DNA from: Amphiscolops sp. MND2022
Taxonomy: Eukaryota
Length of the DNA stretch: 64,000 nt
Reading direction: 5' to 3'
Assembly (NCBI GenBank): GCA_964187785.1
Contig: OZ076409.1
Location: 47,308,001 to 47,372,000 of the forward strand
Shown: positions 1 through 64,000 of the stretch, one piece after another
How positions within the stretch are numbered: position 1 is the stretch's first letter
How the letters are laid out: the number at the start of each line of letters is the position of its first letter
Translations under genes and position numbers: made by a program
Notes under the pieces: model-generated
Database searches by the model: none
What the model was told of the DNA's origin: nothing
What the model saw: only the letters and a program-made list of their open reading frames with translations

Positions 1-438
1 GCATTTCCCCTACTACTTAATGCGAATGACACCTTTACACGTTAAAGCTTAGTTCAAACCTCTAATAATTACAAGATAATCTCGATGCTACTATTGTCAA
101 CGAAGATAGATTTTTTTAAAAGCTTGAAGGAGCTCTCAATTTTAAAAACTGTTTCGCATTAACAGAATTTTTTGAAAATGTTGATTTTGTTCCATTGCAA
201 GTGAACTTCGCCTATTTAATTTCATGCAAGAAACGATTAGATAAACAAACATGCGTGAATTTTTGACCTCCAGAAATTTTTATAAAAGAGCCTGCCTATT
301 TTAGTTAGAGATTAATAAGATAGAATTTTCAATACTTTATAATGTTTAGGTAATTATTTTTAAAAATAAAATTCAAACTTACATTGACACGAATATTTTT
401 ATAAGAAAATACAAGCTGAGTTTGATTTCATTGTTCAG

Positions 439-512
439 ATGATTACACCGAAACGAAACTCTCCGGACAAGTTTATCAAGCCGACAAGAACTTGAAAAAA
501 CTAAATGGACAG
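439..512 (+). CDS. SGPL1: SGPL1 exon ([24 protein letters not shown])
   Basis: ttgttcAG acceptor and GT donor. Matches the SGxVY motif preceding NPLH and ends in phase 0, as the next exon requires. Confidence 0.85.
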
Positions 513-3500
513 GTTAACACTTTCTCATTGCTCTTCATTTGGTGATACTATTCTAATGGTAATCCAACCATCATGTTGAGACCTATTTGAACTAATAACA
601 AGCCCAAGTCGGCGCCCCGCTCAAAGTTCAAAAAGGAACAAAGTGTTTAAAATATTTGGGGACCAACTATTGAAACTTTTTAATTATTACACAGTGCTAA
701 AAATACCCAAAGGATTACCTCGAAACTAGCTTTTTCTGATCTGAAAACAATAGAAAAACGTATACATAACAAAACATATGCCCGAAAAACTCAGAAGGAG
801 ACAACTTTTTTGAAATCTGCAAAGGGATTCTATTGTCAAAATTCAATCACATTTACTGAGCCAAAAAAACCCAAAGGAACACCCATAAGACTCAAAAACT
901 GTTTTTTAGCCGGCGCTTTTCGTATAAAACGCAAACTATAGCTCTGGCTTTTTTAAAGATCAACGAGATGACAGGTTTTATGAGCTTTATAAGATTTTTG
1001 ATCGGATATAAAGTTTTCAAAGTTCGCATATAGCGTTTTCAAAGTTCGCATATAGCGTTTTCAAAGTTCGGATGTAACGTTTTCAAAGATCGGATATAAC
1101 GATTTCAAAGTTTGGATATAACGTTTTCACAGTTCGGATATAACGTTTTGAAGTTCGGATATAACGTTTTAAAAGTTCGGATACAGCATTTTCAAAGCTC
1201 GGATGTAACGTTTTCAAAGTTCGGATATAAAGTTTTCAATGTTTTGGTATAGCGTTTTCAGAGTTCAGATGTAATTTCGGCTTTGTGAAATTTTTTCGAT
1301 TTTTTTTCGATACACCTGAAGTGACCAAAATAGTTCTACCAAAGTTCCACGGAATTTTAAATTGTACCCGTTTGCCCAGGGAACTGAACCAAAGAAGTTT
1401 TCTTTTTTTCCTGCGTAACATACAATACCGGGCGAGACTAAAGGGTTCCCCTTCCAGTTTTTTCGGCATAGTGCGACTTTTTTTCGACAAAAAAAATTCC
1501 TCGAAGAACCCCTTCAATTTTTTTGGATTTTTGCGGCAGAAAGGATGTGAGAGAGAGCTAACTTAACGTCTCTGTCTAGAAAAGACAAATTGTTGTCTAA
1601 ACTTTATTATATATTTGTAAACAAGAATCGAACTGAAGCATAATCAAAAATAGATCATTTGCCACATGGTCTTAGTACAGCTCAGCAGTACATTCTTGTC
1701 ATCAATTACCATTCATCAGTATTTACCAGAATAGCTAAAAGTGTCCTCCAACATGGCGCTGCGAGAAACAACAGAAGCAGGCGGGAAGCCAGGAGCAGGC
1801 GGAGCATCAGCTTTAGCAGGACTGCCAGCATATTGGGATATGCCAGAATACCCTCCTAAAAAAGAATGGGGAAAATGGTGGAATTTGTTCCTGATGGCAG
1901 TAAATGCAAAATATTCCATTTAGGTTACAGAACTAACAAGAGTCCCGACACAACAACGACCACGCCAAGCAGCATTGATAAACAACCTCAACGAGGAAGC
2001 AGCGGAGAGAAAAACAGTCAGTACACTATTCCTCTCAATAGGAGCAGCAGGACAGAGAAACCCAACTGATAAATTTCCCTACATGGACGTAGCAACAGTA
2101 CCGACAAGAGAAGTCAAAGAGAACTGTGAAAATTGTTTCATTAAACCGAGAAACCGAACTCTGGATAGATATAAACTCTTTGCCAGAAAACAGCAACAAA
2201 ATGAGACACTCAGACAATTCTGGAATGTCCTAACCGGGCTAGCAGCAAGATGCGAATTTGGAGAACAGACAAATAGTCTAATCAAAGATGCGTTCATACA
2301 AAACATGAACAATAAGACAGTACAACAACGATTGTGTACAAAGCCCAAAGAAGAACCAGAAGAAGCGTTCAAATTTGCTGTAGCATTCGAAGAAGGAATC
2401 AGTCAACAGAAAAGCTTCAGTGGTGGAAACGAAACGAAAGCAGAACCAGTATACCAAATCAATGAACGAGTGAAAAACCCATGTACAAGGTGCGGAGCCG
2501 AATTTACGACAAATCATCTACAGAGATGCAAAGCAATAAAGGAACAATGCCGCAGTTGTGGCGGAAATGGTCACTTCGCACGAATGTGAAGAACAGTGAA
2601 ACCGACCAATCAGAGAGGAAATGGCATTTTCAGAGGAAACAACAACACCGCGCAGAGAACGGAATGAGCAGAATCAACCTAATTGATCAAGCAAACAACC
2701 AATCAGAAGACAGCACAGAAGACGATGCTGAGAAATGCAAGTAGAGGGAAACGGAAGACCACCATTTGTATTAAAAGGGAAGTTCAATAATGTGACATTT
2801 ACCACAAGGATCGTCTCAGGTGTCCCAATAACAAAATATACACAAAGTGATTTGAGAACAATAATGAAGAAAAACGTGTTATTTGCAAGACCACTCCCAA
2901 TGGAAGAAGAATATGTAGACTACAACGGACGACCACTCAACCTACTAGGGTTCACAACTATAGACGTGAAGGTAGGAAAGAAAGAGACCAAGAAGGCAAG
3001 AGTAGTGATAACATGGGACGGAAAGAAATCACTGATTGGAAAGGACTGGTTAACAAGTCTAAACTTCAGAGTACCTGACACAAACAACATGAGTGAGTAT
3101 AACAACAGTATAAATAATATAAATAGTAACAACAAGAAAATAGAAAACATAGAAATATCGAAGAACTAAAAAGAATGAAACAAAAGTTTCCAAAAACTTT
3201 TAGCAGACAAGGGAAAATCGTGGGACACACGATCCAAATAGAATTCAAGGAAGGAGCCAAAGCAACACAGCAGAAAGAAAGAAGCGTACCATTACAACTC
3301 CAAAAAGCAGTAGATGAAGAAATAAAGAATCTAATAAATGCGGGACAAAATGAACCAGTAGACAAAATATCAGACGAAATGTTTATACAATCGGTGGTAA
3401 TAACAGTCGAAAAGGATCGAAGCGTCAAAAACGCATTGGATGGCAGATCACTCAACAATGCCATTATGAACGAAAAATAACAAAAAGCCAAGTCTGGAAA

Positions 3501-6500
3501 GCCTTATGGAAAAGATAGCAGAAATCGTAAATGGCAAAGAAGAAGGAGAAGTACGATTCACATCACTGGAAATGCTATATGCATACGGACAAACAACACT
3601 ACATCCGGAAACAGCAAAACGCTCCAACTTCCAAATAATTGGTGGCGAGACCATAGGCACATACGCGTTCAAAACAGGATTATATGGCCTGACAATAATG
3701 CCGCCGGAATTTCAGAAGATTATGGACAAAGTATTACATTAAAAGACAAAAACTTTTGCCTTCATAGATGATATCCTAATTCTAACAAAAGGCAGCAAAG
3801 AGAATCATTTGCAAAAAAGTAGAAGACACAATCAAAGCCCTGGACAATGCAGGAATATGATTAAAACTGGAGAAATGCAACATCGCAAAAACAGAAAAAG
3901 AATGGCTGGGGCTCAAACTATCCGGAGAAGGAATCAAACCCATTGACGAAAAGGTACAAGCAATAACAAAAAAACTGAGACCACAAAATCTGAAGGACTT
4001 GAGATCCTTCATGGGAGCAATCAATCAAATGAACAAATTCATACCCAACCTAGCGAACTTATGCGCACCACTGAGACCACTTTTAAAACACGATGGAGAA
4101 TGGGTATGGAAAAGACAGCATGAACAAGCATTTGGAGAAAAAAAAAGCCATAAAGAAAATGAATGGACTGAAGCATTTTAAACGAAACCTACCAATGAGA
4201 ATATTTTGCGATGCCAGCAAGGAAGGCTTGGGAGCCATTCTACAGCAACAAACAAAAAAAGGATGGGAAACAAGACACTTCGCATCCAGATTTTTGACAA
4301 CGTTTGAACAAAAATATTCAATAAATGAATTAGAACTATTAGCAGTAGTGAGGTCAATCGAAAATTTTAGAAGTTAAGTATATGGAACAGAATTTGAAGT
4401 AATCTCAGACCACAAAGCATTAATGACAGTACTAAGTATAATAGAGCAAATAAAACTTTAAAAATCTAGACTTACCCGTTGGGTAGATAGGTTATTACCA
4501 TTTCAATTCAAAGTAGTACATGCAGCTGGTAGAACAATGGGAATGGCAGACTACCTATCACGCCACCCATCGCCGAACAACAATAACGAACATAAAATTA
4601 AAGCAGAAGAATTATGGAACAACTGGTTCACTGGTAACGAAATAACTAAATGCAAACTTGTTTCAGAAAAGCCATCACAGCAGGACACCACACAACAGCC
4701 AATCAAATCGAAGCTGGCAAGTGAGAACGAAATGCAAGAAAGCGTAAAAGAATCAAATGAAGCGGAAAGCACAAATGTAAATAAACGAACACTCAAAGAA
4801 GTAGTGGCAACAATTAGACCGGCAGTATCAAGTGACAGCGTGCAAGAAACAAACGACAACGACAAAATGAGCGAACACATAATTGAATTTGCAAATCAAC
4901 CACCACTAAAAGCACCAATATGCTATTCTATCAATCAAATAGAAGTCATACAAATTCTGGGAAATCACACATTTGCCTCGCAATACGAAGCTGATGAATT
5001 CCTACCAAAAAAACATAAAATTGATAAAAAAGCCAGATACTACCAAAATCAGCTGCTTACCAACCCCATGGAGAGAAAGTTTCAAAAATTTGAGCCTGGA
5101 TAACAACGACTTCTTATATATGGATGAGCGTCTAGTCATCCCGAAAAACCTTCGCACAATTATTATCCGCTTTCTTCATTACGGTCACACAGGGAGAGAC
5201 AGCATGATGGCAACTGTTTCAAGTGTCTGGGGTCAAGCTACACAGGGAAGTCGTATCCCTCGCACGAACATGCAAACAATGCCAACAACCGGAAAGAATA
5301 TCAAACCTTTACTTAGACAAAATCAAGTATGAAAATTACCAAAATGCACTGAAGTTAACCAAGAAATAGCAATAGATTTTGTAGGACCATTTCAAAATGC
5401 AAGAAAAGCCAAAAAGTACTTATTAGTATCAAAAGACCATTTCTCAGAATGGCCAGAAGCAAAATTTTTACCAAAACCAACAACTGAAAAAGTAATAGAA
5501 TTCTTAAAAAGTTACAAAGCAAAACATGGAATTCCAAAAACAATACGAACCGATCCCGCAACAAAACTTAGAACTAAACGGTTCAAAAAATTCTGCAATA
5601 AACGACCATTTCAACATATAGAATGTCCAATAAGAGATCACAGAGGTAACGGAAAGATTGAAAGACTAATCAGGACATTCAACGAAAGGTTGAGAACAAA
5701 CAAGAAAATAATAGTGAGCAATGAGAATTCAGGCATATCAGAGATATTATTCGCTCTGCGGATGTATCCATCAGCCAATGGGAAATCGGCATACGAGAAA
5801 AACACAGGCCGAGAACCAAATACTATAAAGAAACTGATAACAGAACCCTTTCGGTGTATTTCAGAACCCTCAACAGTGAAGCTCTCAGACACGGATTTAT
5901 TTCGAATCTGGACAGGACTCAACAATCCTGGTAAGGGAGAGGACACGGGGCACAAAACTGGAAGGTGCATTCAAGAAAAGAAAAGGAACACTACTGAAGC
6001 AAACAAACCACACCATAACGTTCCTCCCAGCAGGCAGCAACAAAAGTACAATAATCTCCAAAAGAGATGTGGGAAAACTTTTGAAGAAAACAACAAACCA
6101 TGCTGTTCACGCTAAGCAACACGACTAGAAGAAAACCGAAAATACAGTTACCAAACACTACCTGGCGAATTTAACAACGACGACAATCAAGCCAGCGAAC
6201 AAAACAAACAAGACAGCGACGATAGTACAAGTTTGGAAAAGTGGCAAAAGAACAAATAATGCCAAATTTGACAAAAGGACCAGAGATCCCCACCATGCCA
6301 GAACAAACGAAGAAACCAGAACTCGTCATGAAAGCACTAAGGAAAAAGGTGAAAAAGATGAAGAAAAACAAAAAAGCCAAACAACAATTAGAAGTCGAGG
6401 AAATATATCCAGAAACAGATGAAGAAGTTGAGACTAACTGGACAAAAGAAGAAAAGATAAAGAAGAATGCGAAGAACCAAACGAAACGGACTTGTCAAGA

Positions 6501-9500
6501 AATACGGATTTACCAAGAAGAGGAGGACGCAGTCGTCAACGAACAGACCTTTACGGTCAAAACGTAAGGGTCACCCGAATCAGCAAAACAACGGGGGAAG
6601 AAGAAAGTGACCCAGAACACTGAAAACTCAAATGAAACAAAACTTTAACTAGTACCAACTAGCCTTATCTACATTCATTAAACTCAAGTTCATTTTGCTA
6701 CCTTGTTGCTATATTTATACAATAACGCAACAAAATTTTGTTTTGTCATACGTTAACCTAGTTAAGGCAACCCTTCTGTTAAAGTAAAAAAACCCACATC
6801 CAACCATGCAGTTTATTATTATTCAAGGGGATGTGAGAGAGAGCTAAGTTAACCTCTCTGTCTAGAAAAGACTAATTGTTGTCTACACTTTATTATATAT
6901 TTGTAAACAAGAATCGAACTAAAGCATATTCAAAAATAGATTGTTTGCCACATGGTCTTAGTACAGTTCAGCAATACATTCTTGTCATCAATTACCATTC
7001 ATCAGTATTTACCAGAATAGCTAGTAGTGTCCTCCAACAAAGGATTTTGAAAAATACCAAAGCGTCCCCCTGGCGCGACATTCCGGTCCAACTTTTGGGA
7101 TTTTGGGATGCTGTAGAAGAGAATACTTTGACACTTTGAAGTCATTTAGCTATTTTTGAGCCTTAGATATGGTGCCGACTTGGGCAGTTTCCGGCTTGTT
7201 TTTCTAACTGGAACACGTATTAAGAAAACTCTCATAAGTCCCACAGGACCAAAAAATAACCGAAGATGTCACCCTTAAGGCTTCGAAAACGAATTTCTTT
7301 AATGGACAACCTAAACAAAAACGAAAATCAAGTGGGAAACATTTTAGAATCTTTTTTTGCTTTCAATTATTTTCTCTTCGATAAGTCGCATACTGCCAAA
7401 AAATCTAAAGAGCCTTCAATGCTCGCAAAACGCCGTTTCTGCTAAAAATTGAAGGAAGGCAACTCGTTTGTTTAAAAAAATCTAGAAAACTGGCCTTGTT
7501 CCAAAAAAATTCTTTGGTCTTTCCTCTAACTTTGCATTAAAAAAACTTCGAAAAAAAACTCACGGTGCCGAAAAACGCAAAAGAGGAGACCCTTTGGTCT
7601 TTTTTATCATCCAGTTGGTTGCAGAAACTTGAAACAATCAAATACCCTTTAGCGACATCAAAAAATTTTGGAATAAAAGTCTTAAAATTCCGAAAAAAAC
7701 AGGAAAACAAACCTTCTGAGTTATCTAGTAACGGCAAAAGCTCTAAATACTATGGTAGCCAAAATTCAATTGCTTTCTATTAAGTTGCTATGCAAGTTCT
7801 ATGCAAGTTGCTTTCTATTAAATTTGGAAGGCATGCAGAAATTCTGTAAAAAGTGGACCTTCCAGTGTGAGGTCTGTGGTCTGCAGAAAAATAGTCTAGT
7901 CATTGTAATATTTTAGTGTAGTATTGTATTTTTTGCTTCACAAAGAGGCCCCGACTAGAAAACTTCTGACATGTTGATTGGGTCACTAATATAAAACGAC
8001 TATACTTCGAGAAAGGCGAGCTACTCACGTGTATAAGCATAGATAAACCACAAAAAATTCGATACAGCTACCCTCTAAGCACATGAACATCTAAGGTTAA
8101 GCCACCTTTTGAAAATTTCACGCGTTTTCTTCATAGGTTTTCGAATTGCATGGATACACGAACCCTTTGCACGCAGATGTGTTTCAAGACATCCGTAAAA
8201 TCGAAGCAGAAACAGCCAAGATGGCCGCCAACTTGTTTCATGGTGGATCCGACAGCAGTGGACTTGTTAGTATCCCTAGAAGGTATGCGGATAACTCATC
8301 GAAAACAACTCGCCGAATGCAACTCGTCGAAAATAAACGGCGAAAAACTGGTCGAAAAACAAACTCGTCGAAATATAACTGAATGCTACCTGGTCGAATA
8401 ATCAGAGATTACATCAGTGCCAGTTATGGATTAATTTTTGCTAATTGATGCATGAAATTTTCAGATTCTAGCATATAAAAGCTTTTCTAGTTATAAAATT
8501 GCTTCAAACATTTCACTTTTATAGTTAAAATCAAAAAAGCAATCACAAAACGTAACAAACTGTTCCCGACTTGGGTTGAAAAGCTATTAAAAAGTAATCT
8601 TGATGATTATATTTCGTTTAGAAACAAAGTTTGTTCCATGATTCGTGAAGCTAAGAAACAAGATAACTTCAGAAAACTTGGCATAAATCCCACTGCACGA
8701 GCAAAATATAGGTCTTCAAAAACTCAGAAAAACAATGATCAGCAACCTAATGAACTTTCTGATTTAGAAAAATTGAATGAATTTTTTGAAACTATTGGGT
8801 CAACATTGTCATCTAGGCTGCCACACACAGCGTATCTTTCGGGCTCCTTTAATTGTGAAAAGCTTTGTTTAAAGAACCCACTCGGGAGTTTGAAGTTGCA
8901 AGTCTCATCAAAACATTGAAGAACAAGAAAAAGTGTGGTTTGGATGGAATCAGTATTGAAATTTTGAAATGCTGCTCACCGTTTATTGATTGTCATCTCG
9001 CACGTGCATAGATGACAGTGTTTTCCAAAAACATTTTCGAAATTCCTCAAGTTGTACCATTGTTTAATAAAGGGAAGAAAAAAGATCTTGCAAATTATCG
9101 TACAATTAGCCTGCTAAGATTTTTGAGTAAAGTGTTTGAGAAAGTCTTACAAAATCGAATGTAACAATTTACTGAGAAAACCAACTTTATTTGTCCCATG
9201 CAATATGAATTCGGAAACAACATGTCTTGTGTTGATGCTATCGGTGCAATAACAGAATTCATTCGTTCTGAAATTGATAAGAAAACACAAGGCCAAGCTT
9301 GCTTTATTGATTTGCAAGAAGCTTTTGATACGTTGGAAAATGATATTTTATGGAAAAAGTTATTAGATTATTGCTTTAGTGGGAACAGTTTTGAAACTTT
9401 GAGAGAATATATTTCAGATCGTAGGCAGTACATCAGTCATAACAGTGTTTGCACGGAAAGGCTCGAAATTGTGTCTGGTGTTCCAAAGGCTCCGTCTTGG

Positions 9501-12500
9501 GTCCATTTCTGCTTCTTTTGTACATTAATGACATTCATTTGTGTAAAGGAAGTTGTACCGTGCCCATGTTTGCAGATGATACAACAATTTTAAGTTCGAA
9601 ACGCAAAGGATTTTGTTCAATTCAATCAGATATGGACAATTTATCGCAGTGGTTTTCTCAAAATAGTCTTAGGATAAGCAGTTAAATGCGAAGCAGTTGC
9701 ATCTGGACGCGGTCATTCCAGTGAAATTTTGATATTAGACAAAAACGTGCCATATTCGAACGCGTGGAAGTGTTTAGGTGTTTATGTGGAAAAAATGTTT
9801 CGCGTCGAAGAACATATTGATTACGTCGTGGAAAAACTCAATAAATTCTGTTGCCTAATATATCGCGTACATCATAGGTATACACAAAAGTGTCTACTGA
9901 TGTTTTATGACTCCTTTGCAAAGTCCTGAAATTGCAAATATTACGGTTCTGCTGCCAAAAGAATTGTGTCGAAAATTGAAAAAGCGCAACGAACAATTTG
10001 ACGAGCTATTTTTTTTCAAGAAGAAATTTGATTCCCTACATGATCTTCTTAGAACGAACAAAATTCTGACAGTTTTTGAACTTTTCATTTTCGAGAACAT
10101 CGTAGGCTTTTTGCAGCTTACGTCAAAAGCCCCAAAATCTTTCATAATTCTAGACGCCAATGACGTGGGAACATATACTACTCAATGGAATATGAAAAAA
10201 TTGTTGCCGGCGCAACACAGTCGGACTGTTCTTAAGAGGTGCTCCTTTGAAATTTTTCTTCGCTCAACTTAAAAATATTTAGTGGAAGCAGAATTGATTC
10301 CAATAGAGTCGAGGAAACTATCAACCTATCAAGTTAAAAAACTCATCAGAAATATATCCACACTAACTATGTAGTCGACAACAAGCATCTCTTTGCATAA
10401 TAATATAAAAAGGAATTATGTTGACAATGACGTTTTTCGGTAGTAGTGCTTAACGTAAGCAAAGTTCATGAGGGCAGTATTAGTTGTAAAACATCATTTC
10501 AAAAAAATTCTGAACTTGGTTCTGCAGAACACGAACTTTGACGAGCCAATAGGTTCCTGTCCAGATTGGTTTCTTTCATTTCAAGTCATATGTAGTTTTG
10601 TGTAGTAATCCCAATCAAATAAACTTTCTGTCTATAGTTAACAATGTAATACTTCGTAAGTTGGAACCTAATAACACAGTATGATCACAAAGTTAGCGCT
10701 ATATTTGTCTGAGAATATTTTCTGTTCTTGCGACGAGTTTTCCGCCGGCGAAATTTCGGCGAGTTGCTTTTCGACGAGTTTTCCGCCTAGTATTTTCGAC
10801 CAGTTGTTTTCGGTGAGTTGTTTTCGACGACTTGTTTTTGACAAGTTTTCCTGGATTCTCCCTAGAAAACTTGATAAAGCAACGCGAATATTGAAGTTCT
10901 TTGGTCAATCAGTAATTTCTCTATCCTTCTTCTTCTGGGTCCAAATTTTTTACGACAGAGTGCAAGTGAAAATTTCATATTTTTCTACACTTTGCTTTAT
11001 TCAACGTAATAGGAAAACTTTACAAACATTTGTTCTCAGTCTAGTTGGATTTTTAATGAAAATCTAGACATAAGAGAACAAAGAATCGAATTATTTATCA
11101 AGACAAAGACAGTTTGGTCCACCCCATCCCGTCAGTCCAATCGAAAACTACTGAAAGTTCTGTTTTGACTTGGTTTCAGGAGAAAAAGGTAGATTAGGCT
11201 AAAATCTTTGTCAACTTTAACTGTGACGCAACTAAAATGTGACCCGTGAAAATTTCATGCCCGAACGACGAGTTCGACTTTTTCACCTCTTGAATTTCTT
11301 GTCAAGAAATTCAAGATTCTTTTACGGTCCAATAATTTAAGATCTTTGCAGGAATTTGCAGGAAAATCCAAGTTCTGGGCGAGAGTTTCAAGATATTTTT
11401 ATTGGGTAGTAACGTCACAACTATAAGATGTGTTATGAACAAATTTTGTTTATAAATCAATCAATCCCGTATGGTATGTTTTCACCACCGTGTGTTTCGT
11501 GATCCGTTTGCTGAGTAACCAGGTTTTAAACAAACCGGTAACGATATAAGTCGGCGCTTTGCTCAACGCTCAAGCAGTACGAACTGTTTTCAAAATGCTC
11601 AGAGGCGCTTTTCAACAAGTGAATCCTCAGATTCAAAACGACTTTTGACAAACTGAAAGGCCGACCGATTGCTGGAAAATGTTGGAGAAAAGTTGCTCAG
11701 TGCCGAAAAAAACTTTAAAGAAATCCCTTTGCTGTATTACAGTTTTGCCATCAGAGTGAAAATGTAAAACATTTTCAATCTTAATGGGAATCGATATCGG
11801 TTCTCTTCCTTGGGATGCCAATGCTCTAACCACTAGGCCAGCCGTCATACCCAGTTTGACCAAACATACTCACCATACTATTATCATAGTATGATCATAC
11901 TATGATCCTGGTCATTTCATGATCATGATCTTGCCAAGATCTTACCATGGCGACCATGTTTCATAGTATGATCATACTATGACCATCATGTTTCATATGA
12001 ACATAGTATGAAAACCATGTTTCAAAAAAAAGTAGTAAGAATGTCGGACATGGCAGCTACCTGTGCACATAGTTCACAATATCTACTTTTTGGGTTGAAA
12101 TATTACCAAGAAGACCCCCAAAAACCAAAATCCTCCTATCACAGCGGCTTCAGGAAACGAGGTGCCGAAAAGCGTCTTTAATGCTACCCGAGTCATTAAG
12201 GTAACCCATATAACAGAACAGAAACAACGGGTTCAAAGATAACATTGACAAAATGATTCATGGATGCGCGCCGATTTCCAATAATAACCGCTAGGCGCTA
12301 GGTGATAATCGAATTTTTCGAAAATTTCGAACACGTTCAATCATACTATGATCATAGTCACCGACATGCTATTCATAATATGACCATACTATGATCATAG
12401 TATGACAATCATTTTCCATCATGACTATACTATTACATGGTATGATTCATCATTTCCGATTATGTTGGTCAACCTGGGTATAGTCCCCTTTATGATTTTT

Positions 12501-15500
12501 TCCGGATTCATGTAATAGTCTGACTAGTTTAGTCCTAACTAAAGGGCCGACTAAGTCATTACAGTGCATCTGCAAGCTAAATCGCCACAGGCACGTTTCT
12601 GTGCGTGTATGTCCTCCGATTCCGCAGACATGTCTGAAAACGTGTAAAATTGGCAATTTAGCACTGATTTTGCGGGATCCCCGCCACGAAAATCGGCGTT
12701 TTTCGGAATCCGAGGGCATGGGTTAATACATCGGGGGTTAATACGTGGGGTTAATAGTGGTGGGGATGTAAAAGTACTGCGCATACTGCGGGGGGAAGGG
12801 TTTGCAGGGGATTTAATAGAAAAGACCATCTCAAGAAAAAAAGCTTACTTTTCTACCAACTGTAATTGAAAAAAATGAAAATTTTGATGAAGTAATTGGT
12901 GTGGACTTGGAGATTTTTTAGTTCCAATTGTGGGTCAAAACGTGATGCTTCATTTAACAGAAGTTTGTTTCCGAACATTATCTTTTCTAGCAATTTTCAT
13001 CTGATTTCAAGAGATAAAATGCGGAAATATATTATAATTGTTCCGGAACGTAGGTGTACGAATTACTCTATCGAATAAATTTCTGGAATCTGAGACACGT
13101 TGCACTATTTGCTCTCTACTTAATTGGCCCTATTGAGGCCTGGCATAAGTGGCAATTAATTGGCCCCATTAACGTGCCAAGACACAAAAATGCGGGAAGT
13201 AAGATTTCAACTTCAAAGGAAGCTAAGGCAGTCGACATCAAAGTGGAATGAATTCCGAGATTTCGTGTCCTGATTTCCGCAAAAAGCTCAGAAAAAGCTT
13301 GCAGATACACTGTAATGGTATTATGTGAAAGTAATTGTCAGGCGATTTCAGTTAGTTTAACTATAATTGTCTAATAATAGTACAAAAGAATAAAAATAAG
13401 TATCGGAATGGAGTACAAAGCGTACTATTGTACGCACTTTGAACAAGACAGCTGCTGACCAACAGGATATTTTCCGTCCAAACTGTGCTAGCAACGACAT
13501 AATGTCGAGGCTCAAGAGTAGCCATTGCACTATGAAAACGCATACAAGTTTGATGAAAACGTTTGACATTTTTCAATTTAATGTCATCCCATTTCAGAAG
13601 GAAACACTTCCACAACTCAATAAACACCCATTTGTTTTGTTGTCGGCCTGCGTGTATACCAAAACCTAACCAACCAAATTTCCATAATTTTGCACGGAAA
13701 GTCACTAAAAACGTCAAAAATTTGAAAAAAAAAAGATTTTCGACAACTTTGCGGCCAGTTCAGGCACTTTTCTAAGAAACTGCAGATTGCGTTTTAAAAA
13801 AGACTATTGGATACCGGGTTAAGTCTTTGTTGAATTACGAAATAGCTAGAAAGTATTGCAAAAAAGTTTGTAAAAATTTTTAAAAAGTTTGGATTTTTTC
13901 ATTATGATCAAAATTTCTGACGAACTTATTACATACGAAACATTATTTTGATAAAATGAAATCTGCATGCCTAATTAAAACGTTTAGAGTTTTCTAAAAC
14001 TTGTCAATTGCCAAATTTTGGTATTCGTTATTGAAAATTCACTAATTGTCAAAAATTCTCCAACGTTGATTTTTTTTCGACTATTTTGAGGTCATTTTGA
14101 TGCTCTCTTTTAACGTGAAACTGCAATTGACCTTCAGAACGACTAGTGGACAAAGCGGTTTTCTGCTTTTGAACGCTCTAATTCTTCCAACGATGGAACC
14201 TTCTCAATAACTTGAAAAAATTCCATAAGTAGCGTTGAATGTGGATGTTTTGATTCATGAAGCAAAACACTGCAATTCTCTCTTCCGTAAACATATTGCC
14301 TACCTAGTTTGTTCGTATTTGAGTGATTTGACACTTCTTAGCCTTAAAAACCTACAAGAATTGTACATGAAGTTATTGAGAAACAACAAACCAGAAAAAT
14401 TTGAGTTTCCGTCATTTCAGGTTGAAATTGAAGCATATTTTTGAAAATAACGCGCATTAGTTTTTTACCGCTTACCGAACACTATATTCAATTGTAGATG
14501 AAACAGTTCGAAGTTCTAATTTACAAATTTTGTTGAATTCTTGAAAGAAATGCGTTAAAATGTTGAAACGTTTATAAACCAATCTTCGGAATGTTTGGTT
14601 ATTTTAGTCATTTTAAAGCTCTTTTCCAATATAAACCTCTTTTCCAAGTGACTTTCAAAAACTTCACAGTAAATTGCGTTTGTTTGTTGTTGAATGTTTT
14701 CATTCTTCTAACAAACGAAACTCACGAAATTCCGAACAAAACTAAATTTTCGGAAAATGCTGGATTCTCTAGTACTTTGAGTCCTCCTAATATAATGATC
14801 TTCCTAAAAAACTACAAAATATTCCTGCAAAAGGTGTACTGCATAGCTTGATAACCCGTTTGGAGCTTTGGGACCGTTTAATTCACGTAGAATTTCACGA
14901 ACAATCACTTAAACTGTCAAAGTTTTTGACTTTTTTGGGTCATGTTGAGACATTTTCCAAACACAAACCAGCACGTACCTCTCAAAAAGCCAACTGGATA
15001 TCGACTGCAATCGTTGTTGAACCATCCTCTTGTTGTTACCCTCGAAACGTTTTGAAGACTTCACAGACTTTGCACAAAAACCTAGAAAACTTCAATATTT
15101 CTATATTCTGACTCACTGGGGTCGTTTTGAAGTGTTTCCGATGTGAAACACTAATTTTCTCATTAAAATAGACAGTACATACTTTTTTCACCTTTGTTTG
15201 TTTTGAACCTTCTAACTCACAGAAACTCTCAAAAATTGTACTCAAATAAGATGAAAAGCTACATAAATTAGAAATTTTCAGATTTCTCGTTTATTTTGGT
15301 GCCGCGTCAATGCACATTTTTATCACAAAATTGCATTCATCCCCTACTCAAAAAGCCTACTGGACAACGAAATCAATTGTGGTTGGAAGGTTACGGAGTT
15401 TTCTTCCATGAAATTGTTAAAAACTTCACCAAAACTGGGTCAAAATATCAAAAATAGGAATTTACTTCTCAACTCCTCAAACAACCTTTTTGAACAACAA

Positions 15501-18500
15501 TTCTTTAGTTGTTGAACCTTTTCGACGTTCTGATCCTCGACGTCTCTGTAATGTTTGACAAAAGTTGCATAAAAACCTGGTAAATTTTGGATTTTTTTTT
15601 AATTTCGGTCGCAATTTGGTCCTCGGACAACGAATTCTTTCTCTGTTGGACGTTTCCGACATTCTAAGCCACCAAGTTTTTTGAAGATTGGTCAAAAACG
15701 GCATTAAAACGTCAAAAAAGTTATTTATTTCGGAATTTTTGTCAACTTCAGTCTGAATTTGTGGCATATTAAAAAATGCTTTATTTCTTCAAAGAAGCCT
15801 CTTGGACAACGATTTTTTTCCTTTCTGAACATTTTCAACTTTCTAAGCCGCGAAGTCAATTGATAATTTCTCAAAAATTGGTTTAAAACGGTAAAATTGG
15901 AAACTTTTGCACTTTTTGTTGTTTTGGGGTCATTTTGTCATTATGAGGTCTTTGGGGTCAATAAAAAAGTTTGAAAATCTCTTCAAATACACATCGCATG
16001 ATACTAATTTTATGTCAGTTGATTCTATGGATGAAACCTTCAGCTCTTGGACATAAATTTGGAACGGATGAAACCCTTCAGCTCTTGGACATAAATTTGG
16101 AACGGATGAGAAACCCTTCAGCTCTTGGACATAAATTTGGAACATGACAAATTTTGTTTAAAAAACTGTTTGATTTAAATATTTTCCTTCCCCATATGAG
16201 ATATAGACGGAAAATACCAAAATCGAAATCGGTCAGAATCGAGCCACGTAATAACTTCGCCCTAAAATATAGTTTCAGTTTTCTGAACTTCTCGAAGTAA
16301 GATAAATTGGGCTTGTTGACCTTTTTTGGGTCTGTTAAATTTTTGTTCGGGCGCCTATGAGCTCTTTTTATTTCGCTTGCATAAACACCCATTCAATAAC
16401 GGATAATTAATCAAACAAAAATGATAGGGTTCGATAATTGGAATTTCAGTCATTAGATAAATTCTTCACACCATTGATACAAACTTTCTAACTAAGAACA
16501 ATTTCAGTTCTGTAGCCAGTAAATGTTCCAGATTACCACCAGGAAACCCCAAAGTCCAAAAAGTTTTGTTTCATACTGGATCTAAAAATATAATCTCAAT
16601 ACACTGTGACGCGAGGTCTCTGAGAAACTTATTCTCTTTATCATTGACAGATATTTTTGTCAAAGACTGGAACAGCTCAGTGTGCTCAACGTCATCCCGT
16701 GACAAGTTCATATGGGGTCCAATCGAATAAATTGCCACAAGGATTCTTCGCTTATGCGTCTCGCTTTTTGAATCGAATACTGCAATAAGAGACCTGAATT
16801 TTTTCACGTCCGAGAAAATCTCCGCCAAACGCAACCCTACTTCTTCGTGGTTAGCCATGTTTCCAAGAACAGTCGCTGCTAATGCAACATGGGCTCTGCT
16901 CTTCTGGTTACTTGCTTCTTCTATGTATTCCAGAAGTCGTTCACATCCAGACAAATGCATACATTCTCTAGCCGCTGGTCTTAGCTGCACAACATTCGCT
17001 AAAACTATCAAGTAGTTTCTTCGACAAAGCTCTTCATGGTCTAATTGCAACCCGTCCAATAGTGTAACCACGCCTCCAACTTTGTGACAATTGACACGGC
17101 CCGTAAACTCGTGACATGTTATGCGTGATAAAATAATACCTGCCAGGTCTCGTTCCAGCGAATTGTCTGAGCATGAGATAGTATCCAGTAAGGTTTTTTC
17201 AACGAACTGCTCCTCTGTTATAAAGTGGTAGATGTTTGTGTCTTTTGAGGTCTTCATGTTGCGAATGAACTCTTTGAGGACCAGAAATCGTTCCAGTGTT
17301 CCGGGTGCCGTGTACCGCAGATTTTCGATCCAGTTGGCCACCACAGGACTGGAAAAAAACTAATAGTAAAAGTACCTAACGATGATTGAAATATCACTTT
17401 GTTATCTCCAAATATGCACACTTGAAAAAAATGCGACAGGAAAAGGAGTAAAATATGTGAATTTTTGATACCAAAAAGTTTTACTTTTTCTTGAGGAGAT
17501 AGTCATTTTGTAACGTCTAATCTTTATCACACCAAAAAAATAATAGAACGGTAAAACCGGGTCTAAGCACAAATTTTCTAACCTTGAAATCAATAAGTCG
17601 GGGATTCTTTCCGGCTTCAACTTGCGAGATTTACGTCTCACAGTAAGTCGATTCCATTTTCTTCTATAAGTTCGTTCGTTCAAAGACTCTGACGATGATA
17701 GAAATCTAACCGATTGCTCTGCTCCCATTGCAAATAAAATGAAACTTTTATCTTTGAATCATTCAATTGAAAATTGAGCATCTAAACGGTGCTCAGAGAA
17801 TTTTTGAAAAGACCACTGTATATTCATACAAAATAGTTCTTGATCGAGACCAAAAATTTGTGTTGTATCTGCATAAGCTTGATGTCACAGATGGAATTTC
17901 AATGCATAGTTCCATACAATCTTGTTAAGCTTCATCACTCGCGCGGTTCCTTTGGCAATCTTTGTTTTTATATCGTATTATCGCTAGATTAAATGGGAAA
18001 CGCCATCTCGAAGGAATTTTTCGAAATACAATCAAAGCATTTTGAATTTGTCCTCGAAACATGTTAACGAAACATGAATTGAGAAACTTAGGAGAACAAA
18101 GTCACCTAAGAAGCGTAGAAAGGGCAGAAAAATACAGTCTAAAAGTCCCAGGGGCAAAATATCTATAAAAGTAAGCCCCCAATCTTTAAAAACTCAAGTA
18201 AAAGTTGAATCAATTGAAAATATCGATAACATTGCCGATTATATAATCAGAGAATCTCTCTCATTTGATTACAGCAATTTTTTTCAAACGTGAGCAGCAT
18301 TTTCAAACATAAGCTGCAACAAACCAACAAAGACGAGCATTATTGAATAGCACTCACTTTTTTCAATTTTAGGTCACAACCGGAGGCTCAGAGAGTTTAC
18401 TGGTAGCTGTTCTGGCTGCTCGTAACAGAGCGTATGAAAAAGGAATTCGATACCCCGAACTTGTGATGCCCATAACTGCCCATGCAGCTTTCGACAAAGC

Positions 18501-21500
18501 CTGCAACTACTTCAGAGTAAAGGCCATACATGTTCCAGTGGACAAGAAAACTTACCAACTCAACGTAGCAGCCATGAAAAGAGCCATCACCAAAAACACT
18601 TGTCTTGTTAGTATTACATAATCAGATTGCGTGAGATTTCGAATTCATACATTCAATCTCCTATTTTCATTAGACTAACTTACAAATACAAAGCTTGGAT
18701 TTTTTACAGCAAACGCCATTCATAAATGGATCCTTCTAGATATTTGTGACAAAATAATTAGTACTCAGTTTATACATCGTTTACGGTATATACAAGTTCC
18801 ATGNNNNNNNNNNNNNNNNNNNNNNNNNNNNNNNNNNNNNNNNNNNNNNNNNNNNNNNNNNNNNNNNNNNNNNNNNNNNNNNNNNNNNNNNNNNNNNNNN
18901 NNNNNNNNNNNNNNNNNNNNNNNNNNNNNNNNNNNNNNNNNNNNNNNNNNNNNNNNNNNNNNNNNNNNNNNNNNNNNNNNNNNNNNNNNNNNNNNNNNNN
19001 NNNATAACAATTGATTGCGTTAGAAAAGAAATTATGATGTCCCACTAATTTTAAATTTCATTCAGCCATCCATGCAATGTAGATCCCACATCACGCGCTT
19101 TTTATCTAAGGGTCTCAAGTTTGAATCCTTCCGTGGCCTGATGTTTTTTTTAAACTTTCGGTTTTTAGTCAAGTGTTGGTAAAATGGTTTGACCTTTGCC
19201 CATGCAAATTGGTTGCATGTTTTGTCTAACCACCCGGTTCTTTTTAGCTGGGTGTGAAATATGACATTCCTGTTCACGTGGATGCTTGTTTGGGCAGTTT
19301 TGTTGTCGCAACAATGGGCGAAGCAGGGTTCAAAATGCCCAACTTCGATTTTAGGGTTCCTGGAGTTGCAAGTATCTCGTGTGATACTCACAAAGTAAGC
19401 TAGTTACACATCTTCTAAACTCGCTGTTTGAAACATTTCAAAGTTTTGTAATATTTAATTGACACTTCGCATAAAACTAAATACCAATTCAATTTTTCAA
19501 TTTCAAAAACTCGAAATTTCTAATCGTCCAGTTTTGTGATGTTTGGTAATTATACACTTTTGATTTTAGTATGGATATGCTCCCAAAGGAACTTCCATTC
19601 TTCTGTTTAAAGATCCAGACTATATGAAGTATGCATTCTTCTCACAACCTGATTGGTTAGGTTAGTACAGTGATCCTCACGTTTAATTCCCAATCGAGTA
19701 GAAATGTTAGCAAACGTGTGATCTTGTTCCTTATTGCAGGGCTGTCAAAAAAGTGCATATTTTAAATTCTATGTTTAATCATTTAGAACTGAGATCAACT
19801 AATACACAAATTCGAAACATTGAGATCTCTATTCTCATTTTGAAGCTGAAAAATTCCACGAATTCAAAAGGGGTAATTACTAGAGTGAGCATACAGATCA
19901 ATGCAAATGGATCAGTTTCATCTTCAAGTGATAACAATGCGAATTCAGGCGGAATCTACGCAACTCCAACCACAGGGGGTAGTCGAAGTGGAGCTCTAAT
20001 AGCAACTGCTTGGGCCACAATGTTGTACCATGGACGGTCTGGGTACATAGCGAAGACACGGAAAGTTGTCAGCACCACCCGCAGTCTTGCTGAACAGTAT
20101 CTACACCATCATCTTTTCTTAAAAACATTTCTGTAGATCTTCGAAACTTTAGTTGCAGGAGTCCGTGAATCGTTTTTCGCAAAACTTGATGGAATTTTAC
20201 CTGCCAAAGTTTATGAAATGTTTTGGTCATACGCATGCAGTGCAACAATTAATAATTAGGCTCAAGTATTTCATCGACGTTTTTCTTAAACGTTCATCTT
20301 CTGACATATACTTGCGAATGAAGTTGCTTGAAGATCATCTTGAACGAATTGTCAATTGTCCCATTAGGTTCATGGAATAGTCATGAGCATATGTCAGCCA
20401 CTCATTTAGAACATATATGCTCATGTAAAAAAGTTTTCCTTTCCAGGATTTCCAAAATAGACGGACTGGAGATTATGGGTGACCCTAAAGTGTGTGTAGT
20501 TGCATGGACCTCTGCCCACTTTGAAATTCTGAGACAGTATGAAATGCTAAAGGAACGCGATTGGGTCGTGTCTGCTACACAGTTTCCAACCGGGTAAACG
20601 AATAACTAAAATATTCAGAGAATTAGATTAGGAAAGACTAGAATTCGGAATTAGATTGATCCGATAGCACTGTATCTATTAGAGGCACCCTTTATATCTC
20701 AATACTGTGTGCAACGCATATATCTGCCAATATCCCGAAGACCTTCGAGCATTATGATATCTAATATTGTCTTAATAAACTTTGATAATTTATGATAATT
20801 TTTCTTTTTGAATATTTCATTGAAACTAAATTTATATCAATTAAAAGATACTATAGCTTCAACTACTGGAATTCTTTAAATCAAAAATACAGGGCTTGTT
20901 ATCTGCCGATAACTATGTCAAAGTTGTGGAGCTACCTATTGCGTTCGTTCTGCGTAGAGAATGCGCCTGTCAAATTTGAAATTTGAGATAAATTAAGAAT
21001 TTTATCACCTATACGAAAAAGATTTGCTGTATATGCTCAAAAATACTGATTGCCTTGTGTTCCAGTATCCATTTCACTGTCACAATGCAGCACACAGGAG
21101 AAGGCTGGTTAGACAACTTTGTCAAAGATATCAGGGAAACTGCCGCCATCTGTATGCAAAACCCAGAAGAAAAAGCTACAGGCGAAGTATGTTTATGTAT
21201 TCATGTATTGTTTCATTCATTAAAATCCATTCTGTAGTGAACTGAAAAACCTAAACGTACCTTGACGAACATTATTACTTTCCAGCTATATTTCTACCTA
21301 GTTTTTTTCCAATAATTGTCATGTTCCTAGCTTATATCCAAGTTCAAGGGTTTCACCCATCGAATTCAACTGACGTAAACTTAGTATTCTGTGATAATAT
21401 ATTTGTAGACATTTTTGAACTTTTTTACTTGACCCGTGAATGACTCAAAAATGACAGAAATTGCAAAATATACCAATTTCAACGTTTTTGAAATTTTTGT

Positions 21501-24141
21501 TTGATTTTTTGATATCCTTGGTGGCTTAGAATGTAAACCACATTCATCAAGGAAAGAAGGAGAGACCTCGTTGTCCAGAAAACTTTTCCGAAGAAATAAA
21601 TAAAGTTTCTTGAGGGAAGATGCCTCAAACTGCCACCGAAATTGTCAAAAATCCAAAAATTTTAGATTTCTCACAATTTTCTACAATTTTTGCCAAATTT
21701 TGGAGAGGCTGTATCGATTGAAATGTGAAACTGTTCAAAAAAGTTCGTTGTCCAATAAATTTTTTGATTTTCGTTGAGAGATAAATGCGTTTCGTTTTGT
21801 AGAAAAATGCCTCAATTGACACAAAAACTACGAGAAGCCTAAAAGTTTCAAATTTCTGTCGTTTTCATACAATTTATGTTTAATTTCCAATGTCCAGAAG
21901 TTTTCTTGGGTTAGAGAGTCCAAAACGTTGAACAACGGAAAAACTAGCTATACAGTACACTTTTTTGAAGAGAAAGTTGCAGTGGTTTGCTTCAAAAACA
22001 CTTCAGAATGACTCCAAATGAAATTAAAAATCGGACAATTTTGTTCTCGTTTTCCTCGTGTTGATGTAATTCTTGTAACCTTTTTGATTTTTTTGTAGTT
22101 GAAATACTTGAAACACCCAAACATGATAAAAATTGTTTTGTTTGGCTTTTTGACGAGATATCCGCATCCCTGTGACCCCAAATACGAAATTATCAAATTT
22201 GACACTTCTATTAATTTTTGATGATAAAATTTCGTAAATTAGAAAAGTAATTAGGCTCGAAACAAAATATTTAGCCAGGCAGTACGCCTTTCAAACGAAA
22301 ATAGGTTTCTTGGGAGAACAAAACTACAGATTGACCAGAACTGCTGAAACTCAAAAACTTTCCAAATTTTGGTGTTGTTTTGGAAAGTTTGTTGATCTCG
22401 ATATGTTTCGTGTGTTAGAATTACAAAAAAAACTCAACAACGAACAAACGCGGTATTAAATGGGCTGCTAGGATAAAAAGCGGTTTCATGTAACAAAAGG
22501 TCCTCGAATGACCCAAATTAATCTTAAAGATCAAAGTTTTCCAATTCTTGGTAATTCCAGTGGATTTTGTTCCAAACTACAGAAGTTGGTGAGTTGAAAG
22601 CTTCAGACAATACAACTAAAAGACAATTCAAACAGCTTTGCAGCTTAGTTTGAACGAAGAACTTTGCATTTTTATGGAGGAAAGATACTCCAGAAGGACC
22701 CAAAGTTTGATTGAGAAAATTCGAGTTTTTGAAGCTTTAGTGTCGCTTCTTTTCTGAATATTTTATCCACTTTGGTGGCATACAAACGTTTGAAAACTCA
22801 ACAACGACTGAGCCCAATATAGACTAGTTGTTTTGGAATGTATAAGTACAGTTTCTCGTTAGAGTCGGCCTCAAAGACACCCAAAACCAAAAACGACAAA
22901 AAACTTATTTTTTTGACATCTTAGGACCAATTTTTGTTCAATCTAGGAATTTTTATGTGGAACAGAACTTCCATTTTCCTGAATGCTGAAACAATAGGCT
23001 CACCAAAATGCTCCCTACAAAAGAAAATGGGATGAATTTCCTCGAATTTGAGAACAAAGAAGTCAAGGATTCGAAAGTTTCTGATTACCGACCACAAATT
23101 CCCAAATTTGGACAGTTTCAGAATGTTTCCTAAAATATTAAAAAACATAACGTCGAGGTCGAAGCATGCAGTACGAGTTCCTAAAAAAATTGCACTGCAA
23201 AAAGAAATTACAAAACTAAAAACAACTTCGGAAACGTAAAAAAAATTTCGACATTTCATCAATCTATACTATTTATTAAGCTCTAAACGATATAACTACC
23301 TATGTAGTACGCTTTTCAAAAGAATATTTTGCACTTTTCCAGGTAGAAAAACGCAGAAAACCCCTAGAGTTCCAGAAGTGTTTGACGTTTTCTTGCAGTT
23401 TTCGTGAAATTATCGACCTATTCCGTTGGTTAGAATGGTGTAAATCGTCGACTGAATCCTGTATCAATTAGGTGTTTTGGAAGAAATTTGTACACTTTCG
23501 TTTTTGAAGAGAGCGTTAAATTGACCCAAAGGAGTCGAAAATATCAAGTTTTCCCAATTTTTGAATTTTTTAGTGTAGATAAACATTTGGTAGGGTAAGT
23601 TGTGGTATTCACTTAGTTGAACGACAAAACAATTCGGTACTTAGCGTATTTTTAAATTAAGTGCTTCCTTCATAAATAGGATAAGTTGAATCAATAAAAG
23701 TCAAAACTTTTATTCCTTCAAATGTCTGTTCATTTTCATAGATCATTGGCTACTTTTGAGCCTCAAAGTCATGTCGTAGAACAGTTTGGTTGCAGAAAAT
23801 ACCCCGCTGGTCAGCGGGCGTTTAACCAAATTCAGCCTTTTTGAAGCTCTACCAGCAATTCAAAACTGCTTCAATGAGTACGTGCTGGTGAATCAACTTT
23901 CTTCAAGTCAACTTTTTGGGTTGTAATGTTTCTCATGCACTGCACCGAATCCTTTTTACCAACCCTAGTCTAATAATCCAATGAGATTACTTGCACGTCG
24001 TTCTAGAAAGTTCTGATTGTGTAAATAAATTCGATTGTTTTACAGGCTGCATTGTACGGAATGTCACAAACTATTCCTGACCGATCTCTGGTCAAAGAAG
24101 TTGGATTTCTGTTCTGGCAGAGGTACTACCAAACAAAATGA
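439..24141 (+). CDS. SGPL1: Sphingosine-1-phosphate lyase (PLP-dependent), multi-exon; 5' exons lie upstream of the window
   Basis: Nine GT-AG-bounded, phase-compatible exons: 439-512, 8137-8265, 18373-18606, 19248-19394, 19570-19660, 19949-20096, 20447-20593, 21066-21186, 24046-24141. They splice to SGQVY...[15 protein letters not shown]...TTGGSES...AHAAFDKA...HVDACLG...[15 protein letters not shown]...[11 protein letters not shown]...QFP..IHF...AALYGMSQ, colinear with animal S1P lyases. The PLP lysine is in DTHK. One expected exon is not visible. Confidence 0.96.
1000..1275. repeat. 22-bp minisatellite, about 12 copies
   Basis: Degenerate repeats of TTTTCAAAGTTCGGATATAACG. Confidence 0.9.
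1546..7039 (+). mobile_element. Full-length decayed Ty3/Gypsy LTR retrotransposon (element 1)
   Basis: 208-bp TG...CA LTRs at 1546-1753 and 6832-7039. TSD AAGGA at 1541-1545 and 7040-7044. PBS TGGCGCTGCG at 1754 and purine tract AAGGGGA at 6825-6831. Domain order is gag-PR-RT-RH-INT. Confidence 0.96.
1753..6567 (+). pseudogene. gag-pol of Gypsy element 1 (frameshifts and stops)
   Basis: Gag zinc knuckles CTRC..H..C and CRSC....H; degenerate protease IVSG; RT FIDDILI (about 3761); RNase H CDAS..LGAIL and [17 protein letters not shown]; integrase LHYGHTG and IDFVGPF. Confidence 0.93.
8137..8265 (+). CDS. SGPL1: SGPL1 exon ([43 protein letters not shown])
   Basis: ttcatAG / GTtagt boundaries; NPLH motif. 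Confidence 0.95.
8282..10858. mobile_element. Mutator/Foldback-like TIR element with 9-bp TSD
   Basis: Direct repeat TCCCTAGAA at 8273-8281 and 10859-10867. Imperfect inverted arms are built of AACTCGTCGAAA-like subrepeats (about 8282-8400) versus TTTCGACGAGTT (about 10725-10858). Confidence 0.75.
8500..10625 (+). mobile_element. 5'-truncated, decayed non-LTR retrotransposon (LINE, L2/CR1/Jockey-like RT)
   Basis: RT motifs [47 protein letters not shown] and FADDT across broken frames. Boundaries approximate. Confidence 0.9.
11785..11845 (-). repeat. tRNA-derived SINE head or tRNA pseudogene
   Basis: Minus strand reads GGCTGGCCTAGTGGTTAGAGC (A box) ... GATATCGATTCCC (degenerate B box). No intact cloverleaf. 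Confidence 0.55.
11850..12478. mobile_element. MITE with TA TSD
   Basis: TIR CCCAGTTTGACCAAACATA ... TATGTTGGTCAACCTGGG, flanked by TA on both sides. Internal CATAGTATGATCATACTATG palindromes. Confidence 0.8.
12562..13312. mobile_element. Tc1/mariner-type MITE
   Basis: TIR CAGTGCATCTGCAAGCT ... AGCTTGCAGATACACTG with TA TSD. Confidence 0.85.
16029..16143. repeat. About 38-bp tandem triplication at the end of an AT-rich dispersed repeat
   Basis: Three copies of GGATGAAAC(C)CTTCAGCTCTTGGACATAAATTTGGAAC. The reverse complement of this terminus recurs near 21345 and 27342 (AAGGGTKTCACCCA..GAATTCAACT). Confidence 0.85.
16571..17728 (-). CDS. Nested two-exon gene: armadillo/HEAT-like helical repeat protein, 307 aa, N-terminal MGxxxS motif
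   Basis: Exon 1 17728-17583 (146 nt, donor AG|GTTAGA) and exon 2 17348-16571 (acceptor ttttttccAG) join in frame with no stops. ARM-like segments: [34 protein letters not shown]. Confidence 0.8.
18373..18606 (+). CDS. SGPL1: SGPL1 exon ([10 protein letters not shown]...AHAAFDKAC...AITKNTCL)
   Basis: ttttAG / GTtagt boundaries; 78 open codons with the TxGGxES and HAAFDKA motifs. Confidence 0.96.
18804..19003. other. Assembly gap (200 N)
   Basis: Run of N. Confidence 1.
19248..19394 (+). CDS. SGPL1: SGPL1 exon ([16 protein letters not shown]...SISCDTHK)
   Basis: tttttAG / GTaagc boundaries; HVDA and the PLP-binding DTHK. Confidence 0.96.
19570..19660 (+). CDS. SGPL1: SGPL1 exon (YGYAPKGTS...QPDWLG)
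   Basis: ttttAG / GTtagt boundaries; YGYAPKG. Confidence 0.95.
19949..20096 (+). CDS. SGPL1: SGPL1 exon ([14 protein letters not shown]...TRSLAEQ)
   Basis: ttcAG / GTatct boundaries; phases match neighbouring exons. Confidence 0.93.
20447..20593 (+). CDS. SGPL1: SGPL1 exon ([20 protein letters not shown]...QFPTG)
   Basis: tttccAG / GTaaac boundaries. Confidence 0.93.
21066..21186 (+). CDS. SGPL1: SGPL1 exon (IHFTVTMQH...FVKDIRE...KATGE)
   Basis: ttccAG / GTatgt boundaries. Confidence 0.93.
24046..24141 (+). CDS. SGPL1: SGPL1 terminal coding exon ([16 protein letters not shown]...QTK*)
   Basis: ttttacAG acceptor and TGA at 24139-24141. An AATAAA lies near 24387. Confidence 0.93.
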   Translation, partial: AALYGMSQTIPDRSLVKEVGFLFWQRYYQTK

Positions 24142-25335
24142 AACGCATGTCAAAATCCTGATAAGTCCCCAAACTATATAACTTGACGGTGTTGCTATAT
24201 ACTGAAGATTACAGAAAGTTCACATTTTATATCAATCAATTTTACTAGAAATTGAAGATTTGAAGAAGATTGTCGAAGATTGTCTATGGTTTGACTCGGG
24301 AACACAGCACCAAGCAAGCTACAGTGTAGTTAAAAAGACTCGAAAAAGTAAACGTTGTCATCTACCACTTCGAATTTCTGCATGGAAATAAATGCAGGAA
24401 AAGTAAGTTTAACCAAGATTTTCAATAACAAAGCTTTTTGAATACATATTTGTATTACTTTTTGAGTTGAGAGTCTGGTTTACTGTTTTTGTATTTTGTC
24501 ACGAGGAGAAAAGATTTCTCACACTTTCATTAAAGAAGAAAACAAAAGACTGAATTATTATGGACTTTGCTTGATCATCGTCCTTCAGTAAGGAGCTGTT
24601 TGGTCTGAAAAATGAAAGAACTGAAGCTTCATCAAACTTGTCCAAAACAATGTCACTCTTAATATAAGGTAACTTGAAGCCACTGTCGAAGAGTGTTGGA
24701 AATAAAGGAAAACTTCCAAGTACAAAGCTTTTGCTTGAGATTCTAGATCAATGTACATCTGCAACGGTTTCAAATGAGAAATTTGCTAAAATGCAAAAGT
24801 CCAACTTCAGGGATAGACAACAGATCCTGCAAAGAAATGAAGAAAACTTTGGAAAGTCTCTGGAGATTTTCAAAATTAGTTATGATTAGGACCTGCCACA
24901 CAAAGTTCCAACCGGCTGCGCTAAAAATGGACTGTCTGAGTTGTGTCATGGGGACAGCGTGACTAGACCCTAGGACCTGTAGTTGTCTTGGACAATTTTC
25001 CACACCATTCGCTGTACCTCAGACCTCGAGGTGAACAACACATCGAAATTGCAGTTGTTTTAGCCACGTTCATTCCCAAACTTGTGTGTTTCCGTCTCTT
25101 TCCTTGCTTTTTCCTTCTCTTTTTCAAGGAAACAAAAGCGACCGTGGGTGTCAAGTTCGCAAGGTCAACGACGAAACAAATATTTGAATTTGACCGACGA
25201 CATTGCAGAGAGAGTTCGTCGGAGAAGTTTTGCACGTGTGTATATAAAAACTTCTTTACCGTGTTATTAACGGTGTATCAACTACATTTTTGAATCCTGG
25301 CCAAGTGGAGGAAACATTATACCATAGGTCGACGT

Positions 25336-26439
25336 CAGAGCCCGGATTATGGTGAGAACTCGCTTTCTCACCTTTTTTACGCACCTTTGCCTAATTTTCA
25401 ATTTCACACACTTAATTCACTTTATGCGCACATTTGAGGTAATTTATGGCGGGAAAAAAGATGAAAGATTTTGTTCGCTTTTCTTAAAAAGGACGCATCT
25501 ATTGACCGTCATTATTAAAGGACCTTCAGTATTGAATTTCTTTCGCTGGTTTTATTTGCATTGTTGATAATAATGCCTAAACAGAAATGTTATGGAACTA
25601 TTTTTATTAAAAGCTTGACTGGTGGCGAGAGTATACGGGAGTATAGAACTGCTAAAACGACGTTTTTTGTAAATTATGTTGTATTGCTTTCAATTACGAT
25701 GATTTTAATGTTAAATGGCAATGCGACAGACACTCCACTCGGGAGAAGCACGTGAAACAAGTTCGTTTGAACGCAAAAAGACAGCAGACATTCTAATATT
25801 ATGAGCAATACGATTCCTTCCAGGAGTTTTTAGTTGCCCTGGCTGAAGAAAAAATGCAAAACCCTGAGATGGTCAATAATTCGATTGACCAAATGAATAA
25901 TACGGAACTACAGACTCAATTGGCTTTTATAGCCGGAAATTTTAAGCCTATTACGGATGCTATAACATCTCTCCAAGTCCGCCAATCTATGGTACAATCT
26001 GTGGAAAAAGTTATCGAAAATCTATCGGCTGTTTTACTTGTAGAACCCTACAATGCAAAATTACACAACGTCATTCAAAATAATCCCGATTATGCAAAAA
26101 TGAAAGAATTGAAAAGTGTTCTGGATGGAAAAGATGTCTCGACACAAAGTGGTATTTCTCCACTGCTGGCACCCTTGTATAAGTTTGCCCCGATGAGCTC
26201 AGCAGATATTGCGAGAGTTTTCTCTTCCATGGGAGATGTTATTTCCCCAAAGAGACGATCTTTGACTGTTGAGCATTTAGAATTTTATGTTATTTTATAC
26301 TGGAATACGTTCGGAAAGAAATATATATTTTTTTGAAATTATTTAGTTTTTACGCATTTTTGAGCACTTTTAGCTACTTTTTTACGCTCTTTAGTGCGCA
26401 CTTTTTGAGTGTTTTTGGCGCACCAAAATCCGGGCTCGT
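25336..26439 (+). mobile_element. Internally deleted hAT DNA transposon
   Basis: 8-bp TSD GTCGACGT (25328-25335 and 26440-26447). TIR (CA)GAGCCCGGATTATGGTG ... CACCAAAATCCGGGCTC. ORF 25854-26336 ends in a hAT dimerization-like motif, APMSSADIARVFS...KRRSLTVEHLE. Confidence 0.85.
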
Positions 26440-26992
26440 GTCGACGTATCACATTTATGTCGATCGAAGAAAGGGCTGGTTTAACGGATTTGCGTCACAA
26501 GAAGGATTGTCAGTGTTAGGACAGCCCTTCCTTGTGGACTATGACACTTATGGAGGAATCTGCAGTAGCTAAATGATGATGGGTCCATCTACAATCTCAT
26601 ATGTAGAAGACTAAGATTCACAGAATCGCAAAGTTTTTATTTACTCTTGTTCAGCTGATTGCATCTGGGTTTTTTGGAAACTTTTCTCTTCAGTTTATCT
26701 GGTAGTCAGTCTATATTTTGTGTGGCTGGCTCTACATCACCCCTGTACAATAAAAACACCGAGCATTGAAAGAACCCCTCTCTGAATTGAATAATCTTGT
26801 TCGTTTTACGTATTTTTTTGATATTCATGAAACCTATAAGTCTCGTTGATAACTTCTGGGCATGTTTTTGCAAAAGGATTGGAAATTCACGGTAAAAGAC
26901 TTTCGAGTCCTTGAGTCCGTTCGTTTTAACGTCGAGACTCATATCGTCTTCTTCTATAAACTCTCGGTGAATTTAGCTGTAGTGCAAGTTTG

Positions 26993-27104
26993 AAAAACCA
27001 CTTCGTTTTGAAGTCTTTTCGTGAAACATTGAAAGATATCTTGAGGTAAAAAAACCACTTCGTTTTGGAGTTTTTTCGTGAAACATTGATAAATATCCTG
27101 AGGT
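26993..27104. repeat. 57-bp tandem duplication
   Basis: Two imperfect copies of AAAAACCACTTCGTTTTG...GATATCTTGAGGT. Confidence 0.8.
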
Positions 27105-28654
27105 GATAGTTTCGCTTTTCTTGATTACTTCTCGACTAATTTTCGGTATTCGTTTTCTTTTTGCCTTCACATTGATTCCGTTTCGATTCCGAAGACATGA
27201 CAGAACCGGAGACACGGTGTCCGGCCACGACTGCTATATCTGTTTAGTTATATTCCGCACATATTCCATATGGGAAAAGAAAATATTTAAATGAAACGTT
27301 TTTTTACAAAGTTTGCCAAGCACCAAATTTATATTCACATTGAAGGGTGTCACCCACAGAATTCAACTCACATAAGATTAGCTTCGAGATTTTTGGACTT
27401 TTTTGGGAATGACGAAATAGACCCCATAATGATCCAAAATGACCGCGAAAAAACCAAAAAATCCCGATTTCGATGCAATTTTTGTCAAAATTTAAATAAA
27501 CATCGTGGATTAGAGTGTTGAAAACGTTCAACAAGGGAAGAATTCTTTGTTCAGTAAACTTTTAAAGAGATACATGCGGTGTTTCAAAGAAAAATGACCA
27601 AAATGACGCTAAAAATGACAAAAAGTCCAAAAGTTGTAACAATTTTAATGCAATTTTTGTCAAGTTTTCAAAAGATATCGTGGATAAAAATGTTTAAAAC
27701 GTTCAACAAGGCACGAATTGGTTGTCCAGTAGTCTTTTATGAAGAAAAAAATGCGTTTTTTAGAGAAAGAAAATGACAAAAAATCACCCCAAATGTCATA
27801 AAAAGACAGAATTTTCCATTTTTTTTCTCATTTGTGTCATTTTTTCGAAAAACTTCATAGATTAGAAGGCCGAAAGTGTTCAACAAGGCAAGAATTCGTT
27901 GTCCAGTATTCTTTTGCGAAGAGATCAATGTTGTTTTGAAATGAAAAAAAAATGACAAAATGTTTGCAATATTGAAATTTTCAAAAATTTCCTGCAAATT
28001 TGTCAAGATTTCGACAGACTTCGTGTATTGGGAAGTTAGAAGGGGTCAACAAGGAAAGGTTTTGTAGTAGTAGCTTAGTGAGGAGAAAAATGCTATTTTT
28101 CCATCTGAATAATGTCTCGAATTGACACCGAAAAAGACAAAAGTTCCTAAATTTTCCAATTTTCACCGTTTTTTTCCAGTTTTTTGTCGAAGTTTTGATC
28201 GACTTCGTGGGTTGGATTGAAACTGTTAAACAATGTGAGCATATGTTGTTTCAGAAGACTTTTGTCAAGAGATAGAAACAATTTGTATTAGAAAAAAATG
28301 TATTCGTATTTCGAAGAAAATGTGATAAAAAGTTCAAAACTTTCAAGTTTTAGTCGTTGTTAATGCCATTTGCAAATTTTGTACAATTTCCGAGCAATTT
28401 CAAAGACTGAAAACACTAAATTGTTCGAAAATGAAACTACAAGCTATGTAGTACCCTTTTTGACGAAAACGTTGCAGCGTTTTGCTTCAAAAAGACTTCA
28501 GAATGGATGTATATATATATATACCCAAGTCGGTCTGACAAAGGACAATCATAATTTTGCAGTTGTTTGATGCATTACGATTAAATTGATTGACCCAAAG
28601 ATGAAATAGATGGTTACAGGAACAATTCAAGTTTTTCCTCCTGTACAAATCCTT

Positions 28655-30337
28655 ATGCCTTCAACCAGGAGACAAAAGGTGAAAACTAAAAGGTCAAGGG
28701 AATTGGGTATGTTATCTAATTACAGTAACATGGATTTAATGTTAGGAGACGGAAATTCAAACTCTATAGAAAGAGAATTAGACAGTCTCATAAATGGCCC
28801 AGAGGGGCCACAGGATATTCAGACTTTCCCAAATATGGAAACTTCATCTCGAGAGAATGAGATTAGAGATATCAGTAATTGAAATGAACCTGTTAGAGAA
28901 GGCAGACTAATAGAGTCAAATAATATGCTGTCTGGGGAGATGAATGCTAGAATGTCTCGGGAAATGGAGACTATGATGGACTTTATGCAAACTCAGATCA
29001 GTAGGGCTATAAACTCTACTATTAGTGAGAGAATAACACCTGAGATACAAAACATGATGGAAAATTCATCTTTGGTATTGAACCCCGTTTGTTTTTAAAT
29101 GAGGATGATAATGGAAACGTGTGGAAAAATACAAAACTTACAAAGAAGGACTCTAGGTCCGCTGGTGACTTGAGAGATCATACGGACACTACTCCTTACA
29201 TAGTGACAGGAGCCAACGAACTTCAACGTCCGATTCCTGAATTCCTCACAGGACGAATTCATTCTCAGCCAGACCCCCAGAGGCAAGAATCCGCACATGA
29301 TACAACCATGGATACAACTCTACCAGAAGCAGAGCCCGTCATGGCTGAACAACCACAAGACCCTATCAATCGACTGGCAGACGTTCTGGGAAATCTCCAA
29401 AACAAACCGCAATCGATGACAATTCGACCAGTCACGACGAACCCCATGACTTTTGACAGCAAAACTAAGAAGTTTGAACTATTTGAAGATTTATTTCAAA
29501 CCATGATAAAGATGCAGCCCGCTATCACAGAGCAAATGAAAATAAATCATCTTCATTCACTACTCAGAAAAAGAGCCCTGCAAACTTTTCGTAATATAAA
29601 CTCTAAAAACCGTCAAACACTAGAGGACGTATTGGTAATATTCCGCAGAAAATACGTCAAACCCGAATCACAAGCCACAGCAAAGCATAAAGGGCATATA
29701 CTTATTTTCGATCCTAACACGATGAAATTACCCGATTTTCTCAAAGAACTCAATCAGGGCGCCGCGAAAGCCTTCGGAGAAAATGCCAAGAGCATTATCG
29801 ATAGCCTCTTATACGCTAAATTACCTCCAAAACTCAAAAGATCAGTAAATATGGCCCGACTGGAAAACGACACATATGGGGTTATTGTGGGGCACCTAGA
29901 AGGAGAACTCGAAATAAACGCCTCAGAAGAATCCGACGATTTGCCCATTGCCACAAGTCATCGTCGGACAGGGCGCGAAATTTACTATCCAATGGCATTG
30001 ACACCAACAAGAACAACCAATGCTCATACTGCAAAGCTGAGGACCATTTCTGGAAAAAACTGTCCAAAACATAAAAAGAACAAAGAAATGGAAGCTATAA
30101 ACGGCAACAAAGATTCAACGTCCAAACTATCCAGAATGTCCCACTTGCAGCAAAACGAATCATCCGGCAGAAAAATGCTGGCGAGGTGCAGGAGCGCACC
30201 TTCGTCTGAAAAGGTCTAGACAGAACACCGACGAAGCCGAAGCTTCATGGGACGAGTGAACCTCCACTAAAATTGACAAAACTACAACGTCTTCATCAAG
30301 CCAAGCGACTTCCGAAAAGCCTGAGTCAAAAAACTAA
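28655..30337 (+). pseudogene. gag of element 2, initiating inside the LTR
   Basis: ATG (MPSTRRQK) at 28655. The frame, broken by a stop and indels, passes through the LTR end and PBS (Y-I-V-T-G) into TFD.K..KFELFEDLF..MIKM.P...E..KIN..HSLLR..ALQ, which also aligns with the intact gag at 61167-62606. Confidence 0.85.
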
Positions 30338-32818
30338 TTTTGCAACGACTCGAAATATGTAACCAAATGGCGATACGACACTATGTCATATCTGACCCAG
30401 CGATCATCATTTACAAGCAATCACACTACGAAACAACAGGAACACCATCAGTTGTCTGGCAACCACAGATGAAAAAAGCTTACATTAAAACTTACAAACT
30501 GGTCCACAACGACCGCCCAGACCAATACTAAGAAAGGGACTATACTACAGACTTTGAAACCCAATTCCGACCCCTCCAACTAATCGAAGGTTATAACCCA
30601 CAATATATTGACCCCGAGTGCGGCACTGATCCGTATTGGGACAATTCCCTCTATGACCAGGAAACCTTACAGTTCAAAGGTGAGGCACACCGACCAACTG
30701 ATGATGAAGATGACCCTGAAATCCCAGATAACCAATTATCTCGAGCTCTTATTGATTTATGGCAGCCAATTCCACAAATCAATAATATAGTAGGAATAGG
30801 TTACAAGCAAATTACAGATGAGGTACAAGCAACACATGGCCTACTCGACGAGACGGCTTTTCTACATGTCCTTGCAATCAAAGAGGGAGAACCGGCATAT
30901 GTACCTCTGTCCACAAACCTCGGACTAGAATACAAAAAGCGGACTCTATATTTCCCAATGGGTTTTGGAAAATCAACCATAGACGGCCTCATAGACTCCG
31001 GAGCTCTATCCAGTGCATTACCAGAATCGGACCTTAGGAAAATACGCCTCCTAGTGCCACAATCTATATTCAAAGAGGGACCCGCTCCGTCATTTCAAAT
31101 ATGGTCGCTAATGTACAATTGGAAACTCCAAAGAGCATCGTCGAACTCAAGTTCGAAGTAGGACATTGAATTCCAAGAAAAATAAATCATCTTCATTCAC
31201 TACTCAGAAAAAGAGCCCTGCAAACTTTTCGTAATATAAACTCTAAAAACCGTCAAACACTAGAGGACGTATTGGTAATATTCCGCAGAAAATACGTCAA
31301 ACCCGAATCACAAGCCACAGCAAAGCATAAAGGGCATATACTTATTTTCGATCCTAACACGATGAAATTACCCGATTTTCTCAAAGAACTCAATCAGGGC
31401 GCCGCGAAAGCCTTCGGAGAAAATGCCAAGAGCATTATCGATAGCCTCTTATACGCTAAATTACCTCCAAAACTCAAAAGATCAGTAAATATGGCCCGAC
31501 TGGAAAACGACACATATGGGGTTATTGTGGGGCACCTAGAAAGAGAACTCGAAATAAACGCCTCAGAAGAATCCGACGATTTGCCCATTGCCACAAGTCA
31601 TCGTCGGACAGGGCGCGAAATTTACTATCCAATGGCATTGACACCAACAAGAACAACCAATGCTCATACTGCAAACCTGAGGACCATTTCTGGAAAAAAC
31701 TGTCCAAAACATAAAAAGAACAAAGAAATGGAAGCTATAAACGGCAACAAAGATTCAACGTCCAAACTATCCAGAATGTCCCACTTGCAGCAAAACGAAT
31801 CATCCGGCAGAAAAATGCTGGCGAGGTGCAGGAGCGCACCTTCGTCTGAAAAGGTCTAGACAGAACACCGACGAAGCCGAAGCTTCATGGGACGAGTGAA
31901 CCTCCACTAAAATTGACAAAACTACAACGTCTTCATCAAGCCAAGCGACTTCCGAAAAGCCTGAGTCAAAAAACTAATTTTGCAACGACTCCAAATATGT
32001 AACCAAATGGCGATACGACACTATGTCATATCTGACCCAGCGATCATCATTTACAAGCAATCACACTACGAAACAACAGGAACACCATCAGTTGTCTGGC
32101 AACCACAGATGAAAAAAGCTTACATTAAAACTTACAAACTGGTCCACAACGACCGCCCAGACCAATACTAAGAAAGGGACTATACTACAGACTTTGAAAC
32201 CCAATTCCGACCCCTCCAACTAATCGAAGGTTATAACCCACAATATATTGACCCCGAGTGCGGCACTGATCCGTATTGGGACAATTCCCTCTATGACCAG
32301 GAAACCTTACAGTTCAAAGGTGAGGCACACCGACCAACTGATGATGAAGATGACCCTGAAATCCCAGATAACCAATTATCTCGAGCTCTTATTGATTTAT
32401 GGCAGCCAATTCCACAAATCAATAATATAGTAGGAATAGGTTACAAGCAAATTACAGATGAGGTACAAGCAACACATGGCCTACTCGACGAGACGGCTTT
32501 TCTACATGTCCTTGCAATCAAAGAGGGAGAACCGGCATATGTACCTCTGTCCACAAACCTCGGACTAGAATACAAAAAGCGGACTCTATATTTCCCAATG
32601 GGTTTTGGAAAATCAACCATAGACGGCCTCATAGACTCCGGAGCCCTATCCAGTGCATTACCAGAATCGGACCTTAAGAAAATACGCCTCCTAGCGCCAC
32701 AATCTATATTCAAAGAGGGACCCGCTCCGTCATTTCAAATATGGTCGCTAATGTACAATTGGAAACTCCAAAGAGCATCGTCGAACTCAAGTTCGAAGTA
32801 GGACATTGAATTCCAAGA
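29539..32818 (+). repeat. 1,640-bp near-identical tandem duplication of gag-protease
   Basis: 29539-31178 is repeated at 31179-32818, with AAAAT microhomology at the junction and only a handful of substitutions. Confidence 0.97.
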
Positions 32819-35800
32819 AAAATTTATAGTAACGGAAAAACTGACCAGTCCGATCATAGGACTAATGTTCCTACAAAGGAAGCACACAGTCCTGGACATG
32901 CGCCAAGGTATACTAAACTTCCCATACTTTTCAATGCAGCTTAAAACGGCTGACCACAAATATTCAAATGTCCTAGAACCCATCCTCAACCCGCATGATA
33001 TAACTGTTCCCCTCAAGGACTGCATCCTATTAGGGATTAAAGCCCAAATCTATACTGAAAATACTGTTACCGAAGTCCTCCAACCCAGTGATTTATTGCA
33101 TGAAGGGAGCAACATCACCTTCTGTGCCACAGTAGTCACATTGACCAACTGTGCCATAAACATCGATATCAACAAATTTAGTGATCAACCCTATAAACTA
33201 AAGCAATGATTACACATAGCAAAGTTCTCAGTGTTAACTCCTGAGCAAATGAAACATGGTAAACCCATTGATCCAGTGTCCACGTGGCATCAATTGATCG
33301 AAAATGAAGAAAATGTGATTTACTTGTCAGTAGCCTACTTAAGGCAAACAGAAACAATGACCAATACGAGCAATGCTGGTTCCCAACACCTAAAAACCCA
33401 AGGGACGAACAGTCCCATACGCCCATCCAGCGACGAATTCTTCAGGAACTACGGAACCTGCAATTTGCGGAACAATTGAACCCACAAGATATTGAGGCCT
33501 CGCGCAACCGATTCCTTAGTAATTTTGACTGCAAAGACTCTATGCTCCAACAGCATGAGATTGAAAGAACTGAAACACTCTTAGTAGAGTATCATGATAT
33601 CTTTGCTAGGCACAGATTCGACATAGGAATCAACGAGGAGTTTACAGTCAAATTGACCCCAAATGACGACTCCCCCGCCTATAGCCAAAGTCTTTCAACT
33701 CCAGTCAATCTCAAAGAAGACATAATGGTCGAACTGGCGTTATTACACAATAATGGCATAAACACAACTTTGCCGTTCTCCAAGTATGCCAGTCCCATCT
33801 TTGCGCAGAAAAAGCCCAATGGGAAGCTGCGACTATTGGTCGATCGAGGAAAATAAATAACCTCATTTCGGATGGTTACATAAACAATAATCATCCTGTC
33901 AGTACACTTACTGACGCAGCTCAACACATGGCAGGCAAGAAATTGTTTTGTAAATATGATTGTACACAGGCGTACCATTGCCAATGGCGGACCAAATGTC
34001 CATAGAGATGCTTGCATTCAGTTTCGCAAGCCGTACCTTTGCCTATAGAAGACTCGCCCAGGGCCTTAGTAGGGAATTATTGGCCTTTTCAAGCTTTATG
34101 CGAGAATACCTCGATAAAGTAATTAAAGCTGACCAATGCGCCTAATATGTGGACGACATAGGCATAGCCGCTAACGACGCCGACCACCTCATTCAAAACT
34201 TACGGGCAACTTTTGAAAGCATACGCCACGCTGGGCTGAAAGTTACAATGCACAAATGCCATTTTGGAGCCACAGAAATTGACTTCCTGGGAAGGACATA
34301 TACCCCAGAAAAAGTGAAACCACCAAGGGAAAGAATTACAAATTTCCTGGCAAAAGCAAAATTCCCAAATCCCAAAAAGGCCTTACAGAGACACCTTGGC
34401 TTCCTAATCTATTATAGGAACTATATGCCAAGGTTGTCCGAGAAACTTGCTCAATTTCTCCAACTTCTCAAAAAGACGAGAAGGTCCTGGTGACAACTGA
34501 ACTCATCAAACAATTCAATGAGATTAACAGCGACCGCGATAAATGCAGCCAATTAGCTTTAAAGCAACTTTTACCGAACAAGCAACTAGTCTTAATGACG
34601 GATGCTAGCGTTACGGCTGCCGGGTAAGCTATTCTTACCGAGGACGACCCAAATCAGAAATACACTTCTGTCAAGAAATCATATGCGCCCATCGCATTTG
34701 GATCAAAGACTTTCACGCCTTTACAGCTCAAAACGTCCATATACGCCAAAGAAATCCTAGCTGTTTACTATGCTTTTAAAGAATTTGGACATATCTTCTG
34801 GGGAACGTCTCAACCGATTACTATCCTTACGGACAACAAGTCGGAAACAATGTTCTTCCAAACAAAAATAATACCGCTGACACTCTGGAATACTTGTGAT
34901 TATGTGATGAAATTTAATTTCGTCATAGCACACATCCCAGGGAAAAACAATCCTGCTGCCGACTACCTTTGCCAAATGGAAGTAGATCCTAAAGATAAAT
35001 TAATCCTAAAAATCCGGGAAGACGTGGAAACACGGCCCATGGATGTCAATGTCCAATCAGCAGGCGTATCAGAAGAGGAACAGGTTTTCTTCACTGAAGT
35101 TGATGACGAGACAGAAGAACAGATTTGGGAGCGAAGAAACCAATGTCGTAACAACCCCATAGGACGAGAAGTCACAATCCAAATCGACGCAATATCAAAG
35201 AATGTAGTCGACGAAATCACAACTTTTACCCAGAAATTGCATAGAACTAATCAAATCCTATTCGAACAGTCCAAAGACCCTATTTTACAAAATGAAGACT
35301 ATTCGGAAGAGATTCTCCTGCAGGATACTCGTTATAAGCACTATCTCAACAATTTGGACGGGATAGTCCTGAGAGACGAGACAGTCACACGACAATATTG
35401 TTACGAAACTGGACAGATTAAATATAATCAGATCCTCTTACCAAAACACCTGCTAAAGGAACTCTTACAAGCGTTACATGGAACAGCACACAAACACCCT
35501 GGCATGTCTAAAATGCTCCAGGAAATTCGTCAAAAATATTACTACCCCAGAATGGCTAAACATGTTAAAAGATGGGTAGAAGGTTGCGAATCTTGTGCAA
35601 AAGACAAGCGCGTTTCAAACAACTCAATAACACTTGAATTACTCATTTTGCCCGAATGGGACCTTGGATCAGAGGATGCACTGCAGATTGATCTACTGCC
35701 AAACCTACCAACAAGTGGACGTTACGAAACAGTAATGACGGCCATTGATGTCTTTTCAAGATACCTGTTTGCCTACCCGCTAACTGAAGCTACCGCTTCA

Positions 35801-37070
35801 AATACCGCAAAGGTCCTAACAGACATAATGACAAAACATTCTTTTTTGCCGACTCGAAGGAACTGCCTTACGTCAAAAATTATAGCAGAAATAACGCAGA
35901 TCCTGGGAATAACCCTGGGATAAACAACCACTAAAAGTCCACAAGCAATTGGTGAACTAGAACGGACGCACGCCTCATTAAAAACAAATTTGAAAATGGC
36001 CTCAGGGGAATACTGCCATCAATGGCAGAAATATTTGCCACTAGCTGTGCTCAATTATAATACAACTTATCACTCCAGTGTAGGTTGTGAACCCAGCAAG
36101 GTTTTTCACGGACGGATTCCCTACCACGTCTTAGATCATAAACTTGGAAATAATCCCAACAAGGATTTCTTGCCTACAACGGAATTTGAAGAACAATTAC
36201 AGAAAAGAACGCAAATTCTAAGTGATCAAATAAAGAAAAACATTAGGCAGTCATACTTGAAATACAAAGGAAATTATGACCTAAAAGCCAAGGTAGCCCC
36301 GCTGAACGACCAGGATTTTTGTTTTATCCTGCAACCTAAAGCTGATAATCAAGGATCGAAAATACCAACCAGAGACAACCGTTGGATTGGACCCTATATA
36401 ATTGAAAAGGTATTACCTAATGACAATTATATGGTCAGGCGTCTAAATACTAATAAAACGCAAATACTACACCGTATCAGGATCAAAAAATTTGTCCCGA
36501 ATACACCTTCAGAAGACAAGTACAGTAAAGAGAAATTACAACCTGACGAAGAAATCGTCATACCCCAAAACGACCTACATACAATCTCTTGGGAAGCCAA
36601 CTTTGATTATGAAACATTTGAGCCGAGACAAGACGCTGTCCCACACGGGACTACGCAGCGAGACGCTGCACATACAAGTGACGCGACAGAAAATGACGTC
36701 ACCGAAAGAAGAATACTGATAGACGAATCGCCTTACGCGGCAGAATATGAAAATGACGTCACCGAGAAAGATGAATGCAGAGCGACAAGCAAGGACGCAG
36801 AAAAACCGAGTGGGCCGACGGCCCCAATAGTCCAGATGTGGCTAATTCGCCTCCTAACTCGGAAAATATTGATAATGATGGTCTAAATGAGAATGCCGAG
36901 GATACTAACGTTTCCAATAGGGGCGGAGATAAACGGTGCCCGGAATATCAGATGATCGAAAAGCAAATGAAAATTCCGATGAACATGCAAGCCCTAGAGG
37001 GGGGAAATATAACTTTAGGTCTAACCCTACCCCAAACTTTACTGATGAATACAGATACCAGACAGAAATG
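31980..37070 (+). pseudogene. pol of element 2 (PR-RT-RH-INT)
   Basis: IDSGA; YASPIF..KKPNGKLRLLVD; YVDDIGI (about 34146); TDAS; ADYL; integrase LHGTAHKHPG...CESC, QIDL and WIGPY. Many frameshifts. Confidence 0.94.
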
Positions 37071-37233
37071 TAAATTAACTGTCCCCATTCCCTGATTGCC
37101 ATGAAAAGACATGTATTTTGACTGGGACTTAACTGTCTAGACATACTGAATACATATCAAAAAAAAACAAAAACAGACTCAGAAGGCAAATGTAAACCTG
37201 TAGCAACTGAAAACAATTGTACAAAATGTACAA

Positions 37234-40200
37234 TTACTCTTTACTATTTACCTCGCGGAGCTCTTTAACTGCTTTTGAAACTTCCTCACGGGGAATATCG
37301 CCAAAGTAGGCACGCTTCTTTGATTTCCCTGGTGTAGGGATAACAACGCGTTCTTCCATGGTGGAAAGAGAAGACGGAGCAGGACGAGTAAGCGGTTGAT
37401 CATCGGCAGACTGGGAGAGAGACTGGCAAGCGGCACTCAGCTCCTTGAAATTTTCGCTTCGTCCAAAAGAGTTCACATGGACCCTTGGTTCCCCGGCCAC
37501 ATTTCCTGAACTAAAGCGGGTTCGGAGGCTGCGATACTTCTCCATAGCTTCATCAGTTGTACAGGTGGCTGCAGAACTAACACCATTGGCAACATAAGAC
37601 TGAGCGGGAAGCATCAAAGGGGCAAGTCGACATCGGGGGTGAGAAAAGTTGGCTCCCTGGATGCGAATAGGAGGAAGCTCGGGACTTGACACAGTCAGGC
37701 ACAAGCAGCACAAGCGGAAGAGATAATACAAGTGCCTACGACCACGGAGTGCCGGGATGGGAAGTAGCAGATAGATCATATCACCCATTAAGTTCGGCTT
37801 GTCAATGAACTCCTTGTATGTGATTCGAAAGAAATCCACAAACTCTAGGTATTCATCGCGGGTATCGGTCTCAGAGGAAGCTTCTACCCACCCTCGTAAC
37901 TGGAAGCAATTGATTAAGGACAAAAAACACTGGGAGACCCTCTCGAATGGCTGGAACAACAAAACGTGAGGCTCGTAGGAAGGACATACCCTGGACGATA
38001 TCCATTGTAATTCTGACGTCCTCTTAGGGCATCGTCCAGCAAGGAAACAACGTAGCTGCGAGCACCGGCGATAAATTCTTCCTTTACTGTTTCCATCAAT
38101 TTCTCTAGAGGCGTGGTCCCATCCTTAAAGTCATGAAAGACTCTCTCAAATCTGGTCCGGCAAGGTCCATCTAAATCAGTTTTGAGTTTCAACCGAGTCA
38201 AGAAGTCTCGGCTTGAAAGTTGGCGCTGGTCCTCAAGGGCCAGGTAGATAAGGCCAAACCAATCTGTCTCAGCTGGCAAATTCTTGGGTAGGATTGCCCG
38301 GTAACAAAGTTTCCGGATGTAGCAACTCAGCTGTCCAAAGTTGAAGAAATTAGTGTCGCGTTTTCCACTAATGCTTCGCTCGAAACACTTTATGTCTAAA
38401 CAAGACAAAGCAGTTAAAACTGGGGACAAGGCCTAGTTAGGATCAGGTGAGAACAAAGTCTGCAAAGAAACTGCGACAAAACCGACTGAGGGTTTATACC
38501 AAATCTAAGGACTGTGGCAATGAATACTAACAATCGCGGACTATGCGGGAGAAGAACTCCAGTTTCACCACAAAGAACTCGTCCATCATGATCATCCACT
38601 CAAGGCTTTGGAGCTAAAATAGAATAGAAGACAGAGTGACCTTTTCCCATAATGCACCTAGGGAACCTAACGCTACCCACAAAGCCTTGTTATCAAGGTT
38701 GAAAAGATGGAAATATTACCCTGTTACGAACTCCTTGCATTATCTGGGAAGTTGCCTGTTTTGTAATGTAGTCCAGGATGGAAGACCAGTTTGCAACAAG
38801 CTCTGCACAAAGAGCTGGAAGGGTCACCAAATCGTAATCGCGTATCGTAAAACACAATAAGGAAACGGAGCTGTGAACACAGTAGAATTGGCCCAAAGAT
38901 ATTGCCTCCTGTTTGTCGCAACAAAGGTGTGAAAGTGCGGGGGTTGAACAGAAAAGAGTAAAGGACCCCGTGGGCGAAAAGGCCTGAACGGTCCAATGTC
39001 TCGATAATGACTGAAGGACATCCTGAGATGCTGACTAGACTTGAACTGGAGGAAAGCAAAGATAACACACGGGTCATAGAGGACAGGAATTATGCAGGGG
39101 ACTCCTCGGTCACTTCGTGGCGAAATAATTGTACCTTGGTCAAGAAATCATCATGCCAGTATCTGATGGAAAGGTAGCGATGCGTTCCTTTTTGTATCAA
39201 ACTCGAGAGAAAACATGCCCGTCCTGGCCACTTGGGCAGAGATATCCTCAACTCCGAAGGTGAAATTGTGCTGGAAGATGGTCTGAAAAGAAAAATACGA
39301 TTCAGTCTGCAACCAAGTAACGCCTAGATGGGCCGAGAGAAATTAGAAACTTACTATGAGTGTTGCAGAGTCCCAAGCAAAGTCAGCGAAGAGCGTTTGA
39401 TTGTTCATGAATTATCCTACTCTGCCCCATACGGTCTGCAAACATCTTAGATTTCCATCACTAAGTACGAATTTACAAATTAAAGAAATCTGGCCAGCTT
39501 GTCTGTGTTCCTCTGGGTTACCTAAGGCGTGCTGATTGGCACGGAAATCGTCGTAGAAGGGCATTTTGTCACCGATGTCCACCAATGGCGCAATGATGAA
39601 TAAAGGCAGTTGCGAGCTCTAATGGAGTGAGTATGTGTCCATCCTTTCCCCTAACGTCGTGAAGGACCTCCCCGGTAGTATTGTCAACTGTCCCAAGGTG
39701 TTCATAACGCCAGCGTTGATCTTTACGGAGATGGCTCTCTTTCTGATAATGGCGCAGGCGCTCTCGGGCCCCTTTTGAGTAAATAGACACATTGGTCTTA
39801 CATATTTGGCAGTAAAGTTTTATTGGTTATGTAAGGGATCTAACGGTCCAGTCACGAAGATCTTGGTCCATTTTATGCCTTTGAAGTAGGCATCTTTTAT
39901 CATTTTGCTTGGCCTACACATCATACGTTGCCTCTTGCGGGGTGGAATTGGCACGACGAAAGAGGCCTATGGTCGTTGCTGCTGTGGCCGCTCGCTGAAC
40001 TAGGTCTCGGATTTTCAGTGTCGGGACAAGCTGGGTTGCCTGGTGTTTCGGGCTCCGGGGTTCGAGCGGTAGAGGTAGTTGGTTCTGCATCTCTACAATA
40101 GACTACACTCCGTGGATCATCGTCGGAGTTTATAGCCCCACTTGTATACTCATCACTAGTTTGGCCATCATCGGTACTGAAGGACTGAAAACGTGAAGTT

Positions 40201-41019
40201 GCTGCAGCCTTTTTCAATTGTTTCCCTGACTTGTCGGTCACTTTTCGACTTTGGGCTTGTAGGAGTAACGATTTCATCATTTGGAAACTAGAAATGACGC
40301 TCTCATCGGCTTAAGTACGCAGGACCTGGTGCATCTGCGATTCACTGAATGCAATAGTTTGGTGGCCAATGGGCAGTTCTATGGGCTTGTTGGCAGAAAA
40401 GTATTTGCTGATGGTAGCCATTTCGGTCGCAGATAACTCTCGAGGCGTGGACGCCAAGGTTTTTCTGTTTTGGGCCTGTTCAACGTCGTTATGGCAAGCT
40501 TCACTGTGCAGGTCGCCTACGAAGGCAGGAAATGAACTAGTTCCAGAGGTAGTAGCACGAGCTTGTTCGGCATCGGCAGCAACTCCAGAGCTATCATAAA
40601 GCTCGTCCAAATCACTGGAGTCTGTCTGCAATAACTCTCGGAGGGTAGTCTTTCTCCCTCCTGTGACAATGTCCTGACTGGATTTTTATCAGTTCGTCCA
40701 GAGCTACTCGCTGTCACAAGAGTTAAAGGATCGGACACAGAAACTTTCTCTCCTGGGCCATCAGATGAAGAGGGCAGTTCCGCTGACGTCTCTTGTGCCT
40801 CGGCGTCTTGAGTAGTGTGGTCAGGAGTCATGGCAGTGAGGGTTCGCTCCACAAATGTTGTTATGCTTTCATCAGTTGACCCACTACTGGGCTTGTGACG
40901 GTTTCTTGCCTAGTGTTGGCAGCTGCGTTTGTGGACTCACTCTCAAGATTAGTGGAGCCACACAGGTCCTCTTCGCCAACTGTGGTAATTTTGGGGATCT
41001 CTTTTTCTTCAGTGGACAT
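37234..41019 (-). pseudogene. Antisense spliced ORF in element 2: hAT-transposase-like protein with zinc finger, about 1,240 codons, decayed
   Basis: Chain of minus-strand frames from MSTEEKE (41019) to the stop at 37234. Disordered acidic N-terminus, then YCQICKTNVSIYSKGARERLRHYQKESH, then FSLEFD...YLSIRYW. A GTAAGT...TTTTCAG intron lies at 39354-39283. Confidence 0.7.
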
Positions 41020-42122
41020 ATCTAGGAAAATGTCACCAAATAAGCGGAAGTTCCTGTGCATGAAGGTGCCCTTGTTTACCGCATTTAAAATCTTCCGGAA
41101 CTTAATTGAAATGATCTCTATTAGAGAAGAGTGACTTGTGAGTCAAAACAAAATAAAAGGGACAGGAAGTCAATGAACGAGACGGAAGCCCTGATCAAGC
41201 TCATTTCCGTTCAAAACGAAAATTGAAACCAAAAACTAACCATACGAAATGGGCATGAGGTTGAAAAATCTGATTTTGCATTTGGGACGACGTTGTCTGA
41301 AGGACCAGCAAGGTACACTGTGCTGTAGGAGATAGGGATAGTCTGAATAATGGCTCTTCGTCTCAAGGGAAATTGGACCGCCTGGGCTGCCGTTCCAGAA
41401 AGGCTGACTCGTTGATGAGGGGAAACAACAAAGCGACTAATAAAAAAACTATATAAAGAATGTACTGATATGAATGACTGATTTAACAATGATAAAACTG
41501 GAATTTTTGAAAAGTGCGAAAATTGGAGTTCGTGGCAACCTGAAATTGATGTCAAATATTTATACATTTATGCAATTATTTTGTGGATGGCATCTGCCAG
41601 GAAAATCCACATCGGTCGTATTTCAATATATTTCAATTAGTAACATTTTATTTTTCACAGTTATTTCCGTTATTTCCTTGTTTGGATTGTTATTTATCAA
41701 ACCATCGTATTGGAGGAACTTAGCGCTAGTGGAGTCTTATTGGCTGTTGGGGTTTCATTGACACGTGAGGCCTACAACCGTATTGATGGCTACTTGAAGT
41801 TTTCAAGTGGTGTGTAAGAGAAGAAAAACACTTAACGAAGCCCTTCAGGACTACTAGCAAATTGAGTCAGGCAAATTGATGAAGATCACTAGTCAACAAA
41901 AGAAAAGCGGCAAGCCTCAGAGACTGTTTAGGAAAGCTTCACGGATGAGGCGCGGGTCACGGGAAACAAAACCCGGGAAATATAAAGCGGGAGTGAAAGG
42001 AAACCTATCTCGAAGCCGGGTAGAGGAAAGCTTCGTTCAACTATTGTTTCTTGAACTGAGCAGTTGCTTCCATAATACTTCAAATCTTAGTCAAAATTGC
42101 AAAAATCATAAAAGAAAAATTC

Positions 42123-42965
42123 ATGGCTGCCTTATATCCAGAGGACTTCCAAGGTGCAGCGTCCTCAGGAGACGATATCATTATTATATCTAGTGACGAA
42201 GATGAACTTATGGACAGCCTGAGCCTAACATCGGTGTTTGATTTACAACTCTCATCTGAAGGAGAGGAAGAAGACGAAGAAAATAATCTGATGGCTAAAT
42301 GCGTTGAGATGGAAATGTCAGCGCCAACCCCCATCCCAGGACCATCTTATGCAGTAAGAGCCAAGGAGGAAGTTGGCCTGCCATGGCTTCCAGAAAATGA
42401 AATGCAGACGAGGCCGGTCACACCAAGACCGATGTTCGATCCCTCTTACTTCTCTTTAGGAAGACAAGAGAGATGACAGGCTCAGGGATGGTCGTCCTAT
42501 TACATGATGCAGAAATTTAGTCCCGATGATAGACACCCCTTTGTCTCCTCCACCGCAAGAGAGAGGACCGACCGATGACATACGTCCTACAGTGTTTTGT
42601 GACGCTCATGGCGATCAACACCAAAGGCCTGATCGAAGTCTGGAATCAATCACGAAACACTTCCAAGGAATGGGACTAAGCGGGACTAACTCACTAGCTG
42701 GTTATTCTGACTGCGTAATATGTGGAAAGCTGTCGAACAGGTCAAAGATGAGGCAGTCACTGACTATCTACACAGAACTGCAATTCCTAACCAGTCTCTA
42801 CAGCAATTCGATGCGAGGAGGTTGGTTTTCCTAGAAGGGATGGAAATTGGTACTTTTCTATTACTCCCAGGAGGAGTGTCGCAGGCTGCCGCGGGTGACG
42901 GCAATCTGTACACGATTGACTCAAGCCGACAATACGCCCTGCTGGGCACATTGCCACTACAATGA
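42123..42965 (+). pseudogene. Accessory ORF3 of element 2 (acidic, SIM-like IIIISSDEDE, Cys/His cluster)
   Basis: Three consecutive frames broken by a stop and frameshifts. Preceded by TATAAA near 41980. The 3' end is conserved in the related copy at about 47370-47455 (minus strand). Confidence 0.6.
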
Positions 42966-45964
42966 AATTTTCAAACTGCTAGTAAAAATTTTGGAACTTT
43001 TACATATGTTGTTTATAATAATTTGCATGCAAATATAGTGAATCATATAATATGTTCAATATTTGAGAGCAAGTTCTACTGACAGGCAGAAAGAAAACGA
43101 GTTCAAATGTCTGCCTGATCAGTATAGCTAGCATGGCCGGCCGTGGCATAATAGCCAATCAGGGCTCTTCATTCATTTACCGCTGCTTTAATTTATAGTG
43201 CACTACAAATACTCAATTGGAATGGACGCACAAGGCAATATGGCTTTGCTGGTCCTAATATGTGAATTGGTTGATGCTGTATTATTTCACACCATTTGGT
43301 TGCGAAATTATGCCTTACACGATAGTCAGACATGCAAGTCGTGTATGAATGTACATGTAGTGTTGCGATATAAATGAAATGTTCATGGTTGCTATGATAC
43401 GTTTATTAATAATCAAAGCGGACTAAAGTAATCATTTGATCCTTTGTGTTTTGAAGCTGTACGCAATGCAATCAGTAAAGGACAAACAGGGCATTCTCTT
43501 ACCGGTCTCATCCAATCAAACCAAATTTGGTGATGTAGTGATACAAATTTAAGCCCAACATGGTCAACAGGCCAAGTGTGGTTTACATGAATTGAATTAC
43601 ATGAAATCACAAACATGTAAAACAGTACTATTTTAACTGTGCTGTATTATACGCCCTACGCGGCTACGCGTCAGTGCCCCCCCCACTGTGCGTAGCACGT
43701 TGCCCTTTGATCTTGCCGCTCCGCTAGTCGAAGTGACGTCATGTATTCCTTCAACCAGGAGACAAAAGGTGAAAGCTAGAAAGTCAGGGGAATTGGATAT
43801 GTTATCTTATTACGGTAACATGGATTCAATGTTAGGAGACGGAAATTCAAACTCTATAGAAAGAGAATTAGACATTTTCATTAATGGCACAGAGGGGCTA
43901 CAAGATCTTCAGACTTTCCCAAATATGGAAACTTCATCTCAAGAGAATGAGATTAGAGATATCAGTAATCGAAATGAGCCTGTTAGAGAAGGCAGACTAA
44001 TAAAGGTAATTAATATGCTGTCTGGGGAGATGAATGCTAGAATGTCTCGGGAAGTGAGACTATGATGGACATTATGCAAACTCAGATCAGTAGGGCTATA
44101 AACTCTGCTATTTGTGAGAGAATATTACCTCAGATACAAAACATGATGGAAAAGTCACCTTTGGCCCAACAAGGCATTGAACCCTGTTTGTCTTTAAATG
44201 AAGATGGTATTGGAAACGTGTGGAAAAATACAAAACATACAAAGAAGGACTCTAGGTTCGCTTGTGACCTGAGAGATCATACGGACACTACCCCTCACAT
44301 TTGCTTTGTTTGAATATTTTTAGACATTTTTGGTAATATAAAGTTTTCGAGAAGCTTGAGAAGATAACTGAGTTTTCAGCAAGCTTTTAGAAGAAAGTTT
44401 CCTCAGAATGACCCCAAATTTGCGAAAAACACTGAAATTTTGTAATTCTTCTAATGAGTTTTCTGTATGAATTTTGAGCAAATTCCTTGATCCAAATGAT
44501 TCAAAAACTCTGTAGTGAATAAATTTGGTATCTAGTAGGCGTTTTTGAAGAGGTAAATACAATTTTTTGTCGGAATTGGCCTTAGAACACCACAAAACTC
44601 AAAAAAACGTTTTTTGACACAATAACTCCAAATTTTGTTCGAATAACGAAATATTTCTGTAGATTAGAGCATCCTTTGACCTGAACCCTGAACGTTGGAA
44701 CAAGACGGAATTCGAAATGCAGTTTGTGGTTGAAAGTGGGATAGAGTTCCTCACATTTAACAACGAAGGCGCCAAAAATTCAGAATTCTCCTAATTTGTA
44801 ACATAGACCCAGTTTTAACGCTTCCTAAAAATTTCTTTCAATCAAAAAGCCCAAAGCTTCAAAACGTGTAGCTACCGGTAGTGTTTTGGAAAGATATCGA
44901 GCAATTATTCTAGCGGAACGTCCCGAAAATGTTACTTGAAAGCGTAAAATTTATTCGAACTTTTCTGTCAAACATACAATTTTCAAAAAACTCCATGCAA
45001 AATCACTAGGTATGGAGTTCGTTTTTCAAAAAACTGATTCTTGCAGTTCCCCAGGTAGGTAGAAAGCTAAAGAAAGATCCAAAAATCGAGAATGTTTCGA
45101 TTAGATTTTTTAGATGAGACATCTGTAGTTTCATCATGTGAAGGACACTAGCTCCAATCTTTTACCCTTTTGCCGAAATTAACCCCAAGAAAGACGCGCA
45201 AACTAAAAAGAGACTCGCAAACTAATTTTTCTCCAACAGGAAAAACAAAGAATCCATTTTTTGAATTTTTTCGGTAATGTCCCATAGTGCTGCAAAACGT
45301 TTCAGCTCGCAAAACTTCTCAGGTCAAAATCATTTTTGAAAGTGAGGGTCACCTTTCGACCAACGAAGGTTTCGGAAAGACGTACAGATTCGAAAAAAAA
45401 ATTCGGAAAGTCGTACAGACTGGAAAAATTACTTTTCTCAAGCAAGCCGCAATCAGTTAAAAAGCAAGGGAGCATCCTTCGACTAAATGAAAGTTTCGAA
45501 AAGACGCACAGAGCCGAAAAAACTGAAATGAGGTTTTTCCACAATCAATAAGAAAACTCATCACTTGCACAGGATCAAAATCAAACAAAGAGATCAACCT
45601 CCAGGCTCGGCAAACATATTTCCTCTACTGAAAACCACAAAAACTTGACATTTAAAACAAATTCGGTAAATGATCTCGGGAAAGTTTTTAAAAATTTTTC
45701 CTAACTCGGTAAATCGCACAGGACCCAAAAAACGAACATTGGCCAGCTTTGCTTGCAAAACGCTGTAGTTTTTGCTGAGAAACGAGGGATGGAGTTTAGG
45801 TCTGCAAAATAGTGTAAAAAAAGTCGTATAGTCCCGAAGAAGTTTTAAAGGTGGAAACTTGGGTCTTCTCCTACTTTCCCATTAAATTTTTTTGTTTTCA
45901 ATGGCTATTGTTGAGCCTCAAATTTATGTTGTTGTGAACTGTTAAGAGTGGATTGAATGATATC

Positions 45965-47460
45965 TGTAAGGAACAAAGTGCGTATCTTTTCTGAGATCAC
46001 AAGTGGACCTTGAGTCTTTCTTTGTAAATTCCATGTTTTTGGTTTTCCAAGCATTAGCAATATTATACCCAGTTAAAGCCGTACACGGCTCTGGGCCATT
46101 GCGACTTAAAGCCAAACTTCCCATTGTATTTTGTATTTCAAGAATGATTCTATCAATAATAGCGGACCTTTTTGCCCTATTGATCTGCGACGGCCTTAGA
46201 TCCATCAACGAATCCGTTTCTCGAGAAAGTCTTTCATTCATTTCATCAAACAATATGTTAATAGATTCCGAAAGTCCTTCTGGTCTGATTGACCCGTTCC
46301 TATTTTCAATATCTCTAATCTCGTTCTCGGGAGATGAATTTTTTCTATTAGGCAAGGACTGTAGGTCTTGTTGTCCCTCAGTGCAGGTTTTTAGGCTATC
46401 CAGTTCTCTCTCTATAGAATTCGTATTACCTTCATCTAACATGACGTCCATGTTACCGTATTGGGACAATATGTCCCGTTCTTGATTTTCTACATTTTGC
46501 CTTTTGCTTTCTCGTGGAAAGCATGAATACTTGTACAGGAAGAAATTTTCAAATTGTTCCTGTAATCTTAATGTTAAATCCGATTGTACAATGAACACTT
46601 GAACAAAAGCAACTTGTATCGTAGTTTATTTCAATAACTTGTGTCGTCTAATGCCCGGGTTGGGTAGTTATACCTACACGAGCATGACACTCAAGTCTAC
46701 AAGGATCATGTTACTAAAAACAGCACTGAACTAAGAATAGTAACATTTTATCATTCTAATTATAGGAAATGCTGTCATAAATGTTTGCAGGGGAGGCAAG
46801 GTCAAAGGCTTGCGCGGTTGAGGAGCAAGGGGGAGTGACGCATGTCCAAATACGGTCTTGCAACAAATATATCAAATCACGGTTTACACGTTAACACTAC
46901 ATGCATGTTGAATTGGTTAGGTCGCTTTGTCTACCTGGCCGTATTTAGCCTTCCGTAAAATCCATACAAGGGAAGGGTTATTCATAGCAAAATTAGCTCT
47001 TTAGTATTTCATCAATGGAAAGGTCTTATACAAGTAGAGCGCCTTCTAATGAATGATTAACATCAGCTAAATAGAATTGACAAGTAAGGCCAGCCAGGCC
47101 GTGTGACCTTACTCGTCCTTTCCGCGTAAGTATTAGTACAGCTATATAATTAACAAAGAACCAACTAATATCAACTGCGCTGTGATTGGCCAGCTAGCCG
47201 GCGACGGTCTCGTTGAACAGGCAAAACTTTGAACACGTTTCATTTCTGCCTGTCAGTATAGCTTGCTGTCAATTGTTATTTTACATGGTTGAAACACTTA
47301 TGACAATATGCATTGAAAACAATACTATTAAGTTTCAAAATATTAACAGGGATTTGAGAGTTCCAGTCTTTTAAAGGTAGTGTTCCGGGCAATGCGATTT
47401 GACTTGTGTGGTCTATGATATATATGTTGCCATCGCAGGCGGCAGCCTGCGACAATATCA
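45965..47460 (-). mobile_element. 3' end / LTR fragment of a relative of element 2
   Basis: Minus strand ends ...CCTTACA with no PBS after it. Encodes a homolog of the LTR-borne Gag N-terminus (YGNMDVML.EGN.NSIERELD...TKKDSRS.CDLR) and shares blocks with 42870-43720. Confidence 0.85.
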
Positions 47461-49650
47461 GAGATGATAATTCAACCTCGACATCACTTGCACGGTTAAT
47501 TTTAAATACGAATAGTGATATCAGTGAAAAGAGTGAATCACCAGGCCTGGAAAATATTCTTCTTTTTTAGTCGACACAAATTTTGAGGATAGAATGGAGT
47601 CTGGTTGGTGGAAATCAAGACGCTGTAACGATGTGGGAACACAACATAAAACGTTTCCTGGGACTATTTCCTGGGACACAACATAAAACGTTTCCTGGGA
47701 AATATATTAGTTCTCACAGTATGTTTTTATCCATTTACCAAAAACTAGCAAAGAACTACGTAATATGTGTAAAAGATAACGGTTCAAGTCAAATTTTATT
47801 TATGAACAAATGCTTCTGAATGCCAAAGATGAAGGAATAGCTCACAACTAAAATCACTATGGTACCATCCTAACAGAGAAACGTCAACAAGAAACACAGT
47901 TTTTAAAAACTTTTTTCGAAGGCACATACCTTGAAACACAACACTTCGATAATACGCACTTCGATTCAATAGGAAAACATAAGAACGGAGAGTAAATTGA
48001 TGACTACTCAGAAGAAATCAAGACGAAAAGAATGCATTGCAGGAGCTGATTGAGGCTCCAAACAACTCCAAATAATCTGATGTTCCACACATCCAAATAA
48101 TGGAAATATCATGGACCTCAAGCCATGTTCATCCTACTGAAGATTCTCAAATAAATCTGTAAAATGGCAACCTGGCCATGTCTTGAAACAGGTATAGTTT
48201 TCATTACAATGAGGAACAAAGACAACCAAACGATAAGTCCAAATCCATGCGTCCACGATAATTTTCTGAAACAAAAATATAGCAACCATATGCAATATAA
48301 TATATTGACGTTGGAACTTCAAAACAATATGATATCACTTGTACCATTCTAAAAAGCTCTTCAATAGCCAGAGTTAACTGAATTAATTGTACGAGAAATT
48401 TCGAAGTTTTCACTTCCTTCATTAATTGAGTAGCAAAGTCGACCGATTTGTATCTCTACTTGGTTGGGTCTTATTTGTAGGAGTTAACTCTGGTTCCTTT
48501 AGCATACAGAAAAAACCTCATGATGGATGTTTGTGGTTAAATTTACCATCACCATACAAGCGTCTTGATATATAGAATAAATTGAAATAAATAATTTATC
48601 TGGGTTGTTGTTATACACCAAATTATGTAAAAGTATATATGAAAAGCATACATATGGGCAAGATTAAGGCACACAATTACAAGTGTCATATGCTGTCAAA
48701 TAATCAGGGAGGTTCGCAAATAGTACTGGTGGGTACTCTGAACACCTACGTAAACCAAATAAAGCGTAGATAGAGAAGTAAATACCGAAAATAGAAATAA
48801 TCACAGAAAAAGCACAAGTTCCATAAATGGGTCCAAAATCAGGTCAACCAAAGGTGTTTCAAAAAAACTTCCCCCGATTCTATTTTTCTATGGAATAACC
48901 AATTGATATGGTCAAAAAAGGGGGCTAGGCAAAAAACTAGGGTCAAATTTTAAATATTCACAATTTTACAGCACTTTGTTTGAGGTTAATCTGAAGTATT
49001 TTTCGTAAAATTTTTTAAATTAGATGAATATAATATAAACTAAACATAAAACTATAATATAAACTATTATAATATAAACTAGATTAGATGAAATTCTAAG
49101 AAACTTTTATTTCTGATGTTTTTCAACAGATTTCGAGAAAATCGAGCCTAAAATTGCCCCAGGGGGACGTTTTCTCAATCACAGTACTGTATATGACAAT
49201 TGCACTTATTTCCCTTTAATTGTATCGAGTCACGTATGCAAAAATTCTGTATGAATTCTTAGTAGCTGCATCATCGAACATACGGATAAAACTTAAAATG
49301 ACGACTAGCAAAATGGACTCACAAGCGAACGGAATGCTGTGGGGTCCTTGGATAGATGATGTAACGGCAAGCTCTGGTACAGCAATATCAACCGATTTTG
49401 CAACTTTGGCATGTTCAGAAATTTTGTCAAAAATTCTAATCCAATGTGTGACGTGGCACTGAGCATGTGATTGCTCTTTTCGCTGTTTCCACGAAATTGA
49501 CAGGTACTTCGACAACAAAGAGCAATAACGAGCAAAAACACGGGCGCGCCGCCATGAGAGAAGCCAGAGACGGCAAGAACATCTGAAAATAGACTCTTTT
49601 TGATGTGCTAACCCCAGTTTTTTATCGATTTTCAGCATTATGCTACCCTA

Positions 49651-52600
49651 TGTAGCAGAAACCGGTAAAATGAGTCTTTTTGCTTAATTGTCCTTGTTTG
49701 GTGTTTGGAGCCCCTGCGCCCCAGCTTTTTAGCTGTGTGGTTTGCATTCCGATGTGTGCTTTGATGTAATTTTGCTGGATTTAGCCGCTTGAACTAGCGC
49801 TAGCGCTAGTTTGTGCAATTTTAGATCTTATTCCCCGTTTTAGATATTATTCCGATATCAGATGGAAGATGAAAATTTACACTGTTCATTGTTGGCATTG
49901 TTTTTAAAGGCTGTCTAAACGGTGGTCCCAGGCAAAGGGCCGAGACGGATGCCCGTTATTCTCAGCAGTTACAGACTGGGACCAGGCCAGAAAGCGTCCT
50001 ACAAGACGGTTCCCCCACCTTGGGACTGGCTCCTTCGGAGGGAAAATGAGCCAGGGCCGCGGAGATCTAGGTCCCGGATCCTATTCGCTGCTTTGGTTCC
50101 TCCACTTTAAGTTGCGGTTCAAGCGCCAGCGCTTATCGTTACATAGAAACTCCTTTTTTGGCGACCACAGAGGGATCGTCTTGGGAGGCTTTCCCTAGCG
50201 GTTTTTAAAAGATCTGGCCCCCTGGTGTTTGACGCCAAGAACGATTGGACTCTGGAAGGAGACGTTTACCCAGAGCTTTCCCACACTTTTTAGATATTAT
50301 GATGTTATATTTTGGTGTTTTTCCATTCTTTCAGGGGATTTTTCCGAGTACCTTTGGTATGTTTTGATAACAGGTACTTGTTGACAGATATCGTCTAAAA
50401 TTGCAAGGTTCCCATCAACGGGTCCTCTTTTTAGAAGCGTAGTGAACAGTAGCACGTCGCTACTGGTGTTTAACAGGTTTTTCTAGCTGTTTTCAGTGAT
50501 TTGCGCTTATGTACGAGAGGTGAAATTGATGGTTGAACCACAATCCATCCGATCGATAGATGAGCCGAAACGAGTGTTCCCGACTCACCTCTCTCATTTC
50601 TCCTACAGATGTCATAGAAGGATGGGATTTGGTGGAAAGGTAGAACAAGTGCTGACGTTGCCGACGGTGCAAACCGTTTTTCTCTGGCTGGTCTGGATGT
50701 TGAGAAAAAAGACGGCGAAGGTACCACCAGTTGTTGTAACGACAACCAGAAAGGCCGTTGGAGACCTTTTTGAGACACATTTTGCATGAAAAAACCCGGT
50801 TTTTGGCGAAATTGGCAAAAAACCACTATGAAATGCCACTGGGAGAGAACTGGATTGTGATGTAATTGCCTCTTCCGTGATGCCTCTTCCGTTCCTTTTT
50901 CAAGGGGGGGAAGGGCACCAGTGTAGCCCAGCCAGTCGATGAACCAGTTATGGAGGTGGAAAACGGTTCCCATATGGTAGGTGAACATGACCGGTCGACG
51001 AAGTTAGAGGATCTGAAGTTTCGGAAGGAGAAACTGCTAGCGCGAACGCTAGCACAAATGCAATCGATAAATGCAGAAGTGCAGGCACACCTCAGAAATG
51101 CCGATATCAATGTTTCAAACGACGTCAAATCAGAACCATTGACACCGCCAACAAAAGACATGGGGGTAGACCCAATATCTTTGGACACTACAACCATGGG
51201 TATTGCTGAAACTTTGCTTGAATATCACGCCGGTGATAATGGGTTGCGCGAGCGCAACCTCTACTCAAGTGATACGAAGAATGAACGAATATCTATCTCA
51301 TCCTCCATTTCCTTATCGCAGGATTCTTTAAGCAACTCTGACTTCCCTGGAACAAAGTCCCTAATATCAACTACGAAGTTGCTACCGAGTTTGCTGAAAG
51401 ACTCCTTTGAGCCACATTTTGCTAAAGGTGGGCTACGGGATTTTATTCATGTGGACCCGCCAGTCTTTATCAATTGGTTGCCTGGTGGTTTAGCTAAAAC
51501 TCGACCAACTGGTCATAGCCGTGGTCGACCACCGCGCACAGACTTTGAGCAATCATGGCAAAAAATTTTGTTGTCCCTTTATGATGGACGTCGCCGTGGC
51601 CGTCCACCACGCCAAGTTCTACCATGGTCGCTTCGACCGAAGGGACATAGGCGTGGCCGTCCTCCGAACAACTATTCCAGTCTTGAGACAGACCCAGTCT
51701 CCACAGTTTTCTTTATCGGATTTCCTGATGCTTCATGCTTGTTGCATGTCCTGCTGCTATTGGATGGTGATGTCTACACAGCAATGACTTCGATATGGTC
51801 CATATCAACCCAGTATCGATGGAAACGGACGGTACAGATCAAGCGTTCGCAGCAGTTGGTGTACCCACAACTGTCGTCCCGTAAACAACAGCGGGTGCTA
51901 CTGCTCTAGCACAAACTCTAACGTCACTTATACCTCCAGAAACTACCTTGCCAGTCCCCGTACCATCAACATCGGCCGTTTCCTAACAATTGCGTTTTGT
52001 TCAAGCAACCGGGACTTCCTCACACGTCCCACAGCTGCCTAAAATATTGTCAGCCAATTGCCCCAACAGTTTTACCACGGACACCGCGGACAAGTATATC
52101 TACCAACCCGGTTGCTCCCAAAACGGTCAGCAACGTACCATCGATACCTGTTACCAATGAGGAAACTTTGTATTATGTTCCACCGGCGACTCTTAGTACC
52201 CCCATTGTCTAAACTGCCACAACGCAGCCAACAACGTCCTTTAGTCCGACAGGAACCACGTCAATACCGCAACCAAGTACAACAAATTTTCCCTTTCAAG
52301 GTCTTATTCTTTTGTTAGCTTCAACCAAGAAAGATCACGCGCCCATTCGGAAGTTAGCACAATACAGTGGCGAACAGTTGCAATGACACGTGCGGTTTAT
52401 CCAATTCAAAGGGCGCTATCTATTTGGCACCCTTAACTGACGATGTCAAGCAAACATTCCTGAAGACCCCCGTAACAGGGAAAGCCAAGACGGCCATTTC
52501 TAAATTCGCTTACTGTGGAGCGACGTATAACTACGCTCAAAAGACTTGTAAAAATCCAAAACACTTGTAAAAATGCTTACCTGTAAAAATACAAAAAAAG

Positions 52601-55600
52601 TGAGAGCATCATCAGTTTCTTGGCGACCATATGGTTTATGCTCGGTTTCCTCCGATCACTAAGTTACCTTCCAGATCTCTCCTGTGCATCACTGCTGGGA
52701 CAAGCGGTGCAAAAGGTTTCACCGAACATTGAAGAAGCATAATCGATGCACACGGTGGAGCGAGCATTGGATAGACCAACACTTATTGATGTCAACAATT
52801 GGCTAAAGATAAGGCAGAAGCGCATGAGCGCAAGAAGTCTGCGTCGCTAAAGCCCAAAACTGAGGATAGTACCATCACATCAACAACCAAAAAAAAAGGT
52901 TTCTAAAATATTTCCATCGACAGCCTCGTCTAGCCAATAAAAATTGAATTCCTCGGGTAAAACTGAACAATTGACAGACGGTGCCGCCTGTAAAATCAAT
53001 CATCCATAATGGAGATGTCCAGTTTCCAGGAAAAAGACACCCACAGAGATAGAAAAACTTGTGGCTGGCAGCAAGTTTTGTTTTCATGCTTCCTACCCAA
53101 TCCTAGTTCCAAGAGAGTTCACTGTCCGCAAGTGTACAAAGGATACATGCGGAAGCACACACAACTCCTTTTTGCACAGAGTCGAGCAGATTTTCCCAAA
53201 GAATACATACTGTCAGTAGCAACTAAGCGAAACCCGAAATATCTGGTTGCATTCGCACATCGACGAACAGCGAGAAAACAGAAGAAAGCTCAGGCATGCA
53301 CTCTGTCACATATATGTGAATGGGTTATTACAAGTAACGGAAGTCCAACTTCAAGCACATGGTAAGTCGGAAAGGGTTCTATCGCTGTGTGATTCTGCCT
53401 GTAGCCATTATTGGGTATCCGCGAATCTGGCCAAAAGGTTGAACTTTTATGGTAAACCAACACAACTAACGTTCACGGGATTATTTCTAACCAAGTTCTT
53501 GACATACAAATTGTAGCGCGAGAGTTGACACCCGTTCATTCACGTGGTTCTTGCTCGCCGTTTGGCGAATAACTGTACGTCAGGGAGGCACTTATTGTTG
53601 GATCTGACTTCATAGATGTCGAAATGCTGAAAAGTAAAAACCCACACCTCGAACCAATTGGTCTGAAAAAGTACAGTTACGCTGATGCTGAAATGGTCCT
53701 CGATCAAGATGTGTTTCACTAAATCCGCCCGCTGGAGTAGTCCGTCCTTCCGACTGCAAGTAAACTCCAGTTGCCGTCCGTTTATCATTGGGCTGGATTT
53801 TGAGGGTGCCACTACCGTCAATCTCGGGGTTCTATTCAGCTTAATTCAAAGCTGTTACATTTGACAGTGTATTGGATACTGAACTTGTTGACCAACTACG
53901 TAGCAAGTAAATCAGCGCCAATGATATTTGAACAAACAGTGGGAATGTTGTTGGCTGGTACAGAAGTAGTTTGCCGAATAAGTACTTTTCTGTCTTGGTA
54001 CAGCTAAAATCATTAAAACCACGCTTCAGCAGAGACCCAAGTTGAGAAAACACTACAAAAAAATAATTCAAGATGAGTTGGATGAGAAGTACATGGAGAA
54101 AATTAACAGAATAGAGCATTCCAAAGTTGACAAACCCTGAAAGAGGTGTTTGCCTCACTACCCAGTTGTCCACTCATAAAAACATTACAAGAACCGCGGA
54201 GTTTCGAACACAGCAGCAAAATTTCACGGTCAATCTCTGATAAACGCCTTGTTAACGGTACCGGACTTGCTGAAAAATTCACTGCACTTTTTGATCTGTT
54301 TTTGACAGTTCAAGTATGGATCCTCGGGAACTAGAGAATACTCAATGTAGACTTACCTACTTTGTGCTGCAAGAGTTTTTTCTACGGAGAAGTCGAATCT
54401 GTTGAAAAAGTCCCTACTCAGCAGTAATTTTAAAATCTTCCACTTCACCCCTTCATCCCTTTCACCAGCCACAGGGTCTCTCACGAGCAATCGGTCGAAC
54501 GAAACATCTCGAAGTGTCTGATTTCATAACCAAACATCCAGCTCTACGTGATAGCCAACATACTGTTATCCGTTTTTATACGGAACATCGCCATCAAACA
54601 CACAGCCATCAAAGGGTGGACTAACTGGAGGCGTTAGCACGGAAACAGTTCGCTATTGTTAAAATTAAGGCAACCATGCGGACAGTAGTTTCGGAATGTG
54701 TTTTATGTCGGAAGCGACGATCTGATACACTCAATCCGATGATAGCAGATCTTTCCCGCTAAAAACTAGCTTACAGGAAACTCATTTCACCAGCACTAGC
54801 ATGGTCTTCTTTGGGCCTATCTACGTTTCTGTTAAAAGGGCAATAGAGAAACGATGGTTTCATTTTCACCTGTCTAACTAGAGCCGTTCATTTTGAAGTT
54901 GTCCCATAGATGGATACCAGTAGTTGAGTGAAAAGAAAAGAAGGTTTCACTGCCCGCCGAGGACCCCCATCGGTTTTGTGGTCTGACATTGGAATAAGTT
55001 TCATTGCCAGTGTATAAGAATTCTTACAAAATTTATCAGGCAGGAACCAACAGGCAATGTCGAAAACAATGGTGAAAAAGCGCATCCAATGGAAAAAAAT
55101 TATTCCAGTGCTCTCCACCACGCAGGTGTTTGGAAACTTCTTGTTAGGTTTTTAAACACGTCTTCTACGCGACTCTCGGTGACCAACGATTAACTAATGA
55201 GATTCTGGGAACAACTTTCTGTTTAGTCGAGCAGAGTTTAAACCCCTACCCATGTGTGCCCGTAAGTTCAGACGCTACTGCTTTCAATGCTCTGACCCCT
55301 AACCACTTCTTGTTTGAAACAGCGAGTTCCTTGATGCCATCCCACCAACGAGCCGATATTGACCACCGTAAGCACTACGTCCGTGCTGAAGCGTACTCCG
55401 ATGGTTTTTGAGAACGCTGGATGAGAGAATACGTTCCTTCACCTAATTAATGGTCAGAGTAGTCGGCGCCACCAGAGCGAGATCTCATCATCGAAAACTT
55501 CGTCTAGGTTTCTGAACGAGTCCACGAGGACATTACCCACTGGCACGAGTGGTTGTTGAACTACGGAAGAGATTCAGTCGCACGCTCTGCAGAACTAAAA

Positions 55601-55690
55601 ACAACAACAGGAAACCTGGTTCGACCCAACGTACGTCAAACTCGCACCAGTTCTCTGCCTTCCGGTTCTCCCGATCTTCAGTAATCTTAA
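49651..55690 (+). mobile_element. Decayed, internally deleted BEL/Pao LTR retrotransposon
   Basis: PBS-like TTTTGGCGACCAC near 50155; protease LCDSACS (about 53385); RT start remnant (about 54150-54300); integrase motifs FFGP..V, TRAVHFEVV, LTPNHFL, RWMREYVP, RGHYPLARV and RSAELKT. The 5' boundary is tentative and no 3' LTR was seen. Confidence 0.85.
50950..51909 (+). pseudogene. BEL/Pao Gag N-terminal region with three RGRPP motifs
   Basis: 319-codon open frame in the sense of the element, between the PBS and protease. Confidence 0.55.
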
Positions 55691-58600
55691 ACATTTCGTT
55701 TTTGTTCCTCTCGTAAGCCTACCCTATCGAAAAACACCATCTTGGTGTATATGGAAACATCATGTAGTCAGAGCTTTGGGGCAAAGGTTTAAAAAGTTCA
55801 TTTTCAGGTCTAAACGATTAATTCCACATCTTCTTGGGCACGAGGATGTTGCGTAATAAAATAAAAGCTTGTTTGCGATTTTTATTTCGGCAAACTGTAA
55901 AAACGTTGAAATAATTTTCTTTTCAAGCTTCACAAAAAAATCTTCCAAGCTATCTCGAAACTTTGCTCACCAATACTAGGTGAACCGAAAAAATACGAAC
56001 GTACAATGTTTTTCACCTCTTCAAAAGCGTAATAGTTGTAAACAAGACACTGAAAAACGTTCACTTTCTCTGTCAATCATCCTCTCATTACGCAATTTAG
56101 TTTTCAACAATGAATGATCCGAACCTTCAGAAAAAGTCTAGACAAATTTACCAGTCATTTCATTCACACTTCTGATGTGTGACAAATTATTAGGTTGGTA
56201 GAAAAGACAAGCTGAATCACAATGTTCAGAGTTGTTTTGAAACATTTGTTTACAAATATTTGGACTTTTGAGAGCTTCAAAATTTTTTATGCGTTCCGTT
56301 TTTTTGGTTCACCTAGTATTTGTAAACAATGTTAAATTTTTGTCGATGCTGCTATTATTCCTAATATGCTCTAATCATTTGCGGACAAAAAAAGAAACGA
56401 CGTACAAAACATTCTTGACTATTCTTTTTGAAACTAACTGTATTAGCTGTAGTGAGAACTACAATTGCTTTACTGTGGAAAAAAAAAACAGAGAAACTTC
56501 ATTTGTACTACCTTATGAAAACACCATTCTCCCAAGATATCAATCTATGAAACACTCCTTGTTACGACTGGTGTTCGGGTCGTTTTGTGTTGAATTTATC
56601 CTAACAAGTTTAGTAGGGGTGTAAAAACTTCTAGTGTCATTTTCTATTTCTTCCTCGACATTTTCCCTAACGTTTCCCCTTGTTTCAGGTTTTAAGAGTT
56701 TCAACATTTCTCTCTGGGAGTCGATGAGGAGATTCTTAATTTCAGACGTTATTTCTTCCTTCAACGAGGCTCTCAAGCTTTCTAAGAAACTATTTTCCAC
56801 CCTTGAAGATTTTGGTTCTGACGGGCCTGCGTCGTCAACATCCTGGTTTGGAAGACAAGGGTTCCTTATTTCTACCGGTGAAATAAAACCTTCACTTACA
56901 TTCTCATTGCTCTCCTGTTGGATGTTTCTTCTCTTTTGACTTCTTGTTGTAGACATGTTGAAGAAAAGATTTATCTTGAAGAATTGATTTTTCTTTTGAA
57001 GAAGTTTTCTAACAAAGTTAGGCAAAGATTTGGTGAAATTGAAAATTCAAACTGAATTACACAATTACAAAAGACTGAGTCCCTGAGTTAGCGAAAATCA
57101 TCCTATATATACCCTCCTGGCATCATTTGATCACGATTAAAACCCTAATTTCCTTCGAACAATTAGTCACTTCCTGTATTTTCGATGAAAAATCATTTTG
57201 TTCCCAATTTTACGTCGACATTTCGTCAATTTTTGAGACACGGCAATTCCAATCTAGCATTAGTCATCAACCATGATCATATCATTTCAGCTCGGCGTCC
57301 TTTTGCTTTCCTCCCAAGCAGGAAGTAGATATTACTTCAGTCTGTCAAACCGGAAATATTTCCCTGTTTTACTGACTTGGTTCGCGGGAAAAATGACGCT
57401 GAGATGACGCTGACGTGAACAACTAATACTCAATTTGGAAATCAACTCGATGAATTGTGATGACTAATTTCAAATTAAGGTTATTTCAACGATGCTAAGA
57501 AAAGGCTTTGAAATAATTTGGGACGCAATCTTTTGGTTAAAATTAAATTTATAGTCCTCAACAAACTAGATGCAAATGTATGCCCCAACTCTGGCTTGTC
57601 GCGGCGAGTGCGACAAGGTTACAAATTAAATTTAACAGAACAAAACTTTAAACATCAACTCTAAACTGCATTGTAAAATGAGCTTGCATTGGCATTAACA
57701 ATCTCATTTGGAGGAATAACATTTAGTTTTAATAACATTAACAGGTACAAAACCTTTCGAGTATAAATATAAGGCAACGCAATGGCATCGTCTTGTAGAA
57801 TGGATTGATGAATTTATGGTACAAAAGTTTATCCAACAACGGCTTCATGACACAGATCACAGCAAATATATAAAAATACCTCAGGTAGTAAAATATCGAC
57901 ATTCGTTTAGTGTTAGGAAATAAACCATGACTTTTGTTCTATTAGAAGCGGAAAAATTCTCCTTTTAAGCTAGTCCCTAAGTGATTCTGATCTAGTCATA
58001 ATTTACCCGACAAAATGCAGGTGTATCCTTGTATTTTTCCCATTTTAACCTAAAATGAGCGCATCGTTTACATTAAATCCGTTACAATCATCGCGCATCA
58101 TGTTATTTTGGATGGATGAAAACAGTTATTTTGATGGATTTGCGACAACATAACGACAAGTTTCTTAGCTAACTTGGCAGCTTGCCAAGTTTGACGAGTA
58201 GCTGACGCATATTCTAGAATGAATTTCTGACTAGCTACCAAGTAAGACGAAGTGCTGACGTCACAATTTGGAATGAAATTCTGGTTAGCTGCCTAGTTAG
58301 TGACGTCATAGCGACGAGTAATTTGGATTAATTCTAGTTAGTTAACTAGTCAACGACGTGTCAATGACGTCATTACAAATATTGAAAATTGCATGTACCA
58401 CCAACATTTGTTTGTTCAGCAACGCGGTACCGTCCTATTCTGCATTGATTGCTGTTCAGAGTGCAATTAAGCTGCCTTTCTTAGAAAGGCGTAAATAATT
58501 CAGCGTGCCGTCTCAAAGTATTTCCTATTTTAGTTCTTATTGATGTTCTTTTCTGATAGACTGTTTTGGATATTTTCCATCTAGATCGGATTCTGGCTTT

Positions 58601-58793
58601 TATTCTAAGGTGTATTCTTAATTAAGTTTTCAGGTGGCGAATGTTTTTAATTTGACGAGACAAGAACGTCTTGCCGGAAATGTGTGAAATCATTTTTGCT
58701 CATTTTAATTTCTGTTTTCCATTTTCATTTTGTAGTTTGCGCAACGCTGACGTATATTTTAGTCACAGTTTATTAAGTTTCAAATTTAACGAG

Positions 58794-59507
58794 TTACCAT
58801 CTCGGGAATCTGAGGTTGCAGCCATGTCCTCGTCCTATTTTCATCCGACGACAGCCACACGCCAGACCGGGAGCGGGCTGTGACAGGGCCACTCCTCTGG
58901 GGAAAACAGCTCCCCCAGGTTGTCTCATCATGAAGTTCGTTGTGAGGGGACCTGGATAGTGAACTGCTGTCGAGTGGGTGAAGCTTGGGTCTTCTAAGTC
59001 ATTCAGCGGGCTTATGGGCCGGAAACTGATCTTCTTTGGCGTTCCAGGAGGTGTGCTGAAGTATGAGCCTGAGTCCTCTTGGTGTATTTTTTCGATATAC
59101 TCTGCTACTCTGCTGCTTGTTATCGATTGGGCTGACTCTGTTGATTCTTCCACTACAAATACATCGGAACTCATGCTCTCATCGGGACTTTCTGGGCTGT
59201 CTGGCAGGTCTTCTTTCCGAACTCTTATAGAGTCCTGTTGCGGGGCGTGCGTCTCTGATTCAATTGATTCCAGGCTGGAACTAAGCCTTAGACTTTTGCA
59301 GCTTGACTCAAGGGAATCCGTTGAGATGTCGAAGCATTCCTCTTCGTCCGCTGTGGCTTCATTCGACGAGTGTGACATCTGTAGTATTATTCTATAGTTG
59401 GGGACAATTTTGCGAGGAATGGGCGTCGAAGCGCGTTCCAAAATTCCCTCCTCGTCTTCGCTTGAAGATATATCGATGAGTTCATAGACGTTCTTGAGTC
59501 CATTCAT
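58794..59507 (-). CDS. Accessory ORF of element 3 (237 aa, Ser/acidic, SIM-like LIDISSSEDEE)
   Basis: Uninterrupted ATG-to-stop ORF in the element's sense orientation, downstream of the pol remnant. No signal peptide or TM segment visible. Confidence 0.65.
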   Translation of the reverse strand: MNGLKNVYELIDISSSEDEEGILERASTPIPRKIVPNYRIILQMSHSSNEATADEEECFDISTDSLESSCKSLRLSSSLESIESETHAPQQDSIRVRKEDLPDSPESPDESMSSDVFVVEESTESAQSITSSRVAEYIEKIHQEDSGSYFSTPPGTPKKISFRPISPLNDLEDPSFTHSTAVHYPGPLTTNFMMRQPGGAVFPRGVALSQPAPGLACGCRRMKIGRGHGCNLRFPRW

Positions 59508-60579
59508 TTTTGTAGCTATTGTTAAGTCTGTAGTCTTCGGTGTTGCTGTATTCTACTTGTTGACTGTTCCACAATGAACTTAGGATTATTTTGGGATTAA
59601 GGCGAATTTCAGGATAAATCCCTCTATTCTGATTGGTTAAACAATCGTTTTAATCCTTTTTAATCCTTTCCGATCAACAAGTGTTGACGTTTTGATAACG
59701 TCGTGTTTTTATTGGCTGCAAATTAAATTAATCCGCTTTAGCCAAACTTGTCAACGTTATGCTGACGTCATTTTCGCTAGCTTAGCTAACTTTTGTTTTG
59801 TCACCGTTATGATGACGTCATTTTAGATTATAGGATTAATAATCCAGTAACCTTTTTGTCGACGTTATGCCGACGTCGATTTCGCTGATTTTCCAATCAA
59901 CTTTTTGGTGCTGACGTTATGCCAGCGTCAATTTCGTTGGTGGTTTGCCAACTTTAAGTTTGTCACCGTTATGATGACGTCAATTTGGCTGTTGTTTTCA
60001 TCCTCGTTCTGTTTTCAGATTCACTGCTGTTTGTGATGGACGGTGATCAAGTTTCGTCCCGCCATGATCCCGGAGCCCAGAGTGGCAATGAGACAAACTT
60101 CGTCTTTTCGGAGACTGATGTGCGTCACAGCGACGCTGATGAGGTTCGGCGAGTAGTTACTGGTGAGTTCATCATTTCTCAATCCATTAAGCTTTTATGG
60201 ATAGTATGTTGATTACAGTTAGGCCTTTTCTGCATCACACTTCCATAGCTTAGATTTTCTGGCGCGCCGATATTCGAAATGATGTTTTAGTGCCACCTCC
60301 TGTACAGGAAGCCTGTTTGCCAGCTTCTGGTTCTACTGCTGATACCTTGGCTGTTGATCAGTCTGCTGATGATGTTCTCTTAGTTGACCCGCCAGGGGGT
60401 CAAGTTGCTGCCGAAGACACTGAAACCGAAGGGCTCGACGTTCCCTTGTCGCAGCTGTTGCCTGACCTTAAGTCCTTTCCTGCTGGGGGTGTTCCTTCTG
60501 AGGCTGCGACTGTAGCTGTTCCATCTCACGGAGGTGAGATTGCTTGTCCCCCCAGAGAAAAGAAGGTAGTTGGAGGGGA

Positions 60580-61170
60580 TGGAATGTCTGCAGTGGCTAT
60601 TGGCTGCTCTAGTTGTGCGTTTGCGCATTCAATTTTGAAAGGAGGTTGGGGGTATTCTTTTATGACACAGCTATCGGTATTCATCTTGATGGCATTATAG
60701 TCTGACCATGACATGGCATTGATGAACGCACCTGAGTCGACAAGTCCGTCCATAGTGATTTCTCCAAATTCAAGCGGTAGATAGAGCATTCTTCGCTTTT
60801 TCTTGAGGACTATATTCGAGTGGAGAGGTAAGTACGTCTCTCCGTCCTTTTCAGTGACATACTCCTTAATAGAGTTAAGAGATGCGGGGAAATCTTCCGG
60901 GAAGATAGGTACTTGGGTGGAGCCGTGAGTATCTTCCTTTGTCAGTGGTGACGATGGTTGGTCTTCATGGTCCTCATCTGGTGTTTGCTCTTTTTCGGTT
61001 TGTATGAGGGGTCTTCGTATGGAGGCGAGTGCCTGACGTCTCAGCCAGTCCTCTGTTGGAGTTCCATCGCATTCTATTGTTGTATCTGTTGTGTACGTCG
61101 TAGGGGGATCGTTCGTTAAGTACGCCCTCGCGTCTACTGTTTCCCCGAAGCGCAGGCGCGGCGTAATTAG
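60580..61170 (-). pseudogene. Truncated pol (aspartic protease only) of element 3
   Basis: LYLPLEFG...GLVDSGAFIN...FKIECAN..LEQPIATADI, then an abrupt switch to low-complexity sequence. Confidence 0.85.
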
Positions 61171-62606
61171 TTTTTTGAGTCAGTGACAGTGTTAGCTGTT
61201 GCTTGTTGGACGGGAACGTCCTTTTTTGGTTCTGAATTGTTGTGACGCTTAGGTCGTGGATCGTTGGCAGAGTTGGCTCCGTTCCAACAATCTTCCGTTT
61301 TGTGGGGTTTGCCGCATGTTTCGCATTTGAACGGTTTGCCTGCACTCGTGTTAGTTTGACCATTGTTTTTTCTGGTTTGCATCCATTTATCTCTCTTCAT
61401 TTTCCTGCATTCTGCCTTATAGTGTCCAAATTTGTTGCAGTGGAAGCAATATCCTTTTTTGACATTTTGCGTCGTGCTGTCGACTTGTTTGGACTCAGTT
61501 TTTGCTGGGGCTGGTTCTACCTTGTTTAGTGGTACTAAGGTTACCTCATCCGGTGCTCCAAGGCCGTTAAGTCTCATTTCGCGTTCTAGGTGGAGTACTA
61601 TATCATTATAGGGTTTATCCTCGAGGTATGCCTTGTTTAGTATTTTCTTGACGTGGTCTGGCATCTTTGCATAGATCGCCTTATCAATAAATTGTTGGGC
61701 TTCAGAGCCAAAGGCTTCCTTGGCAGTTTTTTGAAGTATGTCCAGAAATTCGTGGAGTTTCTGGCTCGAGGGATCGAATTTGAGCGCATCCCATTCGCAT
61801 CTTGCCTTGGCCATAGACAAATAGTCTCCAAAACGTCGCTTGAAAATTGTCATTATTTCGTCAAGGGAATCCTTTTTCGTGTCTTCTATGTTGCAAAACG
61901 CCTGGAGGGCGTCTCCTCGTAGCAGTGAATGGAAATAATTGATTTTTTGTATCTCCGTGAGATGTGGATACATTTTGATGTTGTTACGGAAAAGGTCCTC
62001 AAATAATTCAAATTTTTCCGATTTCCCGTCGAACGTTGGGAGAGATGCCGTTAATGCTTTTGGCATAGGCAGCGTAGTGCTGTCGCCTTTTTCCGACGCA
62101 AACAAAGTTCTCGCTACAATTGGACGTTCTTTTGACGCCGGTTGACTTTGAGACCGGGCTTTCGTTCTTTTTGGCTGGTTAGTGGAGTCGGTTAGAACTC
62201 CTGTCACCATGTTACGACTGGTGTTCGGGTCGTTTTGTGTTGAATTTATCCTAACAAGTTTAGTAGGGGTGTAAAAACTTCTAGTGTCATTTTCTATTTC
62301 TTCCTCGACATTTTCCCTAACGTTTCCCCTTGTTTCAGGTTTTAAGAGTTTCAACATTTCTCTCTGGGAGTCGATGAGGAGATTCTTAATTTCAGACGTT
62401 ATTTCTTCCTTCAACGAGGCTCTCAAGCTTTCTAAGAAACTATTTTCCACCCTTGAAGATTTTGGTTCTGACGGGCCTGCGTCGTCAACATCCTGGTTTG
62501 GAAGACAAGGGTTCCTTATTTCTACCGGTGAAATAAAACCTTCACTTACATTCTCATTGCTCTCCTGTTGGATGTTTCTTCTCTTTTGACTTCTTGTTGT
62601 AGACAT
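61167..62606 (-). CDS. gag: Intact Gag polyprotein of element 3 (479 aa from the MSTTRSQK ATG)
   Basis: Open frame with a capsid-like region (LPTFDGKSEKFELFEDLF...) and two CCHC knuckles, CFHCNKFGHYKAEC and CETCGKPHKTEDC. Confidence 0.93.
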   Translation of the reverse strand: MSTTRSQKRRNIQQESNENVSEGFISPVEIRNPCLPNQDVDDAGPSEPKSSRVENSFLESLRASLKEEITSEIKNLLIDSQREMLKLLKPETRGNVRENVEEEIENDTRSFYTPTKLVRINSTQNDPNTSRNMVTGVLTDSTNQPKRTKARSQSQPASKERPIVARTLFASEKGDSTTLPMPKALTASLPTFDGKSEKFELFEDLFRNNIKMYPHLTEIQKINYFHSLLRGDALQAFCNIEDTKKDSLDEIMTIFKRRFGDYLSMAKARCEWDALKFDPSSQKLHEFLDILQKTAKEAFGSEAQQFIDKAIYAKMPDHVKKILNKAYLEDKPYNDIVLHLEREMRLNGLGAPDEVTLVPLNKVEPAPAKTESKQVDSTTQNVKKGYCFHCNKFGHYKAECRKMKRDKWMQTRKNNGQTNTSAGKPFKCETCGKPHKTEDCWNGANSANDPRPKRHNNSEPKKDVPVQQATANTVTDSKN

Positions 62607-64000
62607 GTTGAAGAAAAGATTTATCTTGAAGAATTGATTTTTCTTTTGAAGAAGTTTTCTAACAAAGTTAGGCAAAGATTTGGTGAAATTGAAAATTCAA
62701 ACTGAATTACACAATTACAAAAGACTGAGTCCCTGAGTTAGCGAAAATCATTCTATATATACCCTCCTGGCATCATTTGATAACGATTAAAACCCTAATT
62801 TCCTTCGAACAATTAGTCACTTCCTGTATTTTCGATGAAAAATCATTTTGTTCCCAATTTTACGTCGACATTTCGTCAATTTTTGAGACACGGCAATTCC
62901 AATCTAGCATTAGTCATCAACCATGATCATATCATTTCAGCTCGGCGTCCTTTTGCTTTCCTCCCAAGCAGGAAGTAGATATTACTTCAGTCTGTCAAAC
63001 CGGAAATATTTCCCTGTTTTACTGACTTGGTTCGCGGGAAAAATGACGCTGAGATGACGCTGACGTGAACAACTAATACTCAATTTGGAAATCAACTCGA
63101 TGAATTGTGATGACTAATTTCAAATTAAGGTTATTTGAACGATGCTAAGAAAAGGCTTTGAAATAATTTGGGACGCAATCTTTTGGTTAAAATTAAATTT
63201 ATAGTCCTCAACAAACTAGATGCAAATGTATGCCCCAACTCTGGCTTGTCGCGGCGAGTGCGACAAGGTTACAAATTAAATTTAACAGAACAAAACTTTA
63301 AACATCAACTCTAAACTGCATTGTAAAATGAGCTTGCATTGGCATTAACAATCTCATTTGGAGGAATAACATTTAGTTTTAATAACATTAACAGGTACAA
63401 AACCTTTCGAGTATAAATATAAGGCAACGCAATGGCATCGTCTTGTAGAATGGATTGATGAATTTATGGTACAAAAGTTTATCCAACAACGGCTTCATGA
63501 CACAGATCACAGCAAATATATAAAAATACCTCAGGTAGTAAAATATCGACATTCGTTTAGTGTTAGGAAATAAACCATGACTTTTGTTCTATTAGAAGCG
63601 GAAAAATTCTCCTTTTAAGCTAGTCCCTAAGTGATTCTGATCTAGTCATAATTTACCCGACAAAATGCAGGTGTATCCTTGTATTTTTCCCATTTTAACC
63701 TAAAATGAGCGCATCGTTTACATTAAATCCGTTACAATCATCGCGCATCATGTTATTTTGGATGGATGAAAACAGTTATTTTGATGGATTTGCGACAACA
63801 TAACGACAAGTTTCTTAGCTAACTTGGCAGCTTGCCAAGTTTGACGAGTAGCTGACGCATATTCTAGAATGAATTTCTGACTAGCTACCAAGTAAGACGA
63901 AGTGCTGACGTCACAATTTGGAATGAAATTCTGGTTAGCTGCCTAGTTAGTGACGTCATAGCGACGAGTAATTTGGATTAATTCTAGTTAGTTAACTAGT

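Follow-up and report, generated by a model that had tools for sequence, protein, structure and literature searches.

HIV nef and MMTV sag overlap the U3 of the LTR, at the 3' end of the element. In the pufferfish V-clade1, pol is the gene that overlaps the LTR at U3 (PMC11117352). Ty1 of Saccharomyces cerevisiae has a 5' UTR of 53 nt and a PBS at nt 95-104, and silent PBS changes that keep the GAG sequence are described for it (PMC5454406). Since such changes are silent, the PBS of Ty1 is translated and its LTR holds the start of Gag. The preliminary description of the locus studied here had treated a gag start downstream of the PBS as normal; Ty1 is a precedent for a start upstream. Ty1 p22/p18 and DRT2 are truncated Gag restriction factors, capsid C-terminal domains that block assembly (PMC13709905).

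How far into an LTR can gag extend? The window, by which we mean the whole 64,000-nt stretch of DNA analysed, holds members of a probable Ty3/Gypsy lineage in which the first 125-195 or so codons of gag very probably lie in the U5 of a long LTR. That gag can start in U5 is already known from Ty1; the scale here appears about tenfold larger, in a Ty3/Gypsy lineage. No description of a long gag-in-LTR overlap was found in the literature searched, a partial coverage with Repbase outside it, and the available portions of PMC4402516, PMC2774666, PMC7175516, PMC3601003, PMC5408684, PMC11381356 and PMC3095310 contain none. The coordinate table of PMC13524379, as far as it was accessible, does not fix gag starts, so the frequency of the overlap is not readable there.

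LTR copies and elements in the window

Self-comparison found the block with the MPSTRRQK frame three times in the window, as copies A, B and C, and bore out the frame and coordinates first given for it (Table 1). A (28654-29201) and B (43744-44300) are 90.1% identical over 558 columns; A and the minus-strand copy C are 67.2% identical (28614-29200 against 46565-45965). The block is the 3' end of an LTR of 1.4-1.5 kb. B and C are also alike over about 390 bp at the 5' end (42877-43268 against 47454-47075, 65%), and both LTRs open with the same TGTCGCAGG. Because the TSD GATAT stands on both sides of C, C is a solo LTR. The third occurrence, noted earlier at 45965-46520, is indeed the same block, but it lies on the minus strand and belongs to a sister family, as a solo LTR separate from element 2. 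Delimitation by TSDs, as proposed at the outset, succeeded for C; the window contains no TSD for element 2, and the U3 of A is absent from it.

Copy A closes with CA at 29200, and the PBS-like 12-mer directly after it differs at one base from the 12-mer of element 3. The Leu tRNA 3' end matching the last 9 bases of this PBS comes from the table of PMC13524379, the available part of which holds no exact 12-mer. ARAGORN found no tRNA genes in the window. Copy A retains the LTR only from the TATA-like run at 28510 onward, and an nhmmer search for its U3 found none in the window. A and B, which are 90-92% alike, were assigned to one element only because gag, pol, the extra ORFs, the purine tract and an LTR follow one another in that order. 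A degenerate family of ~175-bp tandem and dispersed repeats occurs at 27300-28505, 21300-22010 and 15100-16220, and one of these arrays adjoins the TATA run of A.

Table 1. Features of the elements in the window and their coordinates
Feature	Position	Strand	Remarks
First Met of the element 1 gag frame	1753..1765	+	ATG made by the LTR/PBS junction; in-frame stop 7 codons upstream
Putative promoter of element 2, TATA-like (TA)n run	28510..28523	+	Left edge of copy A; aligns with TATAA at 46672 in C
Poly(A)-signal-like hexamer	28580..28585	+	AATAAA at a similar place in C (46630)
LTR-borne N-terminal gag, 5' LTR of element 2 (copy A)	28655..29200	+	MPSTRRQK frame; broken
PBS of element 2, probably tRNA-Leu type	29201..29212	+	In gag frame; last 9 bases match a Leu tRNA 3' end, compared by eye
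Internal gag of element 2 (capsid, two zinc knuckles)	29201..30337	+	Decayed; ends at a -1-frameshift-like AAAAAAC-stop
pol of element 2: PR, RT with YVDD, RNase H, integrase, p58/GPY-type C-terminus	30338..36886	+	Decayed
Short purine tract, PPT-like	42869..42876	+	8 nt, directly 5' of LTR B
Copy B, 3' LTR of element 2	42877..44299	+	1423 bp, TGT...ACA
Copy C, solo LTR of sister family	45965..47454	-	1490 bp, TGT...ACA; 5-bp TSD GATAT on both sides
3' LTR of element 3	56540..58350	-	Ends at 56560; candidate other end ~58890
gag of element 3	61167..62606	-	Intact, 479 aa; first 132 codons (62606-62210) in 5' LTR
PBS of element 3	62209-62198	-	Same reading phase as element 2

Which part of the LTR carries the frame? 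In A and C a TATA-like motif stands ~145 nt, and a poly(A)-like hexamer 75-105 nt, upstream of the ATG. In LTR B, about 100 nt of unrelated GC-rich sequence (~43640-43744), ending at the start-codon position, replaces the TATA/5'UTR segment; the A/C type is probably the family norm, given three relatives with frames that extend upstream. The preliminary description had assigned the block to R/U5. Coding it is, but its position 3' of the TATA-like box and the poly(A)-like hexamer in A and C points to U5, and not R, as its most likely place. In A, 45 nt above the start, a stretch that resembles a PBS contains an in-frame ATG; it was considered as an older priming site and rejected: three relatives read S-T-G/R-T there, with no Met, and C lacks the stretch.

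Downstream of its gag, element 2 has the pol order PR-RT-RH-IN, with Pfam placing RVT_1 at 34146, followed by RT_RNaseH, Integrase_H2C2, rve and Integrase_p58_C, and with a protease motif recognised by eye. The best PDB matches of the RT are Ty3 RT (E 4e-10). On the basis of this Ty3-like RT and the pol order, the lineage is most likely Ty3/Gypsy. DUF1759, a family frequent in BEL/Pao, is the best Pfam match of Gag, and the ESM neighbours are Ty3_capsid/Retrotrans_gag clusters, a comparison made by search matches only. A 1.64-kb tandem duplication (29539-31183 and 31179-32823; 99.6%, 6 differences) lies within this otherwise decayed element; it arose recently or is an artefact of assembly.

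Several long antisense ORFs (37234-40685, minus strand), with no Pfam match, separate the pol of element 2 from its third ORF. The sense-strand third ORFs of elements 3 (58794-59552, minus strand) and 2 (42060-42476, plus strand) have an acidic I-I/D-I-S-S-x-E-D-E start and likewise no Pfam match. The U3 end of the LTR codes too: the third ORF passes the purine tract and runs ~30 codons (~90 nt) into LTR B (42877-42965, plus strand). Solo LTR C keeps the homologous frame (47454-47362, minus strand), in which the differences by codon position are 9/5/17 (p 0.027).

Element 3 (56560-64000, minus strand) is young, with 3 differences in 1791 nt between its LTRs, an intact Gag and a pol that stops after the protease region near 60580; it reads as a non-autonomous or freshly deleted copy. 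Its LTR has a TATA run with an initiator-like TCAGTC 33 nt below, and a scan of the sequence after the TATA box turned up no canonical poly(A) hexamer. Element 1 (1543-7039, plus strand) has 211-bp LTRs that are 94% alike, and its PBS matches a tRNA-Ser 3' end given in PMC13524379. The Met formed by the LTR/PBS junction of element 1 appears to be the real gag start. By eye, a 262-codon open frame elsewhere in the window (16571-17359, minus strand) resembles a host exon with helical repeats, and a 179-codon frame (25797-26336, plus strand) resembles the C-terminus of a DNA transposase.

Selection on the frame and its spread among relatives

The gag frame is open in none of copies A, B and C. 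The stop reported at 28880 in A is present, the aligned codon of the 3' copy is a sense codon, and A also has a 10-nt deletion near 29073. The block of B (43745-44299) lacks the start codon expected at 43745 and has lost 1 nt near 44056, and that of C (46524-45965) has a 2-nt deletion near codon 15. An intact Gag, P0126, covers the frame of A at 75% identity in tblastn.

Was the frame selected as protein? With gap and stop codons excluded, dN/dS is 0.19 for A-C (bootstrap CI 0.00-0.32) and 0.19 for B-C (0.00-0.31), values that come from three decayed copies only and a dS near saturation (1.5-1.6). The purifying selection postulated for the LTR-borne frame is thus found between lineages. The other two forward frames give 0.92-1.07, and the antisense frame with common third positions gives 0.35, as expected. 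Differences by codon position are 43/48/84 for A-C (p 2e-4) and 47/49/90 for B-C (p 7e-5); those of the shared non-coding U3 are 36/39/29, with no bias (p 0.47). The two LTRs of element 2, A and B, yield a dN/dS of 1.26 (0.56-4.6), as expected for neutral decay. Their differences lean to first positions (21/15/8, p 0.056) and frame +1 gives 0.34, a lean that is unexplained. These results support the LTR-borne frame as a part of Gag under purifying selection between lineages, not between the LTRs of one insertion. The low ratio between lineages and the neutral value for A-B together indicate that selection acted during transposition, not after insertion.

Relatives with the same layout are numerous. 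They are proteins without DNA context, in which the LTR limits were taken from a junction motif, [MIV]V[TS]G. The open part of the gag of A, used as query, matched 3434 of 4988 candidate clusters; the junction motif is present in 119 of the best 120 of these 3434, and in 102 of the same 120 the frame is open from the start motif to the junction motif, at a distance of 181-190 residues. The gag of element 3 matched 2863 of 6906 candidates. Its junction motif occurs in 103 of the best 120 of the 2863 and stands 125-135 residues past the start motif in 48 of the best 120, by a pattern that misses one subfamily. At the 50% cluster level, a junction-like motif lies ahead of the capsid in 40 of 150 representatives, and 13 of the 150, one of them doubtful, have 102-195 residues ahead of it. 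The latter representatives suggest that an LTR-borne gag start is a lineage-wide layout.

Details of the junction agree across these proteins. A Y precedes it in 117 of 118 listed relatives, and an N in 97 of 98, as required by an LTR end of the form NAC-A. One of the three phases across the junction has a stop, and all families use the phase in which CA/TGG forms an in-frame ATG. Gag ends in KN at an AAAAAC-stop site in 75 of 120 and 103 of 120 listed relatives, which suggests a -1 shift into pol. In one relative, P0288, the LTR-borne block forms an in-frame tandem pair ahead of the junction motif, and P0423 has repeated junction-like motifs.

What could the LTR-borne part of Gag be? Profile and Atlas searches gave it no convincing family match; residues 1-187 had only a 0.75 match in the ESM Atlas, and the P0126 model had no Foldseek match at E<=0.001. 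This part is a fast-evolving N-terminal extension, for which the weak structure prediction for P0126 (mean pLDDT 48.8) shows a basic tip, disordered stretches and one long helix (80-136). The predicted capsid part comes nearest to PNMA2 and Arc, with weak matches (E 0.03-0.1). A metagenome scan returned one weak zinc-knuckle match (L001) among 27 stretches. Our guess is that the extension may serve as a matrix-like module for RNA binding, localisation or oligomerisation.

Read-through from other LTRs and the rival explanations

Residues 1-187 of P0126, compared with proteins under 311 aa, matched 633 of 661 candidates, a set biased toward open copies whose denominator is not known. Among the best 120 of these 633 short relatives, 99 reach the junction and 21 do not; 11 continue into Gag and 88 switch to other sequence, the 88 including P0378, with a short Gag-type tail, and about three proteins misaligned at the junction. 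The family start motif is present in 57 of the 88. Their first new residue is coded by an ANN codon in 86 of 88 cases, against 41 of 83 one position later (p 5e-24). As A is the last LTR base, this bias fixes the LTR end to the base from proteins alone. Nothing in the frame itself brings it to a stop, and in young 3' and solo LTRs it does run on into the flanking DNA, as the preliminary description had supposed. One of the three 3' or solo LTRs in the window is open, the 3' LTR of element 3; its 138-codon ORF, from 56956, consists of 132 LTR codons and 6 flank codons.

Do these copies matter to the host? According to the preliminary description, each 3' or solo LTR would bring a promoter and an open N-terminal exon to bear on host DNA, and if such cassettes made host fusion proteins of biological weight, read-through of the kind found in the 88 relatives and at element 3 would be expected. 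However, A, B and C are broken, B lacks both the ATG and the TATA/5'UTR segment, and with one open copy in three the claim does not hold for every LTR. Nor are the tails longer than chance would give. Their median length is 14 codons, against 14 in non-element window DNA (Mann-Whitney p 0.47), and 7 of 88 reach 50 codons, against 9.7% expected by chance. The 32 tails of at least 20 aa include one pair that is alike and two that match window repeats, the nine proteins with the longest tails have no Pfam match at the curated cut-off, and no splice-donor motif within 290 nt of the LTR end was found in the 4 LTR copies scanned, nor any common to all. We see no sign of a host-directed function and consider the host-exon reading quite unlikely; the fragments would be a mechanical by-product.

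Might the true Gag start instead at the junction ATG, with the U5 frame a vestige or a separate upstream peptide under RNA-level LTR constraint? An in-frame ATG with a G after it is always present at the junction, the gag of element 1 appears to begin at this site, and the block, for which no convincing family match was found, evolves much faster than the capsid, at 45% against 95% likeness between two subfamilies. Yet the third-position bias and the dN/dS of 0.19 are protein-level signals, the Met and basic R-x-Q-K tip are kept across families only 12-17% alike in the LTR part, and length differences between subfamilies preserve the frame. That the U5 frame is not the start of Gag is therefore very unlikely in our judgement; the junction ATG could act as a second or main gag start. 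There is next to no chance that the repeats are internal gag fragments produced by rearrangement or misassembly. Element 2 does hold its tandem duplication, and A lacks U3, but C has a TSD and TG...CA ends, B follows a PPT, A is followed by a PBS, element 3 has the same layout, and the breakpoints are base-exact in 86 of 88 relatives. The LTR assignment made at the outset, which tandem internal fragments would have contradicted, is upheld by these features.

Proposed cycle and comparison with known systems

From the LTR limits, the continuity of the frame over the LTR/PBS junction, the selection between lineages and the fixed junction phase, all demonstrated above, the favoured reading of a gag start inside U5 can be put as a cycle. 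With a transcription start ~30 nt below the TATA box, the poly(A) signal would fall in a short R, ahead of a long coding U5. Translation would begin at the ATG in U5 and pass through the PBS, which would be translated as M-V-T-G, to the capsid and zinc knuckles; a -1 shift at the gag stop would yield Pol. In the standard scheme of reverse transcription (PMC7175516), both LTRs receive their U5 from the 5' end. The 3' and solo LTRs would hold a passive copy, rebuilt from the 5' end in each cycle, selected only through the 5' copy and left to neutral decay after insertion. Such copying accounts for selection between lineages together with neutral decay within one insertion.

How could gag have come to start there? 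It may once have begun at the CA/TGG junction ATG, as in element 1, and then have grown upstream into U5 in the same phase. The in-frame junction ATG in all families and the apparent start of element 1 at that site suggest, without proof, such upstream growth. A bolder version, which we regard as improbable, would have lineage-wide LTR coding at both ends, with a third-ORF tail in U3 and a Gag domain in U5 grown from the CA/TGG ATG. Many young solo and 3' LTRs would then be expressed as a capsid-less Gag N-terminus with random tails, which would either hold back assembly of the element increasingly with copy number or seed new host genes.

A layout of this kind would break the working rule that LTRs are non-coding, at about ten times the scale of Ty1. 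LTR-only libraries of the lineage would contain protein-coding sequence, LTR divergence between families would not be neutral, and a Gag annotated from the PBS onward would lose a quarter to a third of the protein. Leftover repeats would scatter the gag N-terminal fragment through the genome, and gene callers turn solo LTRs into spurious proteins of 190-260 aa by the hundred, as the matches among short proteins show. The layout also gives a testable route for the extension of an ORF into U5, and a natural experiment: do cassettes of promoter, ATG and ORF at many loci ever become host genes?

How does the locus compare with the systems described above? With p22/p18 and DRT2 it shares a truncated piece of Gag that could be made apart from the full element; the LTR-borne piece differs in that it has no capsid and is known from sequence alone. 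V-clade1, nef and sag resemble it in placing an LTR under protein-coding constraint, and the third-ORF tail in U3 is of the same kind, but their overlap lies at the 3' end of the element, whereas the long Gag N-terminus here lies at the U5 end. Ty1 shares the GAG start in U5 and a PBS inside the gag frame, here at the level of sequence. It differs in scale, since its LTR of 334 bp holds ~13 codons of GAG and the LTRs here, of 1.4-2.3 kb, hold 125-195, and in lineage, Ty1 being Ty1/copia while here the integrase follows RNase H and the RT is Ty3-like. Ty3/Gypsy elements (Metaviridae) share the order gag-PR-RT-RH-IN, the CCHC knuckles, a tRNA PBS and a 5-bp TSD. The elements described here differ from these in their extra antisense ORFs, in a third ORF whose tail runs into U3, and in carrying a quarter to a third of Gag within the LTR.

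Follow-up and report, generated by a model that had tools for sequence, protein, structure and literature searches.

The stretch of DNA analysed here (the window) comprises 64,000 nucleotides of contig OZ076409.1 of Amphiscolops sp. MND2022, of which positions 28514-44300 are a decayed copy of a large, genuine lineage of Gypsy LTR retrotransposons (Table 1). Between pol and the 3' LTR lies a minus-strand coding sequence that runs head-on to pol from ~41070/41019 to a stop at 37234, as a sequence-only reading of the locus had described; the acidic Ser/Thr-rich N-terminus and the YLSIRYW and CLTVSSPELPP motifs listed in that reading were all found, together with EDISAQVARTGMFSLEFD, which includes FSLEFD at 39213-39196. 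In intact sister elements, gag-pol encodes gag, PR, dUTPase, RT, RNase H and IN, and the second accessory ORF encodes a protein of ~280 aa with an acidic N-terminus, a CxxC motif and no transmembrane (TM) segment. Neither accessory protein of the sister L035 contains a TM segment, which rules out an env-like reading.

Table 1. Features of the decayed Gypsy element in the window.
Feature	Position	Strand	Remarks
5' LTR remnant, last ~690 bp	28514..29200	+	matches 3' part of sister LTRs
Gag-pol, decayed	28730..37074	+	ends approximate
Primer-binding site, decayed	29201..29214	+	sister version TGGTGACAGGAGC
Antisense gene, exon 5	37234..38395	-	~385 aa, helical, basic Ser-rich tail
Antisense gene, intron 4	38396..38531	-	GT-AG, phase 1, 136 nt
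Antisense gene, exon 4	38532..38613	-	82 nt
Antisense gene, intron 3	38614..38719	-	GT-AG, phase 0, 106 nt
Antisense gene, exon 3 remnant	38720..38841	-	beside ~136-bp deletion
Antisense gene, exon 2	38850..39282	-	RNase H-like fold, degenerate catalytic positions
Antisense gene, intron 1	39283..39354	-	GT-AG, phase 0, 72 nt
Antisense gene, exon 1	39355..41076	-	start approximate; conserved Met at 41019; ~590 aa in sisters
Conserved non-coding blocks upstream of antisense gene	41160..41600	.	candidate promoter or 5' UTR
Second accessory ORF, broken	42124..42965	+	ends within 3' LTR
Polypurine tract	42867..42876	+	
3' LTR	42877..44300	+	TG...CA, ~240-bp internal deletion near 43745

The window copy is old. 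Its LTR remnants have diverged from each other (90% identity over 558 bp between the 5' remnant and 43744-44300), gag-pol carries a 1,645-bp tandem duplication (29539-31183/31179-32823), and the antisense gene is a pseudogene. It is interrupted by frameshifts and by 7 stops, counted over 9 HSPs that overlap in part, and a deletion of ~136 bp near 38845 has taken away intron 2 and the flanking exon edges. As the 5' LTR is truncated, the target-site duplication (TSD) is unreadable in this copy. The 5' remnant is a coding stretch of the LTR and contains the gag start; in sister elements the gag exon matches in both LTRs. A search of the window for tRNA genes found none.

In young sisters, the antisense segment reads as one predicted spliced gene of five exons and four introns, encoding ~1,200 aa, so that part of the apparent frame damage in the window is in fact introns. 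When exon ends were projected across 30 copies fetched from the assembly, 111 of the 120 intron sites showed GT-AG borders in register (28, 27, 27 and 29 of 30 per intron), with phases 0, 0, 0 and 1, even though the introns themselves diverge in sequence and vary between 62 and 180 nt in length. The exceptions are decayed copies, L131 (whose offset was corrected by hand) and L133, from which intron 3 is precisely absent. Exon 4 has the same length in 28 of the 30 sisters, stop-free products of 1,085-1,240 aa are predicted for 21 of the 30 copies, and the intron-1 junction is read through in register in the distant homologues P0023 and P0008. This comparative evidence supports splicing of the antisense gene.

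We mined the 1.07-Gb assembly from which the window derives, using DNA and protein searches that returned at least 44, 108, 134, 150 and 150 scored matches (from 703 to 7,713 candidates), and fetched 20 kb around 30 matches picked to span the subfamilies. The antisense gene was found on the opposite strand, immediately behind the integrase, in every one of these loci. Intact elements measure ~15.7-16 kb and have the hallmarks of Ty3/Gypsy, namely TG...CA LTRs of 1.55-1.75 kb, a primer-binding site, a polypurine tract, 5-bp TSDs (e.g. CCGGC, ACTGC, ATGGC) and the pol order PR-dUTPase-RT-RH-IN; in 20 of the 30 fetched elements the two LTRs are at least 99% identical. More distant families (~30-36% identity) were sampled at 12 loci with the probe P0150, and the C-terminus of pol was located on the opposite strand, 2.7-3.6 kb downstream, in 11 of them, the remaining locus giving no match. 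No free-standing antisense gene was seen among these 42 loci, which were chosen for having the gene and so test free-standing occurrence rather than presence in every sister. A partial test of presence is offered by one backbone with 59 copies, in which an allele of the gene could be assigned in 38 and 21 were left unassigned. A profile search of 1.84 billion representatives returned 350 clusters; those aligned among the clusters listed belong to the same family, and neither the ten clusters looked up nor the 120 listed carry names.

The antisense gene is under purifying selection. Its core, from the finger to exon 5, has a median dN/dS of 0.068 (range 0.059-0.131, NG86), in line with the ratio below 1 that had been predicted; these values derive from the 9 of 210 pairs with 0.1<dS<1.5, the others being near-identical or saturated, and the pairs are not independent. 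The N-terminal ~390 aa evolve faster, with dN/dS mostly <0.4. Nested insertions are described as common in a review (PMC7264820), and a hAT transposon that had landed in one LTR element and travelled as passive cargo would also place a transposase-like gene there. However, the gene occupies the same place in 41 of the 42 loci, which range from near-identical copies to families with ~30-36% identity to the probe; its core dN/dS is ~0.07, its introns are conserved and its catalytic triad appears to be lost. Neither TIRs nor an 8-bp TSD, as expected of a hAT element, were found around it. The sequence-only reading had seen no TIRs either, and none is common to 21 intact copies (exact matches only), in which the best inverted match between the flanks never exceeds 12 nt, is AT-rich in most cases and differs from copy to copy. 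Fixed position, selection, introns and the absence of a shared TIR together refute nesting. As first proposed, the antisense gene belongs integrally to the LTR element, in which it is under selection, and it is an aORF-3R in being antisense, conserved and located between pol and the 3' LTR.

Exon 1 encodes, in order, an acidic Ser/Thr-rich region of ~390 aa (S+T 22-25%, D+E 14-16%), an NLS-like PPRKKRR motif, a finger and a helical linker. The basic PPRKKRR-type motif lies N-terminal of the finger in all four copies checked, and the finger region is the best-conserved part of the protein. The finger itself (39811-39731, minus strand, in the window) consists of W..F followed by C-x2-C-x16-H-x5-H, one residue more between cysteine and histidine than the x15 given previously. 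Exon 2 is modelled as a helix, three strands (b1-b2-b3), a helix, a fourth strand (b4) and a helix. The aspartate of FSLEFD, part of the pattern that had been taken to mark the start of the hAT core, occupies an unconserved column in which E, T, Q, S and A predominate, and b1 has no conserved aspartate, only an invariant glutamate (E27). At the positions equivalent to the hAT catalytic residues, the second aspartate is replaced by S, the histidine by F and the final glutamate by P or C depending on the register, these registers being taken from the range ends of structural matches and accurate to ±2 residues. No counterpart of hAT D180, D248 and E572 or of the C/DxxH histidine was recovered in this way, and exon 5 also lacks the ERxFS glutamate, whose absence had already been remarked upon. 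The DDE triad and the CxxH histidine appear to have been lost, and the structural registers agree with the original suggestion that the protein is probably non-catalytic.

As to ancestry, fold searches with exon 2 by Foldseek and VIA returned mainly RNase H-like folds, Hermes being first or nearly so at middling scores, and hAT transposases ranked first in both Foldseek libraries (E 5e-3 and 6e-3). Residues 130-235 of exon 5 weakly match Hermes 426-567, in the right order after exon 2, and exon-5 fold searches by Foldseek and pdb_via were otherwise uninformative. A finger upstream of an RNase H core is a BED-like layout. In Pfam the finger gave sub-threshold C2H2 matches and no zf-BED score, and neither the window fragments nor the intact exons matched hAT, BED, DUF4371 or TRP28 (PF04195). 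No HMM similarity to 12 resident hATs was detected, and HMM and HHalign comparisons (local and global) with 10-12 resident hATs and 74 DUF4371-type hATs, for HHalign as Ac-type and DUF4371-type profiles, did not rise above shuffles. One non-significant HHalign match (score 19.8) placed YSLEF..SIRYW on FSVLVDE..CLRYV in the expected register. As a positive control, an ordinary resident hAT retrieved Hermes at E 1e-26. A word-seeded protein search for exon 5 among longer proteins gave no match, a DUF4371 search of the genome itself likewise gave none, as did its control query, and 20 further hAT dimerisation-domain matches, inspected by eye in short windows, revealed no closer donor type. Profile searches of PDB sequences returned chance matches (e.g. 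ribosomal L24), and leads from the ESM Atlas were weak, unrelated and discarded.

The hAT identity first proposed is favoured by the rankings of the fold searches but not by Pfam, HMMER or HHalign, where nothing was significant, and in the fold search ISCth4, an IS256/Mutator-type transposase, came level with Hermes. Since no sequence or profile test supports it, a hAT origin is likely rather than shown; we consider it probable that the donor was a DDE transposase of the large-insertion type, most likely a hAT. Another insertion-domain DDE transposase (Mutator/IS256-like, P, Kolobok or an undescribed group), which would be compatible with either of the main functions considered below, is a rather unlikely donor: against it stand the first rank of hATs in two Foldseek libraries, the match of exon 5 to the C-terminal region of Hermes, the apparent long insertion and the W..F-C2H2 finger that precedes the core. 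It is improbable that the RNase H-like fold has a source other than a transposase, such as a captured host gene or nuclease, with the Hermes matches reflecting a common fold, as two separate exons match Hermes collinearly and a C2H2 finger lies before them.

The antisense gene has been exchanged between element backbones. In five pairs of elements (L035/L039, L035/L133, L127/L149, L111/L113 and L115/L119), gag-pol, the second ORF and the LTRs are mostly 94-99% identical, whereas the antisense genes share 40-76% identity. RT dS is 0.01-0.05 in four of the pairs and 0.19 in L115/L119, and dS of the antisense gene is saturated. The exchanges break directly after pol and, at the other end, ~0.5-0.9 kb 5' of the ATG; the conserved non-coding blocks lie near the breakpoints on the 5' side. 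A phylogeny congruent with RT had been anticipated; instead, congruence was rejected in all five AU tests (p 0.0016 or lower; 18 elements, with groups chosen after seeing the data), a conflict that exchange of the antisense gene between backbones explains. One backbone of 97-100% identity carries at least three alleles that are only 53-66% alike: among its 59 copies, recognized by a second ORF at least 97% identical, allele B occurs in 16, Q in 17 and C in 5. Alleles C and Q are also found on other backbones, indicating that recombinants have spread. The LTR and second ORF have also been swapped (L035/L031, L135/L137), and exchange is thus not unique to the antisense gene. Conserved non-coding blocks are present both upstream of the antisense gene and within the LTR, and our searches found no 8-mer arrays and no specific motif common to the LTR and the upstream region. 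A strict lock-and-key between allele and LTR is unlikely given that alleles are independent of LTR type and motif arrays were not found, and a target or host partner conserved across the lineage fits better.

With moderate confidence, we propose that the gene encodes a nuclear, catalytically dead, DNA-binding accessory factor that promotes or protects transcription of the element. An ancestral Gypsy element would have gained an intron-containing DDE transposase gene, antisense and behind pol; its catalytic residues would then have been lost and the entire protein kept as an accessory factor. Expression would be driven by its own antisense promoter in the conserved upstream block, and the introns may persist through reverse transcription, since the genomic RNA is of the opposite polarity and they would not be spliced from it. 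The protein would enter the nucleus through its NLS-like motif and bind DNA through the finger and the transposase scaffold, the acidic Ser/Thr-rich N-terminus acting in trans as an activator or anti-silencing factor, like TnpA or VANC in DNA transposons. Alleles may move by template switching of RT in the conserved flanks, and several of them may be maintained, as would be expected where host defence, or rivalry among elements, gives rare types an advantage.

The same dead-transposase origin could instead have yielded a cofactor of integration or nuclear import that anchors the pre-integration complex, or the ends of the cDNA, to particular chromatin. The NLS-like motif, the strong conservation of the finger region, the wholeness of the transposase scaffold, the lack of a chromodomain match in pol and the independence of alleles from LTR type would all suit such a cofactor, but an acidic low-complexity N-terminus of ~390 aa seems better suited to a transcriptional role, and we rate the cofactor as a minority possibility. 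A dead transposase might also poison hAT transposases or host BED-type factors, or compete with them, and that conflict would drive allele diversity. The genome holds many hATs (at least 150 scored PF05699 matches) and deeply diverged alleles coexist on one backbone, yet the benefit to a Gypsy element is unclear and heteromers with hATs are doubtful, since none of the 12 resident hATs sampled shows detectable similarity to the protein; we regard such a role as very unlikely. Returning to the transcriptional factor, a more specific version is put forward tentatively, namely that a class I element domesticated an entire hAT transposase as a dead regulator, encoded by a polymorphic, exchangeable locus whose ancient alleles counter different silencing states or rivals. 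If true, this would be a retrotransposon counterpart of TnpA/VANC with cassette exchange resembling antigenic variation. Members of this lineage are young and numerous, and the backbone that carries three or more alleles (16, 17 and 5 copies) provides a built-in comparison, in which expression, small-RNA load, chromatin state and insertion site can be related to the allele with existing kinds of data.

Compared with hAT transposases (Hermes and the ZBED and ZMYM/DUF4371 types), the protein appears to share the order of finger, RNase H core, putative long helical insertion and last helix. It differs in having no DDE, CxxH, ERxFS, Pfam hAT domain, TIR or 8-bp TSD, no RW motif was noted, and it has an extra acidic N-terminus of ~390 aa. 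Accessory regulators encoded by transposable elements (TEs) are described for Spm/CACTA (TnpA, transposase-derived) and MuDR (VANC), and FAR1/MUG are dead-transposase transcription factors in which loss of DDE accompanies a regulatory role (bioRxiv 10.64898/2026.08.24.746577, PMC13547354). According to these accounts, TnpA, VANC, FAR1 and MUG are found in DNA transposons or as host genes, and their binding sites are clusters of cognate motifs. The present gene differs in being carried by a class I element and in having alleles that are independent of LTR type, and the searches for motif arrays gave none. The main text of bioRxiv 10.64898/2026.08.24.746577 does not contain the whole words LTR, retrotransposon or Gypsy. 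Bdelloid rotifer LTR elements also have a dUTPase in pol and modular, interchangeable ORF3s (PMC5408684), but these are described as env-like, GDSL or DEDDy, unlike the present protein, and the word transposase is absent from the main text of that paper. No account of an entire, catalytically dead DDE transposase serving as an LTR-element gene turned up in a literature search by title and start of abstract, whose scope excluded Repbase Reports, bioRxiv supplements and the majority of subscription papers.

The closest parallels in placement are the antisense ORFs between pol and the 3' LTR of plant Gypsy elements, namely those of Retand (TRP28/PF04195), Grande (gene23), RIRE2 and PvRetro13, which are reported from most copies, are conserved and are probably nuclear and DNA-binding, with an antisense promoter of their own shown for Grande (PMC11963269, PMC7264820). 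In Boty elements of Botrytis/Sclerotinia, brtn is likewise reported to be an antisense gene (Zhao et al. 2011, as cited in PMC7264820 and PMC8365987). The origin and function of such genes are stated to be open questions, and the review states that the plant ORFs have no similarity to other TEs (PMC7264820). The gene described here resembles the plant ORFs in place, orientation and conservation and differs from them, as far as those accounts go, in lacking TRP28, in its ~1,200 aa and five exons, in its RNase H/DDE-type scaffold and in swapping between backbones. Its plausible donor being a DNA transposase, it would represent domestication between classes of mobile element rather than into the host. 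Being spliced, antisense and profile-dark, genes of this kind are missed by TE annotation that relies on ORFs or Pfam. Antisense accessory genes are thus a known kind, represented by Retand, Grande and Boty, and what is unusual in the present lineage is the size of the gene, its probable class II origin and the exchange of its alleles.

Precise intron losses were found in the antisense gene. The allele at L133 (L134 region), one of the sister loci in the same genome, precisely lacks intron 3, and intron 1 is precisely absent from the distant homologues P0023 and P0008. These losses suggest that the spliced antisense mRNA has been copied into cDNA, which then recombined with the gene.

A second accessory ORF, oriented divergently from the antisense gene, ends at its 3' side within the 3' LTR (see table). 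Its protein has an acidic N-terminus (SSDEE) and a CxxC, with neither a TM segment nor a Pfam match, and dN/dS is 0.06-0.29. The LTR and this ORF have been exchanged as one unit between elements. The LTR has coding sequence in its final ~550 bp (window 28730-29200 and 43745-44300): the start of gag lies within the 5' LTR, and its frame continues across the PBS. In intact sisters, the protease and RT of pol are separated by a dUTPase domain (PF00692, E 5.6e-5; L035:4987-9999).

Accessory ORF, relics and repeat arrays
Feature	Location	Strand	Remarks
Second accessory ORF	window 42124-42965; L036 (sister locus):5533-6423	+ (window)	conserved in sisters, ~280 aa
LTR-like relic of related family	window 45965-47300	-	67% in coding part
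Decayed retroelement(s) other than focal Gypsy	window 1500-7040	+	
Decayed retroelement(s) other than focal Gypsy	window 58794-62696	-	
Tandem repeat array	window 949-1318		22-bp
Tandem repeat array	window 27428-28100		~175-bp

The LTR-like relic shares a conserved LTR block of ~60 bp with 43058-43121 (81%), inside which lies a short inverted repeat. The other decayed retroelements gave zf-CCHC and rve matches; a HEPN-like match (PF18736, E 3.7e-5; 4462-5103), flanked by 211-bp direct repeats, and a DUF1759 gag (61167-62696) were also detected. Two near-perfect duplications, within 29539-32823 (99.6%) and at 56557-58350/62207-64000 (99.8%), are surrounded by old sequence and represent either recent tandem duplications or assembly artefacts.

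Elsewhere in the genome, the sister elements L117 and L131 (assembly G000, C1 and C11) are young (LTR identity 99.8-99.9%) and internally deleted, missing part of gag-pro or RT, with the antisense gene still open; among the matches listed, at least 14 copies are of the L117 allele type. Head-to-tail tandem arrays, in which neighbouring elements have LTRs in common, occur at a spacing of about 14 kb (L133; G000 C5:3373936-3402973).

Follow-up and report, generated by a model that had tools for sequence, protein, structure and literature searches.

Long terminal repeats (LTRs) are usually regarded as non-coding control regions. The retroelement near the end of the window analysed here (the whole stretch of 64 kb) raises the question whether an LTR can also carry the 5' end of gag as a conserved protein-coding segment. 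A preliminary description of this DNA had proposed such a coding-LTR design from a gag frame that opens within the repeat. Here the proposal is weighed against the structure of the locus, related copies in the same window and homologous proteins. The features concerned are collected in Table 1.

Table 1. Features of the element and of the other copies used for comparison; positions are those of the window.
Feature	Position	Strand	Remarks
5' LTR	62210..64000	-	at least 1791 nt, outer end beyond the window; direct repeat with 56560-58350
TATA-like box	62753..62761	-	155 nt upstream of gag ATG; motif scan, putative function
Initiator-like TCAGT	62724..62728	-	putative; motif and spacing
LTR-encoded Gag N-terminus, codons 1-132	62211..62606	-	ORF and conservation in homologues
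Basic N-terminal tip, residues 1-10	62577..62606	-	60-70% identical in 56%-identity subfamilies
Amphipathic helix, residues 53-88, probable coiled coil	62343..62450	-	AlphaFold2
LTR-terminal CA (62211-62210) overlapping junction ATG (62210-62208, M133)	62208..62211	-	
Primer-binding site, zero spacer	62197..62209	-	reads MVTGV; near-identical motif at 29201 (sister family)
Internal gag: disordered linker, capsid-like core (~residues 183-346), two zinc knuckles	61167..62210	-	
Slippery heptamer at gag stop	61170..61176	-	
pol remnant with protease motif	60586..61179	-	broken near 60585; tblastn to gag-pol relative P0204
Extra sense ORF, 237 aa, acidic, Ser-rich	58794..59507	-	no Pfam family
3' LTR	56560..58350	-	inner-edge candidates 58377, 58885, 58908
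Second copy in 3' LTR: promoter-like motifs, ATG, 132 codons	56540..56956	-	138 aa
E2, decayed sister-family element, same layout	28655..29212	+	44% Gag core identity; ATG 28655; LTR end CA 29199-29200; PBS from 29201
LTR fragment E2b of sister family	43745..44299	+	ends ACA, no PBS
LTR copy C of sister family	45965..46569	-	ends ACA, no PBS; used for dN/dS
E3, unrelated control element, 208-nt LTRs, 5-nt target duplication	1546..7039	+	Gag frame from junction ATG 1753

The gag Frame and the LTR Boundary

Gag is encoded by a single ATG-initiated open reading frame (ORF) of 479 amino acids (62606-61167, minus strand), the start codon of which sits 397 nt inside the 5' LTR. Self-BLAST delimits a direct repeat (62207-64000 / 56557-58350, 99.8% identity) that reaches past the end of the window. 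Compared base by base, the shared block has C62211-A62210 as its last bases, corresponding to C56561-A56560 in the 3' copy, where AGGAG follows and the DNA continues into unrelated sequence. The two LTR copies differ by three substitutions, all located 5' of the ORF, and the ORF part is identical. Codon 132 (Asn) ends at 62211, so that 132 codons and the A of ATG133 fall inside the LTR, the final A of which is the A of M133 (MVTG). With zero spacer after the LTR end, TGGTGACAGGAGT follows from 62209, and the junction translates as S-R-N-M-V-T-G. Both the opening of the frame at 62606 within the duplicated block and its passage through the terminal CA and the primer-binding site (PBS), as claimed in the preliminary description, are thus borne out at the level of single bases. 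The PBS may resemble the 3' end of a tRNA-Leu; no tRNA genes were found in the 64-kb window.

In the LTR-coded block the two alternative frames are interrupted by 11 and 13 stops, and each of the three frames has 9 stops over the 396 nt preceding the gag ATG. The point at which the AT skew rises from approximately 0 to +0.32 is the gag ATG rather than the end of the LTR. Among 679 background ATGs at positions 7101-28500 of the window, just 4 begin a frame of 132 codons free of stops. The open frame in the LTR is more than chance. In the 3' LTR the corresponding ORF runs for 6 codons beyond codon 132 before it meets a stop in host DNA, giving an intact frame of 138 codons. None of the three candidates for the inner edge of this LTR combines a clear polypurine tract with a clear inverted repeat.

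The TATA-like box and the initiator-like motif suggest that transcription most likely starts near 62726, which would leave an ATG-free leader of ~120 nt before ATG 62606; the nearest ATG upstream of the gag start, at 62751, lies 5' of TCAGT. In the sister-family LTRs E2 and C, TATA-like boxes are located 137-148 nt before the matching ATG; in the decayed E2, TCAGT is absent and three ATGs intervene between the TATA-like run and the start. Predicted folding of the leader RNA was no better than that of shuffles (z +1.21). Downstream of the TATA box the LTR contains no canonical poly(A) hexamer, only AATAAG at 62520. Between 59740 and 59990, repeated units of ~70-100 nt are rich in TGACGTCA (CRE-like) motifs, and similar motifs occur in the outer LTR.

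Affiliation of the Element

The Gag protein matches Pfam DUF1759 (E 1.7e-9), its zinc knuckles match nucleocapsids, and its neighbours in the Atlas are Retrotrans_gag and Ty3_capsid. The predicted model of the core is helical, with the PNMA2 and Arc capsids as its best Foldseek matches, although these are weak (E 8.5e-3; none at 0.001). A -1 frameshift at the slippery heptamer, leading into the pol frame with the protease motif, is probable. The pol remnant by itself gave no Pfam match, and no reverse transcriptase (RT), RNase H or integrase is left in this copy. With gag intact and pol broken after the protease, this copy is young but non-autonomous. The extra ORF of 237 amino acids follows the pol remnant and precedes the 3' LTR, a position usual for env or accessory genes.

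The order of the pol domains in its relatives indicates that the element is of the Ty3/gypsy type (Metaviridae): in P0204 Gag is followed by protease and RT, and in E2 an RT-like region is followed by RNase H and then integrase. Further features that it shares with the Metaviridae are terminal direct repeats that close with CA and have a TGG PBS behind them, and a Gag with a capsid fold and CCHC knuckle. RT matches in the Atlas were to generic RT clusters only. The Ty1/copia superfamily, which needs integrase before RT, was rejected on the order of RNase H before integrase in E2 and of protease, then RT, in P0204. Typical pol domains of BEL-type elements are Pfam Peptidase_A17 and related families. 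Despite the DUF1759 match, BEL/Pao was rejected as well, with pol pieces matching RVT_1, RT_RNaseH, Integrase_H2C2 and Integrase_p58_C and no BEL-type family. The 3' internal region of the element shows no similarity to that of E2 by tblastx.

Two antisense open frames were noted, one past pol in the present element (60254-60619, plus strand, 122 codons) and one behind E2 (37237-38124, minus strand, 296 codons), in regions that show no mutual similarity by tblastx. Elsewhere, the window holds a tandem array with a period of ~22 nt (1002-1274), an ORF of 319 amino acids in a GC-richer stretch (50881-51909, plus strand; no Pfam match) and one of 228 amino acids (16571-17257, minus strand; no Pfam match above cut-off).

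Conservation of the Frame and of the LTR End

Gag homologues numbered 2863 in total. The basic start and the junction are both kept in 88 of the 119 best non-self homologues and in 73 of the 105 listed cluster members. A profile search returned 1817 representatives, of which 150 were listed and 144 were new; in these 144, 18 junction motifs were located upstream of the core, and the residue preceding MVTG is N, D or H at 17 of the 18 junctions. Gene calls that begin at MVTG itself occur 5, 1 and 10 times, respectively, in the three sets (16 together), and may represent either copies in decay or elements with a genuinely short start. Among the distant families, seven full-length Gags with a core identity of 46-57%, chosen by eye from 28 and spread over several branches of a 25-row core tree, carry 4-7 K/R within residues 1-15, and their junction falls at residue 115-224. 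These data point to a gag-in-LTR layout that is family-wide, the LTR end being placed at the DNA level in this family and that of E2 and through the protein motif in the other distant families.

In the distant Gags P0367, P0379 and P0406 the junction unit is tandemly repeated in frame, which suggests a tandem duplication of the integrase attachment site (att) plus PBS, and in P0126 two in-frame copies of the N-terminal 127 residues, separated by a short spacer, precede MVTG, as tandem LTRs would produce. Some gene calls of homologues (523 aa) carry extensions of 44 residues that match the position of the leader; as the leader here has no in-frame ATG, they were rejected as the Gag start. No related loci were confirmed among 23 pattern matches in viral contigs and 371 matches in metagenome contigs.

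Where the LTR ends in other copies can be read from short proteins. A search with the 132 LTR-coded residues retrieved 760 of these, the best 120 of which were examined. RN is present at the junction in 112, of which 17 continue with MVTG and 95 with unrelated tails; the eight left out comprise seven with an altered RN and one stopping before the junction. The first tail residue is compatible with a codon starting with A in 95 of the 95 LTR-type ORFs, vs 43 of 94 at the next position, and the tails, 1-83 residues long, are mutually unrelated. This is the pattern that results when LTRs share the same final A and are then followed by differing host DNA, and it indicates that the LTR end is fixed at the junction across the family. 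Consequently, we regard it as extremely unlikely that the repeat is a local duplication instead of an LTR, with gag not truly starting in an LTR: the outer end, the target duplication and the polypurine tract are not fixed at this locus and E2 contains an internal duplication of its own, but the repeat ends in CA immediately before the TGG PBS, and the same end point recurs in these 95 other loci and in two LTR copies of the sister family. The duplication in E2 is a tandem one of 1.6 kb (29539-31183 and 31179-32823, 99.6% identical).

The same short proteins bear on another reading, in which selection acts on the LTR ORF chiefly for a short product in its own right, made from 3' or solo LTRs and comparable to an LTR-borne accessory gene, with the fusion to Gag being secondary. 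That 760 short proteins match the 132 codons, and that the 3' LTR of the present element has an intact ORF of 138 codons behind the same motifs, fits such a product. Still, the LTR encodes no stop for it, the tails after RN have neither sequence nor length in common, and the frame joins gag unbroken in every intact lineage; we judge this reading very improbable.

Selection on the LTR-Coded Frame

Amino acid identity is unevenly distributed over the LTR-coded part. In subfamilies with ~56% overall identity, residues 1-10 mostly reach the values given in Table 1 (in P0077, the gene call of which has a different start, the tip is 40% identical), the helix is 35-47% identical, and the linkers 7-32%, with residues 11-54 at only 7-25%. 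Under a neutral model the probability that the frame stays stop-free to ~30% amino acid identity is P ~0.001-0.003, a result that has to be softened, as protein databases hold open frames only and apparent frame conservation is inflated accordingly. For this family the evidence for selection is at the protein level; dN/dS values were taken from the sister family, copies of which occur in the window, and this DNA-based test avoids most of the database bias.

E2, which has the same PBS as the present element, and LTR copy C differ by 51, 52 and 83 mismatches at the three codon positions (p 0.005), with a dN/dS of 0.28 in the Gag frame (bootstrap CI 0.16-0.46, 178 codons) vs 0.87 and 1.06 in the other two frames. 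The comparison of C with E2b gave 0.27 and is not independent of that of C with E2. The close pair E2 and E2b has 23 mismatches (10/9/4 by position), a dN/dS of 1.7 and p 0.26, i.e., no signal, as is expected if decay after insertion dominates. The substitution pattern indicates that the LTR-coded Gag frame is under purifying selection in the sister family.

The Protein Coded by the LTR

The preliminary description had noted a coiled-coil-like stretch in the LTR-coded part, and a helix is indeed predicted there: AlphaFold2 gives one confident helix of 36 residues (residues 53-88; pLDDT 94-95 over residues 61-80), the rest of the N-terminus being disordered. Positions 58, 61, 65, 69, 73, 76, 77, 84, 87 and 88 are hydrophobic in 98-100% of 42 aligned rows, with a spacing of 3-4. 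The predicted helix is probably a coiled coil and, by analogy with the prediction for the Gag of Cer1 (PMC10309623), most likely takes the place of a matrix domain and would help Gag to oligomerise. Prediction of a homotrimer for residues 46-95 scored 0.22 and 0.20 vs a mark of 0.32, with the alignment unused. The helices of the distant families align poorly with those of this family (scores 19-30 vs 71-82 within the family). All Pfam matches of the 132 residues were under the cut-off and were rejected, including that to the DNTTIP1 dimer domain (E 0.002).

The Junction ATG

The role of the ATG at the junction deserves separate consideration, since CA followed by TGG without a spacer always spells ATG. 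The unrelated element E3, decayed and gypsy-like, has its Gag start codon composed of the last A of the LTR and the TG of the PBS, and a stop precedes this codon by only a few codons. That such a layout exists in the same window lends some credit to the reading that Gag starts only at MVTG in the present element too, the upstream frame being untranslated and free of stops by chance or because of its A-rich composition; stops are infrequent in A-rich DNA, and the four background ATGs mentioned above yield a comparable frame. Against this stand the frame-specific dN/dS of the sister family, the periodic conservation of hydrophobic residues and the retention of the start motif over deep divergence, and we therefore consider a start at MVTG only to be most improbable. 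A translated upstream frame is, thus, preferred, and E3 suggests, without proving it, that the long form arose by upstream growth of an E3-like junction-ATG frame into the LTR.

The preliminary description also envisaged two Gag isoforms, a long one starting with MSTT and a short one with MVTG, a proposal for which we found no support. Regulated production of both, from 62606 and from MVTG, through an internal promoter, splicing or internal ribosome entry, would agree with the conservation of M133 (at least 90%), its good context (A at -3, G at +4), the use of such an ATG by E3 and the 16 gene calls starting at MVTG. However, att and PBS by themselves suffice to fix M133. It is also forced into frame: stops close both other frames at the junction in this element, so that any read-through puts the junction ATG in the gag frame. 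Six ATGs occur between 62606 and the junction ATG, so that a ribosome making short Gag by scanning must bypass ATG 62606 and six more, and the leader lacks a folding signal. Two isoforms seem, therefore, unlikely.

The accompanying idea that att and PBS are under coding constraint applies mostly in reverse. The DNA, ACA|TGG, is kept while the amino acid varies among N, D and H, which indicates that att and PBS mostly dictate the amino acids more than they are dictated by them.

Comparison with Known Systems

In Ty1 from Saccharomyces cerevisiae, gag begins in the 5' LTR (PMC3522557), and its RNA has a 5' UTR of 53 nt and a PBS at nt 95-104, inside GAG (PMC5454406), so that ~14 codons precede the PBS. 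The present element resembles Ty1 in that the 5' LTR contains the AUG of gag and the coding frame spans both the LTR end and the PBS. It differs in the number of codons before the PBS (132, approximately ten times more, and 114-223 in relatives), in having a whole predicted helix domain in the LTR, and in belonging to a different superfamily with a different primer site. The principle that Gag may start in the LTR is, therefore, already known from Ty1; what is new is the scale and the presence of a whole domain in every solo LTR.

Within Ty3/gypsy, the description of Cer1 from Caenorhabditis elegans (PMC10309623) reports a Gag in which a predicted long N-terminal coiled coil takes the place of matrix and is followed by a capsid-like domain and CCHC fingers; Cer1 further has an additional ORF upstream of the 3' LTR, LTRs of 492 nt, 5' UTR positions 957 and 1175, and a tRNA-Pro PBS. 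Judged by that description, the layouts are alike in the N-terminal coiled coil and the extra ORF; the LTR length and UTR positions place the coiled coil of Cer1 outside its LTR. Elements of the E3 type, starting Gag at CA|TGG, share the zero-spacer PBS and the junction ATG in frame with gag, but have a short LTR, a stop few codons upstream and no LTR-coded domain. No description of a Ty3/gypsy element with a long LTR that codes for part of Gag was found in the literature searched, which was largely exclusive of older and subscription papers, Repbase and GyDB, and the available text of PMC4402516, PMC11117352, PMC4202319, PMC3095310, PMC554778 and PMC9911081 contains no precedent.

Model and Implications

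Taken together, we consider it highly probable that the element represents a Ty3/gypsy-type clade in which the 5' end of gag is carried by a long LTR and is translated as part of one long Gag. The coding-LTR design originally suggested is supported by the family-wide frame, the fixed LTR end and the purifying selection in the sister family. In this model the ribosome would use the first AUG, at 62606, of an RNA begun at the putative initiator, and would translate the remainder of the LTR, its terminal CA and the PBS before reaching capsid and nucleocapsid. The LTR part would provide, besides a basic tip, an amphipathic helix of 36 residues that replaces the matrix domain; the helix would likely act as a coiled coil in Gag oligomerisation, and the tip may bind RNA or membrane or direct localisation. 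The MVTG ATG would be a by-product of CA plus TGG; it may also be the ancestral start, the frame having since grown upstream, to judge from E3.

A more speculative and rather doubtful extension is that 3' and solo LTRs act as mini-genes, with a promoter, an ATG, the basic tip and the coiled coil and without capsid, that make truncated Gag N-termini. These would enter assembling particles via the helix and restrain the family, as a brake scaled to copy number, or the cassettes, each reading into flanking DNA, could seed chimeric host genes. Ty1 has a truncated-Gag restriction factor, and an LTR-coded brake, if real, would mirror it but be encoded by the LTR itself.

Genome compaction is not the cause of the arrangement, since the LTRs are long (at least 1.8 kb here). 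For annotation it means that a search for gag only after the PBS loses over a quarter of the protein. If the proposed transcription start is right, the first DNA made in reverse transcription, ~520 nt, would be protein-coding. The conservation data indicate that, across a large and diverse clade, ~400 nt of LTR codes for a selected protein domain. As the LTR is copied in reverse transcription, each 3' or solo LTR carries the promoter and a truncated N-terminal ORF aimed into host DNA.
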